The notes below the pieces were generated by a model. That model was not told where the DNA came from. It worked only from the letters and a program-made list of their open reading frames with translations, and searched no databases. 64,000 nt of DNA from Patescibacteria group bacterium (lineage in GTDB: Bacteria; Patescibacteriota; Patescibacteriia; UM-FILTER-42-10), in the NCBI GenBank assembly GCA_041666845.1, contig JBAYGC010000004.1:7965-71964 (forward strand). The letters are read 5' to 3'. The position numbers were made by a program, and so were the translations under genes. Below are positions 1 to 64,000 of the stretch, one piece after another. The first letter of the stretch is position 1. Each line of letters starts with the position of its first letter.

Positions 1-537
1 TCATCCGCATCATTATTCCAAACACCGATACATGTATCCTGTTCTGCCGCATTGACGACTTTGGTTGTTCCACAACTTACAGGCACAATATCACCGTCTG
101 TTTTTTTTGTCAGCTCGGTATCAAAATCGCATTTCCTGGTTGCCTCCCCGCCAATCGTGAGATCATCAACAACCGGAATAACCAACGGCTGCAGTGAAAC
201 AATATTGGGGTTTATGAAATTTAAAATCATATAGGAAGTTAGCGCTAATACTAATCCAAATACTGCGCTCATTATTTGTTCCTTGGCACCGCTGATGATG
301 GAAGTATTACCGGCCGCGGTAATCCATTTGTATCCGGCAATAACCATCATTGCCGCCGCCAAAATCCCGGCTGAGGTGACAAAAAATTCATAAAAAATCC
401 TGATATACTCCCCCAAATCATCCACTGACTTCGTGTCCCCAATCGGGATATTCAGCGGTATCGGTGCGGCAGAAACGACCAGTGGGAAAAATATTATACC
501 CAATGAAACGATAAATATTTTGAGAAATGACTTATTC
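1..537 (-). CDS. Partial (5' complete, 3' beyond window) secreted/membrane protein; candidate VirB2/TrbC-like T4SS pilin subunit
   Basis: Manual translation of the minus strand from ATG (rc of 535-537) gives MNKSFLKIFIVSLGIIFFPLVVSAAPIP (signal peptide). Two hydrophobic helices follow, joined by a short polar loop (SAGILAAAMMVIAGYKWITAAGN ... SAVFGLVLALTSYMILNFI), which is the hallmark topology of VirB2/TrbC pilins. It lies at the distal end of the VirB3/VirB4 operon. The ORF continues past window position 1. Confidence 0.3.
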
Positions 538-563
538 ATAATACTATAGTCAATAATTTTGAA

Positions 564-1724
564 TTATCTTTTTCTTTTACCTTTACCAATTTGTTTTTCA
601 ACTTCATTAAGCTTTTTTTTACGTTCATTGTTCTCCCTGACCGCTTTTATCCAGACATATAGTACAGTGATCGACCAGGTTGGTACCAAATCAAGAGTTG
701 GAATTATTTCAATAAGAGCAGCGATCCATAATAGTAATTTGATTTTCCATGTACTTCTGAATAATAGAAATATTCTAAGTGTAATTACCAAGAATATATC
801 AACAGTCCAGTCAACCCATGATAACAAGCTGAGCGTCAAAATGTCAGTCGCATCTTTAATTACCGCAAACAATAACGCAATAAAATAAGTTGAATCGCGG
901 TGATTATTAATTTGCTGTCTTAATCTAATACCAGTCTTTAATGCTTCAACAATTGCTTTTGGAAGAGAACCGCTTTCAGCAACATTAGCCAGTGATTCTA
1001 GGTTATTTTTTGTGATTTCGAAAGCGCTATCTTTTTCCTTTTCATTTTTTGATTCATTTCTCTGCTCGTCCAGTTGTTGTTCAGTATCATTTTCCTCTCC
1101 TTCTGAAATATTCAGTGGCTGTTCATCACCCTCGCCATCCTCTTCGTTTTCATCTGAATTTTCTTGATCGGACGGAATATTATCCAAATTTCTTTGACCG
1201 CTCAATCCGTTGCTGTATTCAGGGATTATCTGACCTGTCCTGGCCGGATTGTTTTGTCTTCTAATCTTTGACCTTCGCATCAGCCGATTCGCTCTCGATT
1301 GCTGTTCTTCATTAATGTCTTCCGGTAAAGCATTAGCGGGTAATTCTTGCACAGGAGAACCGAGATTGACTATTCCACGCGATACCTGTCTTTTCTTTTG
1401 ATACTCCTTTTTTTTGTTATTCAGTTCTCTTTTCCTGTCTTTTTCCGTCACCGCCTCTCTTGTATCTCCTCCACCCACTTGAGGCAGATCAGGTACCATG
1501 TCAGACGACTGGTCAGTATCCCTGATAATTACTTTAATTTTCGTTCCACCGTCATCAGTCGGCTGCGTACTGGCTGAAAATCCTTCTGAAGAAGCGGTAG
1601 AAGCCCCTGGTTGATTTACTGGATTTTGTGAAGAACTTGCCCCAGCATCCGCTGATTGGTCAGCATTATCAGCATTTACTTTAATATTATTTTCAGTGTC
1701 TTTAACTGTCTCAGATCTTTCCAT
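564..1724 (-). CDS. Hypothetical protein with acidic low-complexity N-terminal half and C-terminal multi-TM region
   Basis: 386-aa ORF, co-directional and tightly spaced with the VirB4 operon. C-terminal hydrophobic helices (FIALLFAVIKDATDILTLSLLSWVDW..LLLWIAALIEIIPTLDLV). No recognisable catalytic motifs. Confidence 0.5.
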   Translation of the reverse strand: MERSETVKDTENNIKVNADNADQSADAGASSSQNPVNQPGASTASSEGFSASTQPTDDGGTKIKVIIRDTDQSSDMVPDLPQVGGGDTREAVTEKDRKRELNNKKKEYQKKRQVSRGIVNLGSPVQELPANALPEDINEEQQSRANRLMRRSKIRRQNNPARTGQIIPEYSNGLSGQRNLDNIPSDQENSDENEEDGEGDEQPLNISEGEENDTEQQLDEQRNESKNEKEKDSAFEITKNNLESLANVAESGSLPKAIVEALKTGIRLRQQINNHRDSTYFIALLFAVIKDATDILTLSLLSWVDWTVDIFLVITLRIFLLFRSTWKIKLLLWIAALIEIIPTLDLVPTWSITVLYVWIKAVRENNERKKKLNEVEKQIGKGKRKR

Positions 1725-1747
1725 TTTTTTACACTAGATTAACTTAA

Positions 1748-2377
1748 TTACAGCCAGTCTGCCTCATTGACCTTCCATTCATTATTTTCTAAAATAAATT
1801 TCAATTTTATATTCTGGTAAATTATTTCTGAATCCTCATTTAATTTTGTCTGATTCCGTTGTGTCGATACTGTGAACTCCGCCTTGCCGGCGTCTTCATT
1901 TATCAAATCAGTCGTAATACTGAGCGCCCTAGTGGTTACGCCGTAATACGCGTCATCAGGGCTGGTTTTTGCCTGTTGCTCTGCCACATAATTTTCCGCC
2001 CACTTTTTTAAACTGGTCGACATGTATATTCCAAGCTTTGTAATATTCTCAAAGTTGCTGTCGGAAGAATAACTGCCGAATCTCTCGGCAAAGTTCCGCG
2101 CAATCGGCTTCAACAACGTTTCTACGCTGGCGTTAACGTCTGAAGTTGGGCTGTTTGTATTGGAAGGTGCGCTGTTTGAATTGGCATTACCGTTCGTATT
2201 TACAGCTTGGTTAGTATTAGCATTACTATTGGTTGTTGCGTTGATGTTTGTTGCCGAGTTGGTATTTGTCCCGTCTATGCGCTCTTTGGTAAAATAGACA
2301 ACGGCAAATATGACAATAGTAGCCACTATAATTAGTGACATTAATACAATTAACACTAATTTTAACTTTTTATTCAT
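1748..2377 (-). CDS. Membrane-anchored protein (N-terminal TM, N/T-rich linker, ~110-aa C-terminal globular domain); possible VirB8-like component
   Basis: 209-aa ORF immediately downstream of VirB4. N-terminal TM (LVLIVLMSLIIVATIVIFAVVYF) followed by an Asn/Thr-rich spacer. The VirB8-like assignment is inference from position and topology only. Confidence 0.45.
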   Translation of the reverse strand: MNKKLKLVLIVLMSLIIVATIVIFAVVYFTKERIDGTNTNSATNINATTNSNANTNQAVNTNGNANSNSAPSNTNSPTSDVNASVETLLKPIARNFAERFGSYSSDSNFENITKLGIYMSTSLKKWAENYVAEQQAKTSPDDAYYGVTTRALSITTDLINEDAGKAEFTVSTQRNQTKLNEDSEIIYQNIKLKFILENNEWKVNEADWL

Positions 2378-2396
2378 ACGGGTATTGATTTAAAAA

Positions 2397-4292
2397 TTAT
2401 GATTCTGTTTGGTTTGCCATTTCCGCTTCAAACTCTTTTTTGGCATCTTCAATTTCCAGAAGCTGACGCGGATCGGATGTAATCAGCTGGTCTTCAGTAT
2501 ATGAAGCGACAATTTTTATTGCTGCGTGTTTTGCGCCCGCAAAAAATATACCTTCGCCTAAACCTGATTCAATCAATAAATATTTTTCTCCTTCCGTCAG
2601 CATAAAAGTGTTTACCAGGAGATCAATGCCGGCCGGTGATTGTTTCAACAGAAGCTGCAGAGATGAGTTGGTAACAATCGCCTGCCCATACGGAGAGCGC
2701 AAAAAGTCATTAACATCCTGCGTGATTGTCGTGACTCCGAGGTAGTACTTACGGCAGCGTTTTACCAGCGCATAAATAAACTTCGCCGAATCTTCATTCT
2801 GCATCAGCCACCAGGCTTCATCAATAACCAGCACCCTTTTTTTCACTTCGGAACGGACAATATTCCAGATATAGTTAATAATCGTGTAGATTCCGATCGG
2901 TCGCAACTCATCCTCCAAATCGCGGACGCTGAATACCACTAGCTGATTCTGTGTATCAATATTGGTCGGGCTGTTAAACAACCCGGCAAACGTACCTTTG
3001 GTATATTTTTTCAATCTTTCCGACAAATCCGCTCCGCCTTCCATGCCCAATAATATGTCTTCAAAATCCTGCATGATCGGCGCCTCAATCTTGGTCAAAT
3101 CCGATTCTGCGGATATATCCTTCTTCGCATAGGTTTCGATCAAAGCACGGTCTACTAATGAGTCTTCAGCATGTGTCAGATCACCGAGCATTAACCGCAC
3201 CAAACCTTTAAGGGTAATTACCGCCGAACGAATGATATCCGCCGGTTTATCCCTGCCCGAAACCGGACGTGGCAGGTCAAACGGATTAATCTTGCTTTCG
3301 GAGTTCAATGAGATATCAATATAAGCACCGCCTACTGCATCGCTTAAATGTTTATACTCCATTTCCGGATCGATAATAATAACCTCCGTACCAAGCATTA
3401 AGCTTCTGAGTACCTCCAGTTTAACCGCGTAGCTTTTTCCGGCACCGGAAGTGGCAAATACGACCGTATTGGCGTTTTGCAGACTGAAGCGATCAAACAG
3501 GATTAAACTATTATTATGTCGATTGACACCGTACAAGATGCCATTGTCTGATGTAAGTTCGGAAGAAATGAAAGGAAAGGATGAGGCACAAGGGGATGTA
3601 TTCATATTAAATGTGATATACAACTCGTCATTACCGATCGGCAAAGTTGAATTGAACCCCTGTTCCGACTGGAACAAAACGCGCTTGGAATAAACAAGTT
3701 TGGAACCGAAGATGGACTCGATCCTTTCCGTAATCCTGTCGAGTTCCTTTGTATCGTCCGCATAGGCAGATATATATAAAGCATATTGAAAGAATTTTTC
3801 CGTGCCTTGGGTTATTTCATCCCGGAGCATTTCAATATCTTTCAATGCAGTCTCTCTTAGGGGATCACGCGGAGCGCCTTTTTCCGCATCAGAAAGTATC
3901 TGCGCTTCCAGGGCACCGACTTTGTTCTTTAACTGTTTCAGGATTGCCTCGGGTTTTACCGGGTAAAAATACATGGCGATATCCATCGGAATATTCAGAT
4001 TGATCACCGGAGCAAACCAGCCAACGCTGATATATCTGGGGTAAGTAACTACAAAGACAGTACTGACAAATTTGGTGCCGAGCTGGACATAACGCGCATC
4101 AACCTTAAACGCTGAAGGGGCTATTAAATCACGGACTGAAACCACACCGCGCTGGAAAGACCTTTCCGCTTCAAGAATTTCTTTTTCTTCCTGAGCGAGT
4201 GTCCTTTCGCGTTCAGCTTGCTTCAAGGAAGACGCTTCCTTTTTTGCCTCTTCTTCGTCTTTGATATCCGCCTTTTTGAATAGTTGAACCAT
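2397..4292 (-). CDS. virB4: VirB4/TrbE/CagE-family T4SS ATPase, C-terminal ATPase portion
   Basis: Walker A (VVFATSGAGKSY), Walker B-like (RVLVIDEAWWLM), and the FVVTYPRY / LIAPS motifs typical of VirB4/TraE-PrgJ family. 631 aa. Confidence 0.85.
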   Translation of the reverse strand: MVQLFKKADIKDEEEAKKEASSLKQAERERTLAQEEKEILEAERSFQRGVVSVRDLIAPSAFKVDARYVQLGTKFVSTVFVVTYPRYISVGWFAPVINLNIPMDIAMYFYPVKPEAILKQLKNKVGALEAQILSDAEKGAPRDPLRETALKDIEMLRDEITQGTEKFFQYALYISAYADDTKELDRITERIESIFGSKLVYSKRVLFQSEQGFNSTLPIGNDELYITFNMNTSPCASSFPFISSELTSDNGILYGVNRHNNSLILFDRFSLQNANTVVFATSGAGKSYAVKLEVLRSLMLGTEVIIIDPEMEYKHLSDAVGGAYIDISLNSESKINPFDLPRPVSGRDKPADIIRSAVITLKGLVRLMLGDLTHAEDSLVDRALIETYAKKDISAESDLTKIEAPIMQDFEDILLGMEGGADLSERLKKYTKGTFAGLFNSPTNIDTQNQLVVFSVRDLEDELRPIGIYTIINYIWNIVRSEVKKRVLVIDEAWWLMQNEDSAKFIYALVKRCRKYYLGVTTITQDVNDFLRSPYGQAIVTNSSLQLLLKQSPAGIDLLVNTFMLTEGEKYLLIESGLGEGIFFAGAKHAAIKIVASYTEDQLITSDPRQLLEIEDAKKEFEAEMANQTES

Positions 4293-4303
4293 ATTTTTCC
4301 TTT

Positions 4304-5017
4304 TTATTTTTTATCGTCCTCTTCCATTGAACTAGAATCTTCTTCCACCTGAAGCTTATCCAAATCAACTAACTGCTCCTGGCTAAAAACTTCTGGATTA
4401 TATGTATTGTAGAAAAGCTCTATGATACTCTGGGTATCCAGCTGTACGGATTTCAATCCGATTGAAGATAGACCGTCAGTCACATAATCCACCCTTTTGA
4501 ACAGTTCGGTCCGATATTTATCAAACTTTTTACGTTTTAAATGAATGACTGATGTTGGTGATAATACCTCCTTCAATCTGGCAAAATATTTTTTTTGTTT
4601 ATCCGAAATCGGTGAATATGGAACAATAACATAAAATCTCTTGCTCATAATATCCGCGATCTCCACCAGCTCTTTAATGTATTGCTGATACTCCGCCGTC
4701 TGCATCCTGAGCAGTTCATTGGACTGCTCTTTTTCTACTTTCTTCAGCCGGTCCAGGTATTCTTCAATATTCAATTTCCTGGATTGAATTACAATTTGAA
4801 TGGAAAAATCAAACGAATTAAGAAACTGGGTATAGCCCTGAATAACAGCCACCTGCTCATCTTCCGATTTCAATGCGAAATTGATAGAAGAAACCAAAAT
4901 AATCGCCCTTAGGGTTCCATCTTTCATCGCAACTACGTTATCTTTAATCTCCAAAATATCGAGATGACTCTGTGTGGAAGCTTTTGGTTTTTGTCCTGCT
5001 AGCTGGTTAGAATGCAT
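4304..5017 (-). CDS. VirB4 N-terminal (CagE_TrbE_VirB-type) domain encoded as a separate ORF (split VirB4)
   Basis: 237 aa. The motif DGTLRAIILVSSINFALKSEDEQVAVIQGYTQFLNSFDFSIQIVIQSRKLN resembles the VirB4 N-terminal domain. Stops 12 nt upstream of the ATPase ORF in a different frame. The downstream ORF has its own AAGGA ribosome-binding site 6 nt before ATG, so it appears to be a genuine two-ORF arrangement rather than an obvious frameshift. Confidence 0.55.
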   Translation of the reverse strand: MHSNQLAGQKPKASTQSHLDILEIKDNVVAMKDGTLRAIILVSSINFALKSEDEQVAVIQGYTQFLNSFDFSIQIVIQSRKLNIEEYLDRLKKVEKEQSNELLRMQTAEYQQYIKELVEIADIMSKRFYVIVPYSPISDKQKKYFARLKEVLSPTSVIHLKRKKFDKYRTELFKRVDYVTDGLSSIGLKSVQLDTQSIIELFYNTYNPEVFSQEQLVDLDKLQVEEDSSSMEEDDKK

Positions 5018-5037
5018 ATTTGTTTTATTATTTAAGC

Positions 5038-5475
5038 TTAAAAAACGCTGTCCTCATCTTCTTCTTTAAACGCCCCGCCGGTATCAACCACTAGGGATAA
5101 GCGGGTCAATTTTGAATTCGTTACAACCATCTTAGGCGGAACAACCGCTACGGTTTTGATCGGACCTTTATGAACAGATAACCCCTTTTCTTGGACTACT
5201 GTTTTATTCCAAATCTTAATTTTCGGTTTTCTGATAGTGTATACAATATTCAAAATAAAATAGTGGAACGCTTGTCCGTTAATTCTCGCGAAGGCAACAA
5301 TACCGGCAAATCCAAACGTGAATAAAGCAATAAATATAAACAGTACAAAACCGAAAATCTTATATTCGATGAAGATAATACCAAACGCAATCAGGAAAAT
5401 TACAAACTGTCTGACCGAAATAGGTCCGATGATTTTGTCCTCAACTTCGATAAACTGTGGCACCACAAAACGCAT
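5038..5475 (-). CDS. Small double-TM protein, VirB3/PrgI-like candidate
   Basis: 145 aa. Two adjacent TM helices (VIFLIAFGIIFIEYKIFGFVLFIFIALFTFGFAGIVAFA) and a position immediately upstream of VirB4 match the canonical VirB3-VirB4 order. Confidence 0.4.
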   Translation of the reverse strand: MRFVVPQFIEVEDKIIGPISVRQFVIFLIAFGIIFIEYKIFGFVLFIFIALFTFGFAGIVAFARINGQAFHYFILNIVYTIRKPKIKIWNKTVVQEKGLSVHKGPIKTVAVVPPKMVVTNSKLTRLSLVVDTGGAFKEEDEDSVF

Positions 5476-5480
5476 ATAGG

Positions 5481-6875
5481 CTAAAATCTTAATTGCTTAT
5501 TTAAATCACCCACCGCTTCAAATTCTTCATCCGTCAAATATGAACGGCCGTCTATTTTTCTGCTGGAAATCACTTCCTGTACCGACTTTCCTTTGTTCAT
5601 GCCCTCATTGCCGATATCAAGATAGATTTGATAGATTTCCGATTTTTTCCACGCCTGGATCGCTTCTGATTTCTTGGTAAATGATTCCTCCTCCAGTAAA
5701 TCAACCTTCTCCTTTATCTTTTCTATCGCCTGGTGGGGATTTCCTCCTAAGCGACGAAAATCAACCAAATTCAAACTTCTGATTTCCTCAATCGGCCCCA
5801 TCAATCTTGTTGGTGTTTTAATATCTACAATCTTCGGCCGGGCATCAAATTCCGGCAATGGCCGCTGGATTCTCGGCAGGATCGGAATTCTTCTTTCTAC
5901 CACAGGGACAACCGGAGTAACCGGCTGGCTAGATTTTGTTTTTATTTCATTTTCCAGTTCACTTTTATTTTGCTGATGTAAATTGAGCACCGCTTTTTTT
6001 ATCTGTTCATTGGCAACTGCTTTTCTCATCCTCTCCTGCTGCTCTTTCTCTTTTTCCGCCTCCTGCATTTTCATCCTTTGCCTCATTTCGATTTTCTTAA
6101 TCTCCCCTTCATCATGAAAACTCATTGCTTTTTCCGCAGTTATTTTTACTATCTGTTCAACTGTTGCCGGATCAAGTTCCAAACCACCGACTTTTTTTGA
6201 ACGAACCAACAATTCTCTCAGCTGAACGGATGTCCGGATATCCCGCAAACGCGATGTAATAAGACTTTCAAATCTTTTTTGCATCAGCTCATCGGAAAAA
6301 CTGACCCCAGCCTGAACTGCAATTTCTTTAACAACCGTACCATAATCAATCGCCCTGGCGGCTGATGATACTTCTTCGTTATGCATCCTTTTTACCTCTT
6401 CCTCATCCTCGACATCAAAGTAGAAACTGGCATTTACCCCTTTACCAGGGATCATTCTGCTGGCTAGCCCGGGCTTTAATTGGGAAGCCGTAATCTGCTG
6501 GACACCCTCTTGCTTTTCAGAAGCTGGTATGACCATCTTTACGTTCACCGGTTCTTGTTTTGGGACTGCCTGGGAAAAAGGAGCAGATTTCACCGTAGAA
6601 ATTGGAATTTTTTTTGTTGCTAATTGGGCAACCGCCTTTTGGATAACAGAAGGATCTATCGCGGCCGGCTTCGGGACACGGGCAGTATTTACCGGAGCAA
6701 CAACTGTATTTTCTTCGCCTAATAGTTTAGCACCATTAACATAGCTGAACTGACCTTTTTGGTCCTTAATCAAAATCCTGGCGCCTTTTAATATTTCCTT
6801 TTCCTCATTATCCTTTTTGCCGCTCGCAACATTCAAAGATATTGAGGGGTTACTTTTGTTTTTTTGATCCTCCAT
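5481..6875 (-). CDS. Hypothetical coiled-coil/charged protein, first structural gene of the T4SS-like operon
   Basis: 464-aa ORF. K/E-rich coiled-coil segment (MRQRMKMQEAEKEKEQQERMRKAVANEQIKK). Its start lies 1 nt downstream of the stop of the PPDK_N gene (…TAA A ATG…), indicating translational coupling. Confidence 0.5.
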   Translation of the reverse strand: MEDQKNKSNPSISLNVASGKKDNEEKEILKGARILIKDQKGQFSYVNGAKLLGEENTVVAPVNTARVPKPAAIDPSVIQKAVAQLATKKIPISTVKSAPFSQAVPKQEPVNVKMVIPASEKQEGVQQITASQLKPGLASRMIPGKGVNASFYFDVEDEEEVKRMHNEEVSSAARAIDYGTVVKEIAVQAGVSFSDELMQKRFESLITSRLRDIRTSVQLRELLVRSKKVGGLELDPATVEQIVKITAEKAMSFHDEGEIKKIEMRQRMKMQEAEKEKEQQERMRKAVANEQIKKAVLNLHQQNKSELENEIKTKSSQPVTPVVPVVERRIPILPRIQRPLPEFDARPKIVDIKTPTRLMGPIEEIRSLNLVDFRRLGGNPHQAIEKIKEKVDLLEEESFTKKSEAIQAWKKSEIYQIYLDIGNEGMNKGKSVQEVISSRKIDGRSYLTDEEFEAVGDLNKQLRF

Positions 6876-6876
6876 T

Positions 6877-7824
6877 TTATTTCAGTGTTGTTATTGGTCT
6901 TGACTGCGTAATATATATTTTATTTTTTTCTATCGCCCATTCAATATCCTGCGGATGCCGATAATGCTTTTCAATTGCTTCACAAACTGTTGCCAGCTTG
7001 ACGATTTGTTTGCCCGTAAGTTTCTGCCGCTCTTGTATTGCCTTTGGCACCTTAACTTTTTTTATTCCCTTAGTTCCGGCCTGGACAATCATTTCTTTTT
7101 GCTCGGAAATATTGACATCCAGGATTGCTTTCTCTTTTTTATCAAATACATACGTATCCGGTGTAATCTGTCCTGAAACTATCGCTTCACCTTGGCCATA
7201 ACCCGCTTCAATCACCATTTGATTCCGGTCATTAGTTACCGGATGGGCCGTAAAGGTGACACCGGACACTTCGGAATTAACCATTTTTTGCACCACCACC
7301 CCCACACTGACTTTGGTTTTATGCAGTTTCTTTTCAAAACGATAGAATATAGCACGCGGAGTAAATAATGAAGACCAGCATTTGCGCACAGCATCAGTCA
7401 AATTGGCACAAGTTACAAACAAATATGTTTCCAATTCCCCTGCCCAGGAAGCCACTGAGGAATCCTCTGCCGTTGCTGAGGAACGGACAGCAACGTATTT
7501 GGTCTTCAATTTGTTAAAGGATGTTATAACTTCCTTTGTAATATCTTCGGGAACGGTGAAATCATGAATCAAGTCCCGAATAGTATTGGATACCCGATCC
7601 ACACTGTTAATGTCATTCAGATTGACTTTCTTTAACAGTGCATCTATCTCAACATCCAGATCGGTTTCCGCTAAGAAACGCTCAAAAGTGCTGGAAAGTA
7701 TTACAAATCCAGGCGGAACTGGCATTTTTACCCTGGTCATCTCCCCCAGTTGTGCGCCTTTCCCTCCTGCTTCCGCTACACTCTTTCTATTTAATTGCGA
7801 AAAAGTTTTGGTAAATTTTGCCAT
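6877..7824 (-). CDS. Standalone PPDK_N-type ATP-grasp nucleotide-binding domain protein (PEP synthase / pyruvate-phosphate-dikinase / rifampin-phosphotransferase N-terminal domain only)
   Basis: 315 aa. Motifs GGKGAQLGEM, VAVRSSATAEDS, ASWAGELETY, FTPRAIFYR, VSVGVVVQKMV and DIEWAIE are diagnostic of Pfam PPDK_N. It has no swivel or PEP-binding domains. Confidence 0.8.
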   Translation of the reverse strand: MAKFTKTFSQLNRKSVAEAGGKGAQLGEMTRVKMPVPPGFVILSSTFERFLAETDLDVEIDALLKKVNLNDINSVDRVSNTIRDLIHDFTVPEDITKEVITSFNKLKTKYVAVRSSATAEDSSVASWAGELETYLFVTCANLTDAVRKCWSSLFTPRAIFYRFEKKLHKTKVSVGVVVQKMVNSEVSGVTFTAHPVTNDRNQMVIEAGYGQGEAIVSGQITPDTYVFDKKEKAILDVNISEQKEMIVQAGTKGIKKVKVPKAIQERQKLTGKQIVKLATVCEAIEKHYRHPQDIEWAIEKNKIYITQSRPITTLK

Positions 7825-7837
7825 GAAAAATCTTTTA

Positions 7838-7866
7838 TATTATAGCATAACTCATAATAATTCACA
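7838..7866 (-). promoter_or_regulatory. Candidate sigma70 promoter for the PPDK_N/T4SS operon (TTGTGA-17-TATAAT on minus strand)
   Basis: The reverse complement reads ttgtgaattattatgagttatgctataat, about 14 nt before the ATG at 7824. Confidence 0.35.
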
Positions 7867-7958
7867 ACATTACATACAGGCGCAATTACACCCCGCCTGC
7901 CTACGACCGAAGCCGTAGGCTACTGGCGGGCAGGAATCGCGCCTGTTCCCTGGCCATT

Positions 7959-7986
7959 GACCCCGTTAGAGCATTTGCTCTAACGG
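7959..7986. promoter_or_regulatory. Perfect 13-bp inverted repeat with 2-nt loop (ccccgttagagca tt tgctctaacgggg) abutting the -35 box; candidate operator or insulating hairpin
   Basis: Seen directly in the sequence. It is absent from the otherwise homologous copy-2 promoter region, where the flanking sequence ccattgac | ttgacaaat is contiguous. It is flanked by a TTGAC direct repeat. Confidence 0.5.
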
Positions 7987-8015
7987 GGTTGACAAATCTA
8001 CAAAAAAGGTATATA
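7987..8015 (+). promoter_or_regulatory. Consensus sigma70 promoter (TTGACA-17-TATAAT) driving GC-rich cassette 1
   Basis: TTGACA at 7987-7992, a 17-nt spacer, and TATAAT at 8010-8015. The ~190-nt conserved leader follows. Confidence 0.7.
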
Positions 8016-8213
8016 ATCCTGTGTTAATTAACCTACTAAAAGCAGGTCTAAGGCAGGCAGTTTTATTGGATTGCGTTAGTCAAATAAAATAGCGTGCTTT
8101 TGCACATGATTGCCCATTCGAAAACAATTGAGGAGTAATCCTCATAACAATACATTCACTACGTGAAGACGTGGTGAAGCAGGAGTATCCACTCCCCAGC
8201 CAAGGAGTTCGTG

Positions 8214-8867
8214 ATGGAACAGTTAGTTTCGCAGATCCTGGCCTGGATCCCCGTAGGTGCCACCCGCGTCTCTCTGCTCGGCCGGCATTCGCTGTCCGTG
8301 CAGATCGGACCGAACGATTCCCGCACGCTCTCGCCCAAGGGCATCAAGCTCTGCCACGAGGTGAGCGACTTCTACAACCGACTCGTCCGCGAACTGGAAA
8401 TACGCTTCGGTGGCAGTGCTGTTTGTTTCCGGTCCGAGATGGCGCGTTCGTTCTCGACCGTCTGGGAGATCTTGAATCCCGACCACATCATCTGCGACCC
8501 GCGCCTCAACCTGCTGGCCAGCCTGAAGAAGATCCAGGGTGGCGAATGGTACAGGAGACGGAAGATCGCTGGAAGATCCGACGTGGCGATCATTTCCGAT
8601 TTTCTAGCGGCCGATCTCAGTGTCGGCGAAGACCAGCCGTTCGGAGAAAATGCCTTGAACTATCGGGAGTGGGCTACCGAACTGGATAATGACACCCGCG
8701 TACGAATCACCTTCGCACACGAGGTGGCCTGTTCCCTGGCGGCCCACCCTTATCTCGACTCCGATGTCGAACCCGGCCTGTCCGAATGCCAGGCTTACCT
8801 GTTCTGTGTGGACGACGCGGGCAATGTCCTACACGTGATCAAGGTCACCCCTCCGGCTACCCTGTAG
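8214..8867 (+). CDS. GC-rich (~62% GC) ORF of unknown function, cassette paralog 1 (217 aa)
   Basis: AAGGAG ribosome-binding site at 8202-8207, 6 nt before ATG at 8214. Homologous along its whole length to 12600..13247, and the changes between the copies are mostly synonymous third-position changes, so it is protein-coding in this frame. The C-terminal 50 aa are identical to the paralog (VAFAHEVACSLAAHPYLDSDVEPGLSECQAYLFCVDD.GNVL.VIKVTPPATL). No recognisable family. The ORF-track start at 8211 is a GTG; the ATG at 8214 is preferred. Confidence 0.7.
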   Translation: MEQLVSQILAWIPVGATRVSLLGRHSLSVQIGPNDSRTLSPKGIKLCHEVSDFYNRLVRELEIRFGGSAVCFRSEMARSFSTVWEILNPDHIICDPRLNLLASLKKIQGGEWYRRRKIAGRSDVAIISDFLAADLSVGEDQPFGENALNYREWATELDNDTRVRITFAHEVACSLAAHPYLDSDVEPGLSECQAYLFCVDDAGNVLHVIKVTPPATL

Positions 8868-8896
8868 CCAACTCGCTCATTCCTCGCTTTTCGAAA

Positions 8897-8936
8897 GGTT
8901 CCCATTCACTCTCACGAATGCTCGGAGCCTTTTTTC
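8897..8936 (+). terminator. Rho-independent terminator of cassette 1 (nested stem ggttcc…ggagcc + T6), identical in cassette 2
   Basis: The outer stem ggttcc/ggagcc encloses the hairpin cattc-actctcac-gaatg and is followed by tttttt. It is 100% identical at 13277-13316. Confidence 0.6.
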
Positions 8937-9043
8937 TTTGGTAAGAAACACCCGCAAGCGCGAATTGCATTTACTATTCAAAAAAATAATGGTTGATTTT
9001 TTTGTCCAGATGTGTTACAATAAGCATATTAATCACCCAAACA

Positions 9044-9366
9044 TGAATATCGAAATAATCCGTAATGTAATACTGGCAATCGGTTGGCCAGTTTTATTTG
9101 TTTTCAGTCTTTACATATTTTTGATTGGTAAAAAGGTTTATTCCGTGATCAAGGGTTCTTTGGTCGGGAAAATTACCAAAGTGCTAATATATTCAATGCT
9201 GATTGAGATGTACAGTCTGGGCATCGTCAGTACGATGTATCTTTTTGAGAATGCTAAAGGAGTATATGTCGTCCTGCCCGTATTTATTGTCTGGGGTTTT
9301 GTCTTTGCCTGGAGCATTAACACAATTAAAAAATCGAGTGATTTAACCAATAATATTACAAAATAA
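9044..9366 (+). CDS. Small 3-TM membrane protein, tandem paralog A
   Basis: Starting at MNIEIIRNVILAIGWPVLF, it aligns with paralog B (MSLELMRNTILFIGWPILI). Shared core: KGSLVGKITKVL.Y.ML.EMYSLGIVST.Y.FENAKGVY.VLPVF. The longer ORF from 8938 is likely an over-extension. Confidence 0.5.
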
Positions 9367-9381
9367 TTAACTAATAAATTT

Positions 9382-9708
9382 ATGTCGCTAGAACTTATGA
9401 GAAATACTATATTATTCATTGGATGGCCGATATTGATCGGCGGCTCAATCTACATTTTTGTCAAAGGCAGGAGCGTTTACCAACTGGTCAAAGGATCGTT
9501 GGTCGGTAAAATAACCAAAGTTCTGGTTTATACCATGCTGGTTGAGATGTATTCACTGGGAATTGTCAGTACCGCTTATATGTTTGAAAATGCCAAAGGA
9601 GTTTACTGGGTACTGCCGGTATTTACCGGGTGGTTCATTACTTTTGTTTGGTCACTGAAAACACTAAAATCTGCTGGCGAGGAAGCCAAAAAAATTACCC
9701 AAGGATAA
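9382..9708 (+). CDS. Small 3-TM membrane protein, tandem paralog B
   Basis: 108 aa, about 60% identical to paralog A. Lies upstream of the histidine kinase. Confidence 0.55.
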   Translation: MSLELMRNTILFIGWPILIGGSIYIFVKGRSVYQLVKGSLVGKITKVLVYTMLVEMYSLGIVSTAYMFENAKGVYWVLPVFTGWFITFVWSLKTLKSAGEEAKKITQG

Positions 9709-9729
9709 AAAATTATTAACGTTAAAAAA

Positions 9730-10005
9730 ATGGCAAACGGTGAAGAATACAAAAATATAATGAGCGAGATGATTAAAAAGCAAATAGTCATCTTAGGGCC
9801 GGATATTGCAATTATGAAGGCAAAGAATGTTACCGAACTGACGATCAACCCGGATGGAGAGGTAACAGAAATCAACGGAGAACCGCAAGTGGCATTACAA
9901 AGATTAATTGACGAATATGTTGCGCTTTCGGGTTTAATTGTCAAAAAGACAATGGAACCTCTATTAGCAAAATATCCTTCAGTAGTAGTTGAGCAAAAAC
10001 AATAA
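9730..10005 (+). CDS. Hypothetical small soluble protein
   Basis: 91-aa ORF between the TM paralogs and the kinase. No motif recognised. Confidence 0.4.
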   Translation: MANGEEYKNIMSEMIKKQIVILGPDIAIMKAKNVTELTINPDGEVTEINGEPQVALQRLIDEYVALSGLIVKKTMEPLLAKYPSVVVEQKQ

Positions 10006-10028
10006 ATCTCAATAGAATTATAGAATTC

Positions 10029-11777
10029 ATGAATCAAACAAATGTAATGTTGATATTTATTTTTTCAGTTGTTATTGTTGCAATTGTTATTAGTTTTTGC
10101 ATTTATATCAGAAAATTACGTGGTACACTAAAAGCTGAAAGTGAAAAAAGAGAATCAGAAAACAGCCGGCGCATGTATGAGCTGTCAATTCTCAAAGAAA
10201 TCGGGGAAAGAGCCGGTTATTCATTAAATACTCAAAGGATTGCCGACATTATCACCGGTTCTTTAAAGGAACTAATTGATTATTCCACTACCTCCTACAT
10301 CCTGGAAGATTCTCAAAAGAAAGAACTGCTTTTTAAGTGCGAAGTTGAAGAAAGCGTCAGCCCGAAATTTGTAGAAGATGTAAAGAGCAGAATGGTAGCG
10401 GCGCTTTCGATATTAACCGACCAGAATTATCAGGAACGAAAGATTGAAGAAGTCGTTGCGGGGACTATTTTGGACGATGAGAATAATGAGCCTTTGAGTT
10501 CATTTTTTAATATTCCGCTGACCGTAGGTGACAAAGTTGTCGGTATTCTGAACGTGTCCAGCACTAAAACTGGCTTGTATAAAGAAGATGAGATGACCAT
10601 CCTGTATAAAATAACCGCACAGGCATCCAATGCCGTTACCCGTCTACAAGACGTATTGGACTCCGAGCAGAGCAAACTGAACGCCATGGTGGTCAGCATG
10701 GCTGACGGAGTATTGATGATTGATAGAGAAAACAGGGTATATGTTATTAATCCCAAAGTTAAAGAACTACTGGGGATAGAAAGTGAAGAAATATCCATAT
10801 TTGATATTATTGAGGCTTTTGAGGGCAAGGTGGATTTCAGAACCAAACTTGAAGAGTGTATAAAACTGAACCGTCAGGAAGTGGTTGAAGAAACCTATCT
10901 GCAACACCGGTACATCCGAATTCTGTTCTCACCAGTCAAAGATAAAAACAAAGAAACTTTAGGAGCTGTGATTATTCTGCATGATATTACACATGACAAA
11001 GAACTGGAAAAGGTTAAAGAGGACTTCACCAGTATGATGGTGCACGATCTACGCTCTCCTTTGAACGGGATCCGGCTGATTTCTGAAATGCTACAGGATA
11101 AGAAAATGCCGAAGGATCAGTTTTTGCAGTCGGCAAAGATGATTCACGAAAGCACTACTAACATCCTGGAGCTGGTTAATGATTTACTGGACGTTGCCAA
11201 ATTAGAAGCAGGTAAATTTATTGTCGCTAAAGAAAAGGGTGATTTGAAATCGGTAATTACCAGCAGGATCAATTTCTTTCAGGCTCTCGCTAACGAAAAA
11301 AATATAAAACTTGATTCCTATTGGGAACCGGATATTGAACAAATTCCGTTTGATGAAAAAGAAATAGTACAAGTTTTGAATAATCTCCTGTCCAACGCAA
11401 TCAAGTTTACCAATAAAAATGGTAAAGTAACCGTACAAACACTGCTCCTAAAAAAAGATGAAGACGTTAATAAGAAAGCGGATGCCAATAAAATTAAATG
11501 GTTTATTTCGAATGCATCCCCTGCTCTGATGCAGAGTAAAAATGATTTGTTAATCTGCGCCGTCACTGATAACGGCAGTGGCATTGAACAGGATAAAATT
11601 AAAAAGCTGTTTAATAAATTCCAGCAGGTAGAAAGCGGTAAAAAATCAGAGGTAAAAGGGACAGGGCTGGGTTTAGTAATCGCCAAGGGCATAATTGAAG
11701 CGCATGGTGGCATGGTTGGTGTTGAATCCGTAATGAAAAAAGGTAGTACGTTTTATTTTACATTACCATTAGAATAA
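10029..11777 (+). CDS. Sensor histidine kinase (N-terminal TM, GAF-like and PAS-like regions, HisKA H-box, HATPase_c)
   Basis: N-terminal TM helix. H-box MVHDLRSPLNGI, N-box LSNAIKFT, G-boxes DNGSGI and GTGLGLVIAKGIIEAHGG. Confidence 0.85.
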   Translation: MNQTNVMLIFIFSVVIVAIVISFCIYIRKLRGTLKAESEKRESENSRRMYELSILKEIGERAGYSLNTQRIADIITGSLKELIDYSTTSYILEDSQKKELLFKCEVEESVSPKFVEDVKSRMVAALSILTDQNYQERKIEEVVAGTILDDENNEPLSSFFNIPLTVGDKVVGILNVSSTKTGLYKEDEMTILYKITAQASNAVTRLQDVLDSEQSKLNAMVVSMADGVLMIDRENRVYVINPKVKELLGIESEEISIFDIIEAFEGKVDFRTKLEECIKLNRQEVVEETYLQHRYIRILFSPVKDKNKETLGAVIILHDITHDKELEKVKEDFTSMMVHDLRSPLNGIRLISEMLQDKKMPKDQFLQSAKMIHESTTNILELVNDLLDVAKLEAGKFIVAKEKGDLKSVITSRINFFQALANEKNIKLDSYWEPDIEQIPFDEKEIVQVLNNLLSNAIKFTNKNGKVTVQTLLLKKDEDVNKKADANKIKWFISNASPALMQSKNDLLICAVTDNGSGIEQDKIKKLFNKFQQVESGKKSEVKGTGLGLVIAKGIIEAHGGMVGVESVMKKGSTFYFTLPLE

Positions 11778-11791
11778 TTTATAATACAAAT

Positions 11792-12160
11792 ATGGCAAAA
11801 AAAATATTAGTCATCGACGATGACGATGCAATCCAACAAGTTGTAAAATCTGCCCTCCTTTCCGAAGGCTATGAGGTAAGAATTGCCGATGATGGCAAAG
11901 AGGGTATAAAAGTAGTTAAAGAATTCGAACCGGACTTGATAATACTGGATATTATAATGCCGGTAATGGATGGTTTGGGGTTCTTAAAAGAAAATAAAAA
12001 TAAATCAATTCCAGTCATTATACTGACTTCTCTGGGCAAAGATGATAATGAGCAGAAATTTATTGATCTGGGAGCCAAGCATTTTCTGCAGAAGAGTATT
12101 GTACATATTGATGATATTAAACAAAAAATTGCTGAGGTATTGAAAGAGAAAAGCAAATAG
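11792..12160 (+). CDS. Stand-alone response-regulator receiver (CheY-like) domain protein
   Basis: KKILVIDDDDAIQ…DLIILDIIMPVMDGLGF…ILTSLG receiver signature. 122 aa, with no output domain. Confidence 0.8.
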   Translation: MAKKILVIDDDDAIQQVVKSALLSEGYEVRIADDGKEGIKVVKEFEPDLIILDIIMPVMDGLGFLKENKNKSIPVIILTSLGKDDNEQKFIDLGAKHFLQKSIVHIDDIKQKIAEVLKEKSK

Positions 12161-12176
12161 CAAATTGGGTAAATTG

Positions 12177-12206
12177 AAAACCTCGGGACAAACCCGGGGT
12201 TTTATT
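12177..12206 (+). terminator. Rho-independent terminator after the two-component module
   Basis: aaaa cctcggg acaaa cccgggg ttttatt. Confidence 0.6.
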
Positions 12207-12217
12207 ATTGATCTTTT

Positions 12218-12362
12218 TTTATTGTTCACCCCCACACTGACTTTGGTTTCGTGTGGTTTCTTCTTATAACGATAGAAAATAGCACATAAAGTGAATAATG
12301 AAGACCAGTATTTGCACACATCATCAATCAAATTGGTTTTAGTAACAAACAAATATGTTTTC
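12218..12362 (-). pseudogene. Relic fragment of a PPDK_N ATP-grasp gene (duplicate of 7283-7432)
   Basis: About 85% nucleotide identity to the internal part of 6877..7824. It encodes …CKYWSSLFTLCAIFYRYKKKPHETKVSVGV…, which matches VRKCWSSLFTPRAIFYRFEKKLHKTKVSVGVV in the intact gene. It lacks both gene ends, and the ORF-track entry 12005..12352 is only this relic. Confidence 0.55.
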
Positions 12363-12380
12363 GCCCTCCCCCTTCAGCCA

Positions 12381-12409
12381 TTGACAAATATGCAAAAATG
12401 GTATATAAT
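12381..12409 (+). promoter_or_regulatory. Consensus sigma70 promoter (TTGACA-17-TATAAT) driving GC-rich cassette 2
   Basis: TTGACA at 12381-12386 and TATAAT at 12404-12409. The leader at 12410-12599 is about 90% identical to the cassette-1 leader. Confidence 0.7.
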
Positions 12410-12599
12410 CCCCTGTTAATTAACCTGCTAAAAGTAGGTCTAAGGCAGGCAGTTTTATTGGATTGCGTTAGTCAAATAAAACAGCGTGCTTTTGCACATA
12501 GTTGCCCATTCGAAAACAATTGAGGAGTAATCCTCATAACAATACATTCGCTGCGTGAGCACGTGGCGAAGCAGGATCCCCCAAGCCAAGGAGTTCGTG

Positions 12600-13247
12600 A
12601 TGGAAATGGGACAGATGATCCAAATGATCTTTTCCGCGATTCCCGACGGTACCACCCGCGTGTCCTTGCTTGGTCGGCATTCGCTGTCCGTGCAGGACGG
12701 GCCCAACGACACCCGCGCGCTCTCGCCCAAGGGCATCGAACTCTGTCACGAGGTGCGTGGTTTCTACGCTCATCTCGTCCTGAATCTGGAACTCATCGGC
12801 AACGCCTCCTACTACTATTCCCAGATGGCACGTTCACTCATAACCATCCGGGAGATTCTGCTTCCGCGTAACTTCATCCTGGATGAACGACTGAACCTGC
12901 TGGCCAGCCTGAAGAAGATACAGGGCGGCGCCTGGTTCAAGGCGCAGAAGGACACCGGGCATTCCGATGTGGAGATTATCCGCGCCTTCCTGACCGATTC
13001 CAGCATCGGCGCCGGCCAGCCGTTCAAGCAGAACGCCGCGAACTACCTGGCCTGGGCTACCGAACCATACGGCCACCGTCTGCGAGTCGCTTTCGCACAT
13101 GAGGTGGCCTGTTCCCTGGCGGCCCACCCCTATCTCGACTCCGATGTCGAACCCGGCCTGTCCGAATGTCAGGCCTACCTGTTCTGCGTGGACGACTCGG
13201 GCAATGTCCTGCGCGTGATCAAGGTCACCCCTCCGGCTACCCTGTAG
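12600..13247 (+). CDS. GC-rich ORF of unknown function, cassette paralog 2 (215 aa)
   Basis: Same ribosome-binding-site context (AAGGAGttcgtgATG). About 60% aa identity to 8214..8867, with an identical C-terminus and 3' UTR. Confidence 0.7.
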   Translation: MEMGQMIQMIFSAIPDGTTRVSLLGRHSLSVQDGPNDTRALSPKGIELCHEVRGFYAHLVLNLELIGNASYYYSQMARSLITIREILLPRNFILDERLNLLASLKKIQGGAWFKAQKDTGHSDVEIIRAFLTDSSIGAGQPFKQNAANYLAWATEPYGHRLRVAFAHEVACSLAAHPYLDSDVEPGLSECQAYLFCVDDSGNVLRVIKVTPPATL

Positions 13248-13276
13248 CCAACTCGCTCATTCCTCGCTTTTCGAAA

Positions 13277-13316
13277 GGTTCCCATTCACTCTCACGAATG
13301 CTCGGAGCCTTTTTTC
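13277..13316 (+). terminator. Rho-independent terminator of cassette 2 (identical to 8897-8936)
   Basis: Identical sequence to the cassette-1 terminator. Confidence 0.6.
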
Positions 13317-13386
13317 TTTGGGAAAAACTTGAAATTTTATCAAAATAATGCCAATATTACACTAATAGACAATTAAACATAAACTT

Positions 13387-14280
13387 ATGAAAGAAATCGG
13401 ACCAATAGCAGTAGATAAAATTGAACAAGGAAAGGAAAGGGAAGGAGAATTACCAAAAATGACCGTCTTTTTATTACGCCATGGAGAAAGTAATAATGAC
13501 AAAACAAATCCCAATCGAGGACTTACTAACAAGGGTACGGAGCAGGTAACAGAAAGCATTAATCAGATATTAAATAGCCTATTGTTAGAAGGCAATCCGG
13601 ACTTTGAAGCATGGGATAATGAAGAGTCAAGAATAACCGCCGTTCAAAATGCCATCCAAAATGTAGAATTCCATCTGAGAGATTCCGGTACTGCCAGAAC
13701 ATTGGAGCAGGTTTGGCTGGAATATGAAATACTAAAACAATACGGAGTACCGGAAGAACACATTTATCTGCCACAAAGCGCATTTGAATATAAAGATAAA
13801 GAACCGGACGAAAAAGCCGGTCCCGGCATAGCTAAAAGGCTCAAAGGAGTTCAAGGAATGGACCAGAACCCGGCATATAGGACTAAAATCAAATCAAAGG
13901 AATACCAAGAACGCGTTGGTGCAACCGGAGACATGATGGCCTGGGCCATTTCACCCGAAGAAGATGTCCCGGATGATGTTGAAAAAAGAAGTCACATGGA
14001 AGAACGTTACGCGTCTGATATTGCGAAACTTGACCGGGTAGTCACCCACAAAATGGAAGGTTATCCAAAACGGGTAGTAGCGATTGCCAATTCCCATGCT
14101 TCCATTGCTACTATTGCCGCCGCCAAAGAATCTGGAATCCCACTCGAAAAACTCATGGGGAAAATCGGGGAAGTGCCGGAAGCTCAGGGTTTGCGTTATG
14201 ATTTTTATGAAGGTGAAACTGAACATACAGCCAAACCCTTCGGCCCTGAGATGGAACAGGTTATAACAGAATTGAGATAA
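13387..14280 (+). CDS. Histidine phosphatase superfamily (phosphoglycerate-mutase/SixA-like, RHG motif) protein
   Basis: The N-terminal motif VFLLRHGES is the catalytic RHG signature of branch-1 histidine phosphatases. The true start is possibly the internal Met at 13459 (MTVFLLRHGES). Confidence 0.65.
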   Translation: MKEIGPIAVDKIEQGKEREGELPKMTVFLLRHGESNNDKTNPNRGLTNKGTEQVTESINQILNSLLLEGNPDFEAWDNEESRITAVQNAIQNVEFHLRDSGTARTLEQVWLEYEILKQYGVPEEHIYLPQSAFEYKDKEPDEKAGPGIAKRLKGVQGMDQNPAYRTKIKSKEYQERVGATGDMMAWAISPEEDVPDDVEKRSHMEERYASDIAKLDRVVTHKMEGYPKRVVAIANSHASIATIAAAKESGIPLEKLMGKIGEVPEAQGLRYDFYEGETEHTAKPFGPEMEQVITELR

Positions 14281-14291
14281 TAGAAATACTA

Positions 14292-14366
14292 CAAAAACCG
14301 TTCCCCCGCGTCCGCGTCCGCCAGTTGGCGGAGGTGGATAGCAGATAACAAATAGGACGGTTTTTT
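14292..14366. terminator. Bidirectional terminator region between convergent genes
   Basis: The long-range stem caaaaaccgttcc … ggacggtttttt encloses the GC hairpin ccgccagttggcgg. A/T runs lie on both sides. Confidence 0.45.
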
Positions 14367-14374
14367 GATCTACA

Positions 14375-15883
14375 TTATTTAATCTTCAATATCCCGGTAT
14401 TACCATCTACTGCCACGATTTGTCCGTCTTTAAGAATCTTGGTTGTCATTCTCAAGCCAATAATTCCGGGAATTCCTGCCTCACGAGCTAGAGTGGCAGG
14501 ATGTGAAGTAATCCCCGGCCCTCCATCACAAATCAGCGCTGAAGCTATAGAAAGCACTTGAGTAAATACAGGCGTAGCTTGCAGAGTACATATAATATCT
14601 CCCCTTTTCACTTTATGGAATGAATCTGGATTAATCACAATCTTCACCGGCCCCTTGGCAACACCCGGTGAAACAGCCATACCTACTAATTCTTTTACGT
14701 TCTTGTCTACTTCCACAAATTTTTTATAATACTGTTTCGCTTTTTCTCCTGTAAACAAACTCGTTTTGCCATTTTCCATAATAAACGCACACAGCTTTAT
14801 TCTTTCATTAAGGATATTACTCATATCTAAATCTTTGGTAAGCATCGGTCTGACTTCTGCGGTTCGCAAATGACGCGCCTGGCGCATGGAAAGCCCGCCA
14901 CGCCGAGCTATTTCCATCAAAATCGGATCATAGTAATAAAGGGTCTGTGAGACAATGCTTTTCCGCAGTTCTTTATAGTAGATCCCTTCGCGCATTGTTT
15001 GAAATAAGCGTTGATGTTTTTTGTCAATTTTTAATTTATCTTGAATCTCATTTATCTTCGTGTCAATTTCTTTTTCCTTTATCAGCATTTTTTCTAATAT
15101 ATTCCCAGGATTTCTTTTTAGATGCTTTTTAAAACGAATGATAAAATCTTCGTATGTTAATACCGGATCGTCATAATCCCTAGTAATCCAAAAGAATTTT
15201 CTCTCATGATTCTTTATTAATCTCAATAACTCTTTATCTTTTTGAATAGAGCTAGTGGTATTTATGACATTTCCCATAAAATAATCTGCCCACTTTTTTC
15301 GCTTATTAATAATCTTGCATATTTTTAAAGCAGCTAAAGTTTCCTGCCTACTTACCATTGCTTTTGTTTCTGTAATAAGAGCATCCACATAATGCGCGGC
15401 TTTTTTTGTATCCGATTCTTTAGCGGCTATATACTCCTGCAAATATTTAAACAAATAGTTTTCTATAGCCAAAATCGGGAAATAGTGGGAATACACCTGT
15501 TTATAGCGTCTTTCGTATTCCTCGTGCAATCCCGCCAACCTGCTGTTACTTACTGTTCTAAGTTTTTTTAGATTATTATTCTTCTTCAGAAATCCATAGA
15601 AGCTTTTGGCAAACGCCTTCTGTGTTTTACCAAGCTTAATAAACATGTCCGGCTTTAGAAATACTATTTTTAAAACATGCTTCCCCACTCGTTCGTGATC
15701 GGCCTTATCAAAATACAAATACATATGATTCTCTTCAAACATCTGCACTATTCTTTTATAGGTAGTCCCGACTACATTTTTTAGCTCTTTTCCGATTGAC
15801 TCCATTGAAAGGTAATTTGGAAAAGGGCTCATCCGCTGCCTTTGGGATATTTGGAACCATACGATTTTTTTATTCTTGATCAT
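14375..15883 (-). CDS. PEP-utilizing-enzyme mobile (phosphohistidine swivel) domain protein, paralog 1; divergent ~390-aa helical N-domain
   Basis: C-terminal GGPGITSHPATLAREAGIPGIIG plus upstream GVAKGPVKIV…GDIICTLQATP match Pfam PEP-utilizers with the catalytic His. No ATP-grasp or PEP-binding TIM barrel. Confidence 0.8.
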   Translation of the reverse strand: MIKNKKIVWFQISQRQRMSPFPNYLSMESIGKELKNVVGTTYKRIVQMFEENHMYLYFDKADHERVGKHVLKIVFLKPDMFIKLGKTQKAFAKSFYGFLKKNNNLKKLRTVSNSRLAGLHEEYERRYKQVYSHYFPILAIENYLFKYLQEYIAAKESDTKKAAHYVDALITETKAMVSRQETLAALKICKIINKRKKWADYFMGNVINTTSSIQKDKELLRLIKNHERKFFWITRDYDDPVLTYEDFIIRFKKHLKRNPGNILEKMLIKEKEIDTKINEIQDKLKIDKKHQRLFQTMREGIYYKELRKSIVSQTLYYYDPILMEIARRGGLSMRQARHLRTAEVRPMLTKDLDMSNILNERIKLCAFIMENGKTSLFTGEKAKQYYKKFVEVDKNVKELVGMAVSPGVAKGPVKIVINPDSFHKVKRGDIICTLQATPVFTQVLSIASALICDGGPGITSHPATLAREAGIPGIIGLRMTTKILKDGQIVAVDGNTGILKIK

Positions 15884-16013
15884 GATACAATAATATGTTT
15901 AGTGCTTTATTAAATTGGCTGTAGCTTTTCATTAAGATAATTAACTTAATTTGGGATTTTTTGTTCATAGTTTGTTACTCGTTAGGAATATGAAGCTTTA
16001 GCTCCATTTGTAT

Positions 16014-17540
16014 TCAATAAACCTGAGAGTTTATATTCCTTTTAATGATGCCTTTTGTCGCGTCTACTTCCACCACGTCACCATCCTTGAATACTTTAGT
16101 GGCAACCTCTGTACCAATTATACATGGTATTCCCAATTCCCGGGATACTATTGCTGCATGGCAGGTAATACCACCAGCATTAGTAACAATGGCAGCTGCT
16201 TTATTCATAGCTGGCACCAATGATGGATTGGTGGAATAACTAAGCAAAATATCACCCTCATTGAATTTGTTCAAATCGCCAGTGGAATTAATTATCTTCA
16301 CAATGCCTTTGGCTTTGCCCGGATAGGCTACTTGACCTCTGATAATATCACTGTGTTTAATATTGGGCTTGGTCTGGACAAATAATTTTTTAAATTCTTT
16401 AGCCTTCGCACCAGTATAAAAGCCAACTCGACCATTTATTAAAATATGAGCTGAACATTGATACCGTTCATTTAATTGATTGTTAGTAAATGCTTTTTTG
16501 TTTTTTAACAAAATATCCTGATACTCAGCTCTAGTGACATAACGAGCCTGTAGTGGTGACCAATAAAAACGACTGGCAATTTCTTGATACCATCTGCCCA
16601 TAGCATAATTATGGTAATAAACCTGAACTTCTTTCCTAATTTCTTTTAAATAAGCTAGCTCCCGAACAATCTCGATTTGGTGCCATTCTTCTTTAGTAAA
16701 AAATGATTTTGCTTTGCTGTGAAACTTTTTAAGTTCAGCTAACCTTTTCTGTTTTATCCTTATTTCTTTATCAGGAAATATCCCCCATCGCCTTTTGACT
16801 AGATCAAGATAATATTCTGGACCAGCAGGCGGACCAACATAATAATATTGCAACCAGCCAAACTTTTCGGCCAGTCTTTTCAAATCGTTTTGAGCGTCAG
16901 TGGATAATTCTCCTATATTTTTACTATTTTTAAACTGTCTTAATAAATCTTTATTTTTCTTTGTTTTACTAATAAATTTTAAAACTGATAAATTTTCTTC
17001 GCTAATAGCGGTCGGCTTAGTAGAAGCAACTAAATTACTAAATACAATTTCCGGGTTACCTAATTTTTTTAACTTAAGCTCTAATTCTTGATATAAATTC
17101 ACCGAAAATTTAACCCTACTCATATCCAGTGTTTGCACTACCAAACCCCATTTCCAGCACTCAGCAAAAACATCATACAAGCCACAGTAAATTTTAAATA
17201 ACTGATTGTTTGTTTTCATCTTTAGATTGTCGGCCAATAAACGTCGACATAATATTTTCATCATTTTAAAAGCATCATAGTGGCCACGACAAAGCTGCTG
17301 AAAAAACTTTTTATCTTTAATTAACTTCTGACCAAAATAATCCCCTGCTTTTATAAACTGCGATTCTACGGGCCCCCAAGTCACAAAATCTTTTTCAAAA
17401 ACAAATAAACTCTCCAACTTTAATTTGTTGGCAGAAAGTTTTGGCAAATCTATCTTAAAATTTTTCTCATTCAAAATACACCAAGGAGTCAAAGCTACAT
17501 TATAATCCTCAACTAAAATGACAAATTTTCTTTTTGGCAT
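16014..17540 (-). CDS. PEP-utilizing mobile domain protein, paralog 2
   Basis: C-terminal GGITCHAAIVSRELGIPCIIG and AYPGKAKGIVKII…GDILLSYSTNP. Confidence 0.8.
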   Translation of the reverse strand: MPKRKFVILVEDYNVALTPWCILNEKNFKIDLPKLSANKLKLESLFVFEKDFVTWGPVESQFIKAGDYFGQKLIKDKKFFQQLCRGHYDAFKMMKILCRRLLADNLKMKTNNQLFKIYCGLYDVFAECWKWGLVVQTLDMSRVKFSVNLYQELELKLKKLGNPEIVFSNLVASTKPTAISEENLSVLKFISKTKKNKDLLRQFKNSKNIGELSTDAQNDLKRLAEKFGWLQYYYVGPPAGPEYYLDLVKRRWGIFPDKEIRIKQKRLAELKKFHSKAKSFFTKEEWHQIEIVRELAYLKEIRKEVQVYYHNYAMGRWYQEIASRFYWSPLQARYVTRAEYQDILLKNKKAFTNNQLNERYQCSAHILINGRVGFYTGAKAKEFKKLFVQTKPNIKHSDIIRGQVAYPGKAKGIVKIINSTGDLNKFNEGDILLSYSTNPSLVPAMNKAAAIVTNAGGITCHAAIVSRELGIPCIIGTEVATKVFKDGDVVEVDATKGIIKRNINSQVY

Positions 17541-17561
17541 ATTATTAAATACATAATCATA

Positions 17562-19028
17562 CTATTTATTCAACTTTTTTATAATTCCCCTATTCGCGTC
17601 CACTTCCACCAGATCGCCATCTTTTAATACTCTAGTAGCAACCTTTGTCCCAATTACACAGGGGACCTTCAATTCCCTAGCTACAATAGCGGCGTGACAA
17701 GTAATACCGCCAGAGTCAGTGATTATTGCACCGGCTTTTTGCATAGCAGGAACGACTTGAGGATTTGTGGATGTTGATACAAGTATATCTCCTTTTTTCA
17801 TTTTCGGTAGATCTAATACCTCGTCAATCCGTTTAACCACACCTTTTACTAAACCCGGATAAGCAGTATTTCCGTAAAGTACTTTGATTTTTGGATCAAC
17901 ACATAACGAACGTGAGATATCTTGAGAGATCCGCTTCACATTATTACCAGAAAGCACTTGATAATCAGTGCCTTTAAATAATACTACCGATTCCCTAATT
18001 CGTTCGTTCATTAATTCGGCACTGATATTGTTTTTCAGCAAGGCATCTTTCATTTCCTTTGGTGAAATCATGGATGCCTGGACTCTGGACAAATGATTTC
18101 TTTTGGCCAATTCTTGAATAAAATCATCCATTAGTAAGTGGGCCTTCTGGTTTAAGAATTTCCGTTCGAATTTCCAAAACCCCAGAGTTCGTAAAGCATG
18201 GATAACTCTTTTTTCCTGAACATTTAACCCAAGTTCCTGTTCCATGTTCTCCTGTTTTTTTGATAACCTATTTGCCGACTTGCCTTTTACAGCTAGCAGC
18301 TCCGTAACTGTCACTTTCTTGGCAGGAAGCAGGCTGAGCCGCTGTCGGATATCTTTTACTCCCCAAGCTGGTCCGTTATAACCATAACCGATCCAAGCGT
18401 ATTTCTTAAGATGATCAGCAACATCTTTTTTTGATAACTCATATCTCAGTTGTTTAAGCCGTAGCTTCAGCAAAGCCTTTTCCTCACGCAATATCACAGT
18501 TTCTCGGGGGGAAGAAGACAAAAGTTGAAAATATTCCCCGATTTTCTCATTACCTTTCCCTAATTTCCGACTAATGATCTGTTCCACTCGGTTGCTCAAA
18601 AGAGGTATTTCCATTTCAGCTGCGGTCGCCATTACACTATAAGTCATCATAGAAATAAATTTTTTCAGCCAATCCTGCCAGCGTGCTCTAAGTTCTTGAC
18701 CGCTCAATGCCGATAAATCACCTGAAAGCTTTTCTGCTGCTTCAAGCATCATCGGTACTTCTTTTTTATTTACTAACTCAATTTTTTTTAGCAAAATATC
18801 ATTTTGCTCTAGACGCTCTAGAATCTTTCTTCCAGGAACGGCTAAAGATCCTTCATTTGTTAGATAACTGAACGAGTTATCCTTATACCAACAGCCAATA
18901 ATACCATCCTCCACACCCACCTTTTTTGCTGCATATTGCGCACACCACCAGTACAGCATGGTGGGATAAAGATAAGCATTTTTATCATGGGCCAGTTCAA
19001 GCCATTTCTTTTGATATTGAATACTCAT
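17562..19028 (-). CDS. PEP-utilizing mobile domain protein, paralog 3
   Basis: C-terminal GGITCHAAIVARELKVPCVIG and AYPGLVKGVVKRI…GDILVSTSTNP. Confidence 0.8.
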   Translation of the reverse strand: MSIQYQKKWLELAHDKNAYLYPTMLYWWCAQYAAKKVGVEDGIIGCWYKDNSFSYLTNEGSLAVPGRKILERLEQNDILLKKIELVNKKEVPMMLEAAEKLSGDLSALSGQELRARWQDWLKKFISMMTYSVMATAAEMEIPLLSNRVEQIISRKLGKGNEKIGEYFQLLSSSPRETVILREEKALLKLRLKQLRYELSKKDVADHLKKYAWIGYGYNGPAWGVKDIRQRLSLLPAKKVTVTELLAVKGKSANRLSKKQENMEQELGLNVQEKRVIHALRTLGFWKFERKFLNQKAHLLMDDFIQELAKRNHLSRVQASMISPKEMKDALLKNNISAELMNERIRESVVLFKGTDYQVLSGNNVKRISQDISRSLCVDPKIKVLYGNTAYPGLVKGVVKRIDEVLDLPKMKKGDILVSTSTNPQVVPAMQKAGAIITDSGGITCHAAIVARELKVPCVIGTKVATRVLKDGDLVEVDANRGIIKKLNK

Positions 19029-19029
19029 A

Positions 19030-20508
19030 CTAGTTAATAATCTTTATATCCCCTTTTCTAGTATCCAGCTCTACCAAATCGCCGTCCTTTAGAACTTTTG
19101 TGGCAATCTTAGCACCGATAATACAAGGCTTTTTCATTTCTCGGGCAACAATGGCCGCATGTGAAGTCAATCCGCCTACATCCGTGACAAATGCCGCGGC
19201 TCTTTTCATTGCCGGCAGGAGCGAGGGGGTAGTAGCAACCGATACTAAGATATCACCATTTTTCACTTTAGCCATTTTTGATGCTTCATTTACGATTTTT
19301 ACTTTTCCCTTGGCGTAACCGGCTGAAGCTACTGTCCCATGAATAACAAAAACCTGCTGTATCTTTTGTTTTTCTCTTTTTACATTTTGTCTGACATAGT
19401 CTCTGGCCTTTTTGCCGGTAAAAATTATCTGCCGATCCTCGCTTAGCGCAATCCAAACACAATATTTACTTCGCTCCTGCAATACTTCCAGTGGAACCGC
19501 CTTTCTTGCTTTCAGCCAGTTAACTAGCTCTGACTTTGAACAATAATACAGCAATTTTTTCGGTACCTTAAACCTCCTTGATGCTACGGAAAGAATCTTT
19601 TCCCATTGAGAATATACACCGAATAATATTTCCATACGCAATCCCTTTAGATAAGTAAATGTCTGGGCAACATTGAAGAGATATTTTTCTTGATCATTTA
19701 GACCGAGCTTCTCAAACGTGGCAAGCTGTTTTTTCCGAAGCACAGTAGCATAAGTAAGCAGATCATTCAATTCTTTCTTTGCTTTCTTTTTATTTTTAAC
19801 CAGCTCTTTAATAGAAAGCTCCACTTCTTCAAATGCCATACGGGGACCAAGTTGTCCGAAACTTACCCAGTTCCATTTCTTGTAATAATTACCGACCTTC
19901 CTTTCCTCAACATTTCTTCCGGCAGTATTGACAATCATCTGCATGAGTTCAATTCTGGCTGTCTTTGAGGGTATAGGTCTTACTGGAGAAGAAAGTGTAT
20001 TCACTGTTTCAGGAATTGACACAGACTTCTTATTCTTCTCCACCGCCCTTTTTACTATTTTTTTTAGTAAGTGGGAATATTTTTGGAAATAGTGATCAGA
20101 AAACACCGGCACATAACCCCAAATACAAAGGTCATTAGCCAGTTTATAAGTTTTTTGTAAATAATTTGCCAACTGATGATTAGCCCATTGTTCCGGGTCA
20201 TCGTTTTCCACATCTCGGATTGATTTCAATAGAACTTTCGCTATATCCTCTGATTCTTTACGAACTCTTTCTACAAACCCAGGATTCTCCTGAATTTTAC
20301 CAATCAAGAAATCCGACCCCTTATCCCACGCAACATAGTCAACATAAAACAGAAGCTTTTGCTTTTCGTGTTCACAAAAAGTTCTCTCACCTACTTTACG
20401 GCCGTCCAATAGCTTCATCAATAGATTGCTCGGCCAAGCATTATGATTGGGTGAAATAGTTAGTGGACTTATGGAATATTCTTCGTGTGATAATACGTAT
20501 CTTTTCAT
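19030..20508 (-). CDS. PEP-utilizing mobile domain protein, paralog 4
   Basis: C-terminal GGLTSHAAIVAREMKKPCIIG. Its stop is 1 nt from the start of paralog 3. Confidence 0.8.
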   Translation of the reverse strand: MKRYVLSHEEYSISPLTISPNHNAWPSNLLMKLLDGRKVGERTFCEHEKQKLLFYVDYVAWDKGSDFLIGKIQENPGFVERVRKESEDIAKVLLKSIRDVENDDPEQWANHQLANYLQKTYKLANDLCIWGYVPVFSDHYFQKYSHLLKKIVKRAVEKNKKSVSIPETVNTLSSPVRPIPSKTARIELMQMIVNTAGRNVEERKVGNYYKKWNWVSFGQLGPRMAFEEVELSIKELVKNKKKAKKELNDLLTYATVLRKKQLATFEKLGLNDQEKYLFNVAQTFTYLKGLRMEILFGVYSQWEKILSVASRRFKVPKKLLYYCSKSELVNWLKARKAVPLEVLQERSKYCVWIALSEDRQIIFTGKKARDYVRQNVKREKQKIQQVFVIHGTVASAGYAKGKVKIVNEASKMAKVKNGDILVSVATTPSLLPAMKRAAAFVTDVGGLTSHAAIVAREMKKPCIIGAKIATKVLKDGDLVELDTRKGDIKIIN

Positions 20509-20553
20509 ATTTTTTCCCGTGAAGATGTTCTAAATATATCACATGTTGATTAA

Positions 20554-21627
20554 TTATAATTTTCTCACTATTCCTTTATTCGCGTCTACTTCCACCAGAA
20601 CACCGTCTCTAAAAACTTTCGTCGCAACTTTAGTCCCTACAATACAGGGCTTCTTCAATTCTCTTGCGGTAATAGCAGCATGAGACAGCAATCCACCGGA
20701 ATCAGTAATAAAACCGCCCGCCTTCTTCATTAAGGGCAAATACTCCGGCCTGGTCATGCTGGCAACTAAAATATCCCCTTTAGTGAAAGAAGTGATATTT
20801 TTCGGGTCATGAACAATTCTGACATGCCCGACGATTTTCCCCCTTTGTGCTACAGTTCCGTGGAGAACTTCAAATGACTGAACCTTATTAAGAATTGCCT
20901 CAACTTGCTTAAATTGGCGCCCGATAAAATGAATATTCTTATTGGTATTTGCAAACACAGCAAATCCAGGGTTGCGCTTCTGCAGTATCAATTTTGAAGG
21001 AAGTGGTTTGCCGTTCAGATAATCCTCAATTTCCTGGTATGTGCAACATAAGACTAATGATTGCGGCAATTTTTCTTTTTTTCCAATTTGTTTTGCCATA
21101 TTTTCCAGAAACTCTTCGGTTTCAGTCAGCACTGTTTCAGCATACACCCTGGCTTTCTCAAGTAATACAAAATATCTTTTAATCTGATTTTCAGACAATC
21201 CATCGACTATATATTTTACATTAATATGCGGCTGATAATATGCCACCAGCTTCTGAAAATATTCTTCAAATATTTTTGCAGTAAATATCGAACGGCTGTG
21301 AGTGCGAAGAAATTTCCTGATATGGTCCGACTGTTTTTTCAAATTATTGCAGATCTGAATTACACGCTTTGGATTACGGTTTACTTCATCAGCCAAATAG
21401 TGACAGAATTCCTCCCGATCTCTCTGTCGTGCCCATCCTTGGCTTTTTCCATTTTTTACTACTATTACAGTTTCGGGTAAGAAAGGTCTTCCGCGGAACC
21501 TGATCAAGCTGACATATTCCACTGCAAAGTGACTGCAGGAGAAAAGACTCCATTTTCCGGCCCAAATCTGTAACCAGTCCGGTCGGTTCAGTTCATCGGG
21601 TTTTATTTGGACAGTCTTTTTCATCAA
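20554..21627 (-). CDS. PEP-utilizing mobile domain protein, paralog 5 (shorter N-domain)
   Basis: C-terminal GGLLSHAAITARELKKPCIVG. 357 aa. Overlaps paralog 6 by 4 nt. Confidence 0.75.
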   Translation of the reverse strand: MMKKTVQIKPDELNRPDWLQIWAGKWSLFSCSHFAVEYVSLIRFRGRPFLPETVIVVKNGKSQGWARQRDREEFCHYLADEVNRNPKRVIQICNNLKKQSDHIRKFLRTHSRSIFTAKIFEEYFQKLVAYYQPHINVKYIVDGLSENQIKRYFVLLEKARVYAETVLTETEEFLENMAKQIGKKEKLPQSLVLCCTYQEIEDYLNGKPLPSKLILQKRNPGFAVFANTNKNIHFIGRQFKQVEAILNKVQSFEVLHGTVAQRGKIVGHVRIVHDPKNITSFTKGDILVASMTRPEYLPLMKKAGGFITDSGGLLSHAAITARELKKPCIVGTKVATKVFRDGVLVEVDANKGIVRKL

Positions 21628-23249
21628 ATTTTCCTTACTATTCCCTTCGTTGCGTCTACTTCCACTAAATCCCCGTCTTTAAATACTTTGGTGGCAATTT
21701 TTGTGCCGATAACACAAGGGATACCTAGTTCGCGTGATATGATTGCAGCATGGGAAGTTACCCCACCTTGTTCCGTAACAATGGCGGAGGCTTTTTTCAT
21801 TGCCGGTACTATATCCGGATCTGTAGCTATTGATACCAGTACATCACCATTTTTCATTTTATTCATATCTGACGATCTGATAATCAACTTTACTGCGCCC
21901 CTGCCCCTGCCGACACATCCGCATTGTCCCTGTACTTCTGTTATTTCATTATCAATTGCTATTTTAGTTTTTTCGGCCATTTTTTTTGCTTCGTTGCCGA
22001 CAAATACCTTTTCAATTCCCTTCTCGGCATAATACACACAATATTTTGTTCTTTTCTGCAACGCTTTTTTATCCGGTTTCTTTCCCCCGATTAACGCATC
22101 CCCGATTTCTGATTTTAGCATAAATCTTACCTGCATTAATGAAATATCCAGTCGCCTAGCTATTTCTTCCAATACCGGCTGCATATTATAGATTGCATAA
22201 ATCTGGGCAAACCGTCGATAAATCTTGGTTATCATGAAATCAGCCCAACTGGTGAATATTGTTTTCCACGGATTTTTTATCTTTAGTTTTTTGATTAATG
22301 TATTTCTTTTTATAATCAGATTCTTGTGCTCATTGATTTCATCTTTCAATAATTCTACTACATTTATGCCTTCACCAATCAGTTTTACAAGTTCCTTAAG
22401 ATAATAGTCAAAAGTGTAAATACCGTCCTTACCGATCCACATAAACTTCACGTAATGATATTTAATATAATGTTGCTCAATTAGTTTTAGTATCTCCATC
22501 TTAATCTGATCTTTCATCTCCGCTACTTTCTTTTCGAATGCAGCTTCATATTCCGGCGTATGTGTTTCCAGGCCATAGGGTGAAACATTATACTCTAAAA
22601 ATTCCTGATACAGTTCCCGGAACAGTTTTTTGTGATAAGAATCTTTCTGAATTTTTGACGCGATTGTCAAGAACTCCTCGCGCTCAATCTGAATTAGTGA
22701 TTTTTTTTCAGGTACAGTCAGTGTTACTAAATATTCATTAATCTTTTCTTTTCTGACCCCGATTGACTTCAAATATTTTTTAAGCTCTTCAGTAAAGTCG
22801 TTATGAAACATGTCGGCTGCTACCGGCAACCAGCCCCATTGGTAATATTTTGTGTGGATTTCATCATGCCTTTGATAAAAGAACCAAAGTTGCTTTTTGG
22901 TAAGTTTTTCCAAATTTTCCTGGGGAAGATTATGCGCAAAATAACGCAGTTTATCAGACCATTTTACAATTTCTTCATTTACCTCCACCGTAAATTGAGG
23001 ATTTTTGACAAATTTTTCAACCAAATGTTTTCCTTGCTTAAAAGAATCATCTTCTCCGAAATAGAACCACAGATGATATCCTTTATAGATCGCCATTACT
23101 TTTTCGTTGGCAAATCCACCCGGTTTGACAAATTCGTTGGCAAAACAGGAAAGCCAAATTTGCGAAAAAAACAGATCAATATCCGGTATGTCTTCAGCCA
23201 ACATCCATGAGTCTTGGCTATTTAAATGCTTCAATCTTCTTTTTGACAT
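21624..23249 (-). CDS. PEP-utilizing mobile domain protein, paralog 6
   Basis: C-terminal GGVTSHAAIISRELGIPCVIG and GRGAVKLII…GDVLVSIATDP. Confidence 0.8.
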   Translation of the reverse strand: MSKRRLKHLNSQDSWMLAEDIPDIDLFFSQIWLSCFANEFVKPGGFANEKVMAIYKGYHLWFYFGEDDSFKQGKHLVEKFVKNPQFTVEVNEEIVKWSDKLRYFAHNLPQENLEKLTKKQLWFFYQRHDEIHTKYYQWGWLPVAADMFHNDFTEELKKYLKSIGVRKEKINEYLVTLTVPEKKSLIQIEREEFLTIASKIQKDSYHKKLFRELYQEFLEYNVSPYGLETHTPEYEAAFEKKVAEMKDQIKMEILKLIEQHYIKYHYVKFMWIGKDGIYTFDYYLKELVKLIGEGINVVELLKDEINEHKNLIIKRNTLIKKLKIKNPWKTIFTSWADFMITKIYRRFAQIYAIYNMQPVLEEIARRLDISLMQVRFMLKSEIGDALIGGKKPDKKALQKRTKYCVYYAEKGIEKVFVGNEAKKMAEKTKIAIDNEITEVQGQCGCVGRGRGAVKLIIRSSDMNKMKNGDVLVSIATDPDIVPAMKKASAIVTEQGGVTSHAAIISRELGIPCVIGTKIATKVFKDGDLVEVDATKGIVRKI

Positions 23250-23312
23250 TCTATCTATATTCTCAATAAATATATACAGCGAGTTTGCTGTAATGTTATT
23301 TTAATCTAAAAA

Positions 23313-23822
23313 TTATGGTTTCCCCCCAAACATTTGTGACCATGTGGTGTTACAAAAAAGACAAGCACCTTCAACTATCGGAGCTTTCCTTTCCAGTCTG
23401 TATAATAAGTAATATTTTTGAGATGCTACATCATCATCAAGCGCATATCGAGTATATAAATATATATAGTGTTGATTTGTTTCATTATCAGTAATATTCA
23501 ATGGATCACTTGGCAGTGTCGGCATATATTTTGGTACCAGCGAGGGAATCCAATTATTTGGCTCGCTCCATGAATCACAGACGATAACTGAAGGCAGGGC
23601 ATTACATACCTTGTAATCAGGATAAACCCCGTAGTCGTTATAATAAAGCTCCAGAGCATTTCGGATTGCGTCTAGATCCGCAAGTCTTTTTGTATCTCGT
23701 GCTTCAGCCCTGGCATTTTGCATAGATACGAAAGCAATAGATGATATAAGACCAATAATGGCAACCACCACTAAAAGCTCCATTAATGTGAAACCTTTTT
23801 GTCCCTTATATAGATATTTCAT
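23313..23822 (-). CDS. Type IV pilin-like (prepilin N-terminal cleavage/methylation domain) protein
   Basis: KGFTLMELLVVVAIIGLISSIAF class III signal (G|FTLMEL) at the N-terminus. 169 aa. Confidence 0.8.
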   Translation of the reverse strand: MKYLYKGQKGFTLMELLVVVAIIGLISSIAFVSMQNARAEARDTKRLADLDAIRNALELYYNDYGVYPDYKVCNALPSVIVCDSWSEPNNWIPSLVPKYMPTLPSDPLNITDNETNQHYIYLYTRYALDDDVASQKYYLLYRLERKAPIVEGACLFCNTTWSQMFGGKP

Positions 23823-23833
23823 ATGTTTTTTTA

Positions 23834-25480
23834 TTATTGTGGCATAAAGAATTTACCCACTGCTATGTTTACACCTGACGTCATTTCATTCGGAAAAGCC
23901 ACCACTTCATAAAGCGGGTGTTCGCCCATGCCTTTCCAAATCTTAATTACCGCCCGGTCGCCTGACTGTACCGCGGTTACTATTTCATCTTTTCCATCAT
24001 AATTGAAATCACCCGTAGCTAAGCTTACTCCACCGCGAAATTCGGGATGGTAGGCAAAAAAACCGTTGTAATAGAGAGTCATCGAACCGTCGGGTAAACG
24101 ACGGAATATTCGGACATGTGGTCCGCCAACCGCTACCGGCGCAGTGATTATTTCATCACCACTACTCCCTACCAAATCACCCGTTGCAATATTCACCCCC
24201 CCTCGAAAATCGGTGGGGTAAGCCATGAATCCTAAAATGTGCGGCCAAATTTTATTTCCTTCATAATGAAATATTCGCACGTGTGGACCGCCGGTCAATA
24301 TTCCCGGAACCGTAATTATGTCAGCATGACCATCTGAATCCAGATCACCGCTTGCCACTTCCCAGCTTCCCCTCAGCCATTCGTTATAAGCAAAAAAGTT
24401 TTCAATCGTCGGTACATACATACCGTCACGTTTGCCGAAGATCCTAATATTCGGCCCGCCACCTGAAGCAGGAGATACGATTATTTCACTGCCGCCCTTC
24501 TTATCTACATCACCAATTGCAACTTTCACGCCGTTTCGGAATCCATCCTGATATACTGAAATTTCATCAAGCAGATCGCCCTTCCAGTTGAAAATACGCA
24601 CTCTCGGTTCATAGCCGGTGCCCGGACCGACAACTATCTCATCAATACCATCCGAGTCAAGATCACCGGTTGCGACATTTACACCGCCACGAAATGACTG
24701 GGAATAGGCAAAAAATTGGGAAAGCAAATGGCCTTCTTTTGTAAATATTCTAACCTGTGGCCCACCTCCCTGGTTCGGGACAGCAACTAAGTAACTCTCC
24801 TGAAGTTGTAATTCACCCCCACCAACCGGCGGTTGTACAGGATCATCGGGCAAACTGTCGTCCCCCGGAATTTCCGCTGGTGGATTAACCACAGTACATT
24901 CATCTGTCAGGTATGGAATTTCCTCCTGTGTACCACAATTATTTAAATCGCTGCAGGTTCTGGATTTTACCCCATCTATACATTCCGACCAGGCTGAACA
25001 TGTCCAAGATTCAACACAATCCGTACTATGGGTTGTGATATTTGAAAGCGCGGACCATTGTCCTTCATTATCTGCGGTTTTGATTGCAAAATAGTAAGTG
25101 GTGTTTGGCGCCAAACCCATAACAATGAACGATTCTTCCGTCCCGGCAGAGGAAGGAGCAGGAGGATCAATCACTTGTGTTGCACTGTCCCAGTTAGAGC
25201 TATTAATCGCTTGCGTACTGTAACGAATATCATATTCAACTGCCGTACCGGTAAAACCATCATCGCCGGGCGCTGTCCATTCGAGATTTATCGAATTTGC
25301 CGAAGTAGCACTAAACCCTGCCTGCACTTCAGTTAAGTATAGCTGATTATTATATGGATAGAGCAGGCTGTATGACAAACCGATCAATGCTGAAAATCCC
25401 GCAATTATTGCAATCTCAATACTTATCCTGACAAGAATTATTGGTTTGTTTTTAATTATTGAATCTGTTTTCACCTGCAT
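23834..25480 (-). CDS. Membrane-anchored surface protein with fibronectin type III domain and FG-GAP/VCBS-type beta-propeller repeats
   Basis: N-terminal TM. FN3-like segment (INLEWTAPGDDGFTGTAVEYDIRYS). Repeated GDLDSDG..EI..GPG…PRVRIF motifs occur in at least 6 copies. Confidence 0.65.
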   Translation of the reverse strand: MQVKTDSIIKNKPIILVRISIEIAIIAGFSALIGLSYSLLYPYNNQLYLTEVQAGFSATSANSINLEWTAPGDDGFTGTAVEYDIRYSTQAINSSNWDSATQVIDPPAPSSAGTEESFIVMGLAPNTTYYFAIKTADNEGQWSALSNITTHSTDCVESWTCSAWSECIDGVKSRTCSDLNNCGTQEEIPYLTDECTVVNPPAEIPGDDSLPDDPVQPPVGGGELQLQESYLVAVPNQGGGPQVRIFTKEGHLLSQFFAYSQSFRGGVNVATGDLDSDGIDEIVVGPGTGYEPRVRIFNWKGDLLDEISVYQDGFRNGVKVAIGDVDKKGGSEIIVSPASGGGPNIRIFGKRDGMYVPTIENFFAYNEWLRGSWEVASGDLDSDGHADIITVPGILTGGPHVRIFHYEGNKIWPHILGFMAYPTDFRGGVNIATGDLVGSSGDEIITAPVAVGGPHVRIFRRLPDGSMTLYYNGFFAYHPEFRGGVSLATGDFNYDGKDEIVTAVQSGDRAVIKIWKGMGEHPLYEVVAFPNEMTSGVNIAVGKFFMPQ

Positions 25481-28027
25481 TTAATAAGCTATTAAGTCGC
25501 TGATAGTTCCAGGAGGTGTGCTATCTACTGGCGGCAGAGGATTAAGCAATATTCTGCCATCATACATACTTAGTGTTACTGAATCCGTCTCACCGCCCGG
25601 ATTGGCAGCAGGATCTTGACCTCCCTCCGTTGCATCAATATATCTGTATGTTCCACCAAGATTAACTGTAGAAGTCGCTATTGTATTATTTAATAATACA
25701 ATGCCATTTTCAAAATCTCTCCGGTATATGCCGGATTGTACTTGAGCATAATCTGTCGTCGGCAAACCCAAATAACCTCTACCGACAGCATAATCATCGG
25801 TAGGCTGTCCGGTTTCAAAATCAACCCAATATTCATCAAACCATGATTGTGACCTGTTACCGTCGGGACTCTGCGGATTGTAATATATTCCGGTCATTAA
25901 ACTGGCGGCAAGTCCATAACGATGATACCGATAATAAGAAGTGCTACCTTGGAGATTTGCATTTTCAAATAAATTATCATTCAGATGTGGTGCCAGTGAA
26001 TTTTCTTCCCAATATTCAAATCCGCGCGTATTGGCCGGATCAAAGTAATAAGTAAGGGTACTTGGCTGAAACACCCTTTCCCACAAATTACCATTGTAGT
26101 CTCCATGATACACCGCATTACCATTACCGACGGTCAGCATGTCTTGACCCAACCGCTCCCGGTTCTTTTGCATTTGCGCGTGCATCCCTTCGTTCCATAT
26201 TTGCGTTGCTTTATCCAAGTCCGCTGAGTTATTCAAATCCTCATCAATACCATCAAAATCAAAGTCACAATACTGCTCATATACTCCCGGATTCTCTACA
26301 TAATCATATAAAAACCAGAAGGAAGGTCCGACAACATCCCACCAAATCCCGTCAAAATAATTCAGCCGGTCAAAGATATCTTTTTCCATGTGTTCCGCTG
26401 AAATGTCTGTATAAGGTGAAATGACATTCAAATTATAAATCAAATTACTGGGGAAACTTGGGTTATAGCAATAAGTACCCGGACTTTCCGAACTTTGCAG
26501 ACGGAGACTGGGATTCAGACGGTCATTGAAAGTCTTAAATGCCACACCGCTGTAATCCTGATAACCGATTGCATCTTTATAAAGAAGTACTGCCGCATTA
26601 GGATTGGCTTCCTTAATTTGACGAATGACATCCGGAACTCCTATGGCAGCTTTAGAAAAATTTACCATATCGTATCTGCTTAAATATTCCACTTCACTAG
26701 TAGTTGGCAAATTACCCCACCACAATTCCGAAATTTTTGGATAGGTCTGCGGAATATCCGGCAACACCCTGAATTGACGGAAAAAACCGTAATCATCCGG
26801 ATCATCTGATGTTCCCTGGCACTTGATGGCAACAGGAAACTGGTCAATAATATCGTCAACTGTCTGTGTAATTGAATGTTCGGTTCCTGCGGGGCCAGTA
26901 GAATTTGCAAGTACACTGTATTGCTCCGGCCTTACTCCGTAACGGCAGGTCATGGGCGATGGTGTTGTAAAACTGATGGTAAATTGCTCCGTATTCGGTA
27001 TAAAATACCCGTCAGGACTGGTCACTGATATCTTATGATCCAAGACGGTCGCACTACTGCTTAAAGCATCTCCGCCACCCGTGACTGTTAAGCCGATTTC
27101 ATCGCCCAGCACAAGATCACCGTCATAATAGATATCACTTTCGGAAAACGGTACGGATCTTTTGTAGTATTCGTGTATCTGATCTGAACTGAGCGGCGCA
27201 TTCAAGAATCTTAGTTCATCAACAATCACATTATTATTACCAACAACTATATTTTCACTACCCGGTACAATAGAGGGAAAATTTTCCCCCTCCGTATAGT
27301 CTCTTCTATAAACCTGTTCACCATTATAATAATATTTAATAACCTTCCCAGAAGCGGACCAAGTAGCGGTTAAGAGTACTGGGATACCTGTCGGCATTAC
27401 CACACGATCATTACCCCCTTGTGCAGAAAGTTCCCAGCCATCAGCATAATCATACATTGTAAATTTGAGTACATTTATCTCATGTACGTTCATCATGAAC
27501 GAATCACCGGTCGAATTATTGTGATATCTGAAAATATACGGACTCGTATCAAACACCGGATCAGTAAGTGGTTTTTTTAATGTCAGCCAGATGTCCATCG
27601 TCCCCTCGCTAAAATCAATATTGTTTGATAGGGAATATTCCGCACTACCGACCATACCCTTGCCAAATTTACCATTTTCGTAAGTAACCGAACCGGATGA
27701 AACCGGATTTTCGCCAGTTACCGTTGCCTGAGAATCATCAAAATGTGCTAAAAAGGTAGTAGGCACTGTGCCATTTTCCGCCACTTCGCTGTTTAGCGAC
27801 CATTCATACAGTGAATCTTCCGTGGCATCGGAATGCGCAACTATTTCACTACCAACGTACGGCTGAACAATATTCAGATAGGAGTCGGTCGCCTGCGTTT
27901 CCGGAGCCAACTTGCCATCTTTCCATAAATAAAAAACCGCCGTTGAAACAGCGGCACTTAAAACAAAAATGACAACTACTCTAGTTATTATACCCCTAGC
28001 CCTGAATGCGCCAATATCACTACGCAT
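25481..28027 (-). CDS. Large secreted/membrane-anchored protein with LamG/concanavalin-like domain
   Basis: N-terminal TM. LamG-like stretch (GTMDIWLTL…VLLTATWSASGKVIKYYYNGEQV…VDELRFLNAPLS). 848 aa. The remainder is unassigned. Confidence 0.55.
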   Translation of the reverse strand: MRSDIGAFRARGIITRVVVIFVLSAAVSTAVFYLWKDGKLAPETQATDSYLNIVQPYVGSEIVAHSDATEDSLYEWSLNSEVAENGTVPTTFLAHFDDSQATVTGENPVSSGSVTYENGKFGKGMVGSAEYSLSNNIDFSEGTMDIWLTLKKPLTDPVFDTSPYIFRYHNNSTGDSFMMNVHEINVLKFTMYDYADGWELSAQGGNDRVVMPTGIPVLLTATWSASGKVIKYYYNGEQVYRRDYTEGENFPSIVPGSENIVVGNNNVIVDELRFLNAPLSSDQIHEYYKRSVPFSESDIYYDGDLVLGDEIGLTVTGGGDALSSSATVLDHKISVTSPDGYFIPNTEQFTISFTTPSPMTCRYGVRPEQYSVLANSTGPAGTEHSITQTVDDIIDQFPVAIKCQGTSDDPDDYGFFRQFRVLPDIPQTYPKISELWWGNLPTTSEVEYLSRYDMVNFSKAAIGVPDVIRQIKEANPNAAVLLYKDAIGYQDYSGVAFKTFNDRLNPSLRLQSSESPGTYCYNPSFPSNLIYNLNVISPYTDISAEHMEKDIFDRLNYFDGIWWDVVGPSFWFLYDYVENPGVYEQYCDFDFDGIDEDLNNSADLDKATQIWNEGMHAQMQKNRERLGQDMLTVGNGNAVYHGDYNGNLWERVFQPSTLTYYFDPANTRGFEYWEENSLAPHLNDNLFENANLQGSTSYYRYHRYGLAASLMTGIYYNPQSPDGNRSQSWFDEYWVDFETGQPTDDYAVGRGYLGLPTTDYAQVQSGIYRRDFENGIVLLNNTIATSTVNLGGTYRYIDATEGGQDPAANPGGETDSVTLSMYDGRILLNPLPPVDSTPPGTISDLIAY

Positions 28028-28124
28028 AGTTTTTTTATACTCATATTACGTGATTAATGATAACAGAAAAATCGCATTTTGTCAATTTAGTGCTACTTAT
28101 GAAAATTTTTGCAAAATCTATATT

Positions 28125-28796
28125 TTATAGTTTTCTCGTTTTTTCAAAACCTTTTTTCCAATCCAAAAAATTCTTCCAGATATTCTTGTCTTTATGCCAA
28201 TTATCCCGATCCGCTTCATATGCCTGTTCCAATGCCCAAGCAATTTCGCTGAAAAATCCTATCTTTCTGAAATAATGGTCTCGGTTTTTTTTGTTAAAAA
28301 GTGCTTCGAACTTGATTTTACGCTTGCTAATCCATCCAGGATATTTTCCGCCGGTATCATCTAGAATAACAAGTACTTCTTGAATATTTAATTTTCCTTT
28401 GACATTCTTAATGAATATTTCCTTGCTTGCTCCAGTGGCAATTACATCATCAACCAAAACCGCTCTTGCACCTTTGCTATATGCTCCCTCAATCAAAGAA
28501 TCCGTGGAATAACCTTTAGTCTTTTTTCTAATGTAAACCCAAGGCAATTTTGTTTCCAAGGCTGTAGCGGCAGCTAAACTAATTCCACCAGTTGCCCCAC
28601 CGGCGATTACTTCAATCTTAGGTCTGATATTTCTAATAATTCTGGCAAATTCTTGTGCTACTGCCTTTAGTACAACTGGATCAGACAAAGCCGCTTTAGG
28701 ATCCCAATAAATCGGAACAATCCGGTCTGCTTGGATTTTAACACCAGGAACATAAAAACGCTTTTGGGCTAATATTTTGATTACCTCATTTTTCAT
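28125..28796 (-). CDS. Orotate-phosphoribosyltransferase-like type I PRTase, paralog 1, with W/K-rich C-terminal tail
   Basis: PRPP-binding motif AVLVDDVIATGAS. OPRT-like core (IAGGATGGISLAAATA…YIRKK…IEG). Tail DNWHKDKNIWKNFLDWKKGF. Confidence 0.75.
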   Translation of the reverse strand: MKNEVIKILAQKRFYVPGVKIQADRIVPIYWDPKAALSDPVVLKAVAQEFARIIRNIRPKIEVIAGGATGGISLAAATALETKLPWVYIRKKTKGYSTDSLIEGAYSKGARAVLVDDVIATGASKEIFIKNVKGKLNIQEVLVILDDTGGKYPGWISKRKIKFEALFNKKNRDHYFRKIGFFSEIAWALEQAYEADRDNWHKDKNIWKNFLDWKKGFEKTRKL

Positions 28797-29422
28797 TTTT
28801 TTATCCTACTTCCCCAGTTAATTGGATCTTTAAGATACTGTTTAATCGCTAAAGTATCTTCGAGATCAAAAATGTTGTGTTTAATACCAAAATTGGCAAT
28901 TTCTTGAAAAGTTACTAGATAGTGAATCTTTATTTTACTTGCTTTCTCGATTTTTTTTGCCAGTTCCTTTTTGACTATTGAAACTACTATAACATCTTCA
29001 ACTTTTGCCTTGTTTTTCCTAAGTACTTTGACGGCATTGTTAATATTGCTTCCAGTCACCATCATATCATCTATCAGTACCACTTTCTGGCCAGGCTTGA
29101 GAATCCCTTCAATTTGTTTTTTTGTACCATTTGTTTTTGGTTTTTTTCTGACGTAAATCATTGGTTTGACAAGTGCTCGGGCGAGAATACCGGCAAAAGC
29201 GATGCCTGCCGATTCATTTCCCGCAATTATATTATAATGCTTTGGCAGTAACCCCTTTAATTGATTAAAAACTATTGATAGTTCCTTGGGGTATGATAAT
29301 AGATTTCTATGGTCAAGATAAATAGGTTGATATAGCCCCGCTCCACCTAATAGCGGCTTTTTGTAATCACAATAAACATTTTGCGCCTTGTATAATGCCT
29401 TTATGATTTTTGGTTTGTTCAT
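28793..29422 (-). CDS. OPRT-like PRTase, paralog 2
   Basis: VVLIDDMMVTGSN PRPP motif. Overlaps neighbouring genes by 4 nt on both sides. Confidence 0.7.
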   Translation of the reverse strand: MNKPKIIKALYKAQNVYCDYKKPLLGGAGLYQPIYLDHRNLLSYPKELSIVFNQLKGLLPKHYNIIAGNESAGIAFAGILARALVKPMIYVRKKPKTNGTKKQIEGILKPGQKVVLIDDMMVTGSNINNAVKVLRKNKAKVEDVIVVSIVKKELAKKIEKASKIKIHYLVTFQEIANFGIKHNIFDLEDTLAIKQYLKDPINWGSRIKK

Positions 29423-30999
29423 AGCTTTTGGATTATCCCTCTTTCTGCATCAACCAATATTTTATCACCGTCGTTTAGTAATTTATCACAATCCGTCACG
29501 CCAACCACGCACGGTATTTTCATTTCTCTTGCCACGATTGCAGTATGACAAGTCAATCCACCCGCTCCTCCGATTAATGCTGATGCTTTTTTCATGGCCG
29601 GTACTAAATTCGGATTGGTATTGTGCGCTACCATAATATCCCCTTGCCGCATCTTCTTCATATCTGCCGGAATGTTTACTATCTTTACCACCCCATCAAC
29701 CCTGCCAGGATAGGCGCAAGTTCCAGAGAGTTGATTTTTGCTTTTTTTGGATTTTTCTATGCTTATGGTCTTCATGAATTTTTCCGCTTCACTCCCGGTT
29801 ATAACTCTATTGATATACCCCGCCTGTCCCTTGCGCTTCCAATAATCAACCGCCTTTTTAATCCTTTCATTCAGTATGTGAACATCCACTTTGCCAACTT
29901 TCAAAATGGTTATTATTTCACTCGGCTTTAAAGCCTGCATCTGGCTGATCGACAGTCCAAACCTTTTTCCTACCTCTTTAAAAATTTTCTCATAATAATA
30001 CATTGCGTTGTATAGTCCATCCTTCCGGTAACTCTTCATATAAACCATTCCCTGAGCCATCTTCAGAATATCTTTTTCATGTTCAGAAAATCCGATTTGA
30101 CTAATGAGCTTTTTCTGTTCTTTCAATAAATCATCTCGATCATTTTGTTTTTTACTTAACATTGCTTGTGGATTTTTCTTTCCACGCAATAATGCCTGCC
30201 AACGAGCCAAATAATCCTTCAACGGATAAGCCGGACCTTTATATTGATATGTTAATGGACTAAATTTTTGATAGTGTCTGATGATATCCTTATAAATTTG
30301 CCTATCAATCCTTTCTAAATTATTCATCAAACTTTGCAAACTAGACTGAATAAATACCTCCTTAAGCTTTCTTCTTCTAACGATTGCTGATGCAATTTTC
30401 AGAAAACTTTCTTCTTCTTTGTATAACAAACTACGTTTTGTTGGTGAGGTAAGAATTGAGAAAGCTATAGAAATACTATGTTTTAGATTAGTATTTTTCA
30501 ATTTTTTTACAAACATCTTCATAATCGCCTTAGTAACCAGCTGGTCCCCGGCATCGGATTGCCAAGTTACACCTAACGCATATCCATGACTAAGCATGTG
30601 AACATTTCTAATTTCTTTCATCAGTTTCGCAATTTGCATGTTACTCATGCTTGATAAATTCATTCTTTTCACTCTGTTCATTATCTTGAAGAATTCAGCA
30701 GTCGCTTCCTCAACATCTTTAATGATTTTTAAAGCCCATCTCGGTTTCTTTATTACCTTCTTTGCTAGGAATCCGCATTGCGCTTCAAATTCTTTCTGCA
30801 CAAAGATCATTTGAGAAGAATCACCATCAAAATAAGTAATATATTCCCGCGCAAAACTCCCCAATCCTTGTTTTGGGTACACAGAAAAAAATGCTTCACT
30901 TGGAATTTCCATCATGAAAATAGTATTCTGGGGGATATCTTCAACTACTTCCCATATTTTTTTACCAATTAACCCAGATTTCATGTTTTTCTTTTTCAT
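29419..30999 (-). CDS. PEP-utilizing mobile domain protein, paralog 7 (start trimmed to Met at 30999; ORF-track N-terminus runs through a tRNA)
   Basis: C-terminal GGLTCHTAIVAREMKIPCVVG and AYPGRVDGVVKIV…GDIMVAHNTNP. The N-domain shares the Y.YKGPAYP motif with the other paralogs. The upstream 183 nt of the tracked ORF overlap tRNA-Arg and are rejected. Confidence 0.75.
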   Translation of the reverse strand: MKKKNMKSGLIGKKIWEVVEDIPQNTIFMMEIPSEAFFSVYPKQGLGSFAREYITYFDGDSSQMIFVQKEFEAQCGFLAKKVIKKPRWALKIIKDVEEATAEFFKIMNRVKRMNLSSMSNMQIAKLMKEIRNVHMLSHGYALGVTWQSDAGDQLVTKAIMKMFVKKLKNTNLKHSISIAFSILTSPTKRSLLYKEEESFLKIASAIVRRRKLKEVFIQSSLQSLMNNLERIDRQIYKDIIRHYQKFSPLTYQYKGPAYPLKDYLARWQALLRGKKNPQAMLSKKQNDRDDLLKEQKKLISQIGFSEHEKDILKMAQGMVYMKSYRKDGLYNAMYYYEKIFKEVGKRFGLSISQMQALKPSEIITILKVGKVDVHILNERIKKAVDYWKRKGQAGYINRVITGSEAEKFMKTISIEKSKKSKNQLSGTCAYPGRVDGVVKIVNIPADMKKMRQGDIMVAHNTNPNLVPAMKKASALIGGAGGLTCHTAIVAREMKIPCVVGVTDCDKLLNDGDKILVDAERGIIQKL

Positions 31000-31005
31000 T
31001 CTAAT

Positions 31006-31080
31006 TGGTGCCCCCATGAGGAATCGAACCTCAATCTTAGGCTCCGGAAGCCCACATTCTATCCGTTGAACTACAGGGGC
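31006..31080 (-). tRNA. tRNA-Arg (anticodon CCG), CCA encoded
   Basis: The reverse complement reads GCCCCTG-TA-GTTC-AACGGATA-GAAT-G-TGGGC-TTCCGGA-GCCTA-AGAT-TGAGG-TTCGATT-CCTCA-TGGGGGC-A-CCA. This gives a cloverleaf with a 7-bp acceptor stem (two G-U pairs), U8, a GTTCGATTCC T-arm, U33 and anticodon CCG. Confidence 0.85.
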
Positions 31081-31234
31081 ATGTTGAAATATTAATCTAC
31101 TACTTGCCTTCCGAAGCTCAAATCTAATTTGAGCGAAAGAAGGAGCTACAGGCGCATTCTTGACGCAGCTTAATATTAACACGTTTATATATACTGGATC
31201 TATTGCCCGTCCGCTTTAATACTATTTTCAACTA

Positions 31235-31930
31235 CTATAACTCGTCTTTTTTAAGTGATTTTTTCCAAGCCAAAAACATCCGCCAACTCTTTTTATCTTT
31301 ATGCCAGCCGGTAGGATCAGCCAAATAAGCTTTCTGGACAGTTATTGCTTCAACAGGCAGTTTTTTAGCTTTCCTCACATAGTCAAGCCATTCGTGGCGG
31401 TTATAAAGATTATCAAAAGTAATTCCCATTTTCTGTAATCGTTTTTTAAAATTCTGATTCCTTGCATGCCAAGAATCATTGATTACCACCACGTGCTTCA
31501 CCCTAATCCCGTCCTTAGCGCAATCCTGAATCGCTTTCAATACCGTACTCCCTAAACCGATTACATCGTCTACTAAAACCCCAACGGAATTCTTTTGGTA
31601 GTCCCCTTCCACCCATTTTTTTCGCAAGGTAGGCTTTCTCTTTTTGTTTAAATAGGCAAAGGGAATTCTGGTTTTTAGACTGGTTGCCAAAGCAATGGGA
31701 ATGCCAGCCATAGGAATACCCACGATTAAATCTACTCTTTTCTTTCGATTGTATTTATTAATAATCTTCCCCAATTCCTCCGCGATTATCTCCATTACCT
31801 CAGGATGTGAGTAAAGGCATCTACTGTCATTAAAGAAAGGTACAATCGCTCCAGTAGTCGACTGTCTGAAGGGACCGACCGAGATTTTCATTTTGGCTAC
31901 TGCATTTAATACTCGTTTATTCTCGCTCAT
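31235..31930 (-). CDS. OPRT-like PRTase, paralog 3, W-rich tail
   Basis: GVLVDDVIGLGST. Tail GWHKDKKSWRMFLAWKK. Confidence 0.7.
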   Translation of the reverse strand: MSENKRVLNAVAKMKISVGPFRQSTTGAIVPFFNDSRCLYSHPEVMEIIAEELGKIINKYNRKKRVDLIVGIPMAGIPIALATSLKTRIPFAYLNKKRKPTLRKKWVEGDYQKNSVGVLVDDVIGLGSTVLKAIQDCAKDGIRVKHVVVINDSWHARNQNFKKRLQKMGITFDNLYNRHEWLDYVRKAKKLPVEAITVQKAYLADPTGWHKDKKSWRMFLAWKKSLKKDEL

Positions 31931-32631
31931 ATCTTATCAAAACTTTCATCAAAAATTAAGTTCTTTTCTACTACACCTAATTGTTTGAATTCCTTCCAAT
32001 TTTTGGGATCCTTTTGCCAGCCGAAAGGATCGTCAAGCATTTTGATAATGAGTCTGCAAAAATCCTTTTCTAGAAATTTCTGATCTGCAGCATATTTCAT
32101 TATACCCGGCCAAGTTATTAGTGCGATAAATTTATATTTTCTACTCTTTCGGAGCCAATTTTGTGCCTTGCGGTATTTGAGTCCGTAAAATGCATCCATA
32201 ATCACGATAATACCCTTAACCTTCAAACCAGCTGCTTCTAATGTTTTAACTATCTCCTTCTTATCACCACCAGTAGACATAGCATCATCCACTATTACCA
32301 CACTCTGACCCTTATGATACATGCCCTCGATAACGTTATTTGTATTGTACCCCTTCGGTTTTTTTCTCAGATAAAGAAAGTCTCTTTTTAGAGTACTGGC
32401 TACCGCTACACCGAAAGGCACCCCTGCGGCTTCCCGGCTGGCGATTAAATCCGATTTTATAGTCGCCGCTGCTTTTGCCAGTTCTTGGGTCAGTATGCTA
32501 AAAACCCTGTTTCGGGAAAAAGCATTACGATGATCGGGATATAGGGGAAAATGTCCGATACGCGGACTTATAAAATTCCCAGCAATAAAATATCCTTTGA
32601 ATAACAATGCTTTTGCCGCCCGTTTATTCAT
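31927..32631 (-). CDS. OPRT-like PRTase, paralog 4, W-rich tail
   Basis: VVIVDDAMSTGGD. Tail GWQKDPKNWKEFKQLG. Confidence 0.7.
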   Translation of the reverse strand: MNKRAAKALLFKGYFIAGNFISPRIGHFPLYPDHRNAFSRNRVFSILTQELAKAAATIKSDLIASREAAGVPFGVAVASTLKRDFLYLRKKPKGYNTNNVIEGMYHKGQSVVIVDDAMSTGGDKKEIVKTLEAAGLKVKGIIVIMDAFYGLKYRKAQNWLRKSRKYKFIALITWPGIMKYAADQKFLEKDFCRLIIKMLDDPFGWQKDPKNWKEFKQLGVVEKNLIFDESFDKI

Positions 32632-32697
32632 ATAATTATCCTGAAATTAGCTACTTAGCAAGTTTTTCCTGCAATGAACCCACAGGATAAATTTACT

Positions 32698-33372
32698 CTA
32701 TTTAGCTGAATCAGTAAAACCTTCAGATTTTGCCAGTGAAACAAATTCGTTCCACTTTTTATTATCTTTCTGCCATATCTTCAAATTCTTCCATATATCA
32801 AACATATAATCACCGAGTTTCTTCGAGATATATCCGTTCTTAACCATGTATTTGACCAGATCATTATGTTTTACGAATGAGTGAATTCTTATTTTATTCT
32901 TTGCATAAAATGGTATGTACTCCACACCAGCATCATAAAGTACCAAAACGTCTTTTACAACCAGACCTTTTCTCTGTAATGTCTTAATGAAGCGTTCTTT
33001 GGTACTGCCGGTCCCGATTCCATCATCAACTACCAAGACATTCTCACCTTTTCTATACAACCCTTCCAGTAAAGTCGCTGTCGAACCGTCTTTGCGCGTT
33101 TTCTGCCGGAGATAAATAAAAGGTTTGTGTGAAGCAAGCGATACGGCCATAGCTAGAGGTGTGCCTGATACCATCGTGCCTGCTACCAGATCAATATTTT
33201 TTCCCTTCATAAAATTAGCAATTTCTTCTGACACAACTTTCATTTTATCCGGGTGGGAATAAAGACGCTTGCTGGTAATATAAATCGGAGATGGTTCGCC
33301 CAGTGAGCCGTAAAACTTGCCAAAAACAAAAAAACCAAAGTCACTCAGTAGCTTGGCGATACGTTTATTCAT
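32698..33372 (-). CDS. OPRT-like PRTase, paralog 5, W-rich tail (start taken at MNKRIAKLL, as in the other paralogs)
   Basis: VLVVDDGIGTGST. Tail IWQKDNKKWNEFVSLAK. The ORF track extends 11 codons further upstream, to 33405. Confidence 0.7.
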   Translation of the reverse strand: MNKRIAKLLSDFGFFVFGKFYGSLGEPSPIYITSKRLYSHPDKMKVVSEEIANFMKGKNIDLVAGTMVSGTPLAMAVSLASHKPFIYLRQKTRKDGSTATLLEGLYRKGENVLVVDDGIGTGSTKERFIKTLQRKGLVVKDVLVLYDAGVEYIPFYAKNKIRIHSFVKHNDLVKYMVKNGYISKKLGDYMFDIWKNLKIWQKDNKKWNEFVSLAKSEGFTDSAK

Positions 33373-33516
33373 AAAAACAATTAGTATTAATACATTAGAT
33401 AGCAACTACTATCATAACGGATTTTCCAAAATTTGAAAACCCCATAACCTACTATCTTCTACGCTTGGTATTTGAATTCGGGAATTAACTCCCACACTTG
33501 ATACTAAGTGTAGAAG

Positions 33517-33545
33517 TTGACAAAAATGGGAAATAGGTGTATAGT
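33517..33545 (+). promoter_or_regulatory. Consensus-like sigma70 promoter (TTGACA-17-TATAGT) for the GC-rich island 3 operon
   Basis: TTGACA at 33517-33522 and TATAGT at 33540-33545. Confidence 0.5.
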
Positions 33546-33561
33546 TGCCTGTTAAAATTGA

Positions 33562-33582
33562 ATACTCTTGTTGGAAGAGTAT
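33562..33582. promoter_or_regulatory. Perfect 8-bp/5-nt-loop palindrome (atactctt gttgg aagagtat) just downstream of the -10; candidate operator
   Basis: Seen directly in the sequence. Positioned +17 to +37 relative to the -10 box. Confidence 0.4.
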
Positions 33583-33711
33583 AGACAGTCTGTTAAATGT
33601 GAAGTAATTCGTTTTCAGCAGAGTGCCTATTTTACTGGCACATTGACATAGAACACAACCAGTCCTGAAATACTGGCTGGCACAGAATCACCACTATCCC
33701 GGAGGTAGATA

Positions 33712-34299
33712 ATGACGAAGCGAGTCTTTATCCAGGGTGATCGCGATCCCAGTGTGGATCTCGCCGCATGCGCGCTGGAGATTGCTCAGCTCCTTAAGCA
33801 GAGGGGTTGGGAAGCGAACGTCGGCGCGTACGGCGGACTGGTTCGGATCTTCGAGGAGTCTGGCATGCGCTGCCATGCGCATGTTATAGCACCTCGCGGT
33901 AGAGAAGTCCAGTTCAGCGAACGAATCGTCGCATCGGTCACAGACTGCAACCAACTCGTTCGGTCTCTCCCGGCGGAGGTCCGCTGGGGAGGCGAAGCCG
34001 ACCAGATTCTCACCTGGGGTCTTCGTCTCGGCATCTGGATGGCTCATTCCGATGCCTTCATCTTCTTCGCCGGCCGGGAAGGTACGATGGCCCACCTTAT
34101 CCCGGTTCTCGCCTGGAACCGCAAGGTTCTGGCCAAAGAAGGGCGGGCCAAGAAGGTTGTCCTGTTCGGGTGGTTACGCAGTCAGATCAACGCCCTGCGG
34201 GCACTCGGTCTGTATTCGCCAGCCGATACGTGGCTGGCCTTCTACCCGGCCTTCCGCTGGAGCGAAGAGCTGACCGTCAACTTCCTCACCGAGGAGTGA
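33712..34299 (+). CDS. GC-rich LOG/SLOG-like (TIGR00730 / lysine-decarboxylase-like Rossmann) protein
   Basis: GGAGG ribosome-binding site 6 nt upstream. The motifs VGAYGGLVRIFEES and SDAFIFFAGREGTMAHLIPVLAW resemble the LOG-family GGGxGxMG and SDAFIALPGGxGTxEE…W motifs. About 60% GC on the plus strand within AT-rich surroundings. 195 aa. Confidence 0.4.
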   Translation: MTKRVFIQGDRDPSVDLAACALEIAQLLKQRGWEANVGAYGGLVRIFEESGMRCHAHVIAPRGREVQFSERIVASVTDCNQLVRSLPAEVRWGGEADQILTWGLRLGIWMAHSDAFIFFAGREGTMAHLIPVLAWNRKVLAKEGRAKKVVLFGWLRSQINALRALGLYSPADTWLAFYPAFRWSEELTVNFLTEE

Positions 34300-34303
34300 C
34301 AAC

Positions 34304-34435
34304 ATGGGCTTCATCAAGCCTGTCGCGCTCCTGCTTTCGCTGGTATGCCTGCTGGTAGCGACGAAGAACCATCGCAGTGATGGATCTCTCGCCACGATCG
34401 GCACCCTGCTCCTTATCGTTGGCGCAATGGCCTAA
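34304..34435 (+). CDS. 43-aa double-TM hydrophobic peptide co-transcribed with the SLOG-like gene
   Basis: GAGGAG ribosome-binding site 7 nt before ATG. MGFIKPVALLLSLVCLLVATKNHRSDGSLATIGTLLLIVGAMA has two hydrophobic segments. It is GC-rich and below the ORF-track size cutoff. Confidence 0.4.
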   Translation: MGFIKPVALLLSLVCLLVATKNHRSDGSLATIGTLLLIVGAMA

Positions 34436-34461
34436 AGCCTGGCGCCCCGCATCCTCTTCCC

Positions 34462-34514
34462 CCCCGCGCATCAAACTGATTAATTTCAGGGCGATGCGCG
34501 GGGTGTTTATTTTG
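34462..34514. terminator. Large inverted repeat (ccccgcgcatc … gatgcgcgggg, 11-bp stems, 20-nt loop) + T-rich tract; bidirectional terminator
   Basis: Seen directly in the sequence. It closes the GC-rich island and abuts the stop of the convergent kinase gene. Confidence 0.45.
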
Positions 34515-35553
34515 TCAAAATACTTGCATACCAATCGGCCGTTTTGTTTTTACTTCTGGTTATTAAAGCCAATCCGGTTTCTCTGATTTTTGCCTCCAAT
34601 CGTGGCCGGTTTTTGTAATATGATCCAGACCGGCCGTCGGTTCTGGAGACCATATATATCCCGGTCCAGACGGTAGTTCGTTTGATGACCCCCTTAATTT
34701 CATGAGCGGATATACCAAAAGATTTCATTGTTTTAACGTATGCTTTTATAAAATTTTTGATAAAATATCGGCAATCTTTGGATACTGCTACTTTTTCTTC
34801 CAGTATTTTTATTAGCCAATGTGCTAAAAAAATTCCATTATCGAGGGCTGGGTCATTTTCCATGGCAAAATCAAAATCCAAAACAGAAAAGCCATGCTTG
34901 CTGACAAAAATATTTCTGTATACTGGATCACCCCAAACAAAAGATTTCTTTGCTCTATCAGAATTTTTAACAAATTTTTTGATTGCTTCTTCTTTAATTA
35001 ATTTTTTAGCACCGAACATAACCCAATCCCGCCATATGAAATTTACTTTATTTTGATTGGAAATATTACTAAATAGCAGAGGCATGTTGTAGGTTCTCCC
35101 GTGCATCTTTCCAAAAAAATTACCAAACTCTTCTGCTAACTGCGGTTGCACTTTGTCTCTATTAAATTCTTCAATTAGTATTTTCTTTTTTCCTTGGATA
35201 TCATCCAACACTAAAATATAGTTGTGATAATCAACATGCAAAACTTGTGGTACGATCTTTTTCCCGATTAGTGACTCTAAAAATTTCAATTTCCTACCTT
35301 CAATTACAGTTCTTGCCGGATTTATTCGAATCTTTCGGTCTCTTTTTACATACCCATCAGACTGCTTCAAGTATAATATTTTCTTACCTTGATTAGTAAG
35401 ACATTCTGCTCGATAAACAAAAAATGCATTTGAATATTTTGTTATTTCGGTAACATTTATTACCTTTTTTATTTCAAAAATGAATCCATCTACCGCCTTG
35501 GCATTCAAATATCCAGCAATATTTTTTTCAGATAAGATTGTCCTTTTATTCAT
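34507..35553 (-). CDS. Aminoglycoside-phosphotransferase/choline-kinase-fold (APH / MTR-kinase-like) small-molecule kinase
   Basis: Catalytic-loop-like VWGDPVYRNIFV (HGDxxxxN analogue) and VLDFDFAMENDPALDNG (DFE motif). 348 aa. Confidence 0.55.
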   Translation of the reverse strand: MNKRTILSEKNIAGYLNAKAVDGFIFEIKKVINVTEITKYSNAFFVYRAECLTNQGKKILYLKQSDGYVKRDRKIRINPARTVIEGRKLKFLESLIGKKIVPQVLHVDYHNYILVLDDIQGKKKILIEEFNRDKVQPQLAEEFGNFFGKMHGRTYNMPLLFSNISNQNKVNFIWRDWVMFGAKKLIKEEAIKKFVKNSDRAKKSFVWGDPVYRNIFVSKHGFSVLDFDFAMENDPALDNGIFLAHWLIKILEEKVAVSKDCRYFIKNFIKAYVKTMKSFGISAHEIKGVIKRTTVWTGIYMVSRTDGRSGSYYKNRPRLEAKIRETGLALITRSKNKTADWYASILTK

Positions 35554-35726
35554 GATATATTCATCTTAACGCTTGTTTTACCGCTTGTAAACACACTAAA
35601 ACATATCTACTATTCTTTAAATTATGTGAACAGCAGAGCTTGCCAAATGCAGTTGATCACAACTACACAGACTTGCTTGCCCCCATATTAGACTCTGCAC
35701 CTACATCTTCTCAAGTAAAAAACAGG

Positions 35727-35752
35727 CTTCTTGGCCTGCTTTTATAACTCGC
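35727..35752 (-). terminator. Rho-independent terminator (caggc ttcttg gcctg flanked by A6/T4)
   Basis: On the minus strand it reads gcaggccaagaagcctg tttttt, downstream of gene 35758..37107. Confidence 0.5.
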
Positions 35753-35757
35753 TAAAA

Positions 35758-37107
35758 CTATACCTGATTCGGTATGGAAAGTTTAACGCCCTCATCTTTA
35801 ACTTCCTGCCACACGTATTTTCCGCTGGCCAAATCGCCGTACACCATCCCCTGCACAGAAGTCTGTCCTTTTTCTACTAACATATTTTCGAGCTGTACAC
35901 CGAATCTGGCAGATTCAGCATCATCTAAACCCATTTTTTCTTTGAATATATTTTGTAAAAATACGCTGAAGTAGGGTGCGGTAAATCCGTTGCGTTGAAA
36001 ATCAGCTACTACTTCGGGCTTATATTCATTCTGCAAAATACTTTTTGTAAATGCACTGATTCTTTCGTTCAATTTCAATTCTGCGACCAGATCCCCTTTT
36101 TCCGCGATAATCCGCAAAGCCGCGATTGCCTTATATTTATCTTTTTGGTCAACTGCTGACATGAATGTTTCAACAATTGCACTTAAATTACCATTGTTCA
36201 GCTGTTCCAGGCCGGTTTCTGCATCATGAATCATAATCCTTTCTCCTTCGGAACCGAGGAATTCTTCAATCAGTTTTTCACGCTGTTTTTCCGGATCGAT
36301 AGTTTCGGCAGAAACTGGCTTTACTCTATCAACTATCTCTTCTTCAACCATATGCCCGGTAGTTGGAGTATAAAGTGGGGTCGGAAAACGGAGATAATCA
36401 TAAACCCGGATGACTTTCAGTATCAAATTTTTTTCCGCCGGAGCGAGGTTGCGCACATTTTTACCCTGGTTGATGTAGCTCACTTCTTCCACGGGCGAAT
36501 GCAAACTGGAAGAATTAAAGAATGCTTCAAAATCAACCAGCCAATTACCGACTGTCGACTCCTTCGTCTGCTTCAGGCCGTCATCTAAATTATATGCGCC
36601 ACCGATTGGCATTTTACCGATCTTTTCTTTGTTTTCCCTGATACTTTGAATCATGCGTTGACGTAAAACAACCAGCAAATCGAATGGGAAGCCTTTGAAT
36701 ACCATCATATTATAAAACAGCTCTTCAACCGGCAACTCCCAATAAAATGCTTTAACCAGAAAGTTTCGTAATAGCCAGGTGATTTCGAGCTCGCCACGGA
36801 CAGGCATTGTACGGAACATGCCATAAATCACCAAGTCCTGGTATTTCAGATATAGTTTCGGATCCTGTTCCTGGAAACCTTTGATCAGATTCTGCAGGAC
36901 GAAAATCATTTCCGATGAATCGCCCAATTCCATACCAAACTGCGGATCAATGAAAGTAATAAAAAGCCTTTCATATATTTTCTCATTTTTCAGATCTTCA
37001 GCGGATATTTGGCGGATGGAATCCGGAGTAAACAAAATAATTCGTTCCTGAACAATTTTATTTACGATATCTTCACGTAATGGAATTGAGTTTAAATCCA
37101 TGATCAA
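35758..37107 (-). CDS. Hypothetical protein
   Basis: 449-aa ORF with no recognised motifs. Upstream neighbour of the large membrane protein. Confidence 0.5.
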   Translation of the reverse strand: MIMDLNSIPLREDIVNKIVQERIILFTPDSIRQISAEDLKNEKIYERLFITFIDPQFGMELGDSSEMIFVLQNLIKGFQEQDPKLYLKYQDLVIYGMFRTMPVRGELEITWLLRNFLVKAFYWELPVEELFYNMMVFKGFPFDLLVVLRQRMIQSIRENKEKIGKMPIGGAYNLDDGLKQTKESTVGNWLVDFEAFFNSSSLHSPVEEVSYINQGKNVRNLAPAEKNLILKVIRVYDYLRFPTPLYTPTTGHMVEEEIVDRVKPVSAETIDPEKQREKLIEEFLGSEGERIMIHDAETGLEQLNNGNLSAIVETFMSAVDQKDKYKAIAALRIIAEKGDLVAELKLNERISAFTKSILQNEYKPEVVADFQRNGFTAPYFSVFLQNIFKEKMGLDDAESARFGVQLENMLVEKGQTSVQGMVYGDLASGKYVWQEVKDEGVKLSIPNQV

Positions 37108-37137
37108 TTTGATATTAAGTAACTGAAAATTAAACTA

Positions 37138-40100
37138 TTATTCCCCGCTGTCCGGGTTAGGATTCGGCTCTGTCGGAGGTTCTGGAGTAGGTTCGGAGGG
37201 TGTCGGGGGAACAGCACTGGACTCAGCAGAAGCATCAGTTGAGCTTGTCGGTCCCTGTGGCTCACTGTCTTCCGCTGACTTTCCGCTTGTATCGGGTGTC
37301 TCCGGTTTTGGCGCATCAGATTCGGAAGCAGTCGGAGAACTTGGTTCCGCGGATGGCTTTGATGTGGTGCCCGAAGACTGTCTCGGAGTATTATCACTTG
37401 GTTTGGTACCGGGTTGAGGACGCCCTGTTCGAGGTCGAGGTCCCGGTTTTCCCGGGGTCCGCGGAGCTGGCTTTGGAACAGATCCCTCTGCTGGCTTAGA
37501 AGATCCGGAGTCGGGAGCATCATCTTTTGGTTTTTCTTCACCTTTGAATTTATCCGCTTTTGCTTCTTTCATTAGTTTAACCAACTGCACCAAAGCTTGA
37601 GTCATGATTTGCTGTGACATTCGATCAGTAGCATTGCCACTGGATACCTGATCAAAATTGTGTTGAACAGTCTCAACTGCATTCCGCATACCTTTGCTCT
37701 TTTCCGATTCTTCCATTTTATCAATATTCTCCTTCATGGTAGACATTAGTCGATACATGGCAGCACTCATTTCCGTAAACGACTGCGGATCGATCACCTT
37801 ATCCAAACTGGCAAACTGACCACTCAGATTATCAAGTTGTCCCGCCAATTCACTAATATCTCCCAGAGCTCTGTCATCATCAGGGACAATACCGGCAAAT
37901 TCCGGTCCTTTCAATTCTTTATACGCATTTTCGATCTCGGTATTAATACTTCTTATTCGTTCAACTTCCGACGCGACAACTTCCTTCATTTGAGCATCAT
38001 CCAAAAAGTCCACCGGCTCTCCACCTTTTTTCGGAGTTTTGGACCAGACACCTCTATTGTATGTATAGTTGTGTTCATTTGCTTCGATGGGCTTCTTTTC
38101 ATCAATATTGGTTTGCATTTCTTCCATACTCTGTTCAACTGTTTTTGCTGGTGCAGCTTCTTCTTTAACCGGAGGTTTATATCCATTTTCTAATGCTTTG
38201 GCTAATTCAGGACCCGGAGCAGGTGGACTCATTCTGGACAAATCAACTGGAGCATTGTCTTTAAAGTCCTTACCATCAGTAACTTTATCACGATATTTAT
38301 AATAATCCCCATCTATTGGAATTGGTGCTGTAGGATTTTTTGAACCTCTATAAGCACTATTCCATAAAGCCCTGACCATTGCTGGATTTAAATCGTAAGT
38401 CTTCTTAAATTGCTTATAGGCAGCTGTTTCTTCTGTTTCTGTTCCATCCTTTTCTTCTTTTTTTGTTTTTACAAGATTTCCGTTTTCATCAAACAACCGA
38501 TCTTCCCAATTTTCGTCACTGATCCCATTATGACTACCAACCAGAATCTGCGATAACCGCGCCTGGAAATGATGCGCTTCCGGAATCATGGAAGGTGTTA
38601 GCACCTCACCCAAAAATCTTTTCTGGGAAACAGACATGAGATTCGCGTCGGTAGAAAAATCCCAACCATCCTCAATATCTTCACCTTTCTCATTTTTCCT
38701 GTTTTGTTTATATACAAGCGAGCGCATAGCATGGGGAGCCACGCCCTGCATGAAGGCACGCGAGCCTCTCTTGCGTGCCTCGCCTTTTACCTCTCCGATT
38801 CTTTCATCCTCATTCATAATCCGGTATTTGCCGGTTTTTGCATCCAAGGTAGCCATCGTCTGCTCCCAATGGCCGACATTGCGGGACGACTGGCTGATCG
38901 TATACATGGTACGCAAAGCAGTCTGCTCTTCATGTGAGGCCTTTCCCGCATTTATATTTGATTCTTTAGTAGCTCTTTTCATATAAGCACTTCTTTGTTT
39001 AGCATCTTTTTCAGGATCAAGTTTGTCGTAATTGACTCCTTCTGCATCAGCGATCTTTTTAGCAATAGTGGTTGGGTCAAATTTAGCACGATCCAACTGC
39101 AAATAACCCATTGTAAACTGCTTGAATCCTTCGTCATCCATTACTTTAGCTTTTTCATAACTATCAAAACCGAATTGCTTGGCTGTTGGGTCATCCTTTA
39201 TCAGACCGCTGGAAAGAAAATGGGCATAGACATCATCCAGGTTACCACGGGACGCGGCTAAGTTAATTACTGCTTCGCGAGAGCGCTCACCCTTGATACC
39301 ACCCATACGCATCGCTCGTTCCGCCAGTTCCGCCATTTTTTCTTTACCAGCGCCGGATTCTGAAATCTCTTTCAGCATTTCACTCTCATACTCACCTACC
39401 ACCGCACTGCGTGCCATTTCCGCTCTCGACATGGCTGCACCTTTAGCTGAAACTTTAAGATTACCCCGTTTCTGACGGAAAAAGCTTGGTATCCATTCGT
39501 CCATAACCTTTTCGGCCATCTGTTCTCCTTTACCGGCTATTTCCCTGTTTTGCTGTGTCGCCAAACGCTCACCTCTCTGACCAATACCCTTCCAGTACGA
39601 GGGACTCAAAATCGGCGCTTTTTCCGTAATCTTTCTGCCGATCGCACCGTAAGTTCGCTTCGCAAAGCGGTTGTTGAAAGGCTTCTTTAAAGTCTTCATG
39701 CCCATTGATTTCAGCTTGTCCGGGAACCGACCGACTGTCGATCCGCCCATCACACCGAATTCCTGCGTCAGCATAATACCGGTCAAAAGCAGTGCTATAG
39801 TAATAATATAATTAAACATGTTCTGAGTATTCATGATTGCTGAAGCACCTTTTGGCAATTTAGCAGCATCGGGAGCGGTGGGATCAGCAATAGTCCCATC
39901 ACTAACTCCTATATCAGATAAATCAATCGGCGCTCCCGCACTGGTAGAAATAACGGAAAGTGACAACCATAAAAAGAAAGCTAGGACCGGACCAGCCGTG
40001 AGATTTTTACCCAGCTCCGTCCACCAACGGGAAGCGTAACGCGAAGTGTTGGGCAAAACCGATGCTATATAGGCAACCGGGGAAAGAATCACCAAGATCC

Positions 40101-40800
40101 AGATCATCAGAATTCTTGCCACCAAGATTACCAGCATAGCCAGCAAAACCGCGATTGCCACGACCAACATCCCGTTAGCTAAAAAGATAGCCATAATTAC
40201 GGAACCGATGCCTTTCAATTCATTAACAAACCCCTTGGTGTCCTGGGCAAAACTGGTCATCTGCGCCAGATTCAACCCGACAGTCAAAACTATCGCGGCG
40301 GAATCCTGAAATGAATATACAAACGTCAGCATGATCACCTGGGAAAAATCCACAAAAATACCGGTGATGGTCTTACTGAAATTGATCAGAACCGCCATGA
40401 TTATCATCTTGGTCAGCAGACTGCGCGCGTGATACTGCTGAAGTTTCATGATTGTACCGAAAGCGATGACAATCAGGATCACAATAAACATCATATTGGA
40501 AAGATCTCTGATGATCGTCCAGCCGATATGCACTGCCGGCGGCGCTTTCATGTTGACGAAATTATTATAGCTGAATATTTTAATCACTAATTCAATTATC
40601 ATGCCCAATAAAGACCCCAACAATTGCATTATATTTGCGCCGAAATCTCCAATCGCACCGATAATCGCTTCAGAGACATCAAAGCCCGCAAGCGCTTCTG
40701 ACTTTTCCGGAAAAATAAGTCCGACAAAAACAAGTACACCCAACACGCCGAGTATTGGTAAGAGCGCCTTTCTGATTCGTGACAAAATCTTTCTGAACAT
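37138..40800 (-). CDS. Large polytopic membrane protein (N-terminal ~10 TM helices, long charged cytoplasmic/extracellular region, Pro/Ser/Thr-rich C-terminal tail); possible VirB6/TrbL-like
   Basis: 1220 aa. Multiple hydrophobic helices in the first ~330 aa. C-terminal low complexity (…PKPAPRTPGKPGPRPRTGRPQPGTKP…PTEPNPNPDSGE). The VirB6-like call is topology-based inference only. Confidence 0.6.
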   Translation of the reverse strand: MFRKILSRIRKALLPILGVLGVLVFVGLIFPEKSEALAGFDVSEAIIGAIGDFGANIMQLLGSLLGMIIELVIKIFSYNNFVNMKAPPAVHIGWTIIRDLSNMMFIVILIVIAFGTIMKLQQYHARSLLTKMIIMAVLINFSKTITGIFVDFSQVIMLTFVYSFQDSAAIVLTVGLNLAQMTSFAQDTKGFVNELKGIGSVIMAIFLANGMLVVAIAVLLAMLVILVARILMIWILVILSPVAYIASVLPNTSRYASRWWTELGKNLTAGPVLAFFLWLSLSVISTSAGAPIDLSDIGVSDGTIADPTAPDAAKLPKGASAIMNTQNMFNYIITIALLLTGIMLTQEFGVMGGSTVGRFPDKLKSMGMKTLKKPFNNRFAKRTYGAIGRKITEKAPILSPSYWKGIGQRGERLATQQNREIAGKGEQMAEKVMDEWIPSFFRQKRGNLKVSAKGAAMSRAEMARSAVVGEYESEMLKEISESGAGKEKMAELAERAMRMGGIKGERSREAVINLAASRGNLDDVYAHFLSSGLIKDDPTAKQFGFDSYEKAKVMDDEGFKQFTMGYLQLDRAKFDPTTIAKKIADAEGVNYDKLDPEKDAKQRSAYMKRATKESNINAGKASHEEQTALRTMYTISQSSRNVGHWEQTMATLDAKTGKYRIMNEDERIGEVKGEARKRGSRAFMQGVAPHAMRSLVYKQNRKNEKGEDIEDGWDFSTDANLMSVSQKRFLGEVLTPSMIPEAHHFQARLSQILVGSHNGISDENWEDRLFDENGNLVKTKKEEKDGTETEETAAYKQFKKTYDLNPAMVRALWNSAYRGSKNPTAPIPIDGDYYKYRDKVTDGKDFKDNAPVDLSRMSPPAPGPELAKALENGYKPPVKEEAAPAKTVEQSMEEMQTNIDEKKPIEANEHNYTYNRGVWSKTPKKGGEPVDFLDDAQMKEVVASEVERIRSINTEIENAYKELKGPEFAGIVPDDDRALGDISELAGQLDNLSGQFASLDKVIDPQSFTEMSAAMYRLMSTMKENIDKMEESEKSKGMRNAVETVQHNFDQVSSGNATDRMSQQIMTQALVQLVKLMKEAKADKFKGEEKPKDDAPDSGSSKPAEGSVPKPAPRTPGKPGPRPRTGRPQPGTKPSDNTPRQSSGTTSKPSAEPSSPTASESDAPKPETPDTSGKSAEDSEPQGPTSSTDASAESSAVPPTPSEPTPEPPTEPNPNPDSGE

Positions 40801-40816
40801 TATTGATTGATAAAGT

Positions 40817-43800
40817 TTAGCTTGGCTGTACTGTTATCGTCCCGTTGAATTCCTGGTAATTCTGAGTTGTACTGTTGATATCACATGGGCGAAGTCCGGG
40901 CGTCGCGCTGTTCTGGTCATTACAGAAGCCCCAATTATCTTTCAACATTATTTCAATATTATAGATCTGTGTCGCGCCCGGCTCATCATATGTATGGGAG
41001 AACAAATGCGGTTGACTTGGGTCAGATTTTGGCGCGCCGTTCCACACGATGGAACTGGTAGAACCGTCGCCCCAGTCGATAACAATGTTCTTCAAAGCTT
41101 CCTGTTCCGGATCCACAAAACTGGTAAATGACAGGGTAATTGACCCGCCGCCGAATAATTCCACATCCCCATCGGCACCGTTGATCAAGACATTATCAAT
41201 CGCCGGAAGAATAGCACAATAGTCGTTGTCCGGTGGCCAAGTCGGACGCGGACCGGCGCCGTCCGTGTTACAGAGTGGCATGTGGTTAAATTCATTATTC
41301 CATACATAGTTCCAGCTCGGATTGGCCGGATTAATTTTTTCGTATGTTGCCGTATCTACATCCCAGAACCAAGCATCGTAAACGTAGGCAAATATTCTTT
41401 GCAGATTATCTACCGCCCACACATTGCCGTCAAACCCGGTTGCCTGGTTCACGCCATCTCCGGCATTTCTGGCGGCCGCGCCAACACAGGATCCGGCGTT
41501 GACACTGGTACAATACGCGTCATCGGTGCAGTATTTGGTCACATCACCACTGCAATAACCTAACCCCACGCACACACCGCGGTTGCCGTCTTCCCCTCCG
41601 CAGTCCGCATCTGTCGTGCAGGCATACTGAGTTCCACGATGCACCGTGTCATAACTGCCACCCATACATACTTTCGGCACGCAATCACCATCACAACTGT
41701 ACGGACTGCCCGCTCGTGTATTATTCACCGGTGGAGTTGGTGTACTGTCAAAATTCTCAATATATAATGGCTGCATACCGTCCGATACACTGCTATCCCA
41801 AGTTGATCCCGGATCATCACCTTGACCCGCTACAATTGCCCCAAACGGAGCGGCATTTTCATTGTATTTATATAGAATATCGCGAATTTGATATGAGCTG
41901 GTATTAGCAGTTCTTTGTGCCCAGGCTTTATCGTCAGAAATACTGGCTACTTTTGCCACCTCGGTACAAACATCCCGCAGGTATACATAGCCCATTACCC
42001 ACATTCCTCCGCTACCACCACTGCCGTCTTCCATATAAACGTAATAATTATCTATAGTGTGATCAGTGGCAGAGAAATTGGTTTTGATTCTGAGATGATT
42101 GTCATTACCGTCCCAACTGATATCCCAGTCATTTTCGGCATTGGCTATCCAAGTAGCTCCACCACCCGGCCAGTCGGAATGTGATGATCGTTGCTGTACC
42201 CATTCAATCCGGTCTATTTCCCAATCATGATATGTCCGGTCACTTCCCTGGGCTAGGACTGTAGTGTTTATTCCACCACCACCGCGACAACTACAAAATC
42301 CCCAAGCGTTGTCACTTAAAGGTCGCTGGCCGTCATAGTTCTCACACCACCCAAGATCTTCAAGTGACCCACATCCACTATCATCACCATCACAAGTTTC
42401 TTCAATATCTCCAGCATGTGTGAAGTTTGTTACAAGATTACGTCGATAACCCGCCACTTTTCCAACTAAATCAGTTACTATATTAGAAGCACCGCAGAGA
42501 CTGTTTTCATCATCATTACCTACTAGTAGGGTTGTATCATCATAGTTTCCAGTAGCTTCCACACACATATATAAAGGTCTGCGTCCTTTGTAGCCTGCCG
42601 GATCTACCGTACCGAATACGCTGGACTCACCGGAAATAACATCTACCGGCCACCAGGTAATACACTTGTCCGGATTGGTCGGATCGGTCTCTATACAGTA
42701 ACCCTGCCAGCCGTTAAACTGCACTAGGTCGCTGTTTGTGTATTGGCAAACCTCGGAGTCTTCTCGCGGATACGCGCGACAGGACCTGATCAGGTATTTC
42801 TGATCGCCGTCAGTAGTGGAAAGATTTTCCGCTGGAACCGCTGTGATTGCCGGTGCCCCCGGTGGTTGCCAGTTGAATTGCATAGAAGAGTTGCCCAGTT
42901 TCTGATAATACTCAATCATGATCGGATGCCAACCGGCATCGAGCCCATTAACAGTAAACGAATCATTATGCACGCCGTCCGTCCAGTTTTCTTGAACCGG
43001 TACAGTCAGATCATCAATAAAGAATTTATATCCGTCATCCACAACCAAGTTGAATAAATGATTACCCGTATTTTCAACCAGTAATTTACCGGCCCAACGC
43101 ACCGCGACCATTTCTGTTGCTCCGGCATTATCATTCAGCAGTGTCGGCATTGATGCATTATCATAGTTCAGATAATCACTGACATAAGTACCAAGGTAAT
43201 TACCAAAGACTAATTCCAGCTCAGTAGTTAATTCAACCTGCGGAATCAAGTAGTTACTTGGAATGGCAGTAATTCTATTATATGTCGGAAATAACATTCC
43301 TTCAGTTAGTGGACTGATTACACCGTCACCATTTTGATCCCAGGCATAATTGATACAAAATGCATCCGGTATTCCACCACCACAATTTGTCGGGTTCCAT
43401 TGTCCTGATGTCCTTCCCATTTGTACTCCGCCATAACCACCACCATTAGTAAATTCAATCTTGACCGGATGCCAGCCGGCAGTGAAATATTGCGACCACA
43501 TATAACCCAGCGTTGGTATACTGCCCCAGGCGCTGACGATCTCCGAACCCGCCGCCATATCGTCCACCCAAATCCTGACTCCGTCATTCACATTGAAAAA
43601 TAATGTTTGATAGCCCGATGTCGGAATATTAATTCCACCTTCCCATCTGCCTGAACTGTTAGCAACAATAAAGTCAGCATTATCCGGTACTAGCGGATCC
43701 ATTTCTCCCGGGATCGTTACGGTCGCATCGCCATTTCCACATAGCGTACATAACGCTGTATCTCCGGCATTACAAGCTATACATGGCTCATACCAATTGA

Positions 43801-46800
43801 TCTTTGGTACGATATATGGATTACCAGGACAAGCTGTCGTCAAATTTCCATCTGTAAAACATTCCTCATTCAGTCCTGAAACACTGGTTGAACTTGGTTG
43901 ATAAACAAAAGTGTAGAAGTCTCCGCGGATACCCGGAGAGTCAGAAGCCTTCACCGCCAGTGCTGGCTTCATGGATACGTTGTCCACGGAGAACGAAACA
44001 TTACCGCCCATATTCCGAATCAACAGGAAGGTTTCCGCGTTTTCATCCGGGATGCCGTTAATCCTTACCGGTTTCAGTACCTGCTGTTCCCAACCGGTTG
44101 AACCATCAAAATAACCCAGGAAATTTTCACCGACAATATTGCCATTCTCAAATTGAGCTAGTGAAACTGAAATAGTTTCCTGTCCGGCTTCCGGCAGGTT
44201 TTCAAACCGGAAATCCAGACTGGCGATGTATTCAGTATTGTTTAATATATTTGTTCCCAAACTGGTCTTAATACCCAGTCCGGTAAATTCACAACTGCCA
44301 ATCACGCACTCTCCGCCGGCCACGGTACAGATTGTCCCCTGGTTCGTGGACAAATCATCGCAAACACCCTGCGACCCTGCCGAATATAGCAGGTAATTAT
44401 TCTCATCCAATGCGGAATTGCCGACCGTTTCCGGTCCTTCCACGACACTGACACTGCTGTCCAGATCGGGGAAGATAGCTGTCCACGACCCTTCTTCTTC
44501 GGCGGTAATACAATTCGGAATGGCGGTCAGATTCTCATCCGGTACGCAGTTCTCATCCACCACGCAAGAAGTATCTTTATTATCCATATTCTCATCACAA
44601 ACCATGAACCGACTTAACGCGTTCGACTCAAAATCACCAAATCTTACCAAATCTTTTGTGATTGCTCCGCCCAGACCAACTTCATACATTTCCGAATAGG
44701 GATAATACCCTTCAATAATGTCACACTTATCGCCAAGTCCGGCACAAGTAGTGGCTTCTGTTGCTACAGTGCAATCAACGGAATGATCATCCCGACAGCC
44801 ATACTGCAAACCGGCGCTGACATACCCGGACAGATTTTGAAACTCGTCCAGCGGATATGCCGCCGTATCACCGGTGACATTGGTCGGTCCTGGATCGATC
44901 GTACTGATACAGGAACCGTTGGAACCCAATTCATCACACAAGCCGATTTCAAAACAAACGTCCTCTTTTGTTTTACCATCACCGTCCAAGTCTGTGTTGT
45001 CATCCACCTCAAAAGATGTTTTGCAGTACAACCATTCGTCACAGACACGGTCTCTTTTAACCTTTAACACTGTGTTCGAATCCGCTATCGGACTTCCTCC
45101 TGCTGTATATAAACTGCACGCGCCTCCGCCCAGACATTCAGCGCCTCCGCTAGTACATAGGTCATTTGGATTTGTGCCCCCAATACAGGTTCCGAATCTA
45201 CCCAGTACCGGTGGTCCAAATTCCGGATTTTCAATACATAAACCGCCCGCACCGCAGTCCGCATCAACATCGCAATCATTACCATAAGTTACCGGATTAC
45301 CCAGGTCACAATAGAACTCCTGGCCATCCGGGCTTAAATCCGCCGTGTAATTCAGCGACTGAGTTGTATCACTGAATAAGACACAGCCTTTTTCTGCATT
45401 AACCACTCCGTTACAACTGGTGGAATCAACGCTGGATTTAATATTATAATATGTCGAACATCCCGGCAGTCCGCCCGGTGTCACAACACAATTCTCATCA
45501 AACAAAACCGTGTCGCCCTCATAAGGACACAACGGCTGACAGCCGATCGGATCCAGCGGGTCACTATAGGCCGTACATCCGTCCGCTTTGGAATCGCAAA
45601 GGCCCACCCATGGCACACATCTGGCACTATCAGCACATGGTACCGCATCATCCGGATTACAGATTGTATTCGGGGCCGCTGCCGGCGTGCCCCCCTCACA
45701 GACAAAAGCTGGGATCGCCGGACTGGGTGGTGTTGGTGTAGTTTCGCACGGTGTTTCTGTTCCGGAGATATACCAGTCAAAATCGTATGAACCCTGCAAC
45801 TGTTTATATTCGCAAGTACGACCATCAATCGGCTGTTTGAAATAAGTTTTGCCTCCGCCACCTGAGAAACCATATTCCTCGCAACCGGATTCGGAATTAT
45901 CGCACCAAATATTATCATATTCAGCTGCGTTATCTTTCAGATAAACATCCTCATACGAAATTAGATTATTTTCTTCATCAAAATTCGGTAACCCTAACCT
46001 ACTGCATCCCTGATTATCAGCTGAGCAATAATTGTCTGGATTGTTGATTACTGTTACCAGTGAATCATCTGGTGTAATAACATGACTTAGAGTTTGCGCG
46101 GGATCACCAAATTCCTCAGCATAAGGCGATCGGGTATTAGCAGTATCAATTAATGCTTCACAACCGACCGTATCTTCACTGCACAATTTCGAAAATGACA
46201 TCAGATAATGAATATTACTATCAACATCGGAATACGCTTCACAATTTTCGGATCCATAACAGGTATCATATGAACCACGGACTAAATACCGGTTTGTGGT
46301 TGTTTCAACCAGTTCAATATTATCCAAGTAAATTTGACTGCCGACATTTTGGAACTGTAGAGCGGTCGGTAGACCGGACCACAGCGCTGTATCAGAAGTA
46401 TTGATTGTTACCGGGCCTAGTCTAAATTCCTGCCATTCAGGTGTAAGCCATACTTCCGGAGGAAATGTAGTGCCTGATTGATCAGCAAACCAATTATCCC
46501 CGCCTACGGCACCGATCGCCGTATTAAACTTAATGTACATATTGTCACTAGCGGAATCAGATCTGCCCCAGAACTTTAATTCGTAAGTTTTTCCATCTTC
46601 CAAAGTTACCGGTTTTTCTGTATTGGCATTTGTATTAAGAGAGTGTCCGCCGACGATTATTGAATTATTACTGACTGTTCCCGGTGCCCAACTCATGGTT
46701 GTACCGTCCTCAAAATCATCAGAAAATATCTGGCGATAGTTATATCCCGAATTACCCAAGTATTCACGGCAACCGGCATATTGTGCCGGACAGGAACGGC

Positions 46801-49800
46801 TTTCGCTCGGAGTACCATAATAAGTATCACCGTCAATACTGTTTCTCTCCGGATGGCAATCATCAGTAACTGAAATTGTCATTGATTTGTATCGATAAAA
46901 CACATGCAAACTGGCATCAAAGAACTGCGTGCAGTCCGGATCCGTGCCATAAACTGCTGAACACTCAGAATCCGCCTGGATATTTGCGTTCGTATCCGCA
47001 CAGGTTAAGTTAGTCGGATTCGGATCAACATTCAAATGAGTACACGGTGCGTTGCCGACTTCCACCGGACCGCCGGTATAAACAATGTTACTTTGCTTCA
47101 ACCTGAATGAGCGCAATTGATAACCAGCTACCGCGTCCCCTTCCCAAGCATAGTAAGTATCAATATTTGCTGAGTTGGTCGGAACGCACTGTTTTAGGAA
47201 AGAATAATATTCAATTCCTTCTCCGCCGGCCGCGACTTCGTCCAGATTTGTATATTCTTCGCAACCGACATAGGCCGCGGAACACTGTTCTCCGGTATCC
47301 GGAATAAATGATATAACCGGTAAACATGCCCCTGTCCCGCAATCAGCATTAATTAAGCAAGCCTCCCCCTCATTCGGACCGCCATAGCAGTACTGACCAG
47401 AACGCTCAATATTATTGGGATCCGGCATTACAGTGGTCAGTTTAACTTCTTCAAAAGCTTTGCATCCGACATCTTCAGCAGAACACTCGTCAGACGGCCT
47501 GATTTGCGCCGGCACCGGATCTCCGCTTAATAGCGGGGTATAAAATTGGCATCCGACATCCAGCGGATCACAAGTATCTCTTTCACCGTTCAGGTATACT
47601 TTATTTATCGCGCCGTAATCCACATATTCACTGGCGATTTTTGATTCTTCCACCATAGTCGCATCCAGCAACAAATTGCATCCACTATCCGGTGCAATTT
47701 CAAAAGCAACATGTTCAGTACCAATGGGGAAGGAATCCGGGTATGTATAAGTCACGACATATCTTTGCCATTCACTGCTTATATTATCAATATTAACCGA
47801 CTCCAGTGGAACATTGATCGCGTCAACTATTTCTAATCTTGAATTATTATTGCACGATGCTAAATCATTCGGATCTTTTTTTGCGTAAATTGAAACCGTA
47901 AATGTCCTGCTACTTACCGGAGAACCTGTTTCCGCTGAACCTACTAATAACTCCGTTAACGCCGGTCCGGAGTTCAATATCAGTGCATTGTTACCTGCAT
48001 AAGGTGAATCACCAGGAGTATTTGGTGTTACTATTTCGACTTCCGCGCCAAAAACCGGCGCCCATGCTGAATCAAAATTATCCGCTATCCCATCATCTGG
48101 GACGCTCAGATTGTCATAGTAATCAAAGCTAGGATTGGTGTGTAAATTTGTGCCGTTGGTTGTGCGGATAAATTCGTCACAACCCGCCGCGCTTGCGTCG
48201 CAAGTTTCCGCTGAAGCGGTAAGATGCGACAACCATGATGCGCCTGCCGCTGGCGGCACATAGCCGGACGGCCCGACTACACCATCTGACCACGCGCTGT
48301 AATCATCATTATTCAAATCGTCCCAATAGCATTCCCATCTTTCATCGGTTTGGTTGTACTCTTTGCAGTACCATTGGCAACCGACATTATCCGCGGAACA
48401 GCCGTTGAAATCTAGGGTTGTCGCCAAATACGACGCAGGCTGGCCTTGTCGGTCAGTATAGGTGGTGCAGGTATTATAATAGTCGGGGCATGATTCGCCA
48501 TTGAATCTCCAAATCGGATCTTCTTTGGTGCAATAGCCGTATTCCAGACAGTTACCGGTTTCGTCTTCGGCAATACATGACTGATCATCAACACATGAGG
48601 TATTGCGTTGAATCTGGCGAACCTTTGGAGTTTCATCTATTCCGTCATCATCAATATATTCGTCAAAAAGGAATGTCTCATTATAACCGCTGTTCACGCA
48701 TTGGGTTGCCGGCGCTTTCAGTACCCAGTCCGGATCGATCAACTGATAATACTGGGAAGTTTCATCATTGAAATCTTTAATCAAATCATTCAAACTCCGT
48801 GCGCCTCCGCCGAACTCCCTGATGTAAGAAGCGGCTAACTCCCAACTGACCGGTACTATTCGATACCTTCTTAACAAAACCAAACTGCGGTACGGATAAC
48901 CCTCCTGATAATTCAGCTGTGATCCGCCGTCGCCGTAACCAAACGGTTTGTCACCGTTGATATAACCCAGCTCAATCGCTTCTTCCAGACGCAACTGCTG
49001 TTCCACTGCCGTACGGAAACTCGAATCAATGGCGCAGTTTTCCGGCTCGGCAAAATCAGTCGGGCAGGAAGATAGTTTATTTAAAATGTCTACAGATCCG
49101 CCCGCGCTCAGCGAAGGCTGGTTGAATGAAGCAAATTTTGCTTCCGCGGCCGCAATACCTGAAGACCGGCCGAACTTACCCTGGTCAAATCCCGTATTAT
49201 CCGCCGCGGGGTTCAAACCTTTGACCAAAATATATTCCATATACTTCTTGACTAAAGTATTGGTAAACGTTCCGATCATATCCGCGATAATACTGCCAGT
49301 GCTGGTTTTATCGGCAGTAGTTGTTTCCCATAAAGCAAAATTTTGTGCCGCTTCAATAGTCGCGGCCGGGGTTTTAATATCGCCGGTTACTATACTAGTC
49401 AGTGCCGTAAAATCCTTGGCTTGTTTCGCCGCTTCCGCCTCTTCCGCTTTTTGTTTTTCCGTCTTGGCTTCGCGATAGATTTTCAAATACTGTCCCACTT
49501 GTGCCGTATCCTCGCCGAACATATTCGGAAATTCTTGCAAAATAGTCCTAGATAATTGAGCGGGATCCACACCCTTGATGGCAAAACCTAAATCTATATC
49601 CGCTGAGAAAAGCGTGCCATCCGTAAACTTACTGACAATTGAAGTAACATCACATTTCGCCTTCCTGTCACTTCCAGGAGTTGGCAATCCTAAATCAAGA
49701 TTAATGCTTTCCGTTATTGATACTTTTAAAGTCGGATTAATGTCACAAATACTTTTTCCCCATGCTTCAGATGTGATCTGGTCAAGATAATCACCAACCG

Positions 49801-50161
49801 CGGAATTACCGGCGTCTAATAATGCCTGACCAAATTGTTTAGTATTGAATAACGGCTTTTGTCCGGCCGCGCCGCTCGCTATCTTCACTGCCGTATCATA
49901 AGCCAACTGTTGGGTAAAAGTCCTTAATGCATTTTTGAAAGCAATGTCCGAAGATTTTTCAACAGCAGAGGTGATGGCTTGCCACAATTTTGCCGGAATG
50001 TCCTGAATAACTGTCGTAAAAGTTACATCACCAACACCAAATAATGCGTTTGCCGGCTTCGGGATAAAAAGAAAAAGTTGTATCAGAAATGTAACAAAAA
50101 TAAAAACACCAATTAGTTTTCCTTTGAAATGGTGTTTAGGATTTTTTTGATCGCCACTCAT
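40817..50161 (-). CDS. Giant (3114 aa) Cys-rich secreted protein with two PA14-like domains and a C-terminal PKD domain; putative adhesin
   Basis: N-terminal signal/TM. PA14-like stretches (DGVRIWVDD…WHPVKIEFTNGGGYGGVQM and GYKFFIDDLTVP…WHPIMIEYYQKLGNSSMQFNWQ). PKD signature near the C-terminus (IDWGDGSTS…HLFSHTYDEPG). Numerous Cys pairs. Confidence 0.7.
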   Translation of the reverse strand: MSGDQKNPKHHFKGKLIGVFIFVTFLIQLFLFIPKPANALFGVGDVTFTTVIQDIPAKLWQAITSAVEKSSDIAFKNALRTFTQQLAYDTAVKIASGAAGQKPLFNTKQFGQALLDAGNSAVGDYLDQITSEAWGKSICDINPTLKVSITESINLDLGLPTPGSDRKAKCDVTSIVSKFTDGTLFSADIDLGFAIKGVDPAQLSRTILQEFPNMFGEDTAQVGQYLKIYREAKTEKQKAEEAEAAKQAKDFTALTSIVTGDIKTPAATIEAAQNFALWETTTADKTSTGSIIADMIGTFTNTLVKKYMEYILVKGLNPAADNTGFDQGKFGRSSGIAAAEAKFASFNQPSLSAGGSVDILNKLSSCPTDFAEPENCAIDSSFRTAVEQQLRLEEAIELGYINGDKPFGYGDGGSQLNYQEGYPYRSLVLLRRYRIVPVSWELAASYIREFGGGARSLNDLIKDFNDETSQYYQLIDPDWVLKAPATQCVNSGYNETFLFDEYIDDDGIDETPKVRQIQRNTSCVDDQSCIAEDETGNCLEYGYCTKEDPIWRFNGESCPDYYNTCTTYTDRQGQPASYLATTLDFNGCSADNVGCQWYCKEYNQTDERWECYWDDLNNDDYSAWSDGVVGPSGYVPPAAGASWLSHLTASAETCDASAAGCDEFIRTTNGTNLHTNPSFDYYDNLSVPDDGIADNFDSAWAPVFGAEVEIVTPNTPGDSPYAGNNALILNSGPALTELLVGSAETGSPVSSRTFTVSIYAKKDPNDLASCNNNSRLEIVDAINVPLESVNIDNISSEWQRYVVTYTYPDSFPIGTEHVAFEIAPDSGCNLLLDATMVEESKIASEYVDYGAINKVYLNGERDTCDPLDVGCQFYTPLLSGDPVPAQIRPSDECSAEDVGCKAFEEVKLTTVMPDPNNIERSGQYCYGGPNEGEACLINADCGTGACLPVISFIPDTGEQCSAAYVGCEEYTNLDEVAAGGEGIEYYSFLKQCVPTNSANIDTYYAWEGDAVAGYQLRSFRLKQSNIVYTGGPVEVGNAPCTHLNVDPNPTNLTCADTNANIQADSECSAVYGTDPDCTQFFDASLHVFYRYKSMTISVTDDCHPERNSIDGDTYYGTPSESRSCPAQYAGCREYLGNSGYNYRQIFSDDFEDGTTMSWAPGTVSNNSIIVGGHSLNTNANTEKPVTLEDGKTYELKFWGRSDSASDNMYIKFNTAIGAVGGDNWFADQSGTTFPPEVWLTPEWQEFRLGPVTINTSDTALWSGLPTALQFQNVGSQIYLDNIELVETTTNRYLVRGSYDTCYGSENCEAYSDVDSNIHYLMSFSKLCSEDTVGCEALIDTANTRSPYAEEFGDPAQTLSHVITPDDSLVTVINNPDNYCSADNQGCSRLGLPNFDEENNLISYEDVYLKDNAAEYDNIWCDNSESGCEEYGFSGGGGKTYFKQPIDGRTCEYKQLQGSYDFDWYISGTETPCETTPTPPSPAIPAFVCEGGTPAAAPNTICNPDDAVPCADSARCVPWVGLCDSKADGCTAYSDPLDPIGCQPLCPYEGDTVLFDENCVVTPGGLPGCSTYYNIKSSVDSTSCNGVVNAEKGCVLFSDTTQSLNYTADLSPDGQEFYCDLGNPVTYGNDCDVDADCGAGGLCIENPEFGPPVLGRFGTCIGGTNPNDLCTSGGAECLGGGACSLYTAGGSPIADSNTVLKVKRDRVCDEWLYCKTSFEVDDNTDLDGDGKTKEDVCFEIGLCDELGSNGSCISTIDPGPTNVTGDTAAYPLDEFQNLSGYVSAGLQYGCRDDHSVDCTVATEATTCAGLGDKCDIIEGYYPYSEMYEVGLGGAITKDLVRFGDFESNALSRFMVCDENMDNKDTSCVVDENCVPDENLTAIPNCITAEEEGSWTAIFPDLDSSVSVVEGPETVGNSALDENNYLLYSAGSQGVCDDLSTNQGTICTVAGGECVIGSCEFTGLGIKTSLGTNILNNTEYIASLDFRFENLPEAGQETISVSLAQFENGNIVGENFLGYFDGSTGWEQQVLKPVRINGIPDENAETFLLIRNMGGNVSFSVDNVSMKPALAVKASDSPGIRGDFYTFVYQPSSTSVSGLNEECFTDGNLTTACPGNPYIVPKINWYEPCIACNAGDTALCTLCGNGDATVTIPGEMDPLVPDNADFIVANSSGRWEGGINIPTSGYQTLFFNVNDGVRIWVDDMAAGSEIVSAWGSIPTLGYMWSQYFTAGWHPVKIEFTNGGGYGGVQMGRTSGQWNPTNCGGGIPDAFCINYAWDQNGDGVISPLTEGMLFPTYNRITAIPSNYLIPQVELTTELELVFGNYLGTYVSDYLNYDNASMPTLLNDNAGATEMVAVRWAGKLLVENTGNHLFNLVVDDGYKFFIDDLTVPVQENWTDGVHNDSFTVNGLDAGWHPIMIEYYQKLGNSSMQFNWQPPGAPAITAVPAENLSTTDGDQKYLIRSCRAYPREDSEVCQYTNSDLVQFNGWQGYCIETDPTNPDKCITWWPVDVISGESSVFGTVDPAGYKGRRPLYMCVEATGNYDDTTLLVGNDDENSLCGASNIVTDLVGKVAGYRRNLVTNFTHAGDIEETCDGDDSGCGSLEDLGWCENYDGQRPLSDNAWGFCSCRGGGGINTTVLAQGSDRTYHDWEIDRIEWVQQRSSHSDWPGGGATWIANAENDWDISWDGNDNHLRIKTNFSATDHTIDNYYVYMEDGSGGSGGMWVMGYVYLRDVCTEVAKVASISDDKAWAQRTANTSSYQIRDILYKYNENAAPFGAIVAGQGDDPGSTWDSSVSDGMQPLYIENFDSTPTPPVNNTRAGSPYSCDGDCVPKVCMGGSYDTVHRGTQYACTTDADCGGEDGNRGVCVGLGYCSGDVTKYCTDDAYCTSVNAGSCVGAAARNAGDGVNQATGFDGNVWAVDNLQRIFAYVYDAWFWDVDTATYEKINPANPSWNYVWNNEFNHMPLCNTDGAGPRPTWPPDNDYCAILPAIDNVLINGADGDVELFGGGSITLSFTSFVDPEQEALKNIVIDWGDGSTSSIVWNGAPKSDPSQPHLFSHTYDEPGATQIYNIEIMLKDNWGFCNDQNSATPGLRPCDINSTTQNYQEFNGTITVQPS

Positions 50162-50194
50162 ATTTCTTATAGAAATAATTAAACTCCCGAGATA

Positions 50195-51028
50195 TTATAA
50201 CCCCTCTTGCAACGCTTGCGTGTATAAAAGCAGTAGAGTCTCATCATCTACCTGGCTCAAATCCGATTCACTCACTCCGCTACTAATAAGTAGCTGCCTG
50301 ATTTGCGTCGCATCCAGTTTTTGTAAAGCATCTACCGTAATCTCTTGCCCGGCAGAATCACTTGGCACTCCGGTGTTGGTATTCTTAAGATCATTGATAT
50401 CAATGCCGGTATCAGTGACTGTATCCTGGTAAACAGATTTGAGTGTCGCGTCATCCATGGCATCCACGATATTTGCCGGCGCACCTAGCTCTTTCAATGT
50501 CGCTCTCAAATCCGCGGAAGAAATATCAGCTGTCACAGTTGCACTATTAGTTGAACTGTTAATATTCGTGTTTCCGGCAACCGGGGTGATCACACAAGTC
50601 TTACCCTTTGGACAGTTTGGATCACTTCCGCTGTCTAACTCGTCTTTGTCTGTAATATTATCTCCATCAGAATCCGCTAAATACGGACTAGTCTCATAAA
50701 TATTGAGCTCATCATAATCATTTAACCCATCCTGATCCGTATCTTTGCCCTTCAGAAAGACCAACTGAACATCTTCTGATGTACTATTTACTAACGAATT
50801 ATCAGTGCTATCGCTATTATCACCAGATAATGGAGCCTTAATAGTGCCAGTAATCTGGAACACACCCAGAATCATTGCACTAAAACCAATAAATAAAACG
50901 GCTCCAAAAATTATACTCTGACGCTTTTGGGAATCGATTTGTGACTTTTTGTTTTGATTTTCCTGGGGTGAGACTATATCCATAACTCGTTTGTGGAGTG
51001 TATAATAGCTCAAAATTACGCGCCCCAA
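50195..51028 (-). CDS. Membrane-anchored protein with thrombospondin-type-3-like Ca-binding Asp-rich repeats
   Basis: TM helix. DTDQDGLNDYDE and DSDGDNITDKDE motifs. Confidence 0.5.
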   Translation of the reverse strand: MGRVILSYYTLHKRVMDIVSPQENQNKKSQIDSQKRQSIIFGAVLFIGFSAMILGVFQITGTIKAPLSGDNSDSTDNSLVNSTSEDVQLVFLKGKDTDQDGLNDYDELNIYETSPYLADSDGDNITDKDELDSGSDPNCPKGKTCVITPVAGNTNINSSTNSATVTADISSADLRATLKELGAPANIVDAMDDATLKSVYQDTVTDTGIDINDLKNTNTGVPSDSAGQEITVDALQKLDATQIRQLLISSGVSESDLSQVDDETLLLLYTQALQEGL

Positions 51029-51098
51029 TTATATCATAATAACCCCAAAGTGTCAAACTATGTATAACTAACTACCCTGAATCTCCCAGGATAAGCCA

Positions 51099-51971
51099 TT
51101 ATTCTAATATTTTCGCTAATATTAGACCCATTGTCAGACTTTTCCAGTCATTTATTGTGATATCCTGCGGTCTTAATTCTGGTTTTATACCATTTTCAGA
51201 TAAAATTCCCTTAATTTTCTGCGCGTCAGCGTGAAAACTATTGGTTAAATTGTTGTGAATCTGCTTGCGTTTGGCTGAAAAACCCCCTTTTACCACCTGA
51301 AAAAACTGTTTTTGGGTGAAGTTATAGCCATTTTGTGTATTTTCTTCCTTGATCTGTTTATCACTCTTAATCCCCTCAATCATGATCACTGAACTATCCA
51401 CCTTTGGTTTTGGCCAAAAGCAGTCTTTAGACACTGCTCTTACAATGCGTGGATTACCGAAATATTGCACAGAAACCGCCAAAAGACTCAATTCGGAAGG
51501 CTTGGCAGTAATTCTTTCCGCCACTTCCTTTTGAATCAATACTGACATTGTTTTAGGCTTTGGATCCTGCTCCAGAAATTTTCTCAAGACATATGAAGTA
51601 ATGTTATATGGAATATTCGCGACAATTTTGTATTGCTCACCCCCCATCAGTTTACTGACATCCATTTTGATAATATCCTGATGAATTACTTCAATCGCCG
51701 GAAAAGATTTTTCTAATTTTTTAAGTGCCGGGATAAATCTTTTTTCCAGCTCTACCGCCCAGACTTTATTGACCTTCTCCGCCAGTTTCTTTGTTAATGG
51801 CCCGAAGCCGGCGCCGATCTCCAGTACATTGTCATCAGGTTTAAGTTGTGCCGAATCAACAATCGCATCCAACACCTCTTCGTCAACTAAAAAATTCTGT
51901 CCGCTCTCCCGCTGAGGACGGATGCCGAAGTTCTTAGTCAGATATTTTATTTCCGCTTCTAGATTATTCAA
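51099..51971 (-). CDS. rsmA: 16S rRNA (adenine1518/1519-N6)-dimethyltransferase RsmA/KsgA
   Basis: QNFLVDEEVLDAIVD, SAM motif LEIGAGFGPLTKKL, IVANIPYNITS. Confidence 0.85.
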   Translation of the reverse strand: MNNLEAEIKYLTKNFGIRPQRESGQNFLVDEEVLDAIVDSAQLKPDDNVLEIGAGFGPLTKKLAEKVNKVWAVELEKRFIPALKKLEKSFPAIEVIHQDIIKMDVSKLMGGEQYKIVANIPYNITSYVLRKFLEQDPKPKTMSVLIQKEVAERITAKPSELSLLAVSVQYFGNPRIVRAVSKDCFWPKPKVDSSVIMIEGIKSDKQIKEENTQNGYNFTQKQFFQVVKGGFSAKRKQIHNNLTNSFHADAQKIKGILSENGIKPELRPQDITINDWKSLTMGLILAKILE

Positions 51972-51988
51972 AATATATTTATTTACAA

Positions 51989-52600
51989 TTAAACAACAAC
52001 ACTCCCTTTTCTCAATATAATTATTTTACTGGATGCGACTTTTACGATAGTTGAAGGTTTAACTTCCGGCAGTTTGCCCGCATCCACTACCAAATCAATT
52101 TTTTGATCAAACCCGTGAATTTGTTTCTTAATCGCGCTGACAGAATAACACTCTTTTCCCTTTGACTGATTTGCGCTGGTGCTGATTATCGGTCGACCTA
52201 ATTCATCGGCAATTGTGCGGGCAATTTTATTCCCGGACACTCTTACTGCCAAACTCGGTTTTCTGGCAGTAAGCATTGCTGGAATATTTTTTTTCTTTTT
52301 TAATACTAACGTCAAGGCGCCCGGCCAGAATTTTTTCGCAAGTAGAAGTGATGGGGAATTAAACATAACAAACTTTCTGGCCTGTTTTAAATCACCGACA
52401 ATTACAGGTAGTGGAAGCTTTACTGATCGTCTTTTTATGGCGTAAATCTTTTTTATTACTTCTTTGTTCAGAGCATCGCCACCTACGGCATAGGCGGTTT
52501 CCGTCGGATAGACAATTACACTACCAGATTTCAGATGCGCGACAATTTTATTTAGCGTTTGTTTGGAAAGTCTATTATTTTGGACAGAAACAGTCTCCAT
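51989..52600 (-). CDS. tsaC: L-threonylcarbamoyladenylate synthase (YrdC/TsaC domain)
   Basis: VIVYPTETAYAVGGDA, FWPGALTLVL, PIISTSANQSKG motifs. Confidence 0.8.
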   Translation of the reverse strand: METVSVQNNRLSKQTLNKIVAHLKSGSVIVYPTETAYAVGGDALNKEVIKKIYAIKRRSVKLPLPVIVGDLKQARKFVMFNSPSLLLAKKFWPGALTLVLKKKKNIPAMLTARKPSLAVRVSGNKIARTIADELGRPIISTSANQSKGKECYSVSAIKKQIHGFDQKIDLVVDAGKLPEVKPSTIVKVASSKIIILRKGSVVV

Positions 52601-52606
52601 GAATTT

Positions 52607-53785
52607 CTATAATACATTAATGAATAATGATACTAGGGCGGCTAGTGGAAAGGCTAAACCCATGCCCCCCAGGGCAATTACTAAAAGCATAAAGCTCAAT
52701 ATTATAACTCGCCCCAAACCGATAGCCATTTCGCGCAGTACCGTATATTCATCAACATAATGGCCGGAATCAGCCGCTTTTTCATACATCAACGCGTCAA
52801 ATGGAGTGCGCATCACAATAGTTGCAAAACTGTGGTATGTCGACGCGATAAAGATTTGGAAACCGGTAGTAACAAAAGTTTTAATCAGCCAACCAACCGC
52901 ATACAAAATAGAGCCGGTACGCATCAGTTTCTTTTTGCGCATCTGATCTGTATATTTCCCCATTCCCAATTGAATAATAATAGTCAGCAACACAACTACC
53001 GAGGAGATGATGCCGATCATCAGATATTTGCCATCTAGAATTTGCCAGACAAAGATCGGCCATAAAACAACCCCGACCGAATTTTCCGCCCCATCCGCGC
53101 CGTAAGCTAGAAGCATTCTCCGGTTTTTTTTATGAAAAAGTTTTTTGAATGTTTCGAAGTAACCGAAGCTGTACTTCTCATAAACCGCCCTGGTTAAAAG
53201 AAACGGGATCAATGACAGAGTGATCAGAATAATTACTACCACAAACAGTATTTGAAAATTAAACTGGTCCAAAATAAATCCGCCGGCAAACGGAACGGCA
53301 ATGCTGACCAGCGATGCGATTGCCGCCAGAAAGCTGATTTGCTTCCCTCGGTTGCGCCGGTCCGTGAATTCGGCAAAGTCAGTGTGGTACGGAACCCAGT
53401 AAAACATCCGGTAGATTGTGAGAAAAACCAAAGAGGCAATTGTAAATACCCAGATATTGGATTCAAAATAATAAAAACAGACGTAATGTAAAACCAAAAA
53501 AGGAATGCTCAAAATGAGCGTCTTTTTCAGATTTATCCTGGACATTACACGGGCGCCGATCGGACAAGTGAAAAAATAGGCTAGATACCCTATTAAAAAA
53601 TAATAGATAACGTAGTAAATATTTTTGTCATATACCAGGTAAAGAAAAACGGGCAAAAAAAGCCCGAGCATTCCATTCGCCACCTGCAGAATCACCCGAT
53701 TCATATACAGCGAAATCACTCCTGAAGAAAGTTCGCTCTTCAGATAGAATTTTGAAAAAAATCCGCTCATCTTATTTGACCACAA
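52607..53785 (-). CDS. Polytopic membrane transporter, MFS-like
   Basis: About 12 predicted TM helices across 392 aa. No definitive MFS signature was read, so the call is topology-based. Confidence 0.5.
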   Translation of the reverse strand: MWSNKMSGFFSKFYLKSELSSGVISLYMNRVILQVANGMLGLFLPVFLYLVYDKNIYYVIYYFLIGYLAYFFTCPIGARVMSRINLKKTLILSIPFLVLHYVCFYYFESNIWVFTIASLVFLTIYRMFYWVPYHTDFAEFTDRRNRGKQISFLAAIASLVSIAVPFAGGFILDQFNFQILFVVVIILITLSLIPFLLTRAVYEKYSFGYFETFKKLFHKKNRRMLLAYGADGAENSVGVVLWPIFVWQILDGKYLMIGIISSVVVLLTIIIQLGMGKYTDQMRKKKLMRTGSILYAVGWLIKTFVTTGFQIFIASTYHSFATIVMRTPFDALMYEKAADSGHYVDEYTVLREMAIGLGRVIILSFMLLVIALGGMGLAFPLAALVSLFINVL

Positions 53786-56700
53786 TATTTAACAGCTTGC
53801 CCGGTACAAATATTTTCTTGACGACTTGCTTATCTGCAATCAATTCCTGAATTTTACTGCTTTGCTCTAAATATTGTAGCACATCTTCCTCCGTAACGTC
53901 AGCCGGCATCAGGCATTTATCTTTCAGCTTGCCGTTGATTTGTATCACAAACTCAATTTTCTGGTCTTTAACCAGTCTCGGATCAAATTTCGGCCAGGAT
54001 TCCAGATGGATAGATTTATTGTTTCCCAGTTGTAACCATAATTCTTCAGTTAAATGTGGTGCAAATGGGGATAATATCAGTAATAATTTTTCAAATGTAA
54101 TCTTATCAATCTTCCTTGCTCCCTGCATTTCATTGACCAAAATCATTAAAGCTGAGACAGCCGTATTAAACCGGAATTCATTGATGTCTTCCGTTACCTT
54201 TTTAATCGTTTTATGCAGTAGACTCTTTATCTTTTCATCAACACCCTTAACCCCTAATCCCTTAGCCCTTAATCCTAATAAATAAACTTTATCCAAAAAT
54301 CTTCTCACTCCCACAATCCCCTTCGTATCCCAAGGAATCGCCTCGGCAAACGGGCCCATGAACATTTCATACATCCGCAGAGTATCCGCGCCGTATTCTT
54401 TTACCACGTCGTCGGGATTGATTACGTTGCCCAGCGATTTCGACATTTTCTTACCATCTTCCGCTAGCACCATACCGTGTGAAATTCGTTTTTGATATGG
54501 CTCGGATGTCGGCACTAACTTCAAATCGTAAAGCGCTTTGTGCCAGAACCGGGAATATAATAGATGCAGTGTCGTGTGTTCCATCCCGCCGTTGTATAAA
54601 TCAACCGGCGTCCAGTATTTCAATGCTTGCTGTGAAGCAAACTCTTTGTCATTATGCGGATCCGTATAACGCAAGAAATACCAACTGGAACCCGCCCAGT
54701 TCGGCATGGTGTCCGTCTCCCTTTTTGCTTTACCACCACACTTGGGACATTTCACATTCACCCAATCTTTAATTCCCGCCAGCGGTGACTCGCCGGTTTC
54801 TGTCGGTTCGTAGTTTTTAACTTTTGGCAGTTCCACGGGCAAATCTTTTTCCAGCACCGACACGATTCCGCATTTTTCGCAGTGAACTAATGGAATCGGC
54901 TCGCCCCAGTAATGCTGACGGGAAAAAATCCAATCACGGAGTTTATATTGCACTGAAGAATCTGCTAAACCCAATTTCTTTAAATCTTCAATAATCTTTA
55001 CTTTAGCACCCAGTTTACCAAACGAAGTTAATCCATTATATTTGCCTGAATTTATTAAGTTACCTTCCCCAGCAAATACTGACTTATTTGCAACAATTTC
55101 GGGATGTGGTTGATTTTCTGAATGAACAATTATCGGTTCAATTACTTTTATTACTGGCAACTTATACTTCGTTGCAAATTCAAAATCCCGTTCATCATGA
55201 GCCGGTACGGCCATAATCGCGCCAGTGCCATATCCCGTCAGCACATAATCCGCGACCCAAACCGGAATCTCTTCACCACTGGCCGGATTGATTGCTTTGA
55301 CTCCTTTCAGTTCAACCCCGGTTTTGTCTTTTGCCAGATCCGTTCTCTCCAAATCGCTTTTATTCTGGGATGCTTTAATATATTTTTCTACTTCTTCAAA
55401 ATTATTAATTTCCGGTTTCAGCTTCTCCACCAATTCATGTTCCGGCGCCAATACCAGATAGGTCGCACCGAATATCGTATCCGGCCGGGTAGTAAATATT
55501 TTTACCGAAGGAATTAAATCATCCAGCAGTTCCGGCAGTTTTATAATACCTTTGCGTTCATTAAAATGGCCTTTCCCCGGTAGTAGTTTAAAACTCGCTT
55601 CTGGGATGTGCTTCTTATAAAAATCTATCGATTCTGGTGAGATGTATGGATCATCGTCAGAATAATATACCACTACTTTTCTGACATTCTGCTTGATCTT
55701 TTTCCAGTCGAATTTTAAATCAGCAAATTTCTTTATTGCATCCCAATCAGCATGGGGAAATTCTTTGTTTAAGTGTTTCCAATCCTGAAGCGGATTGACC
55801 GGAGCAACCATAATTAGTTGATCAATTTCTCGATTGGTTTCTTGAATAAGATTTAAAGCGGCTGGCGCACCTAGGCTATGGCAGACAATAGTTGAAACAT
55901 CGCTAAAAGAGTCCATAAGAGCTTTTGTCCAATCATTAACTACCGGGTGATCGGTAGCAGGAAGATCGGGTACGCCTACTTGCCACCCTTCTTCTTGTAA
56001 TACATTTTTTAGCCAAGGAAACCAATTCTCCCTTCGATGACCACTTACCCCGTGCACAATTAAACAATGCTTCGTTTTATTCCCCGCTAATCTTGGATAT
56101 TTAATTTTAAAAGATACCTCCGCGCCTTCACTGCGCCCGATCCAGTTGATCTGCTGAGATTTTATCTTTTCCAGATAATCAACCGTATCCAAATCGTCAA
56201 TCAGACGCTGGGCATACTGAGTTATTTTAAACATCCATTGTTTCAAATTCTTTTTGGTTACTTCCGTACCACAGCGCTCGCATTTGCCGTTCACTACTTC
56301 CTCATTAGCTAGTCCGATCTTACAGGAAGGACACCAGTTAATCGGCATTTCACTTTGATAGACCAGTCCTTTCTTATACAGCTGTAAAAAAATCCACTGC
56401 GTCCATTTATAATATTCCGTGTCGGTAGTAACCACTTCTCTGGACCAATCAAAAGAGAGCCCCAGGGATTTTAATTGTGTGCGGAAACGTTCTATATTAT
56501 CTTTAGTAATGTCGGCTGGATTTTTTTTAACCTTAATCGCGTAATTTTCTGTCGGCAGACCGAATGCGTCAAAACCGATGGGGAAAAGGACATTATTGCC
56601 TTCCATCCGTTTTTTGCGCGCCACGATGTCGAGTGCCGTATAACTGCGCGGGTGACCGACATGCAATCCTTCCGCCGAAGGATACGGAAATTCAATCAAA

Positions 56701-56816
56701 CAGTAGAATTTGTCCTTTTTAGGATCGTCTTTTGTCACATAAAGACCGTCCTGACTCCACTTGTCCTGCCACTTTTTTTCGATTAAGTGATGATCGTACT
56801 TCTCTGCCTCGGACAT
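53772..56816 (-). CDS. leuS: Leucyl-tRNA synthetase with an inserted alpha/beta-hydrolase (YdeN/RBBP9-like serine hydrolase) domain upstream of the CP1 editing domain
   Basis: HIGH = HVGH. Zn knuckle CPSC…CERCG. WIGRSEGAEVSF. TTRPDT editing motif. GTGAIMAVPAHDERD. KMSKS. About 190 extra residues (aa ~245-435, nt ~55512-56084) lie between WIGRSEGAEVSFKI and IFTTRPDT, with IVHGVSGH…VCHSLGA…MVAPV…SDDDP…GKGHF, i.e. GxSxG nucleophile-elbow hydrolase architecture. Confidence 0.85.
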   Translation of the reverse strand: MSEAEKYDHHLIEKKWQDKWSQDGLYVTKDDPKKDKFYCLIEFPYPSAEGLHVGHPRSYTALDIVARKKRMEGNNVLFPIGFDAFGLPTENYAIKVKKNPADITKDNIERFRTQLKSLGLSFDWSREVVTTDTEYYKWTQWIFLQLYKKGLVYQSEMPINWCPSCKIGLANEEVVNGKCERCGTEVTKKNLKQWMFKITQYAQRLIDDLDTVDYLEKIKSQQINWIGRSEGAEVSFKIKYPRLAGNKTKHCLIVHGVSGHRRENWFPWLKNVLQEEGWQVGVPDLPATDHPVVNDWTKALMDSFSDVSTIVCHSLGAPAALNLIQETNREIDQLIMVAPVNPLQDWKHLNKEFPHADWDAIKKFADLKFDWKKIKQNVRKVVVYYSDDDPYISPESIDFYKKHIPEASFKLLPGKGHFNERKGIIKLPELLDDLIPSVKIFTTRPDTIFGATYLVLAPEHELVEKLKPEINNFEEVEKYIKASQNKSDLERTDLAKDKTGVELKGVKAINPASGEEIPVWVADYVLTGYGTGAIMAVPAHDERDFEFATKYKLPVIKVIEPIIVHSENQPHPEIVANKSVFAGEGNLINSGKYNGLTSFGKLGAKVKIIEDLKKLGLADSSVQYKLRDWIFSRQHYWGEPIPLVHCEKCGIVSVLEKDLPVELPKVKNYEPTETGESPLAGIKDWVNVKCPKCGGKAKRETDTMPNWAGSSWYFLRYTDPHNDKEFASQQALKYWTPVDLYNGGMEHTTLHLLYSRFWHKALYDLKLVPTSEPYQKRISHGMVLAEDGKKMSKSLGNVINPDDVVKEYGADTLRMYEMFMGPFAEAIPWDTKGIVGVRRFLDKVYLLGLRAKGLGVKGVDEKIKSLLHKTIKKVTEDINEFRFNTAVSALMILVNEMQGARKIDKITFEKLLLILSPFAPHLTEELWLQLGNNKSIHLESWPKFDPRLVKDQKIEFVIQINGKLKDKCLMPADVTEEDVLQYLEQSSKIQELIADKQVVKKIFVPGKLLNIVVK

Positions 56817-57173
56817 GCTAATTATCTTCCTTTCAAAACATTAATTTAGACCCTTGTTTACAGTATTTTAACACTTTTTGGCACTTATTGGAATCAACAA
56901 AACGTAGAAAAAATGGGGGTAATCTGTGCATTGGATCAAATATTTTGGCTAATCTAAGCTATTATTTCATCAATTTTTCATAAATTAATTTGACAAATGA
57001 AAGTGACCATGATAGCTTACTGAGTATCCTAAATCGCTCTGAACTAAAACACTGGTTTAGGTAATAAATTATGAAATACTAAAACAACTAATAGCTATTT
57101 TCTAAATCATAGAACATGGCTTTTAATTTGGGAGAAAACGATTAGTATTCAAATCAAAAAAACACTCAGTCAT

Positions 57174-58466
57174 ATGTTGGTAATCTTCTTGAAAGGTTTG
57201 ATCTACCTGAAGAAAGTGATTTTCTTTTTGGGAAAATATCTGATAGTAATCCCTGTTCAAAAAATAGCAAGTTTTATATTTTATTTCCTGATTGTCCGGA
57301 TGTATAAGATATATTTGACAATCAAATCACAGTTGGGTTCAATTTACCGTCCGGCAAAAGGAAAATTGCTTTATTCTTTCTCAACCAGGTATGTCGTGCA
57401 TGCGCTGATAATCCTATTAACAATTATTGTCACAACCAGCAATTTAAATGCCAAGGAGCTAAACTCGGAAGTCGGACAAAATAATATCCTATCAACCCTT
57501 GTTCATCCACAGGGCGAAGAGCTGTACGTTGAGACCTCTGAAACCAACATTGATAATAATTCAATCTTCGCGCAGTCTAGCGGAAGTGTTACCAGTTCAG
57601 GAGGTATTGGTGGCAATACTGTGACAATCGGCGATAACACTACTATTACTGCGGAAGGGGCGATTATTAAACCGAATTTAATTGCCACAACGATTGGTGA
57701 CCGTGTTCGTGAATCAGTAATTTATCATGACGTCCAGGGCGGAGAAACAGTTAGCGACATTGCGGCTTTATATAGTGTTTCTACTAATACAATATTATGG
57801 GAAAATAAACTTGGTGCCCGAGATTTTATCAAACCCGGACAAAGATTAACCATTCTTCCGGTATCCGGAATTTCTTATCAAGTTAAATCCGGAGATACTC
57901 TGGACAAAATAGCAGAAAAATACGGAGCAAAGGCAGATGAAATAGTTGAATACAACCAGTTGGCTTCCGCTGAAGCAATTTCCAAAGATCAGATTATCAT
58001 ATTGCCCGGCGGAGTGCCGCCGGCACCACCGGCGCCTGTTGTACAGCCAACATCCCGCTTCGCTTCTGTTTCCGATTTCTTCGTGCCGGATGATGCGACA
58101 CCGACATATGGCACAAAACTACAATGGCCGACACCCAGTCACAGGATCAACCAATATTATGGCTGGCGACATACAGGACTGGACATTGACGGTACTACTG
58201 CTTCTCCAAACTATGCTGCTGACACAGGGCGTGTTATCTACGCCGGCTGGTCGGGCGGATACGGACTGATGGTGAAGATTGATCATGGCAACGGTATGCA
58301 GACACTCTATGGCCATTTCAGCAAAATAGCCGTCAGCGTCGGTGACAACGTCACTAGGGGTCAAACACTGGGTATGATGGGTTGTACGGGTTGGTGTACA
58401 GGAAATCATTTACACTTCGAAGTGATTGTAAACGGTAAGAAACAGAACCCATTAAGTTATTTATAA
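57174..58466 (+). CDS. Membrane-anchored LysM-LysM-M23 peptidoglycan metallo-endopeptidase
   Basis: Two LysM-like segments (YHDVQGGETVSDIAALY…, YQVKSGDTLDKIAEKYG…). M23 motifs (HTGLDIDG, GHFSKI, GNHLHFEV). The true start is probably an internal Met. Confidence 0.75.
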   Translation: MLVIFLKGLIYLKKVIFFLGKYLIVIPVQKIASFIFYFLIVRMYKIYLTIKSQLGSIYRPAKGKLLYSFSTRYVVHALIILLTIIVTTSNLNAKELNSEVGQNNILSTLVHPQGEELYVETSETNIDNNSIFAQSSGSVTSSGGIGGNTVTIGDNTTITAEGAIIKPNLIATTIGDRVRESVIYHDVQGGETVSDIAALYSVSTNTILWENKLGARDFIKPGQRLTILPVSGISYQVKSGDTLDKIAEKYGAKADEIVEYNQLASAEAISKDQIIILPGGVPPAPPAPVVQPTSRFASVSDFFVPDDATPTYGTKLQWPTPSHRINQYYGWRHTGLDIDGTTASPNYAADTGRVIYAGWSGGYGLMVKIDHGNGMQTLYGHFSKIAVSVGDNVTRGQTLGMMGCTGWCTGNHLHFEVIVNGKKQNPLSYL

Positions 58467-58474
58467 ACAAAAAA

Positions 58475-58503
58475 GGCTTGATTGCGTAATTGAGCCTTTT
58501 TTA
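58475..58503 (+). terminator. Rho-independent terminator (ggcttgatt gcgt aattgagcc + T-run)
   Basis: 9-bp stem including two G-U pairs, followed by ttttttatt. Confidence 0.55.
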
Positions 58504-58533
58504 TTATTTTTAAAATGATATAATAGATCCGCT

Positions 58534-59196
58534 ATGGGAAATTTATATACTATTGCCACACCAATTGGAAACTTAGAGGATATTACTCTAAGAGCCCTTA
58601 AAACGCTCAAAGAGGTGGATCTTATCGCATGTGAAGACACCAGGCACACATTGATACTATTGAATCATTTTGAAATCAACAAACCTCTGATTAGCTATCA
58701 CCAGCACAGTAAAATATCCAAAATAGATTACCTGATCGGGGAATTGAAGGCGGGTAAAAATGTTGCGGTAGTTACTGACGCTGGTACACCCGGTATATCC
58801 GATCCCGGACAGGTTTTAATAAATAAAGCCATAGAAAATAATATTTCTGTAATACCAATTCCAGGCCCGTCTGCGGTTATTACAGCGCTCTCCGCAGCTG
58901 GTGTACCAACCGATTCATTTGTATATTTAGGATTTCTTCCCCATAAAAAAGGAAGGAAAACAATACTAGATTCTTTTGAAAATGAAAAAAGAACAATTGT
59001 TTTTTATGAATCAACGCACCGTATCGAAAAACTGCTTGGAGAATTAATAAACATCCTTGGAGATAGAAAAATTGTAATTGCTCGTGAATTGACCAAAATT
59101 TATGAAGAATTCTTAAGAGGTACTGTTACTGAAGTGCAGGAAAATTTAAAAGTCACTAAAGGTGAGTTTGTGGTAATTATCAGCGCCATTAAGTAA
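58534..59196 (+). CDS. rsmI: 16S rRNA (cytidine1402-2'-O)-methyltransferase RsmI (tetrapyrrole-methylase fold)
   Basis: MGNLYTIATPIGNLEDITLRALKTL…LIACEDTRHT N-terminal signature. An extended -10 (tgatataat) lies at 58516-58524. Confidence 0.8.
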   Translation: MGNLYTIATPIGNLEDITLRALKTLKEVDLIACEDTRHTLILLNHFEINKPLISYHQHSKISKIDYLIGELKAGKNVAVVTDAGTPGISDPGQVLINKAIENNISVIPIPGPSAVITALSAAGVPTDSFVYLGFLPHKKGRKTILDSFENEKRTIVFYESTHRIEKLLGELINILGDRKIVIARELTKIYEEFLRGTVTEVQENLKVTKGEFVVIISAIK

Positions 59197-59249
59197 TAGC
59201 CATCCCTCTGTCTATTTGTCATTCCCGACCTGATTGGGAATGACCTAAC

Positions 59250-59282
59250 AAAAAAGAGCTGTGATCTACACAGCTCTTTTCT
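59250..59282. terminator. Bidirectional rho-independent terminator (agagctgtg atcta cacagctct flanked by A6 and T5)
   Basis: Perfect 9-bp stem between convergent genes. Preceded by a second 8-bp hairpin, tcattccc…gggaatga, at 59219-59243. Confidence 0.65.
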
Positions 59283-59292
59283 ATTTTATAAA

Positions 59293-60024
59293 CTAGAAAT
59301 TTGTCCCGGGCGCAGTAATCATTCCCGCGCCAAAATCATTAACCATCAGTTTGCTCGGGTCCATACTGACCATGATTGGTGTCGAGGCCGTGGTTCCATC
59401 CTTATAAGTAACTACTATGTTGAATGATAACGTACGGTTTATCGAAGCCGGTGTATGGTTAGCATACTGCAGTATATTGCTTGAATTGTGTGAGCCCATA
59501 GTCTCAAGGATATCATCTTCGTTGTACGTCACGCCCGGACGGCATTCGATACGCACCTCCACTGCTGATATTTGTGTTTGACTGCTACTGATCCAAGTAC
59601 CAAGATTCGGTGTATTGGAAACTGTCTCGCAACTGCCCATGGCACTCATATTATTTATACTGACATTCTCCGCGGCTACGGCAGACGCTTCATTAGTTGT
59701 TTTTACTGACGCGTGCCCGAGCATATAGTAACCCGGCTCATGGATTTTTGTTGTGGAAAATTCCATAGCACTAACAGTTGCGTATGTTGAATCAACTGTT
59801 GCATATTTTCCTGTTGCCGGTTTTTTATTACCTTCTGAAACGGTCGAGTTCATATTAGCCGACTGATTTACATTAATTGCAGAATTTGTATTTGAGATAT
59901 TAGTATTATAATCATCTCCGGCACCCTGAGATAAAAAATACCAGGTTAAACCACCACCAATAATTACTACCCCGGCAATAATAGCTATCAATGCTACTGT
60001 GACAATCCCTTTCTGGTTATTCAT
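59293..60024 (-). CDS. Membrane-anchored N/T-rich secreted protein (paralog family with next two genes)
   Basis: N-terminal TM (IVTVALIAIIAGVVIIGGG) and an Asn-rich low-complexity linker. Confidence 0.5.
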   Translation of the reverse strand: MNNQKGIVTVALIAIIAGVVIIGGGLTWYFLSQGAGDDYNTNISNTNSAINVNQSANMNSTVSEGNKKPATGKYATVDSTYATVSAMEFSTTKIHEPGYYMLGHASVKTTNEASAVAAENVSINNMSAMGSCETVSNTPNLGTWISSSQTQISAVEVRIECRPGVTYNEDDILETMGSHNSSNILQYANHTPASINRTLSFNIVVTYKDGTTASTPIMVSMDPSKLMVNDFGAGMITAPGTNF

Positions 60025-60060
60025 ATTATTTTGACTGATAATTTTAATTAAATATGTGAC

Positions 60061-61317
60061 TTAATCAGTGAATTGGAAAGTAGAAATCATATCCTCAAAA
60101 ATCTCCGTATACGAACCTTGAAATTCATCTTCAGGAATATACTGGACTATGCTGTATAGTCTCCCATCTTTTAGCATATATAATCGGTTGTTGTAAGCGC
60201 CAAAAACATCTTCACCGGTCTGCCGGATCGCTGCAATGCCGTCAACAGTCACATTGTTTTGCGTTATCACCGTAGAGTCCCCGTTAATATTAGCAACCGC
60301 TTCCGTAACCGTTGCTGCGGTATTTCCTCCCCACCAAATCTCAACTTTACTGCCCTGCATCATTTCTGTCGCCACTTCCTGAGCCAGCGCGCGCTCATCC
60401 ATAAACATCACCGGATTGCCAGAGCTTAAGTCCAGCTCCCAAGTATCCGGGTAATCAATGGAAAACGCGGGTGCTTGGTTGGTATAAGTTTGCCAGCCAC
60501 TTGTCATCGTAGTATCTGAAGTGAATTGGAATGTGGAAACAAAACTGTTATATAGTGCCTCACGTTCAGATGAAAATTCAGGTGATAATTGATTGCCTGT
60601 ACTGATTTGGTAAAAAATATCATCAGTAATGAACATAGTGTTTGCTCCAACAACCTTTTCATTTCCGCTGCTATCTTTAACTATATTCATAAATACAAAT
60701 GCCCGTTCCCCATTTATTGTTTTTTCTTCATAAGTAGCATCCTCGCTAATATATTTTGGCATATTACTTGCAAGTACATCTTCGAGACTCTCAACACCGG
60801 CGGAATTGTCTGATGTATTGACTCTAACTACCATGTCGTTACCTATTTGGAAGTCTACAATATAACCAAGGTCATCAGAACCACTAATTCCACTTCCCAA
60901 CTCACTATAGCTCCCATTTGCTGGATATTTAACTTTATAATTATATCTATCACTTACATATAACTCCCACTCCGCAGTCACCGCAAAAGTATTGGTATTA
61001 AGTGCTGTGTTGGTATTTGAATGTGGATTAAATCCACTATTTGTATTAGCCGAAGTATTTGTATTGGTAATCACTTCCGTGAACGTCTTTCCGCCCGCCG
61101 CGCATTGTCTGGGATAACTTTCCATTACTGGATAGCCGGCGGCCTCACATTCAGCAAAAGAATTTATTGTAACTACTGTGTTGGTATTTGAAGTATTGGT
61201 ATTTGCATTGTCGGAACGCCCGAATATTAACCACCACGCACCTAAAAAAATAACTGCAGCCCCGACAAACGCCGAAATTGCAATGATTAAATGAGTAAAT
61301 TTATTTTGATTAATCAT
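60061..61317 (-). CDS. Membrane-anchored N/T-rich secreted protein
   Basis: N-terminal TM and TNTNTS-type low-complexity repeats. 418 aa. Confidence 0.5.
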   Translation of the reverse strand: MINQNKFTHLIIAISAFVGAAVIFLGAWWLIFGRSDNANTNTSNTNTVVTINSFAECEAAGYPVMESYPRQCAAGGKTFTEVITNTNTSANTNSGFNPHSNTNTALNTNTFAVTAEWELYVSDRYNYKVKYPANGSYSELGSGISGSDDLGYIVDFQIGNDMVVRVNTSDNSAGVESLEDVLASNMPKYISEDATYEEKTINGERAFVFMNIVKDSSGNEKVVGANTMFITDDIFYQISTGNQLSPEFSSEREALYNSFVSTFQFTSDTTMTSGWQTYTNQAPAFSIDYPDTWELDLSSGNPVMFMDERALAQEVATEMMQGSKVEIWWGGNTAATVTEAVANINGDSTVITQNNVTVDGIAAIRQTGEDVFGAYNNRLYMLKDGRLYSIVQYIPEDEFQGSYTEIFEDMISTFQFTD

Positions 61318-61327
61318 ATCATTCGAG

Positions 61328-62050
61328 TTAGTTATTTTTTAATTGAAATGAATTATAAAAAGTTTCAAATTCCAGATTGCGGCTGGCACCGTCATTGATC
61401 GCATAGAGCGTGTCACCATCCTCAAAGAATATTTGTACGTGTCTCCAGCCTGTTATCGTATCCGTCGTTACAGTAGCTCTGGTCGCCTGCTTGCCGGCAA
61501 CTGTAATTCTTTCTCTTATCTCCCTGCGGTCCGAAAACTGACTGCCCATTTTAGCAATTAATTCATCCATTTCGGTTGAAGCGGTACTATAAAGCAGAAC
61601 AGACCAGATATTATCACCTTCTACCTCCGGTGATGAAAATGTGACAGTCTCCAAAGCAAGGTCTGATCCGGATATGTCTGTGTGCATTTCCCAACCACTG
61701 GGATATTGCACAGTAAATTTTTGATGTTCATATAACTGCCTTTCTTCATTCTGGACGTTTGTGTTTGCAGTCACATTAATATTAGACGCACTCTTTATTT
61801 TAATACAACTGCACTGGCATTCGCCGTTGACTAGCCGATAATTACTGCTCGTACCTGCCGAACAGATCTGCTCCTCCTGACATTTACCGATGCATGCGGT
61901 AATAATATTATTTGAAGGATCTAGATCACCACCGACGTATGTATTAAAATACCAAAAAATTCCGTACGCCAAGCCGGCAATCAATGTAATCATTATCATA
62001 GCAATTGATAATGTCAGAATGATGTGAATATAATTTGTGCTTCCCTTCAT
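61328..62050 (-). CDS. Membrane-anchored Cys-rich secreted protein
   Basis: N-terminal TM and a Cys cluster (CIGKCQEEQICSAG…CQCSC). Confidence 0.5.
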   Translation of the reverse strand: MKGSTNYIHIILTLSIAMIMITLIAGLAYGIFWYFNTYVGGDLDPSNNIITACIGKCQEEQICSAGTSSNYRLVNGECQCSCIKIKSASNINVTANTNVQNEERQLYEHQKFTVQYPSGWEMHTDISGSDLALETVTFSSPEVEGDNIWSVLLYSTASTEMDELIAKMGSQFSDRREIRERITVAGKQATRATVTTDTITGWRHVQIFFEDGDTLYAINDGASRNLEFETFYNSFQLKNN

Positions 62051-62147
62051 ATTTTATGGTAAATATACTACTATAGTATATACCATTTTGTGTTTTTATT
62101 ATAGATTTATGATTAAAGATTAAAGATATTTCCATAAATCTTAAAAC

Positions 62148-63668
62148 TTATAACTTTAATCTGTACTGAAGCGCCTCGGCAATGTGCTGGGTTTGGATTT
62201 TCTCCACCTGTTCTATATCGGCAATTGTTCTGGCTACTTTCAGTACCCGATAATACGCCCGGGCTGACAGGGGGAATTTTTCCACTGCTTGCTTTAACAA
62301 TGCCTGAGCCTCTTTACCCACCCGGCAGTAACAGTTGATCTCCTTTTGTGTCATCTCAGAATTTTCCAAAAGTCCGACCGGTTTTAAGCGATCAATTTGG
62401 ATTAACCGTGCTTTTTTTACTTTTTTTCTAATCTCGATTGTTTCTGAAAGCGTTCCCGGTTCTTTAACCAGTTCTGAAAATTCAATCCTGGCAACTTCGA
62501 CATGCAAATCCATCCTATCAAGCAATGGTCCGGATACTCTTTTTTGGTAATTAATTATTTGGTTGGGTGCGCACCGACACTCCTTTTTCGGGTCGGAAAG
62601 ATAACCGCATGGGCAAGGATTAGCTGCGGTGATCAGCATGAACTTAGCAGGAAACTGAATTGTACTGGACACTCTGGCCACCATTACTTGCCCATCCTCC
62701 AAAGGCTGGCGAAGACTCTCTAAAACAATCCGCGGGAATTCCGGTAACTCGTCCAAAAACAACACCCCGCGGTGCGCCAAAGATATTTCGCCCGGCTTTG
62801 GAGTTCTGCCGCCGCCGATCAGTGCGGCGGCAGATGCGGTATGGTGTGGTGATCTGAACGGTCTTTTGGTAATCAGTGCCCCGCCTTTAGCCAGCAATTT
62901 GGCAACACTGTAAATTTTAGTAACTTCAAACATTTCCGGTGTTTCCAGTTCCGGAAGAATTGAAAGGATACTTCTGGCCAACATCGTTTTGCCAGTGCCG
63001 GGAGGACCGGTCATAAAGAGATTGTGCCCGCCGGCCGCAGCAATCACCAGCGCCCGTTTGGCAAATTCCTGACCTTTCACTTGAGAAAAAGTTTCATCAA
63101 TATTACCATCATCAGTCTGCTTTGTAATACGATACAGCGTTGGAGTTATTAGCCGGACATTATTTAAATGATCAACAAGCTGCATTAAGCTTGAAACAGC
63201 GAACACTTTTACGCCGGAGATGACCCGTGCTTCCTCTATGTTTTCAGCGGGTAAAAATATGTTTCTGATATGATTTTGTTTCGCCATCATAACGACAGAT
63301 AATACCCCACTCACCTTCCGTACCGTTCCATCCAAAGCAAGCTCCCCAATGAATATTGATTTCTCTTTTGGTAAGTTTATATCAACACCCCGCGTTGCCA
63401 TATATATCCCCAATGCTATCGGCAAGTCAAACGATGAACCTTCTTTTTTCAGATCGGCAGGTGCCAAATTTACCGTTACCCTGGTTCTGGGAAATGGCAG
63501 GCCACTATTAATGATCGCCGAGCGAACCCTGATCTTGGCTTCCTGTACAGCAGTATCCGGTAACCCCACCACAATCATATTGGGCAGGCCAGGCGCGACA
63601 TCCGCTTCCACTTCAATAATTTGGCTTTCGATACCGACTAAAGCGGCGGAGTATAGTTTTGAAGGCAT
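62148..63668 (-). CDS. comM: YifB/ComM-family Mg-chelatase-like AAA+ ATPase
   Basis: N-terminal MPSKLYSAALVGIESQIIEVEADVAPGLP…VGLPDTAVQEAKIRV matches the ComM N-domain. Walker A TGPPGTGKT. Confidence 0.8.
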   Translation of the reverse strand: MPSKLYSAALVGIESQIIEVEADVAPGLPNMIVVGLPDTAVQEAKIRVRSAIINSGLPFPRTRVTVNLAPADLKKEGSSFDLPIALGIYMATRGVDINLPKEKSIFIGELALDGTVRKVSGVLSVVMMAKQNHIRNIFLPAENIEEARVISGVKVFAVSSLMQLVDHLNNVRLITPTLYRITKQTDDGNIDETFSQVKGQEFAKRALVIAAAGGHNLFMTGPPGTGKTMLARSILSILPELETPEMFEVTKIYSVAKLLAKGGALITKRPFRSPHHTASAAALIGGGRTPKPGEISLAHRGVLFLDELPEFPRIVLESLRQPLEDGQVMVARVSSTIQFPAKFMLITAANPCPCGYLSDPKKECRCAPNQIINYQKRVSGPLLDRMDLHVEVARIEFSELVKEPGTLSETIEIRKKVKKARLIQIDRLKPVGLLENSEMTQKEINCYCRVGKEAQALLKQAVEKFPLSARAYYRVLKVARTIADIEQVEKIQTQHIAEALQYRLKL

Positions 63669-63724
63669 GGGTCTTTTGGTAATTGGTTATTTCGTAATTG
63701 GTAATTGTCAAAATGTACTCCTCG

Positions 63725-64000
63725 CTATATTTTCTGCCTATCAATAGATCGAATTAGACCATTAATAAGCATCCCGACTTGATTACATTTACAGATTAAA
63801 GTGTTGGACTCTACTTCATTGATATAATCCAAACTCACAGCAAGTATCAAATAATTATGAACCTCAGCCAATGATCCTCTGGCAATATAGTAAATGCGTA
63901 CTTTGTCCCTGAAATGATAACGTGCAAATCCCTCAGCTATGTTTGCGGGAGCAGAAAGAGAAGCTCTTCTTAGCTGACTAATGATTCCAAAGGTTTCTTC
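63725..64000 (-). CDS. Partial four-helix-bundle (23S rRNA intervening-sequence-type) protein, 5' end beyond window
   Basis: The reverse complement translates to …RSSLSAPANIAEGFARYHFRDKVRIYYIARGSLAEVHNYLILAV…, a motif typical of the TIGR02436 family. Stop (rc TAG) at 63725-63727. Confidence 0.5.
   Translation of the reverse strand, partial: EETFGIISQLRRASLSAPANIAEGFARYHFRDKVRIYYIARGSLAEVHNYLILAVSLDYINEVESNTLICKCNQVGMLINGLIRSIDRQKI

What the first reader, a model, noticed from the sequence alone, without database searches (positions are those of the whole stretch)
55512..56084. Alpha/beta-hydrolase (serine esterase-like) domain inserted into leucyl-tRNA synthetase immediately before the CP1 editing domain
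Canonical bacterial LeuRS has about 10 residues between WIGRSEG.E.F and the TTRPDT editing motif. Here about 190 residues are inserted, with the IVHGVSGH oxyanion/β-strand motif, the nucleophile elbow CHSLGA (GxSxG), and downstream SDDDP and GKGHF motifs of YdeN/RBBP9-type serine hydrolases. Aminoacyl-tRNA is an ester, so an appended esterase could provide an additional or alternative deacylation (editing, trans-editing or peptidyl/aminoacyl-tRNA hydrolysis) activity. It could also moonlight on another ester substrate. It is not an intein: it lacks Cys/Ser-…-HN splice junctions, and it is not an IS element because it is in-frame and has hydrolase-fold motifs.
Basis: partly seen in the sequence, partly recalled or inferred. 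Interest (0 to 1): 0.75.

Follow-up and report, generated by a model that had tools for sequence, protein, structure and literature searches.

The report
Serine hydrolase nested inside leucyl-tRNA synthetase
The enzyme that loads leucine onto tRNA in this tiny-celled (Patescibacteria) bacterium carries a complete, apparently active esterase-type enzyme spliced into the edge of its proofreading domain, and the same pairing recurs in related bacteria often enough to suggest the two work together, though nobody has tested what the extra enzyme does.

Summary
The 1014-aa ORF at 53772-56816 (-) is a complete bacterial-type LeuRS. A ~194-aa YdeN/RBBP9-family serine hydrolase (PF06821) is nested at aa 242-435 (nt 55512-56093), in the first beta-hairpin of the editing domain.

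- **Catalytic residues:** Ser314, Asp389, His417 and the HG motif are present, and 94-100% conserved in 80 LeuRS-borne copies.
- **Selection:** dN/dS against an 85%-identical orthologue is 0.13.
- **LeuRS motifs:** HIGH, KMSKS and both editing motifs are intact, so the hydrolase adds to CP1 rather than replacing it.

It is not a one-off. Many Patescibacteria LeuRS carry this hydrolase at four or five sharply defined sites around CP1, sometimes twice. Nearly all large proteins among the top 150 hydrolase homologues are LeuRS. The two closest free-standing homologues lie immediately upstream of leuS.

Best reading (inferred, about 0.35): a LeuRS-coupled hydrolase of alpha-aminoacyl esters, acting as an auxiliary deacylase. 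The main rival is a housekeeping hydrolase merely hosted in permissive LeuRS loops, because NUDIX, HAM1 and nuclease domains nest there too. Eight full-text searches found no description. Verdict: new variant of a known kind.

The parts
53772..56816 (-). leuS: complete bacterial-type leucyl-tRNA synthetase with a nested hydrolase, 1014 aa
   Evidence: ORF. TIGR00396 scores 1011.7 bits against a cutoff of 548.4. The AF2 full-length model has pLDDT 91.4 and pTM 0.82. Foldseek gives TM 0.81-0.87 (normalised to target) to Tth and E. coli LeuRS.
56097..56816 (-). N-terminal half of the catalytic domain, with the ZN1/'CP1 hairpin' and CP2, plus the first strand of the editing-domain hairpin (aa 1-240). 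HIGH motif HVGH at aa 52-55 (nt 56652-56663).
   Evidence: Aligns to Tth LeuRS residues 2-237. Motif coordinates verified.
55512..56093 (-). Nested YdeN/RBBP9-family serine hydrolase domain (aa 242-435). The Pfam envelope is aa 252-431 = nt 55524-56063.
56049..56054 (-). HG oxyanion-hole motif (His255-Gly256)
   Evidence: Coordinates. Conserved 95-96% in 80 LeuRS-borne copies.
55869..55883 (-). Nucleophile elbow C-H-S-L-G (aa 312-316). The catalytic Ser314 is at nt 55875-55877.
   Evidence: Coordinates. Ser is 100% conserved in LeuRS-borne copies. The first position is Gly in 86% and Cys in 4%, including this protein and its orthologue P0017.
55647..55661 (-). SDDDP; the catalytic acid Asp389 is at nt 55650-55652
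   Evidence: Coordinates. Asp is 94% conserved, with Glu in a further 4%. It aligns with the 'DDP' of YdeN and RBBP9.
55563..55577 (-). GKGHF; the catalytic His417 is at nt 55566-55568
   Evidence: Coordinates. His is 97% conserved.
54957..55511 (-). Remainder of the CP1 editing domain (aa 436-620). T-rich motif TTRPDT at aa 442-447 (nt 55476-55493). GTGAIMAVPAHDERD at aa 530-544 (nt 55185-55229).
   Evidence: PF13603 E=2.5e-58 over aa 437-598. Motifs. Aligns to Tth residue 243 onward.
53772..54956 (-). Zn2, the second half of the catalytic domain (KMSKS at aa 790-794, nt 54435-54449), the anticodon-binding domain and the C-terminal domain. The leucine-specific domain is absent.
   Evidence: In one search the Tth alignment jumps from 580 to 637 while the query moves only from 786 to 790.

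Best explanation
**Shown.** The gene encodes a full bacterial-type LeuRS. A complete, folded serine hydrolase of the YdeN/RBBP9 family (about 21 kDa; Ser314-Asp389-His417 plus an HG oxyanion motif) is nested in the turn of the first beta-hairpin of the CP1 editing domain. That turn is five residues upstream of the strand leading into the T-rich editing motif. The hydrolase is under purifying selection. The canonical synthetic and editing motifs of LeuRS are intact, so the hydrolase is an addition to CP1 editing, not a replacement.

**Shown comparatively.** This belongs to a LeuRS-associated branch of the hydrolase family in Patescibacteria. That branch occurs either nested in LeuRS, at four or five discrete loops in and next to CP1, or as a separate gene abutting leuS.

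**Inferred.** The characterised family members act on alpha-aminoacyl substrates with a free alpha-amine or on short esters: RBBP9 (N-terminal aminoacyl amides; the L-valyl ester valacyclovir) and ML-005 (short-chain esters). The partner is always LeuRS. I therefore propose that the domain is an alpha-aminoacyl-ester hydrolase working in the LeuRS reaction cycle. Most likely it is a second, Ser-nucleophile deacylase that rides on the mobile editing domain and clears aminoacyl esters that CP1 handles poorly, such as mischarged aminoacyl-tRNA(Leu) or released aminoacyl esters or thioesters.

**Rough likelihoods:**
- Domain identity and nesting: above 0.95.
- Catalytically active: about 0.85.
- Functionally linked to LeuRS in some way: about 0.7.
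- Specifically an aminoacyl-tRNA or aminoacyl-ester deacylase: about 0.35.
For: **Identity and fold.**

**Triad and HG motif.** 94-100% conserved in 80 LeuRS-borne copies.

**Selection.** dN/dS for the insert is 0.13, against 0.03-0.24 for the rest of the gene, measured against orthologue L007.

**LeuRS motifs.** HIGH, KMSKS, the T-rich motif and GTG..HD.RD are retained here. They are retained equally often in hydrolase-bearing and hydrolase-free relatives.

**LeuRS specificity.**
- 55 of the other 119 listed LeuRS clusters carry the domain.
- In a scan of 1.84 billion representative proteins, 24 of the 25 hydrolase hits longer than 440 aa among the top 150 that contain a recognisable hydrolase domain are LeuRS or LeuRS fragments.
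- No N- or C-terminal fusion to LeuRS was seen; all copies are internal.

**Recurrence.**
- Insertion sites lie at core-HMM positions of about 240, 370, 404 and 440, plus about 205 in L015.
- Some proteins carry two copies.
- Hydrolase lineages mostly cluster by site, with free-standing genes interleaved.
- LeuRS cores 78% identical to this one (P0018-20) carry a hydrolase less than 40% identical at a different site.

**Gene neighbourhood.** The two closest free-standing homologues are P0001 (55% identical) and P0136 (49%). They lie 1 bp and 78 bp upstream of an insert-free leuS, in the same leuS / Sua5-YrdC / MFS neighbourhood as the window. P0143 is 40 bp upstream of leuS and P0181 is 1 bp downstream of it, in other neighbourhoods.

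**Chemistry.** RBBP9 is an aminopeptidase that requires a free alpha-amine (PMC8866121). It is also reported as a valacyclovir-activating enzyme (Shenoy 2020, as cited in PMC7730578). The YdeN relative ML-005 is a short-chain esterase (PMC6119806).
Against: - **No direct evidence that tRNA is the substrate.** The hydrolase is near-neutral rather than basic: median pI is 6.3 for LeuRS-borne copies against 5.8 for free-standing ones.
- **Geometry not measured.** I could not obtain model coordinates, so the distance from Ser314 to the tRNA 3' end path is unknown.
- **Substrate-binding residues unresolved.** The lid region (aa 340-372) is variable. No counterpart of RBBP9's alpha-amine anchor Glu108 could be established.
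- **The same loops host unrelated domains** in related LeuRS: NUDIX, HAM1, an ASCH-like domain, DUF559, PDDEXK_3, a Y1 transposase and a nucleotidyltransferase. The sites may simply be permissive.
- **The hydrolase also fuses with non-aaRS partners:** NUDIX, PF10706 nucleotidyltransferase, glyoxalase, peptidases S51 and S9, and a PBP.
- **Adjacency is not universal.** Six of ten free-standing homologues with informative contigs are not next to leuS. Of 65 free-standing loci in GTDB species genomes, only one has leuS within 6 kb.
- **CP1 is intact,** so the need for a second deacylase is not obvious.
Confidence: 0.38

Rival explanations
1. Passenger housekeeping enzyme. The hydrolase is a general esterase or aminopeptidase that Patescibacteria need anyway. 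It is merely hosted in permissive surface loops of a large, essential, constitutively expressed protein. This gives co-expression and genome economy without any mechanistic coupling to aminoacylation.
For: - The same loops carry NUDIX (27 cases), HAM1 (9), an ASCH-like domain (6), DUF559, PDDEXK_3, Y1_Tnp and a nucleotidyltransferase in related LeuRS.
- IleRS of related contigs carries a nested His_Phos_1 domain.
- The hydrolase also fuses to NUDIX, a nucleotidyltransferase, glyoxalase, peptidases and a PBP.
- Distant free-standing copies are common in CPR and DPANN genomes, away from leuS.
- The domain is not basic.
Against: - Among the top 150 hydrolase hits in the 1.84-billion-protein scan, 24 of the 25 large domain-containing proteins are LeuRS, not other large essential proteins or the homologous IleRS or ValRS.
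- Nesting happened repeatedly, at four or five sites and from several hydrolase lineages.
- The nearest free-standing homologues are leuS-adjacent genes, both upstream and downstream. Pure hitch-hiking does not predict that.
Confidence: 0.27
2. Amino-acid supply. The domain is an RBBP9-like aminopeptidase that releases hydrophobic N-terminal residues, including Leu, from scavenged peptides. In an amino-acid-auxotrophic symbiont this would feed the attached LeuRS.
For: - RBBP9 is an aminopeptidase needing a free alpha-amine.
- The hydrolase is fused to S51 and S9/S33 peptidase domains elsewhere.
- The family is enriched in CPR and DPANN organisms.
- The operon and fusion link with leuS.
Against: - Channelling a free amino acid does not explain why fusions are always internal and cluster around CP1 rather than at the termini.
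- RBBP9 prefers aromatic residues.
- Identity to RBBP9 is only 21%.
- The bacterial relative ML-005 is an esterase.
Confidence: 0.12
3. Self-protection. The domain hydrolyses aminoacyl-adenylate-mimicking LeuRS inhibitors or other antimetabolites at the target enzyme. This would be analogous to immunity enzymes that cleave aminoacyl-nucleotide antibiotics; that analogy comes from memory and is a lead only.
For: - Its fusion partners elsewhere form a resistance or detoxification-like set: an ANT(2'')-like nucleotidyltransferase, the glyoxalase/bleomycin-resistance fold, and NUDIX.
- The same nucleotidyltransferase and NUDIX domains also nest in LeuRS.
- NCBIfam lists an IleRS with an N-acetyltransferase domain (NF040702, seen).
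- The family hydrolyses an aminoacyl ester of a nucleoside analogue.
Against: - This is entirely circumstantial.
- No inhibitor is known in these communities.
- No resistance-gene context is present in the window.
Confidence: 0.08
4. Selfish in-frame insertion. The hydrolase is cargo of a homing-type element that targets conserved leuS sequence, and it persists because it is tolerated in a loop.
For: - DUF559 (Vsr-like endonuclease) sits directly after the hydrolase at the same site in P0030, P0088 and P0102.
- PDDEXK_3 and an IS200-like Y1 transposase domain also occur in frame at this site in other LeuRS.
- Closely related LeuRS cores differ in the presence and position of inserts.
- The insertion sites are sharply defined.
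Against: - The window's insert has no nuclease.
- Its GC content is 0.399, against 0.421 for the rest of the gene.
- dN/dS of 0.13 and a 94-100% conserved triad show selection on enzyme function.
- Hydrolase identity to the other copies at this site (50-55% to P0030 and P0052) is close to the LeuRS-core identity to those same proteins (57-60%), as expected for vertical co-inheritance.
Confidence: 0.07
5. Inactive relic or purely structural or regulatory spacer, or an assembly or annotation artefact.
For: The first Gly of GxSxG is replaced by Cys.
Against: - The triad and HG motif are intact and conserved.
- dN/dS is 0.13.
- The fold is confidently predicted, with pLDDT 92.7.
- The same architecture appears in an independent MAG at 85% identity, and in dozens of other assemblies.
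Confidence: 0.04

Closest known systems
B. subtilis YdeN (PDB 1UXO), Pfam PF06821 Ser_hydrolase, COG3545
   Different: YdeN is a free-standing protein with no known physiological substrate. Here the domain is nested inside another enzyme, has C-H-S-L-G instead of G-H-S-L-G, and carries a slightly longer lid segment shared only with its leuS-adjacent relatives.
Human RBBP9 (PDB 2QS9, 7OEX)
   Different: Only 21% identical, eukaryotic and free-standing, with a preference for aromatic residues. The alpha-amine anchor Glu108 has no demonstrable counterpart here.
Canonical LeuRS CP1 post-transfer editing domain
   Same: It is a hydrolytic module inserted into the class Ia catalytic domain, and it hydrolyses aminoacyl esters. 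The new domain sits within it and would move with it.
   Different: Unrelated fold and mechanism. CP1 has no Ser nucleophile and uses the T-rich and Asp motifs, which remain intact here.
Free-standing trans-editing deacylases (AlaX, YbaK/ProXp, Dtd); comparison from general knowledge
   Same: The proposed role is the same: an additional hydrolase clearing wrong aminoacyl-tRNAs. Like them, the hydrolase exists both as a separate gene and as a fused domain.
   Different: Different folds. No alpha/beta-hydrolase-fold aminoacyl-tRNA deacylase and no LeuRS-specific trans-editing factor is known to me. Activity on tRNA is untested.
Other aaRS with extra enzymatic domains: NCBIfam NF040702 (IleRS with a GNAT domain) and the Patescibacteria IleRS with nested His_Phos_1 seen here
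   Same: A class Ia synthetase carrying an unrelated catalytic domain.
   Different: Different host enzyme and different guest domain. None has been characterised.
Inteins
   Same: An in-frame insertion of a folded module inside a conserved essential gene.
   Different: No Hint or endonuclease domain, no Cys/Ser ... His-Asn-Cys/Ser/Thr junctions, and the insert is a conserved enzyme retained in the mature protein.

Membership tests
PF06821 Ser_hydrolase (YdeN/RBBP9 family) | Match to the family profile above the curated gathering score | tested here: met
   69.3 bits in the whole protein and 74.2 bits for the insert alone, against a cutoff of 22. The match covers profile positions 2-167 of 172.
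PF06821 Ser_hydrolase (YdeN/RBBP9 family) | Compact ~190-aa alpha/beta-hydrolase fold superposable on solved family members | tested here: met
PF06821 Ser_hydrolase (YdeN/RBBP9 family) | Ser-Asp-His catalytic triad and HG oxyanion motif at the family positions | tested here: met
   Ser314, Asp389, His417 and His255-Gly256 align with the YdeN and RBBP9 motifs. They are 94-100% conserved in 80 LeuRS-borne copies.
PF06821 Ser_hydrolase (YdeN/RBBP9 family) | Canonical G-x-S-x-G nucleophile elbow | tested here: inconclusive
   The sequence is C-H-S-L-G. The first Gly is replaced by Cys here and in orthologue P0017, a variant found in 4% of LeuRS-borne copies. It is probably tolerated, but activity has not been tested.
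PF06821 Ser_hydrolase (YdeN/RBBP9 family) | Hydrolytic activity (esterase or aminopeptidase) | not testable with these tools
   Needs an enzyme assay or activity-based probe labelling.
Bacterial-type leucyl-tRNA synthetase (TIGR00396 leuS_bact) | Equivalog profile score above cutoff | tested here: met
   1011.7 bits against a cutoff of 548.4.
Bacterial-type leucyl-tRNA synthetase (TIGR00396 leuS_bact) | Class I HIGH and KMSKS signature motifs | tested here: met
   HVGH at aa 52-55 and KMSKS at aa 790-794.
Bacterial-type leucyl-tRNA synthetase (TIGR00396 leuS_bact) | CP1 editing domain with the T-rich and GTG...HD.RD motifs, inserted at the bacterial position | tested here: met
   PF13603 E=2.5e-58. 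TTRPDT at aa 442-447 and GTGAIMAVPAHDERD at aa 530-544. Collinear with Tth LeuRS.
Bacterial-type leucyl-tRNA synthetase (TIGR00396 leuS_bact) | Overall fold of solved LeuRS | tested here: met
   Foldseek gives target-normalised TM 0.81-0.87 to 2BTE, 5OMW and 4AQ7.
Bacterial-type leucyl-tRNA synthetase (TIGR00396 leuS_bact) | Leucine-specific domain (present in most bacterial LeuRS but not all) | tested here: not met
   Tth residues 581-636 have no counterpart: the query moves only from 786 to 790. LeuRS without this domain are known, for example M. mobile (PMC3643597 abstract), so this does not exclude membership.
Intein | Hint splicing domain, N-terminal Cys/Ser, and C-terminal His-Asn followed by Cys/Ser/Thr | tested here: not met
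   No Hint, intein or LAGLIDADG family among the Pfam hits. The junctions read ...FKIKYP|RLAGNK... and ...DDLI|PSVKIF....
Insertion sequence or transposon | Transposase gene, terminal repeats, disruption of the host reading frame | tested here: not met
   There is a single uninterrupted ORF and no transposase domain. GC content is similar to the rest of the gene. dN/dS is 0.13. Terminal repeats were not specifically searched.
Aminoacyl-tRNA trans/cis-editing deacylases (functional class) | Demonstrated hydrolysis of (mis)aminoacyl-tRNA | not testable with these tools
   Only circumstantial evidence: LeuRS-specific nesting and adjacency and the family's chemistry.

The most novel reading that the evidence does not exclude
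Patescibacteria have repeatedly bolted a Ser-His-Asp hydrolase onto the moving editing domain of LeuRS. This would create the first alpha/beta-hydrolase-fold proofreading or detoxifying module of an aminoacyl-tRNA synthetase: a second, mechanistically distinct site that clears aminoacyl esters (mischarged tRNA-Leu, aminoacyl-nucleoside-type inhibitors, or reactive thioesters). More broadly, LeuRS in these ultra-small bacteria would serve as a chassis for a whole set of nested 'sanitising' enzymes (Ser-hydrolase, NUDIX, HAM1, ASCH-like), possibly delivered by in-frame nuclease-assisted insertion.
Probability: 0.2. Interest if true: 0.88.

Novelty: new variant of a known kind. Interest (0 to 1): 0.68.

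Why it matters
LeuRS editing is one of the best-studied quality-control steps in translation, and CP1 is also a validated antibiotic target. A second hydrolase of a different fold, nested in CP1 and conserved under selection, is unexpected. So is its independent acquisition at several sites and its encoding next to leuS when not fused.

If it acts on aminoacyl-tRNA or aminoacyl-adenylate analogues, it would add a new class of editing or self-protection domain. It would also assign a physiological role to the poorly understood YdeN/RBBP9 family.

If it is only a passenger, the finding still documents a striking mode of genome economy in Candidate Phyla Radiation bacteria. Multiple unrelated enzymes are nested at fixed loops of an essential synthetase, which bears on how domain insertions arise and are tolerated.

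The question is directly testable with one recombinant protein and three mutants.

Tried and rejected
**Rejected**
- **Intein or IS element.** No Hint or transposase domain, no splice junctions, one open frame.
- **Assembly chimera.** The same architecture occurs in an independent 85%-identical MAG and in dozens of other assemblies.
- **Decaying relic.** The triad is conserved and dN/dS is 0.13.
- **Replacement for a lost CP1 editing site.** The editing motifs are intact here, and equally frequent with and without the hydrolase.
- **Recent foreign acquisition visible in composition.** GC is 0.399 in the insert against 0.421 in the rest of the gene; the composition profile is unremarkable.
- **Recombinant origin of the window's LeuRS.** Identity to P0018-20 is uniformly high across all gene segments.

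**Inconclusive or weak**
- **RNA-binding signature in the hydrolase.** There is only a small pI shift (6.3 against 5.8, p=0.003) and the domain is still not basic.
- **Counterpart of RBBP9's alpha-amine anchor Glu108.** The lid region is too variable to align with confidence.
- **Universal leuS adjacency of free-standing homologues.** Not true: 4 of 10 informative contexts are adjacent and 6 are not. Two further look-ups hit contigs too short to inform.

**Could not be done**
- **Distance from Ser314 to the editing pocket or tRNA path.** The predicted coordinates are not exposed to the script environment, so this key test remains open.
- **First search for related loci attempt.** The 16-sequence alignment failed for lack of conserved stretches. 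A tighter alignment worked.

**Literature.** Eight full-text searches were run. Six (and a targeted read of AARS Online) looked for any description of hydrolase, NUDIX or HAM1 nesting in LeuRS or CPR synthetases and found none. Two retrieved the RBBP9 biochemistry.

**Not used.** I ran no further search on an unbiased prevalence estimate. The 55-of-119 figure is biased upward, because the query included the hydrolase.


Full report
**1. What is at the coordinates**

The finding lies inside a single 1014-aa ORF on the minus strand, 53772-56816.
- NCBIfam identifies it as bacterial leucine--tRNA ligase (TIGR00396, 1011.7 bits, cutoff 548.4). The match is broken into two stretches.
- Pfam finds the class I catalytic domain (aa 15-224), the LeuRS editing domain PF13603 (aa 437-598, starting at model position 22) and the anticodon-binding domain.
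- Between the catalytic and editing domains lies PF06821 Ser_hydrolase at aa 252-431, with E=5e-19 in context and 1.5e-20 when excised.
- An identical protein (P0016) and an 83%-identical one (P0017) are on record as 'leucine--tRNA ligase [Patescibacteria group bacterium]'. The window therefore comes from a Candidate Phyla Radiation MAG.

**2. Exact insertion point**
- Against T. thermophilus LeuRS, residues 5-239 align with Tth 2-237 and residues 438-786 with Tth 243-580.
- The sequence reads WIGRSEGAEVSFKIKYP | RLAGNK...DDLI | PSVKIFTTRPDT.
- About 194 residues (aa 242-435, nt 55512-56093) replace the 5-residue turn of the first beta-hairpin of the editing domain. In N. gonorrhoeae LeuRS the editing domain is defined as residues 225-427, starting just after the WIGRS tryptophan (PMC9424281). 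The return strand of this hairpin leads straight into the T-rich editing motif.
'Immediately before CP1' should read 'inside the first hairpin of the editing domain'.

**3. Identity of the insert**
- *Sequence:* B. subtilis YdeN (1UXO) at E=4e-14 over the whole length, and human RBBP9 at E about 8e-4.
They align with the YdeN and RBBP9 motifs.
- *Only oddity:* Cys replaces the first Gly of GxSxG. The orthologue P0017 shares this.

**4. The host enzyme is intact**
- HIGH, KMSKS, TTRPDT and GTGAIMAVPAHDERD are all present.
- The full-length AF2 model (pLDDT 91.4, pTM 0.82) superposes on solved LeuRS with target-normalised TM 0.81-0.87. The best match is the E. coli aminoacylation-state complexes.
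- The leucine-specific domain is missing, as in some other LeuRS.
- Among 120 relatives, the editing and synthetic motifs are retained about equally with and without the hydrolase. The hydrolase therefore adds to CP1 editing rather than replacing it.

**5. The insert is under selection**
- Against the orthologue in L007 (85% identical insert, independent MAG), Nei-Gojobori dN/dS is 0.13 for the insert.
- The rest of the gene gives 0.03 (N-terminal core), 0.24 (CP1) and 0.07 (C-terminal part).
- Across 80 LeuRS-borne copies, Ser is 100% conserved, Asp 94% (plus 4% Glu), His 97%, and HG 95-96%.

**6. It is not unique: a LeuRS-hydrolase association in Patescibacteria**
- Of the other 119 LeuRS clusters listed, 55 contain the hydrolase. 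This figure is biased upward, because the query included the domain.
- The domain sits at sharply defined positions of a LeuRS core HMM:
  - about 240: this window's site, in the editing-domain hairpin
  - about 370: a CP1 surface loop
  - about 404: the C-terminal edge of CP1
  - about 440: the Zn2 hairpin just after HCEKCG
- A fifth position, about 205, occurs in a Levyibacteriota genome (L015).
- Some proteins carry two copies: P0037, P0038, P0051, P0138 and the LeuRS ORF in L016.
- No terminal fusions were seen.
- In an exhaustive scan of 1.84 billion representative proteins, 24 of the 25 top-150 hits longer than 440 aa that contain a recognisable hydrolase domain are LeuRS or LeuRS fragments. 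The exception is a PBP.
- In GTDB species genomes, the 15 closest of 204 relatives are all nested in LeuRS (Patescibacteria, Liptonbacteria, Saccharibacteria, Levyibacteriota, Parcubacteria). The next 65 are free-standing ~190-aa genes in CPR bacteria and DPANN archaea.

**7. Evolutionary dynamics**
- Hydrolase copies mostly cluster by insertion site, with free-standing genes interleaved. Site 240 contains several separate hydrolase lineages.
- The window's LeuRS core is 77-78% identical, uniformly along its length, to P0018-20. Those proteins have a canonical hairpin at this site and carry a hydrolase less than 40% identical at site 440.
- Relatives with 70-73% core identity carry a nucleotidyltransferase (P0022) or nothing (P0024).
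- Gains, losses or differential retention therefore occur on short evolutionary distances.

**8. Gene neighbourhood**
- The two closest free-standing homologues of the window's insert share its extra lid segment and lie immediately upstream of an insert-free leuS:
  - P0001 (55% identical): 1-bp gap or 8-bp overlap, upstream of an 814-aa LeuRS.
  - P0136 (49% identical): 78 bp upstream of an 805-aa LeuRS.
- Both sit in the same leuS / Sua5-YrdC / MFS neighbourhood as the window.
- Two free-standing members that cluster with site-440 copies also abut leuS in different neighbourhoods. P0143 is 40 bp upstream and P0181 is 1 bp downstream (LeuRS identity checked).
- Six other free-standing homologues (28-41% identical) are not next to leuS. 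Two further contigs were too short to tell.
- Four of ten is far above chance for immediate adjacency to one particular gene, but it is not universal.

**9. What it most likely does**

Shown: a folded, selected, probably active serine hydrolase is tethered to the mobile editing domain. That domain rotates about 30 degrees during the catalytic cycle (PMC9424281).

Inferred:
- Fusion at multiple sites plus conserved adjacency in both orders is the classic signature of a functional link with LeuRS. I put this at about 0.7.
- The only characterised relatives hydrolyse alpha-aminoacyl amides with an obligatory free alpha-amine (RBBP9, PMC8866121), the L-valyl ester of a nucleoside analogue (valacyclovir; Shenoy 2020 as cited in PMC7730578), and short-chain esters (ML-005, PMC6119806).
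- An aminoacyl-tRNA 3' end is an alpha-aminoacyl ester of a nucleoside.
- I therefore commit, at about 0.35, to an auxiliary Ser-nucleophile deacylase for aminoacyl esters generated at LeuRS.

Not shown:
- any contact with tRNA
- substrate-binding residues
- a basic surface

**10. Rivals**
- *Passenger enzyme (strongest rival).* The same LeuRS loops host NUDIX (27 cases at site 370), HAM1 (9 cases, at three sites), an ASCH-like 134-aa domain (6), DUF559, PDDEXK_3, an IS200-like Y1 domain and an ANT(2'')-like nucleotidyltransferase. IleRS on related contigs carries a nested His_Phos_1. Permissive loops in class Ia synthetases may therefore collect small hydrolases in these reduced genomes.
- *Peptide salvage or detoxification.* The hydrolase's other fusion partners are NUDIX, the nucleotidyltransferase, glyoxalase, S51 and S9 peptidases, and a PBP. 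These fit an aminopeptidase or amino-acid salvage role, or a detoxification or self-resistance role.
- *Homing-like element.* DUF559 immediately following the hydrolase at this very site in three LeuRS raises an in-frame homing-like mechanism. The window's copy has no nuclease and behaves as a selected enzyme.

**11. Novelty**
- Automated pipelines have seen the architecture. JGI calls P0020 'leucyl-tRNA synthetase/predicted alpha/beta hydrolase family esterase', and NCBI labels some long forms 'alpha/beta fold hydrolase'.
- Six full-text searches and a check of the AARS Online paper found no description or analysis of it.
- Both components are known families. The nested combination, its recurrence at multiple sites, and the leuS-adjacent free-standing form are, as far as I can tell, undescribed. 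I rate it a new variant of a known kind.

**12. Verdict**

The functional interpretation is plausible and now better motivated, but unproven. Interest is 0.68. An aaRS specialist would be surprised, and the question can be settled with a few mutants and deacylation assays.

Noticed in passing
Related LeuRS proteins P0021-P0135; sites in LeuRS core-HMM coordinates of about 205, 240, 370, 440 and 640-670: Patescibacteria LeuRS host many other nested domains at the same few loops. These are NUDIX (27 cases, CP1 loop), HAM1/ITPase-like (9 cases, three sites), a 134-aa ASCH-like domain (6 cases, Zn2 site), DUF559 endonuclease directly after the hydrolase (3 cases), PDDEXK_3, an IS200-like Y1 transposase domain and an ANT(2'')-like nucleotidyltransferase. 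Proteins reach 1380 aa.
   Followed up: partly
L003 1-167; L005 590-4033; L006 268-3711: IleRS genes of 1147-1227 aa on Patescibacteria contigs carry a His_Phos_1 (histidine phosphatase) domain nested between two halves of the class I catalytic domain. This is another synthetase with an inserted hydrolase. A free-standing Ser_hydrolase gene lies 0.7-5 kb away.
   Followed up: no
L001 4474-5115 and 1440-2876: The contig with the hydrolase-leuS operon holds a second, divergent Ser_hydrolase paralogue 0.9 kb upstream. A 478-aa class I synthetase (Cys/Met-type Pfam hits) and a TatD nuclease gene lie nearby.
   Followed up: no
Proteins P0211, P0253, P0281, P0243, P0239, P0270, P0162: Outside LeuRS, the same hydrolase family is fused to NUDIX, an ANT(2'')-like nucleotidyltransferase, a glyoxalase/bleomycin-resistance domain, peptidase S51, an S9/S33 peptidase and a class A PBP. 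The partner set overlaps with the domains nested in LeuRS and hints at detoxification or peptide salvage.
   Followed up: partly
window 53772-54956 (LeuRS aa 786-790): This LeuRS lacks the leucine-specific domain. Tth residues 581-636 have no counterpart.
   Followed up: no
window 53772-53785: The 3' end of leuS overlaps by 14 nt the listed TTG start of the downstream MFS transporter ORF (52607-53785). Sua5/YrdC (51989-52600) and KsgA/RsmA (51099-51971) follow on the same strand. The leuS, Sua5 and MFS genes recur together (in varying order) in L001 and L087.
   Followed up: partly
window 31006-31080 (-): The only tRNA in the window, tRNA-Arg(CCG), lies inside the mechanically listed 587-aa GTG ORF 29419-31182 (-). 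That ORF's 5' part is probably not coding.
   Followed up: no
window 40817-50161 (-) and 37138-40800 (-): Adjacent giant ORFs of 3114 aa and 1220 aa. The 1220-aa ORF has no Pfam hit at E of 1e-4 or better. The 3114-aa ORF was not scanned.
   Followed up: no
Proteins P0137, P0147, P0174, P0151: Some database entries are half-LeuRS ORFs that begin or end in the hydrolase, for example LeuRS 4-439 plus hydrolase in 650 aa, or hydrolase plus LeuRS 432-801 in 576 aa. They may be contig-end truncations, or genuinely split leuS genes broken at the insert.
   Followed up: no
Proteins P0034 and P0081, C-terminal 159 aa: Two LeuRS carry a shared 159-aa C-terminal extension with no Pfam match.
   Followed up: no
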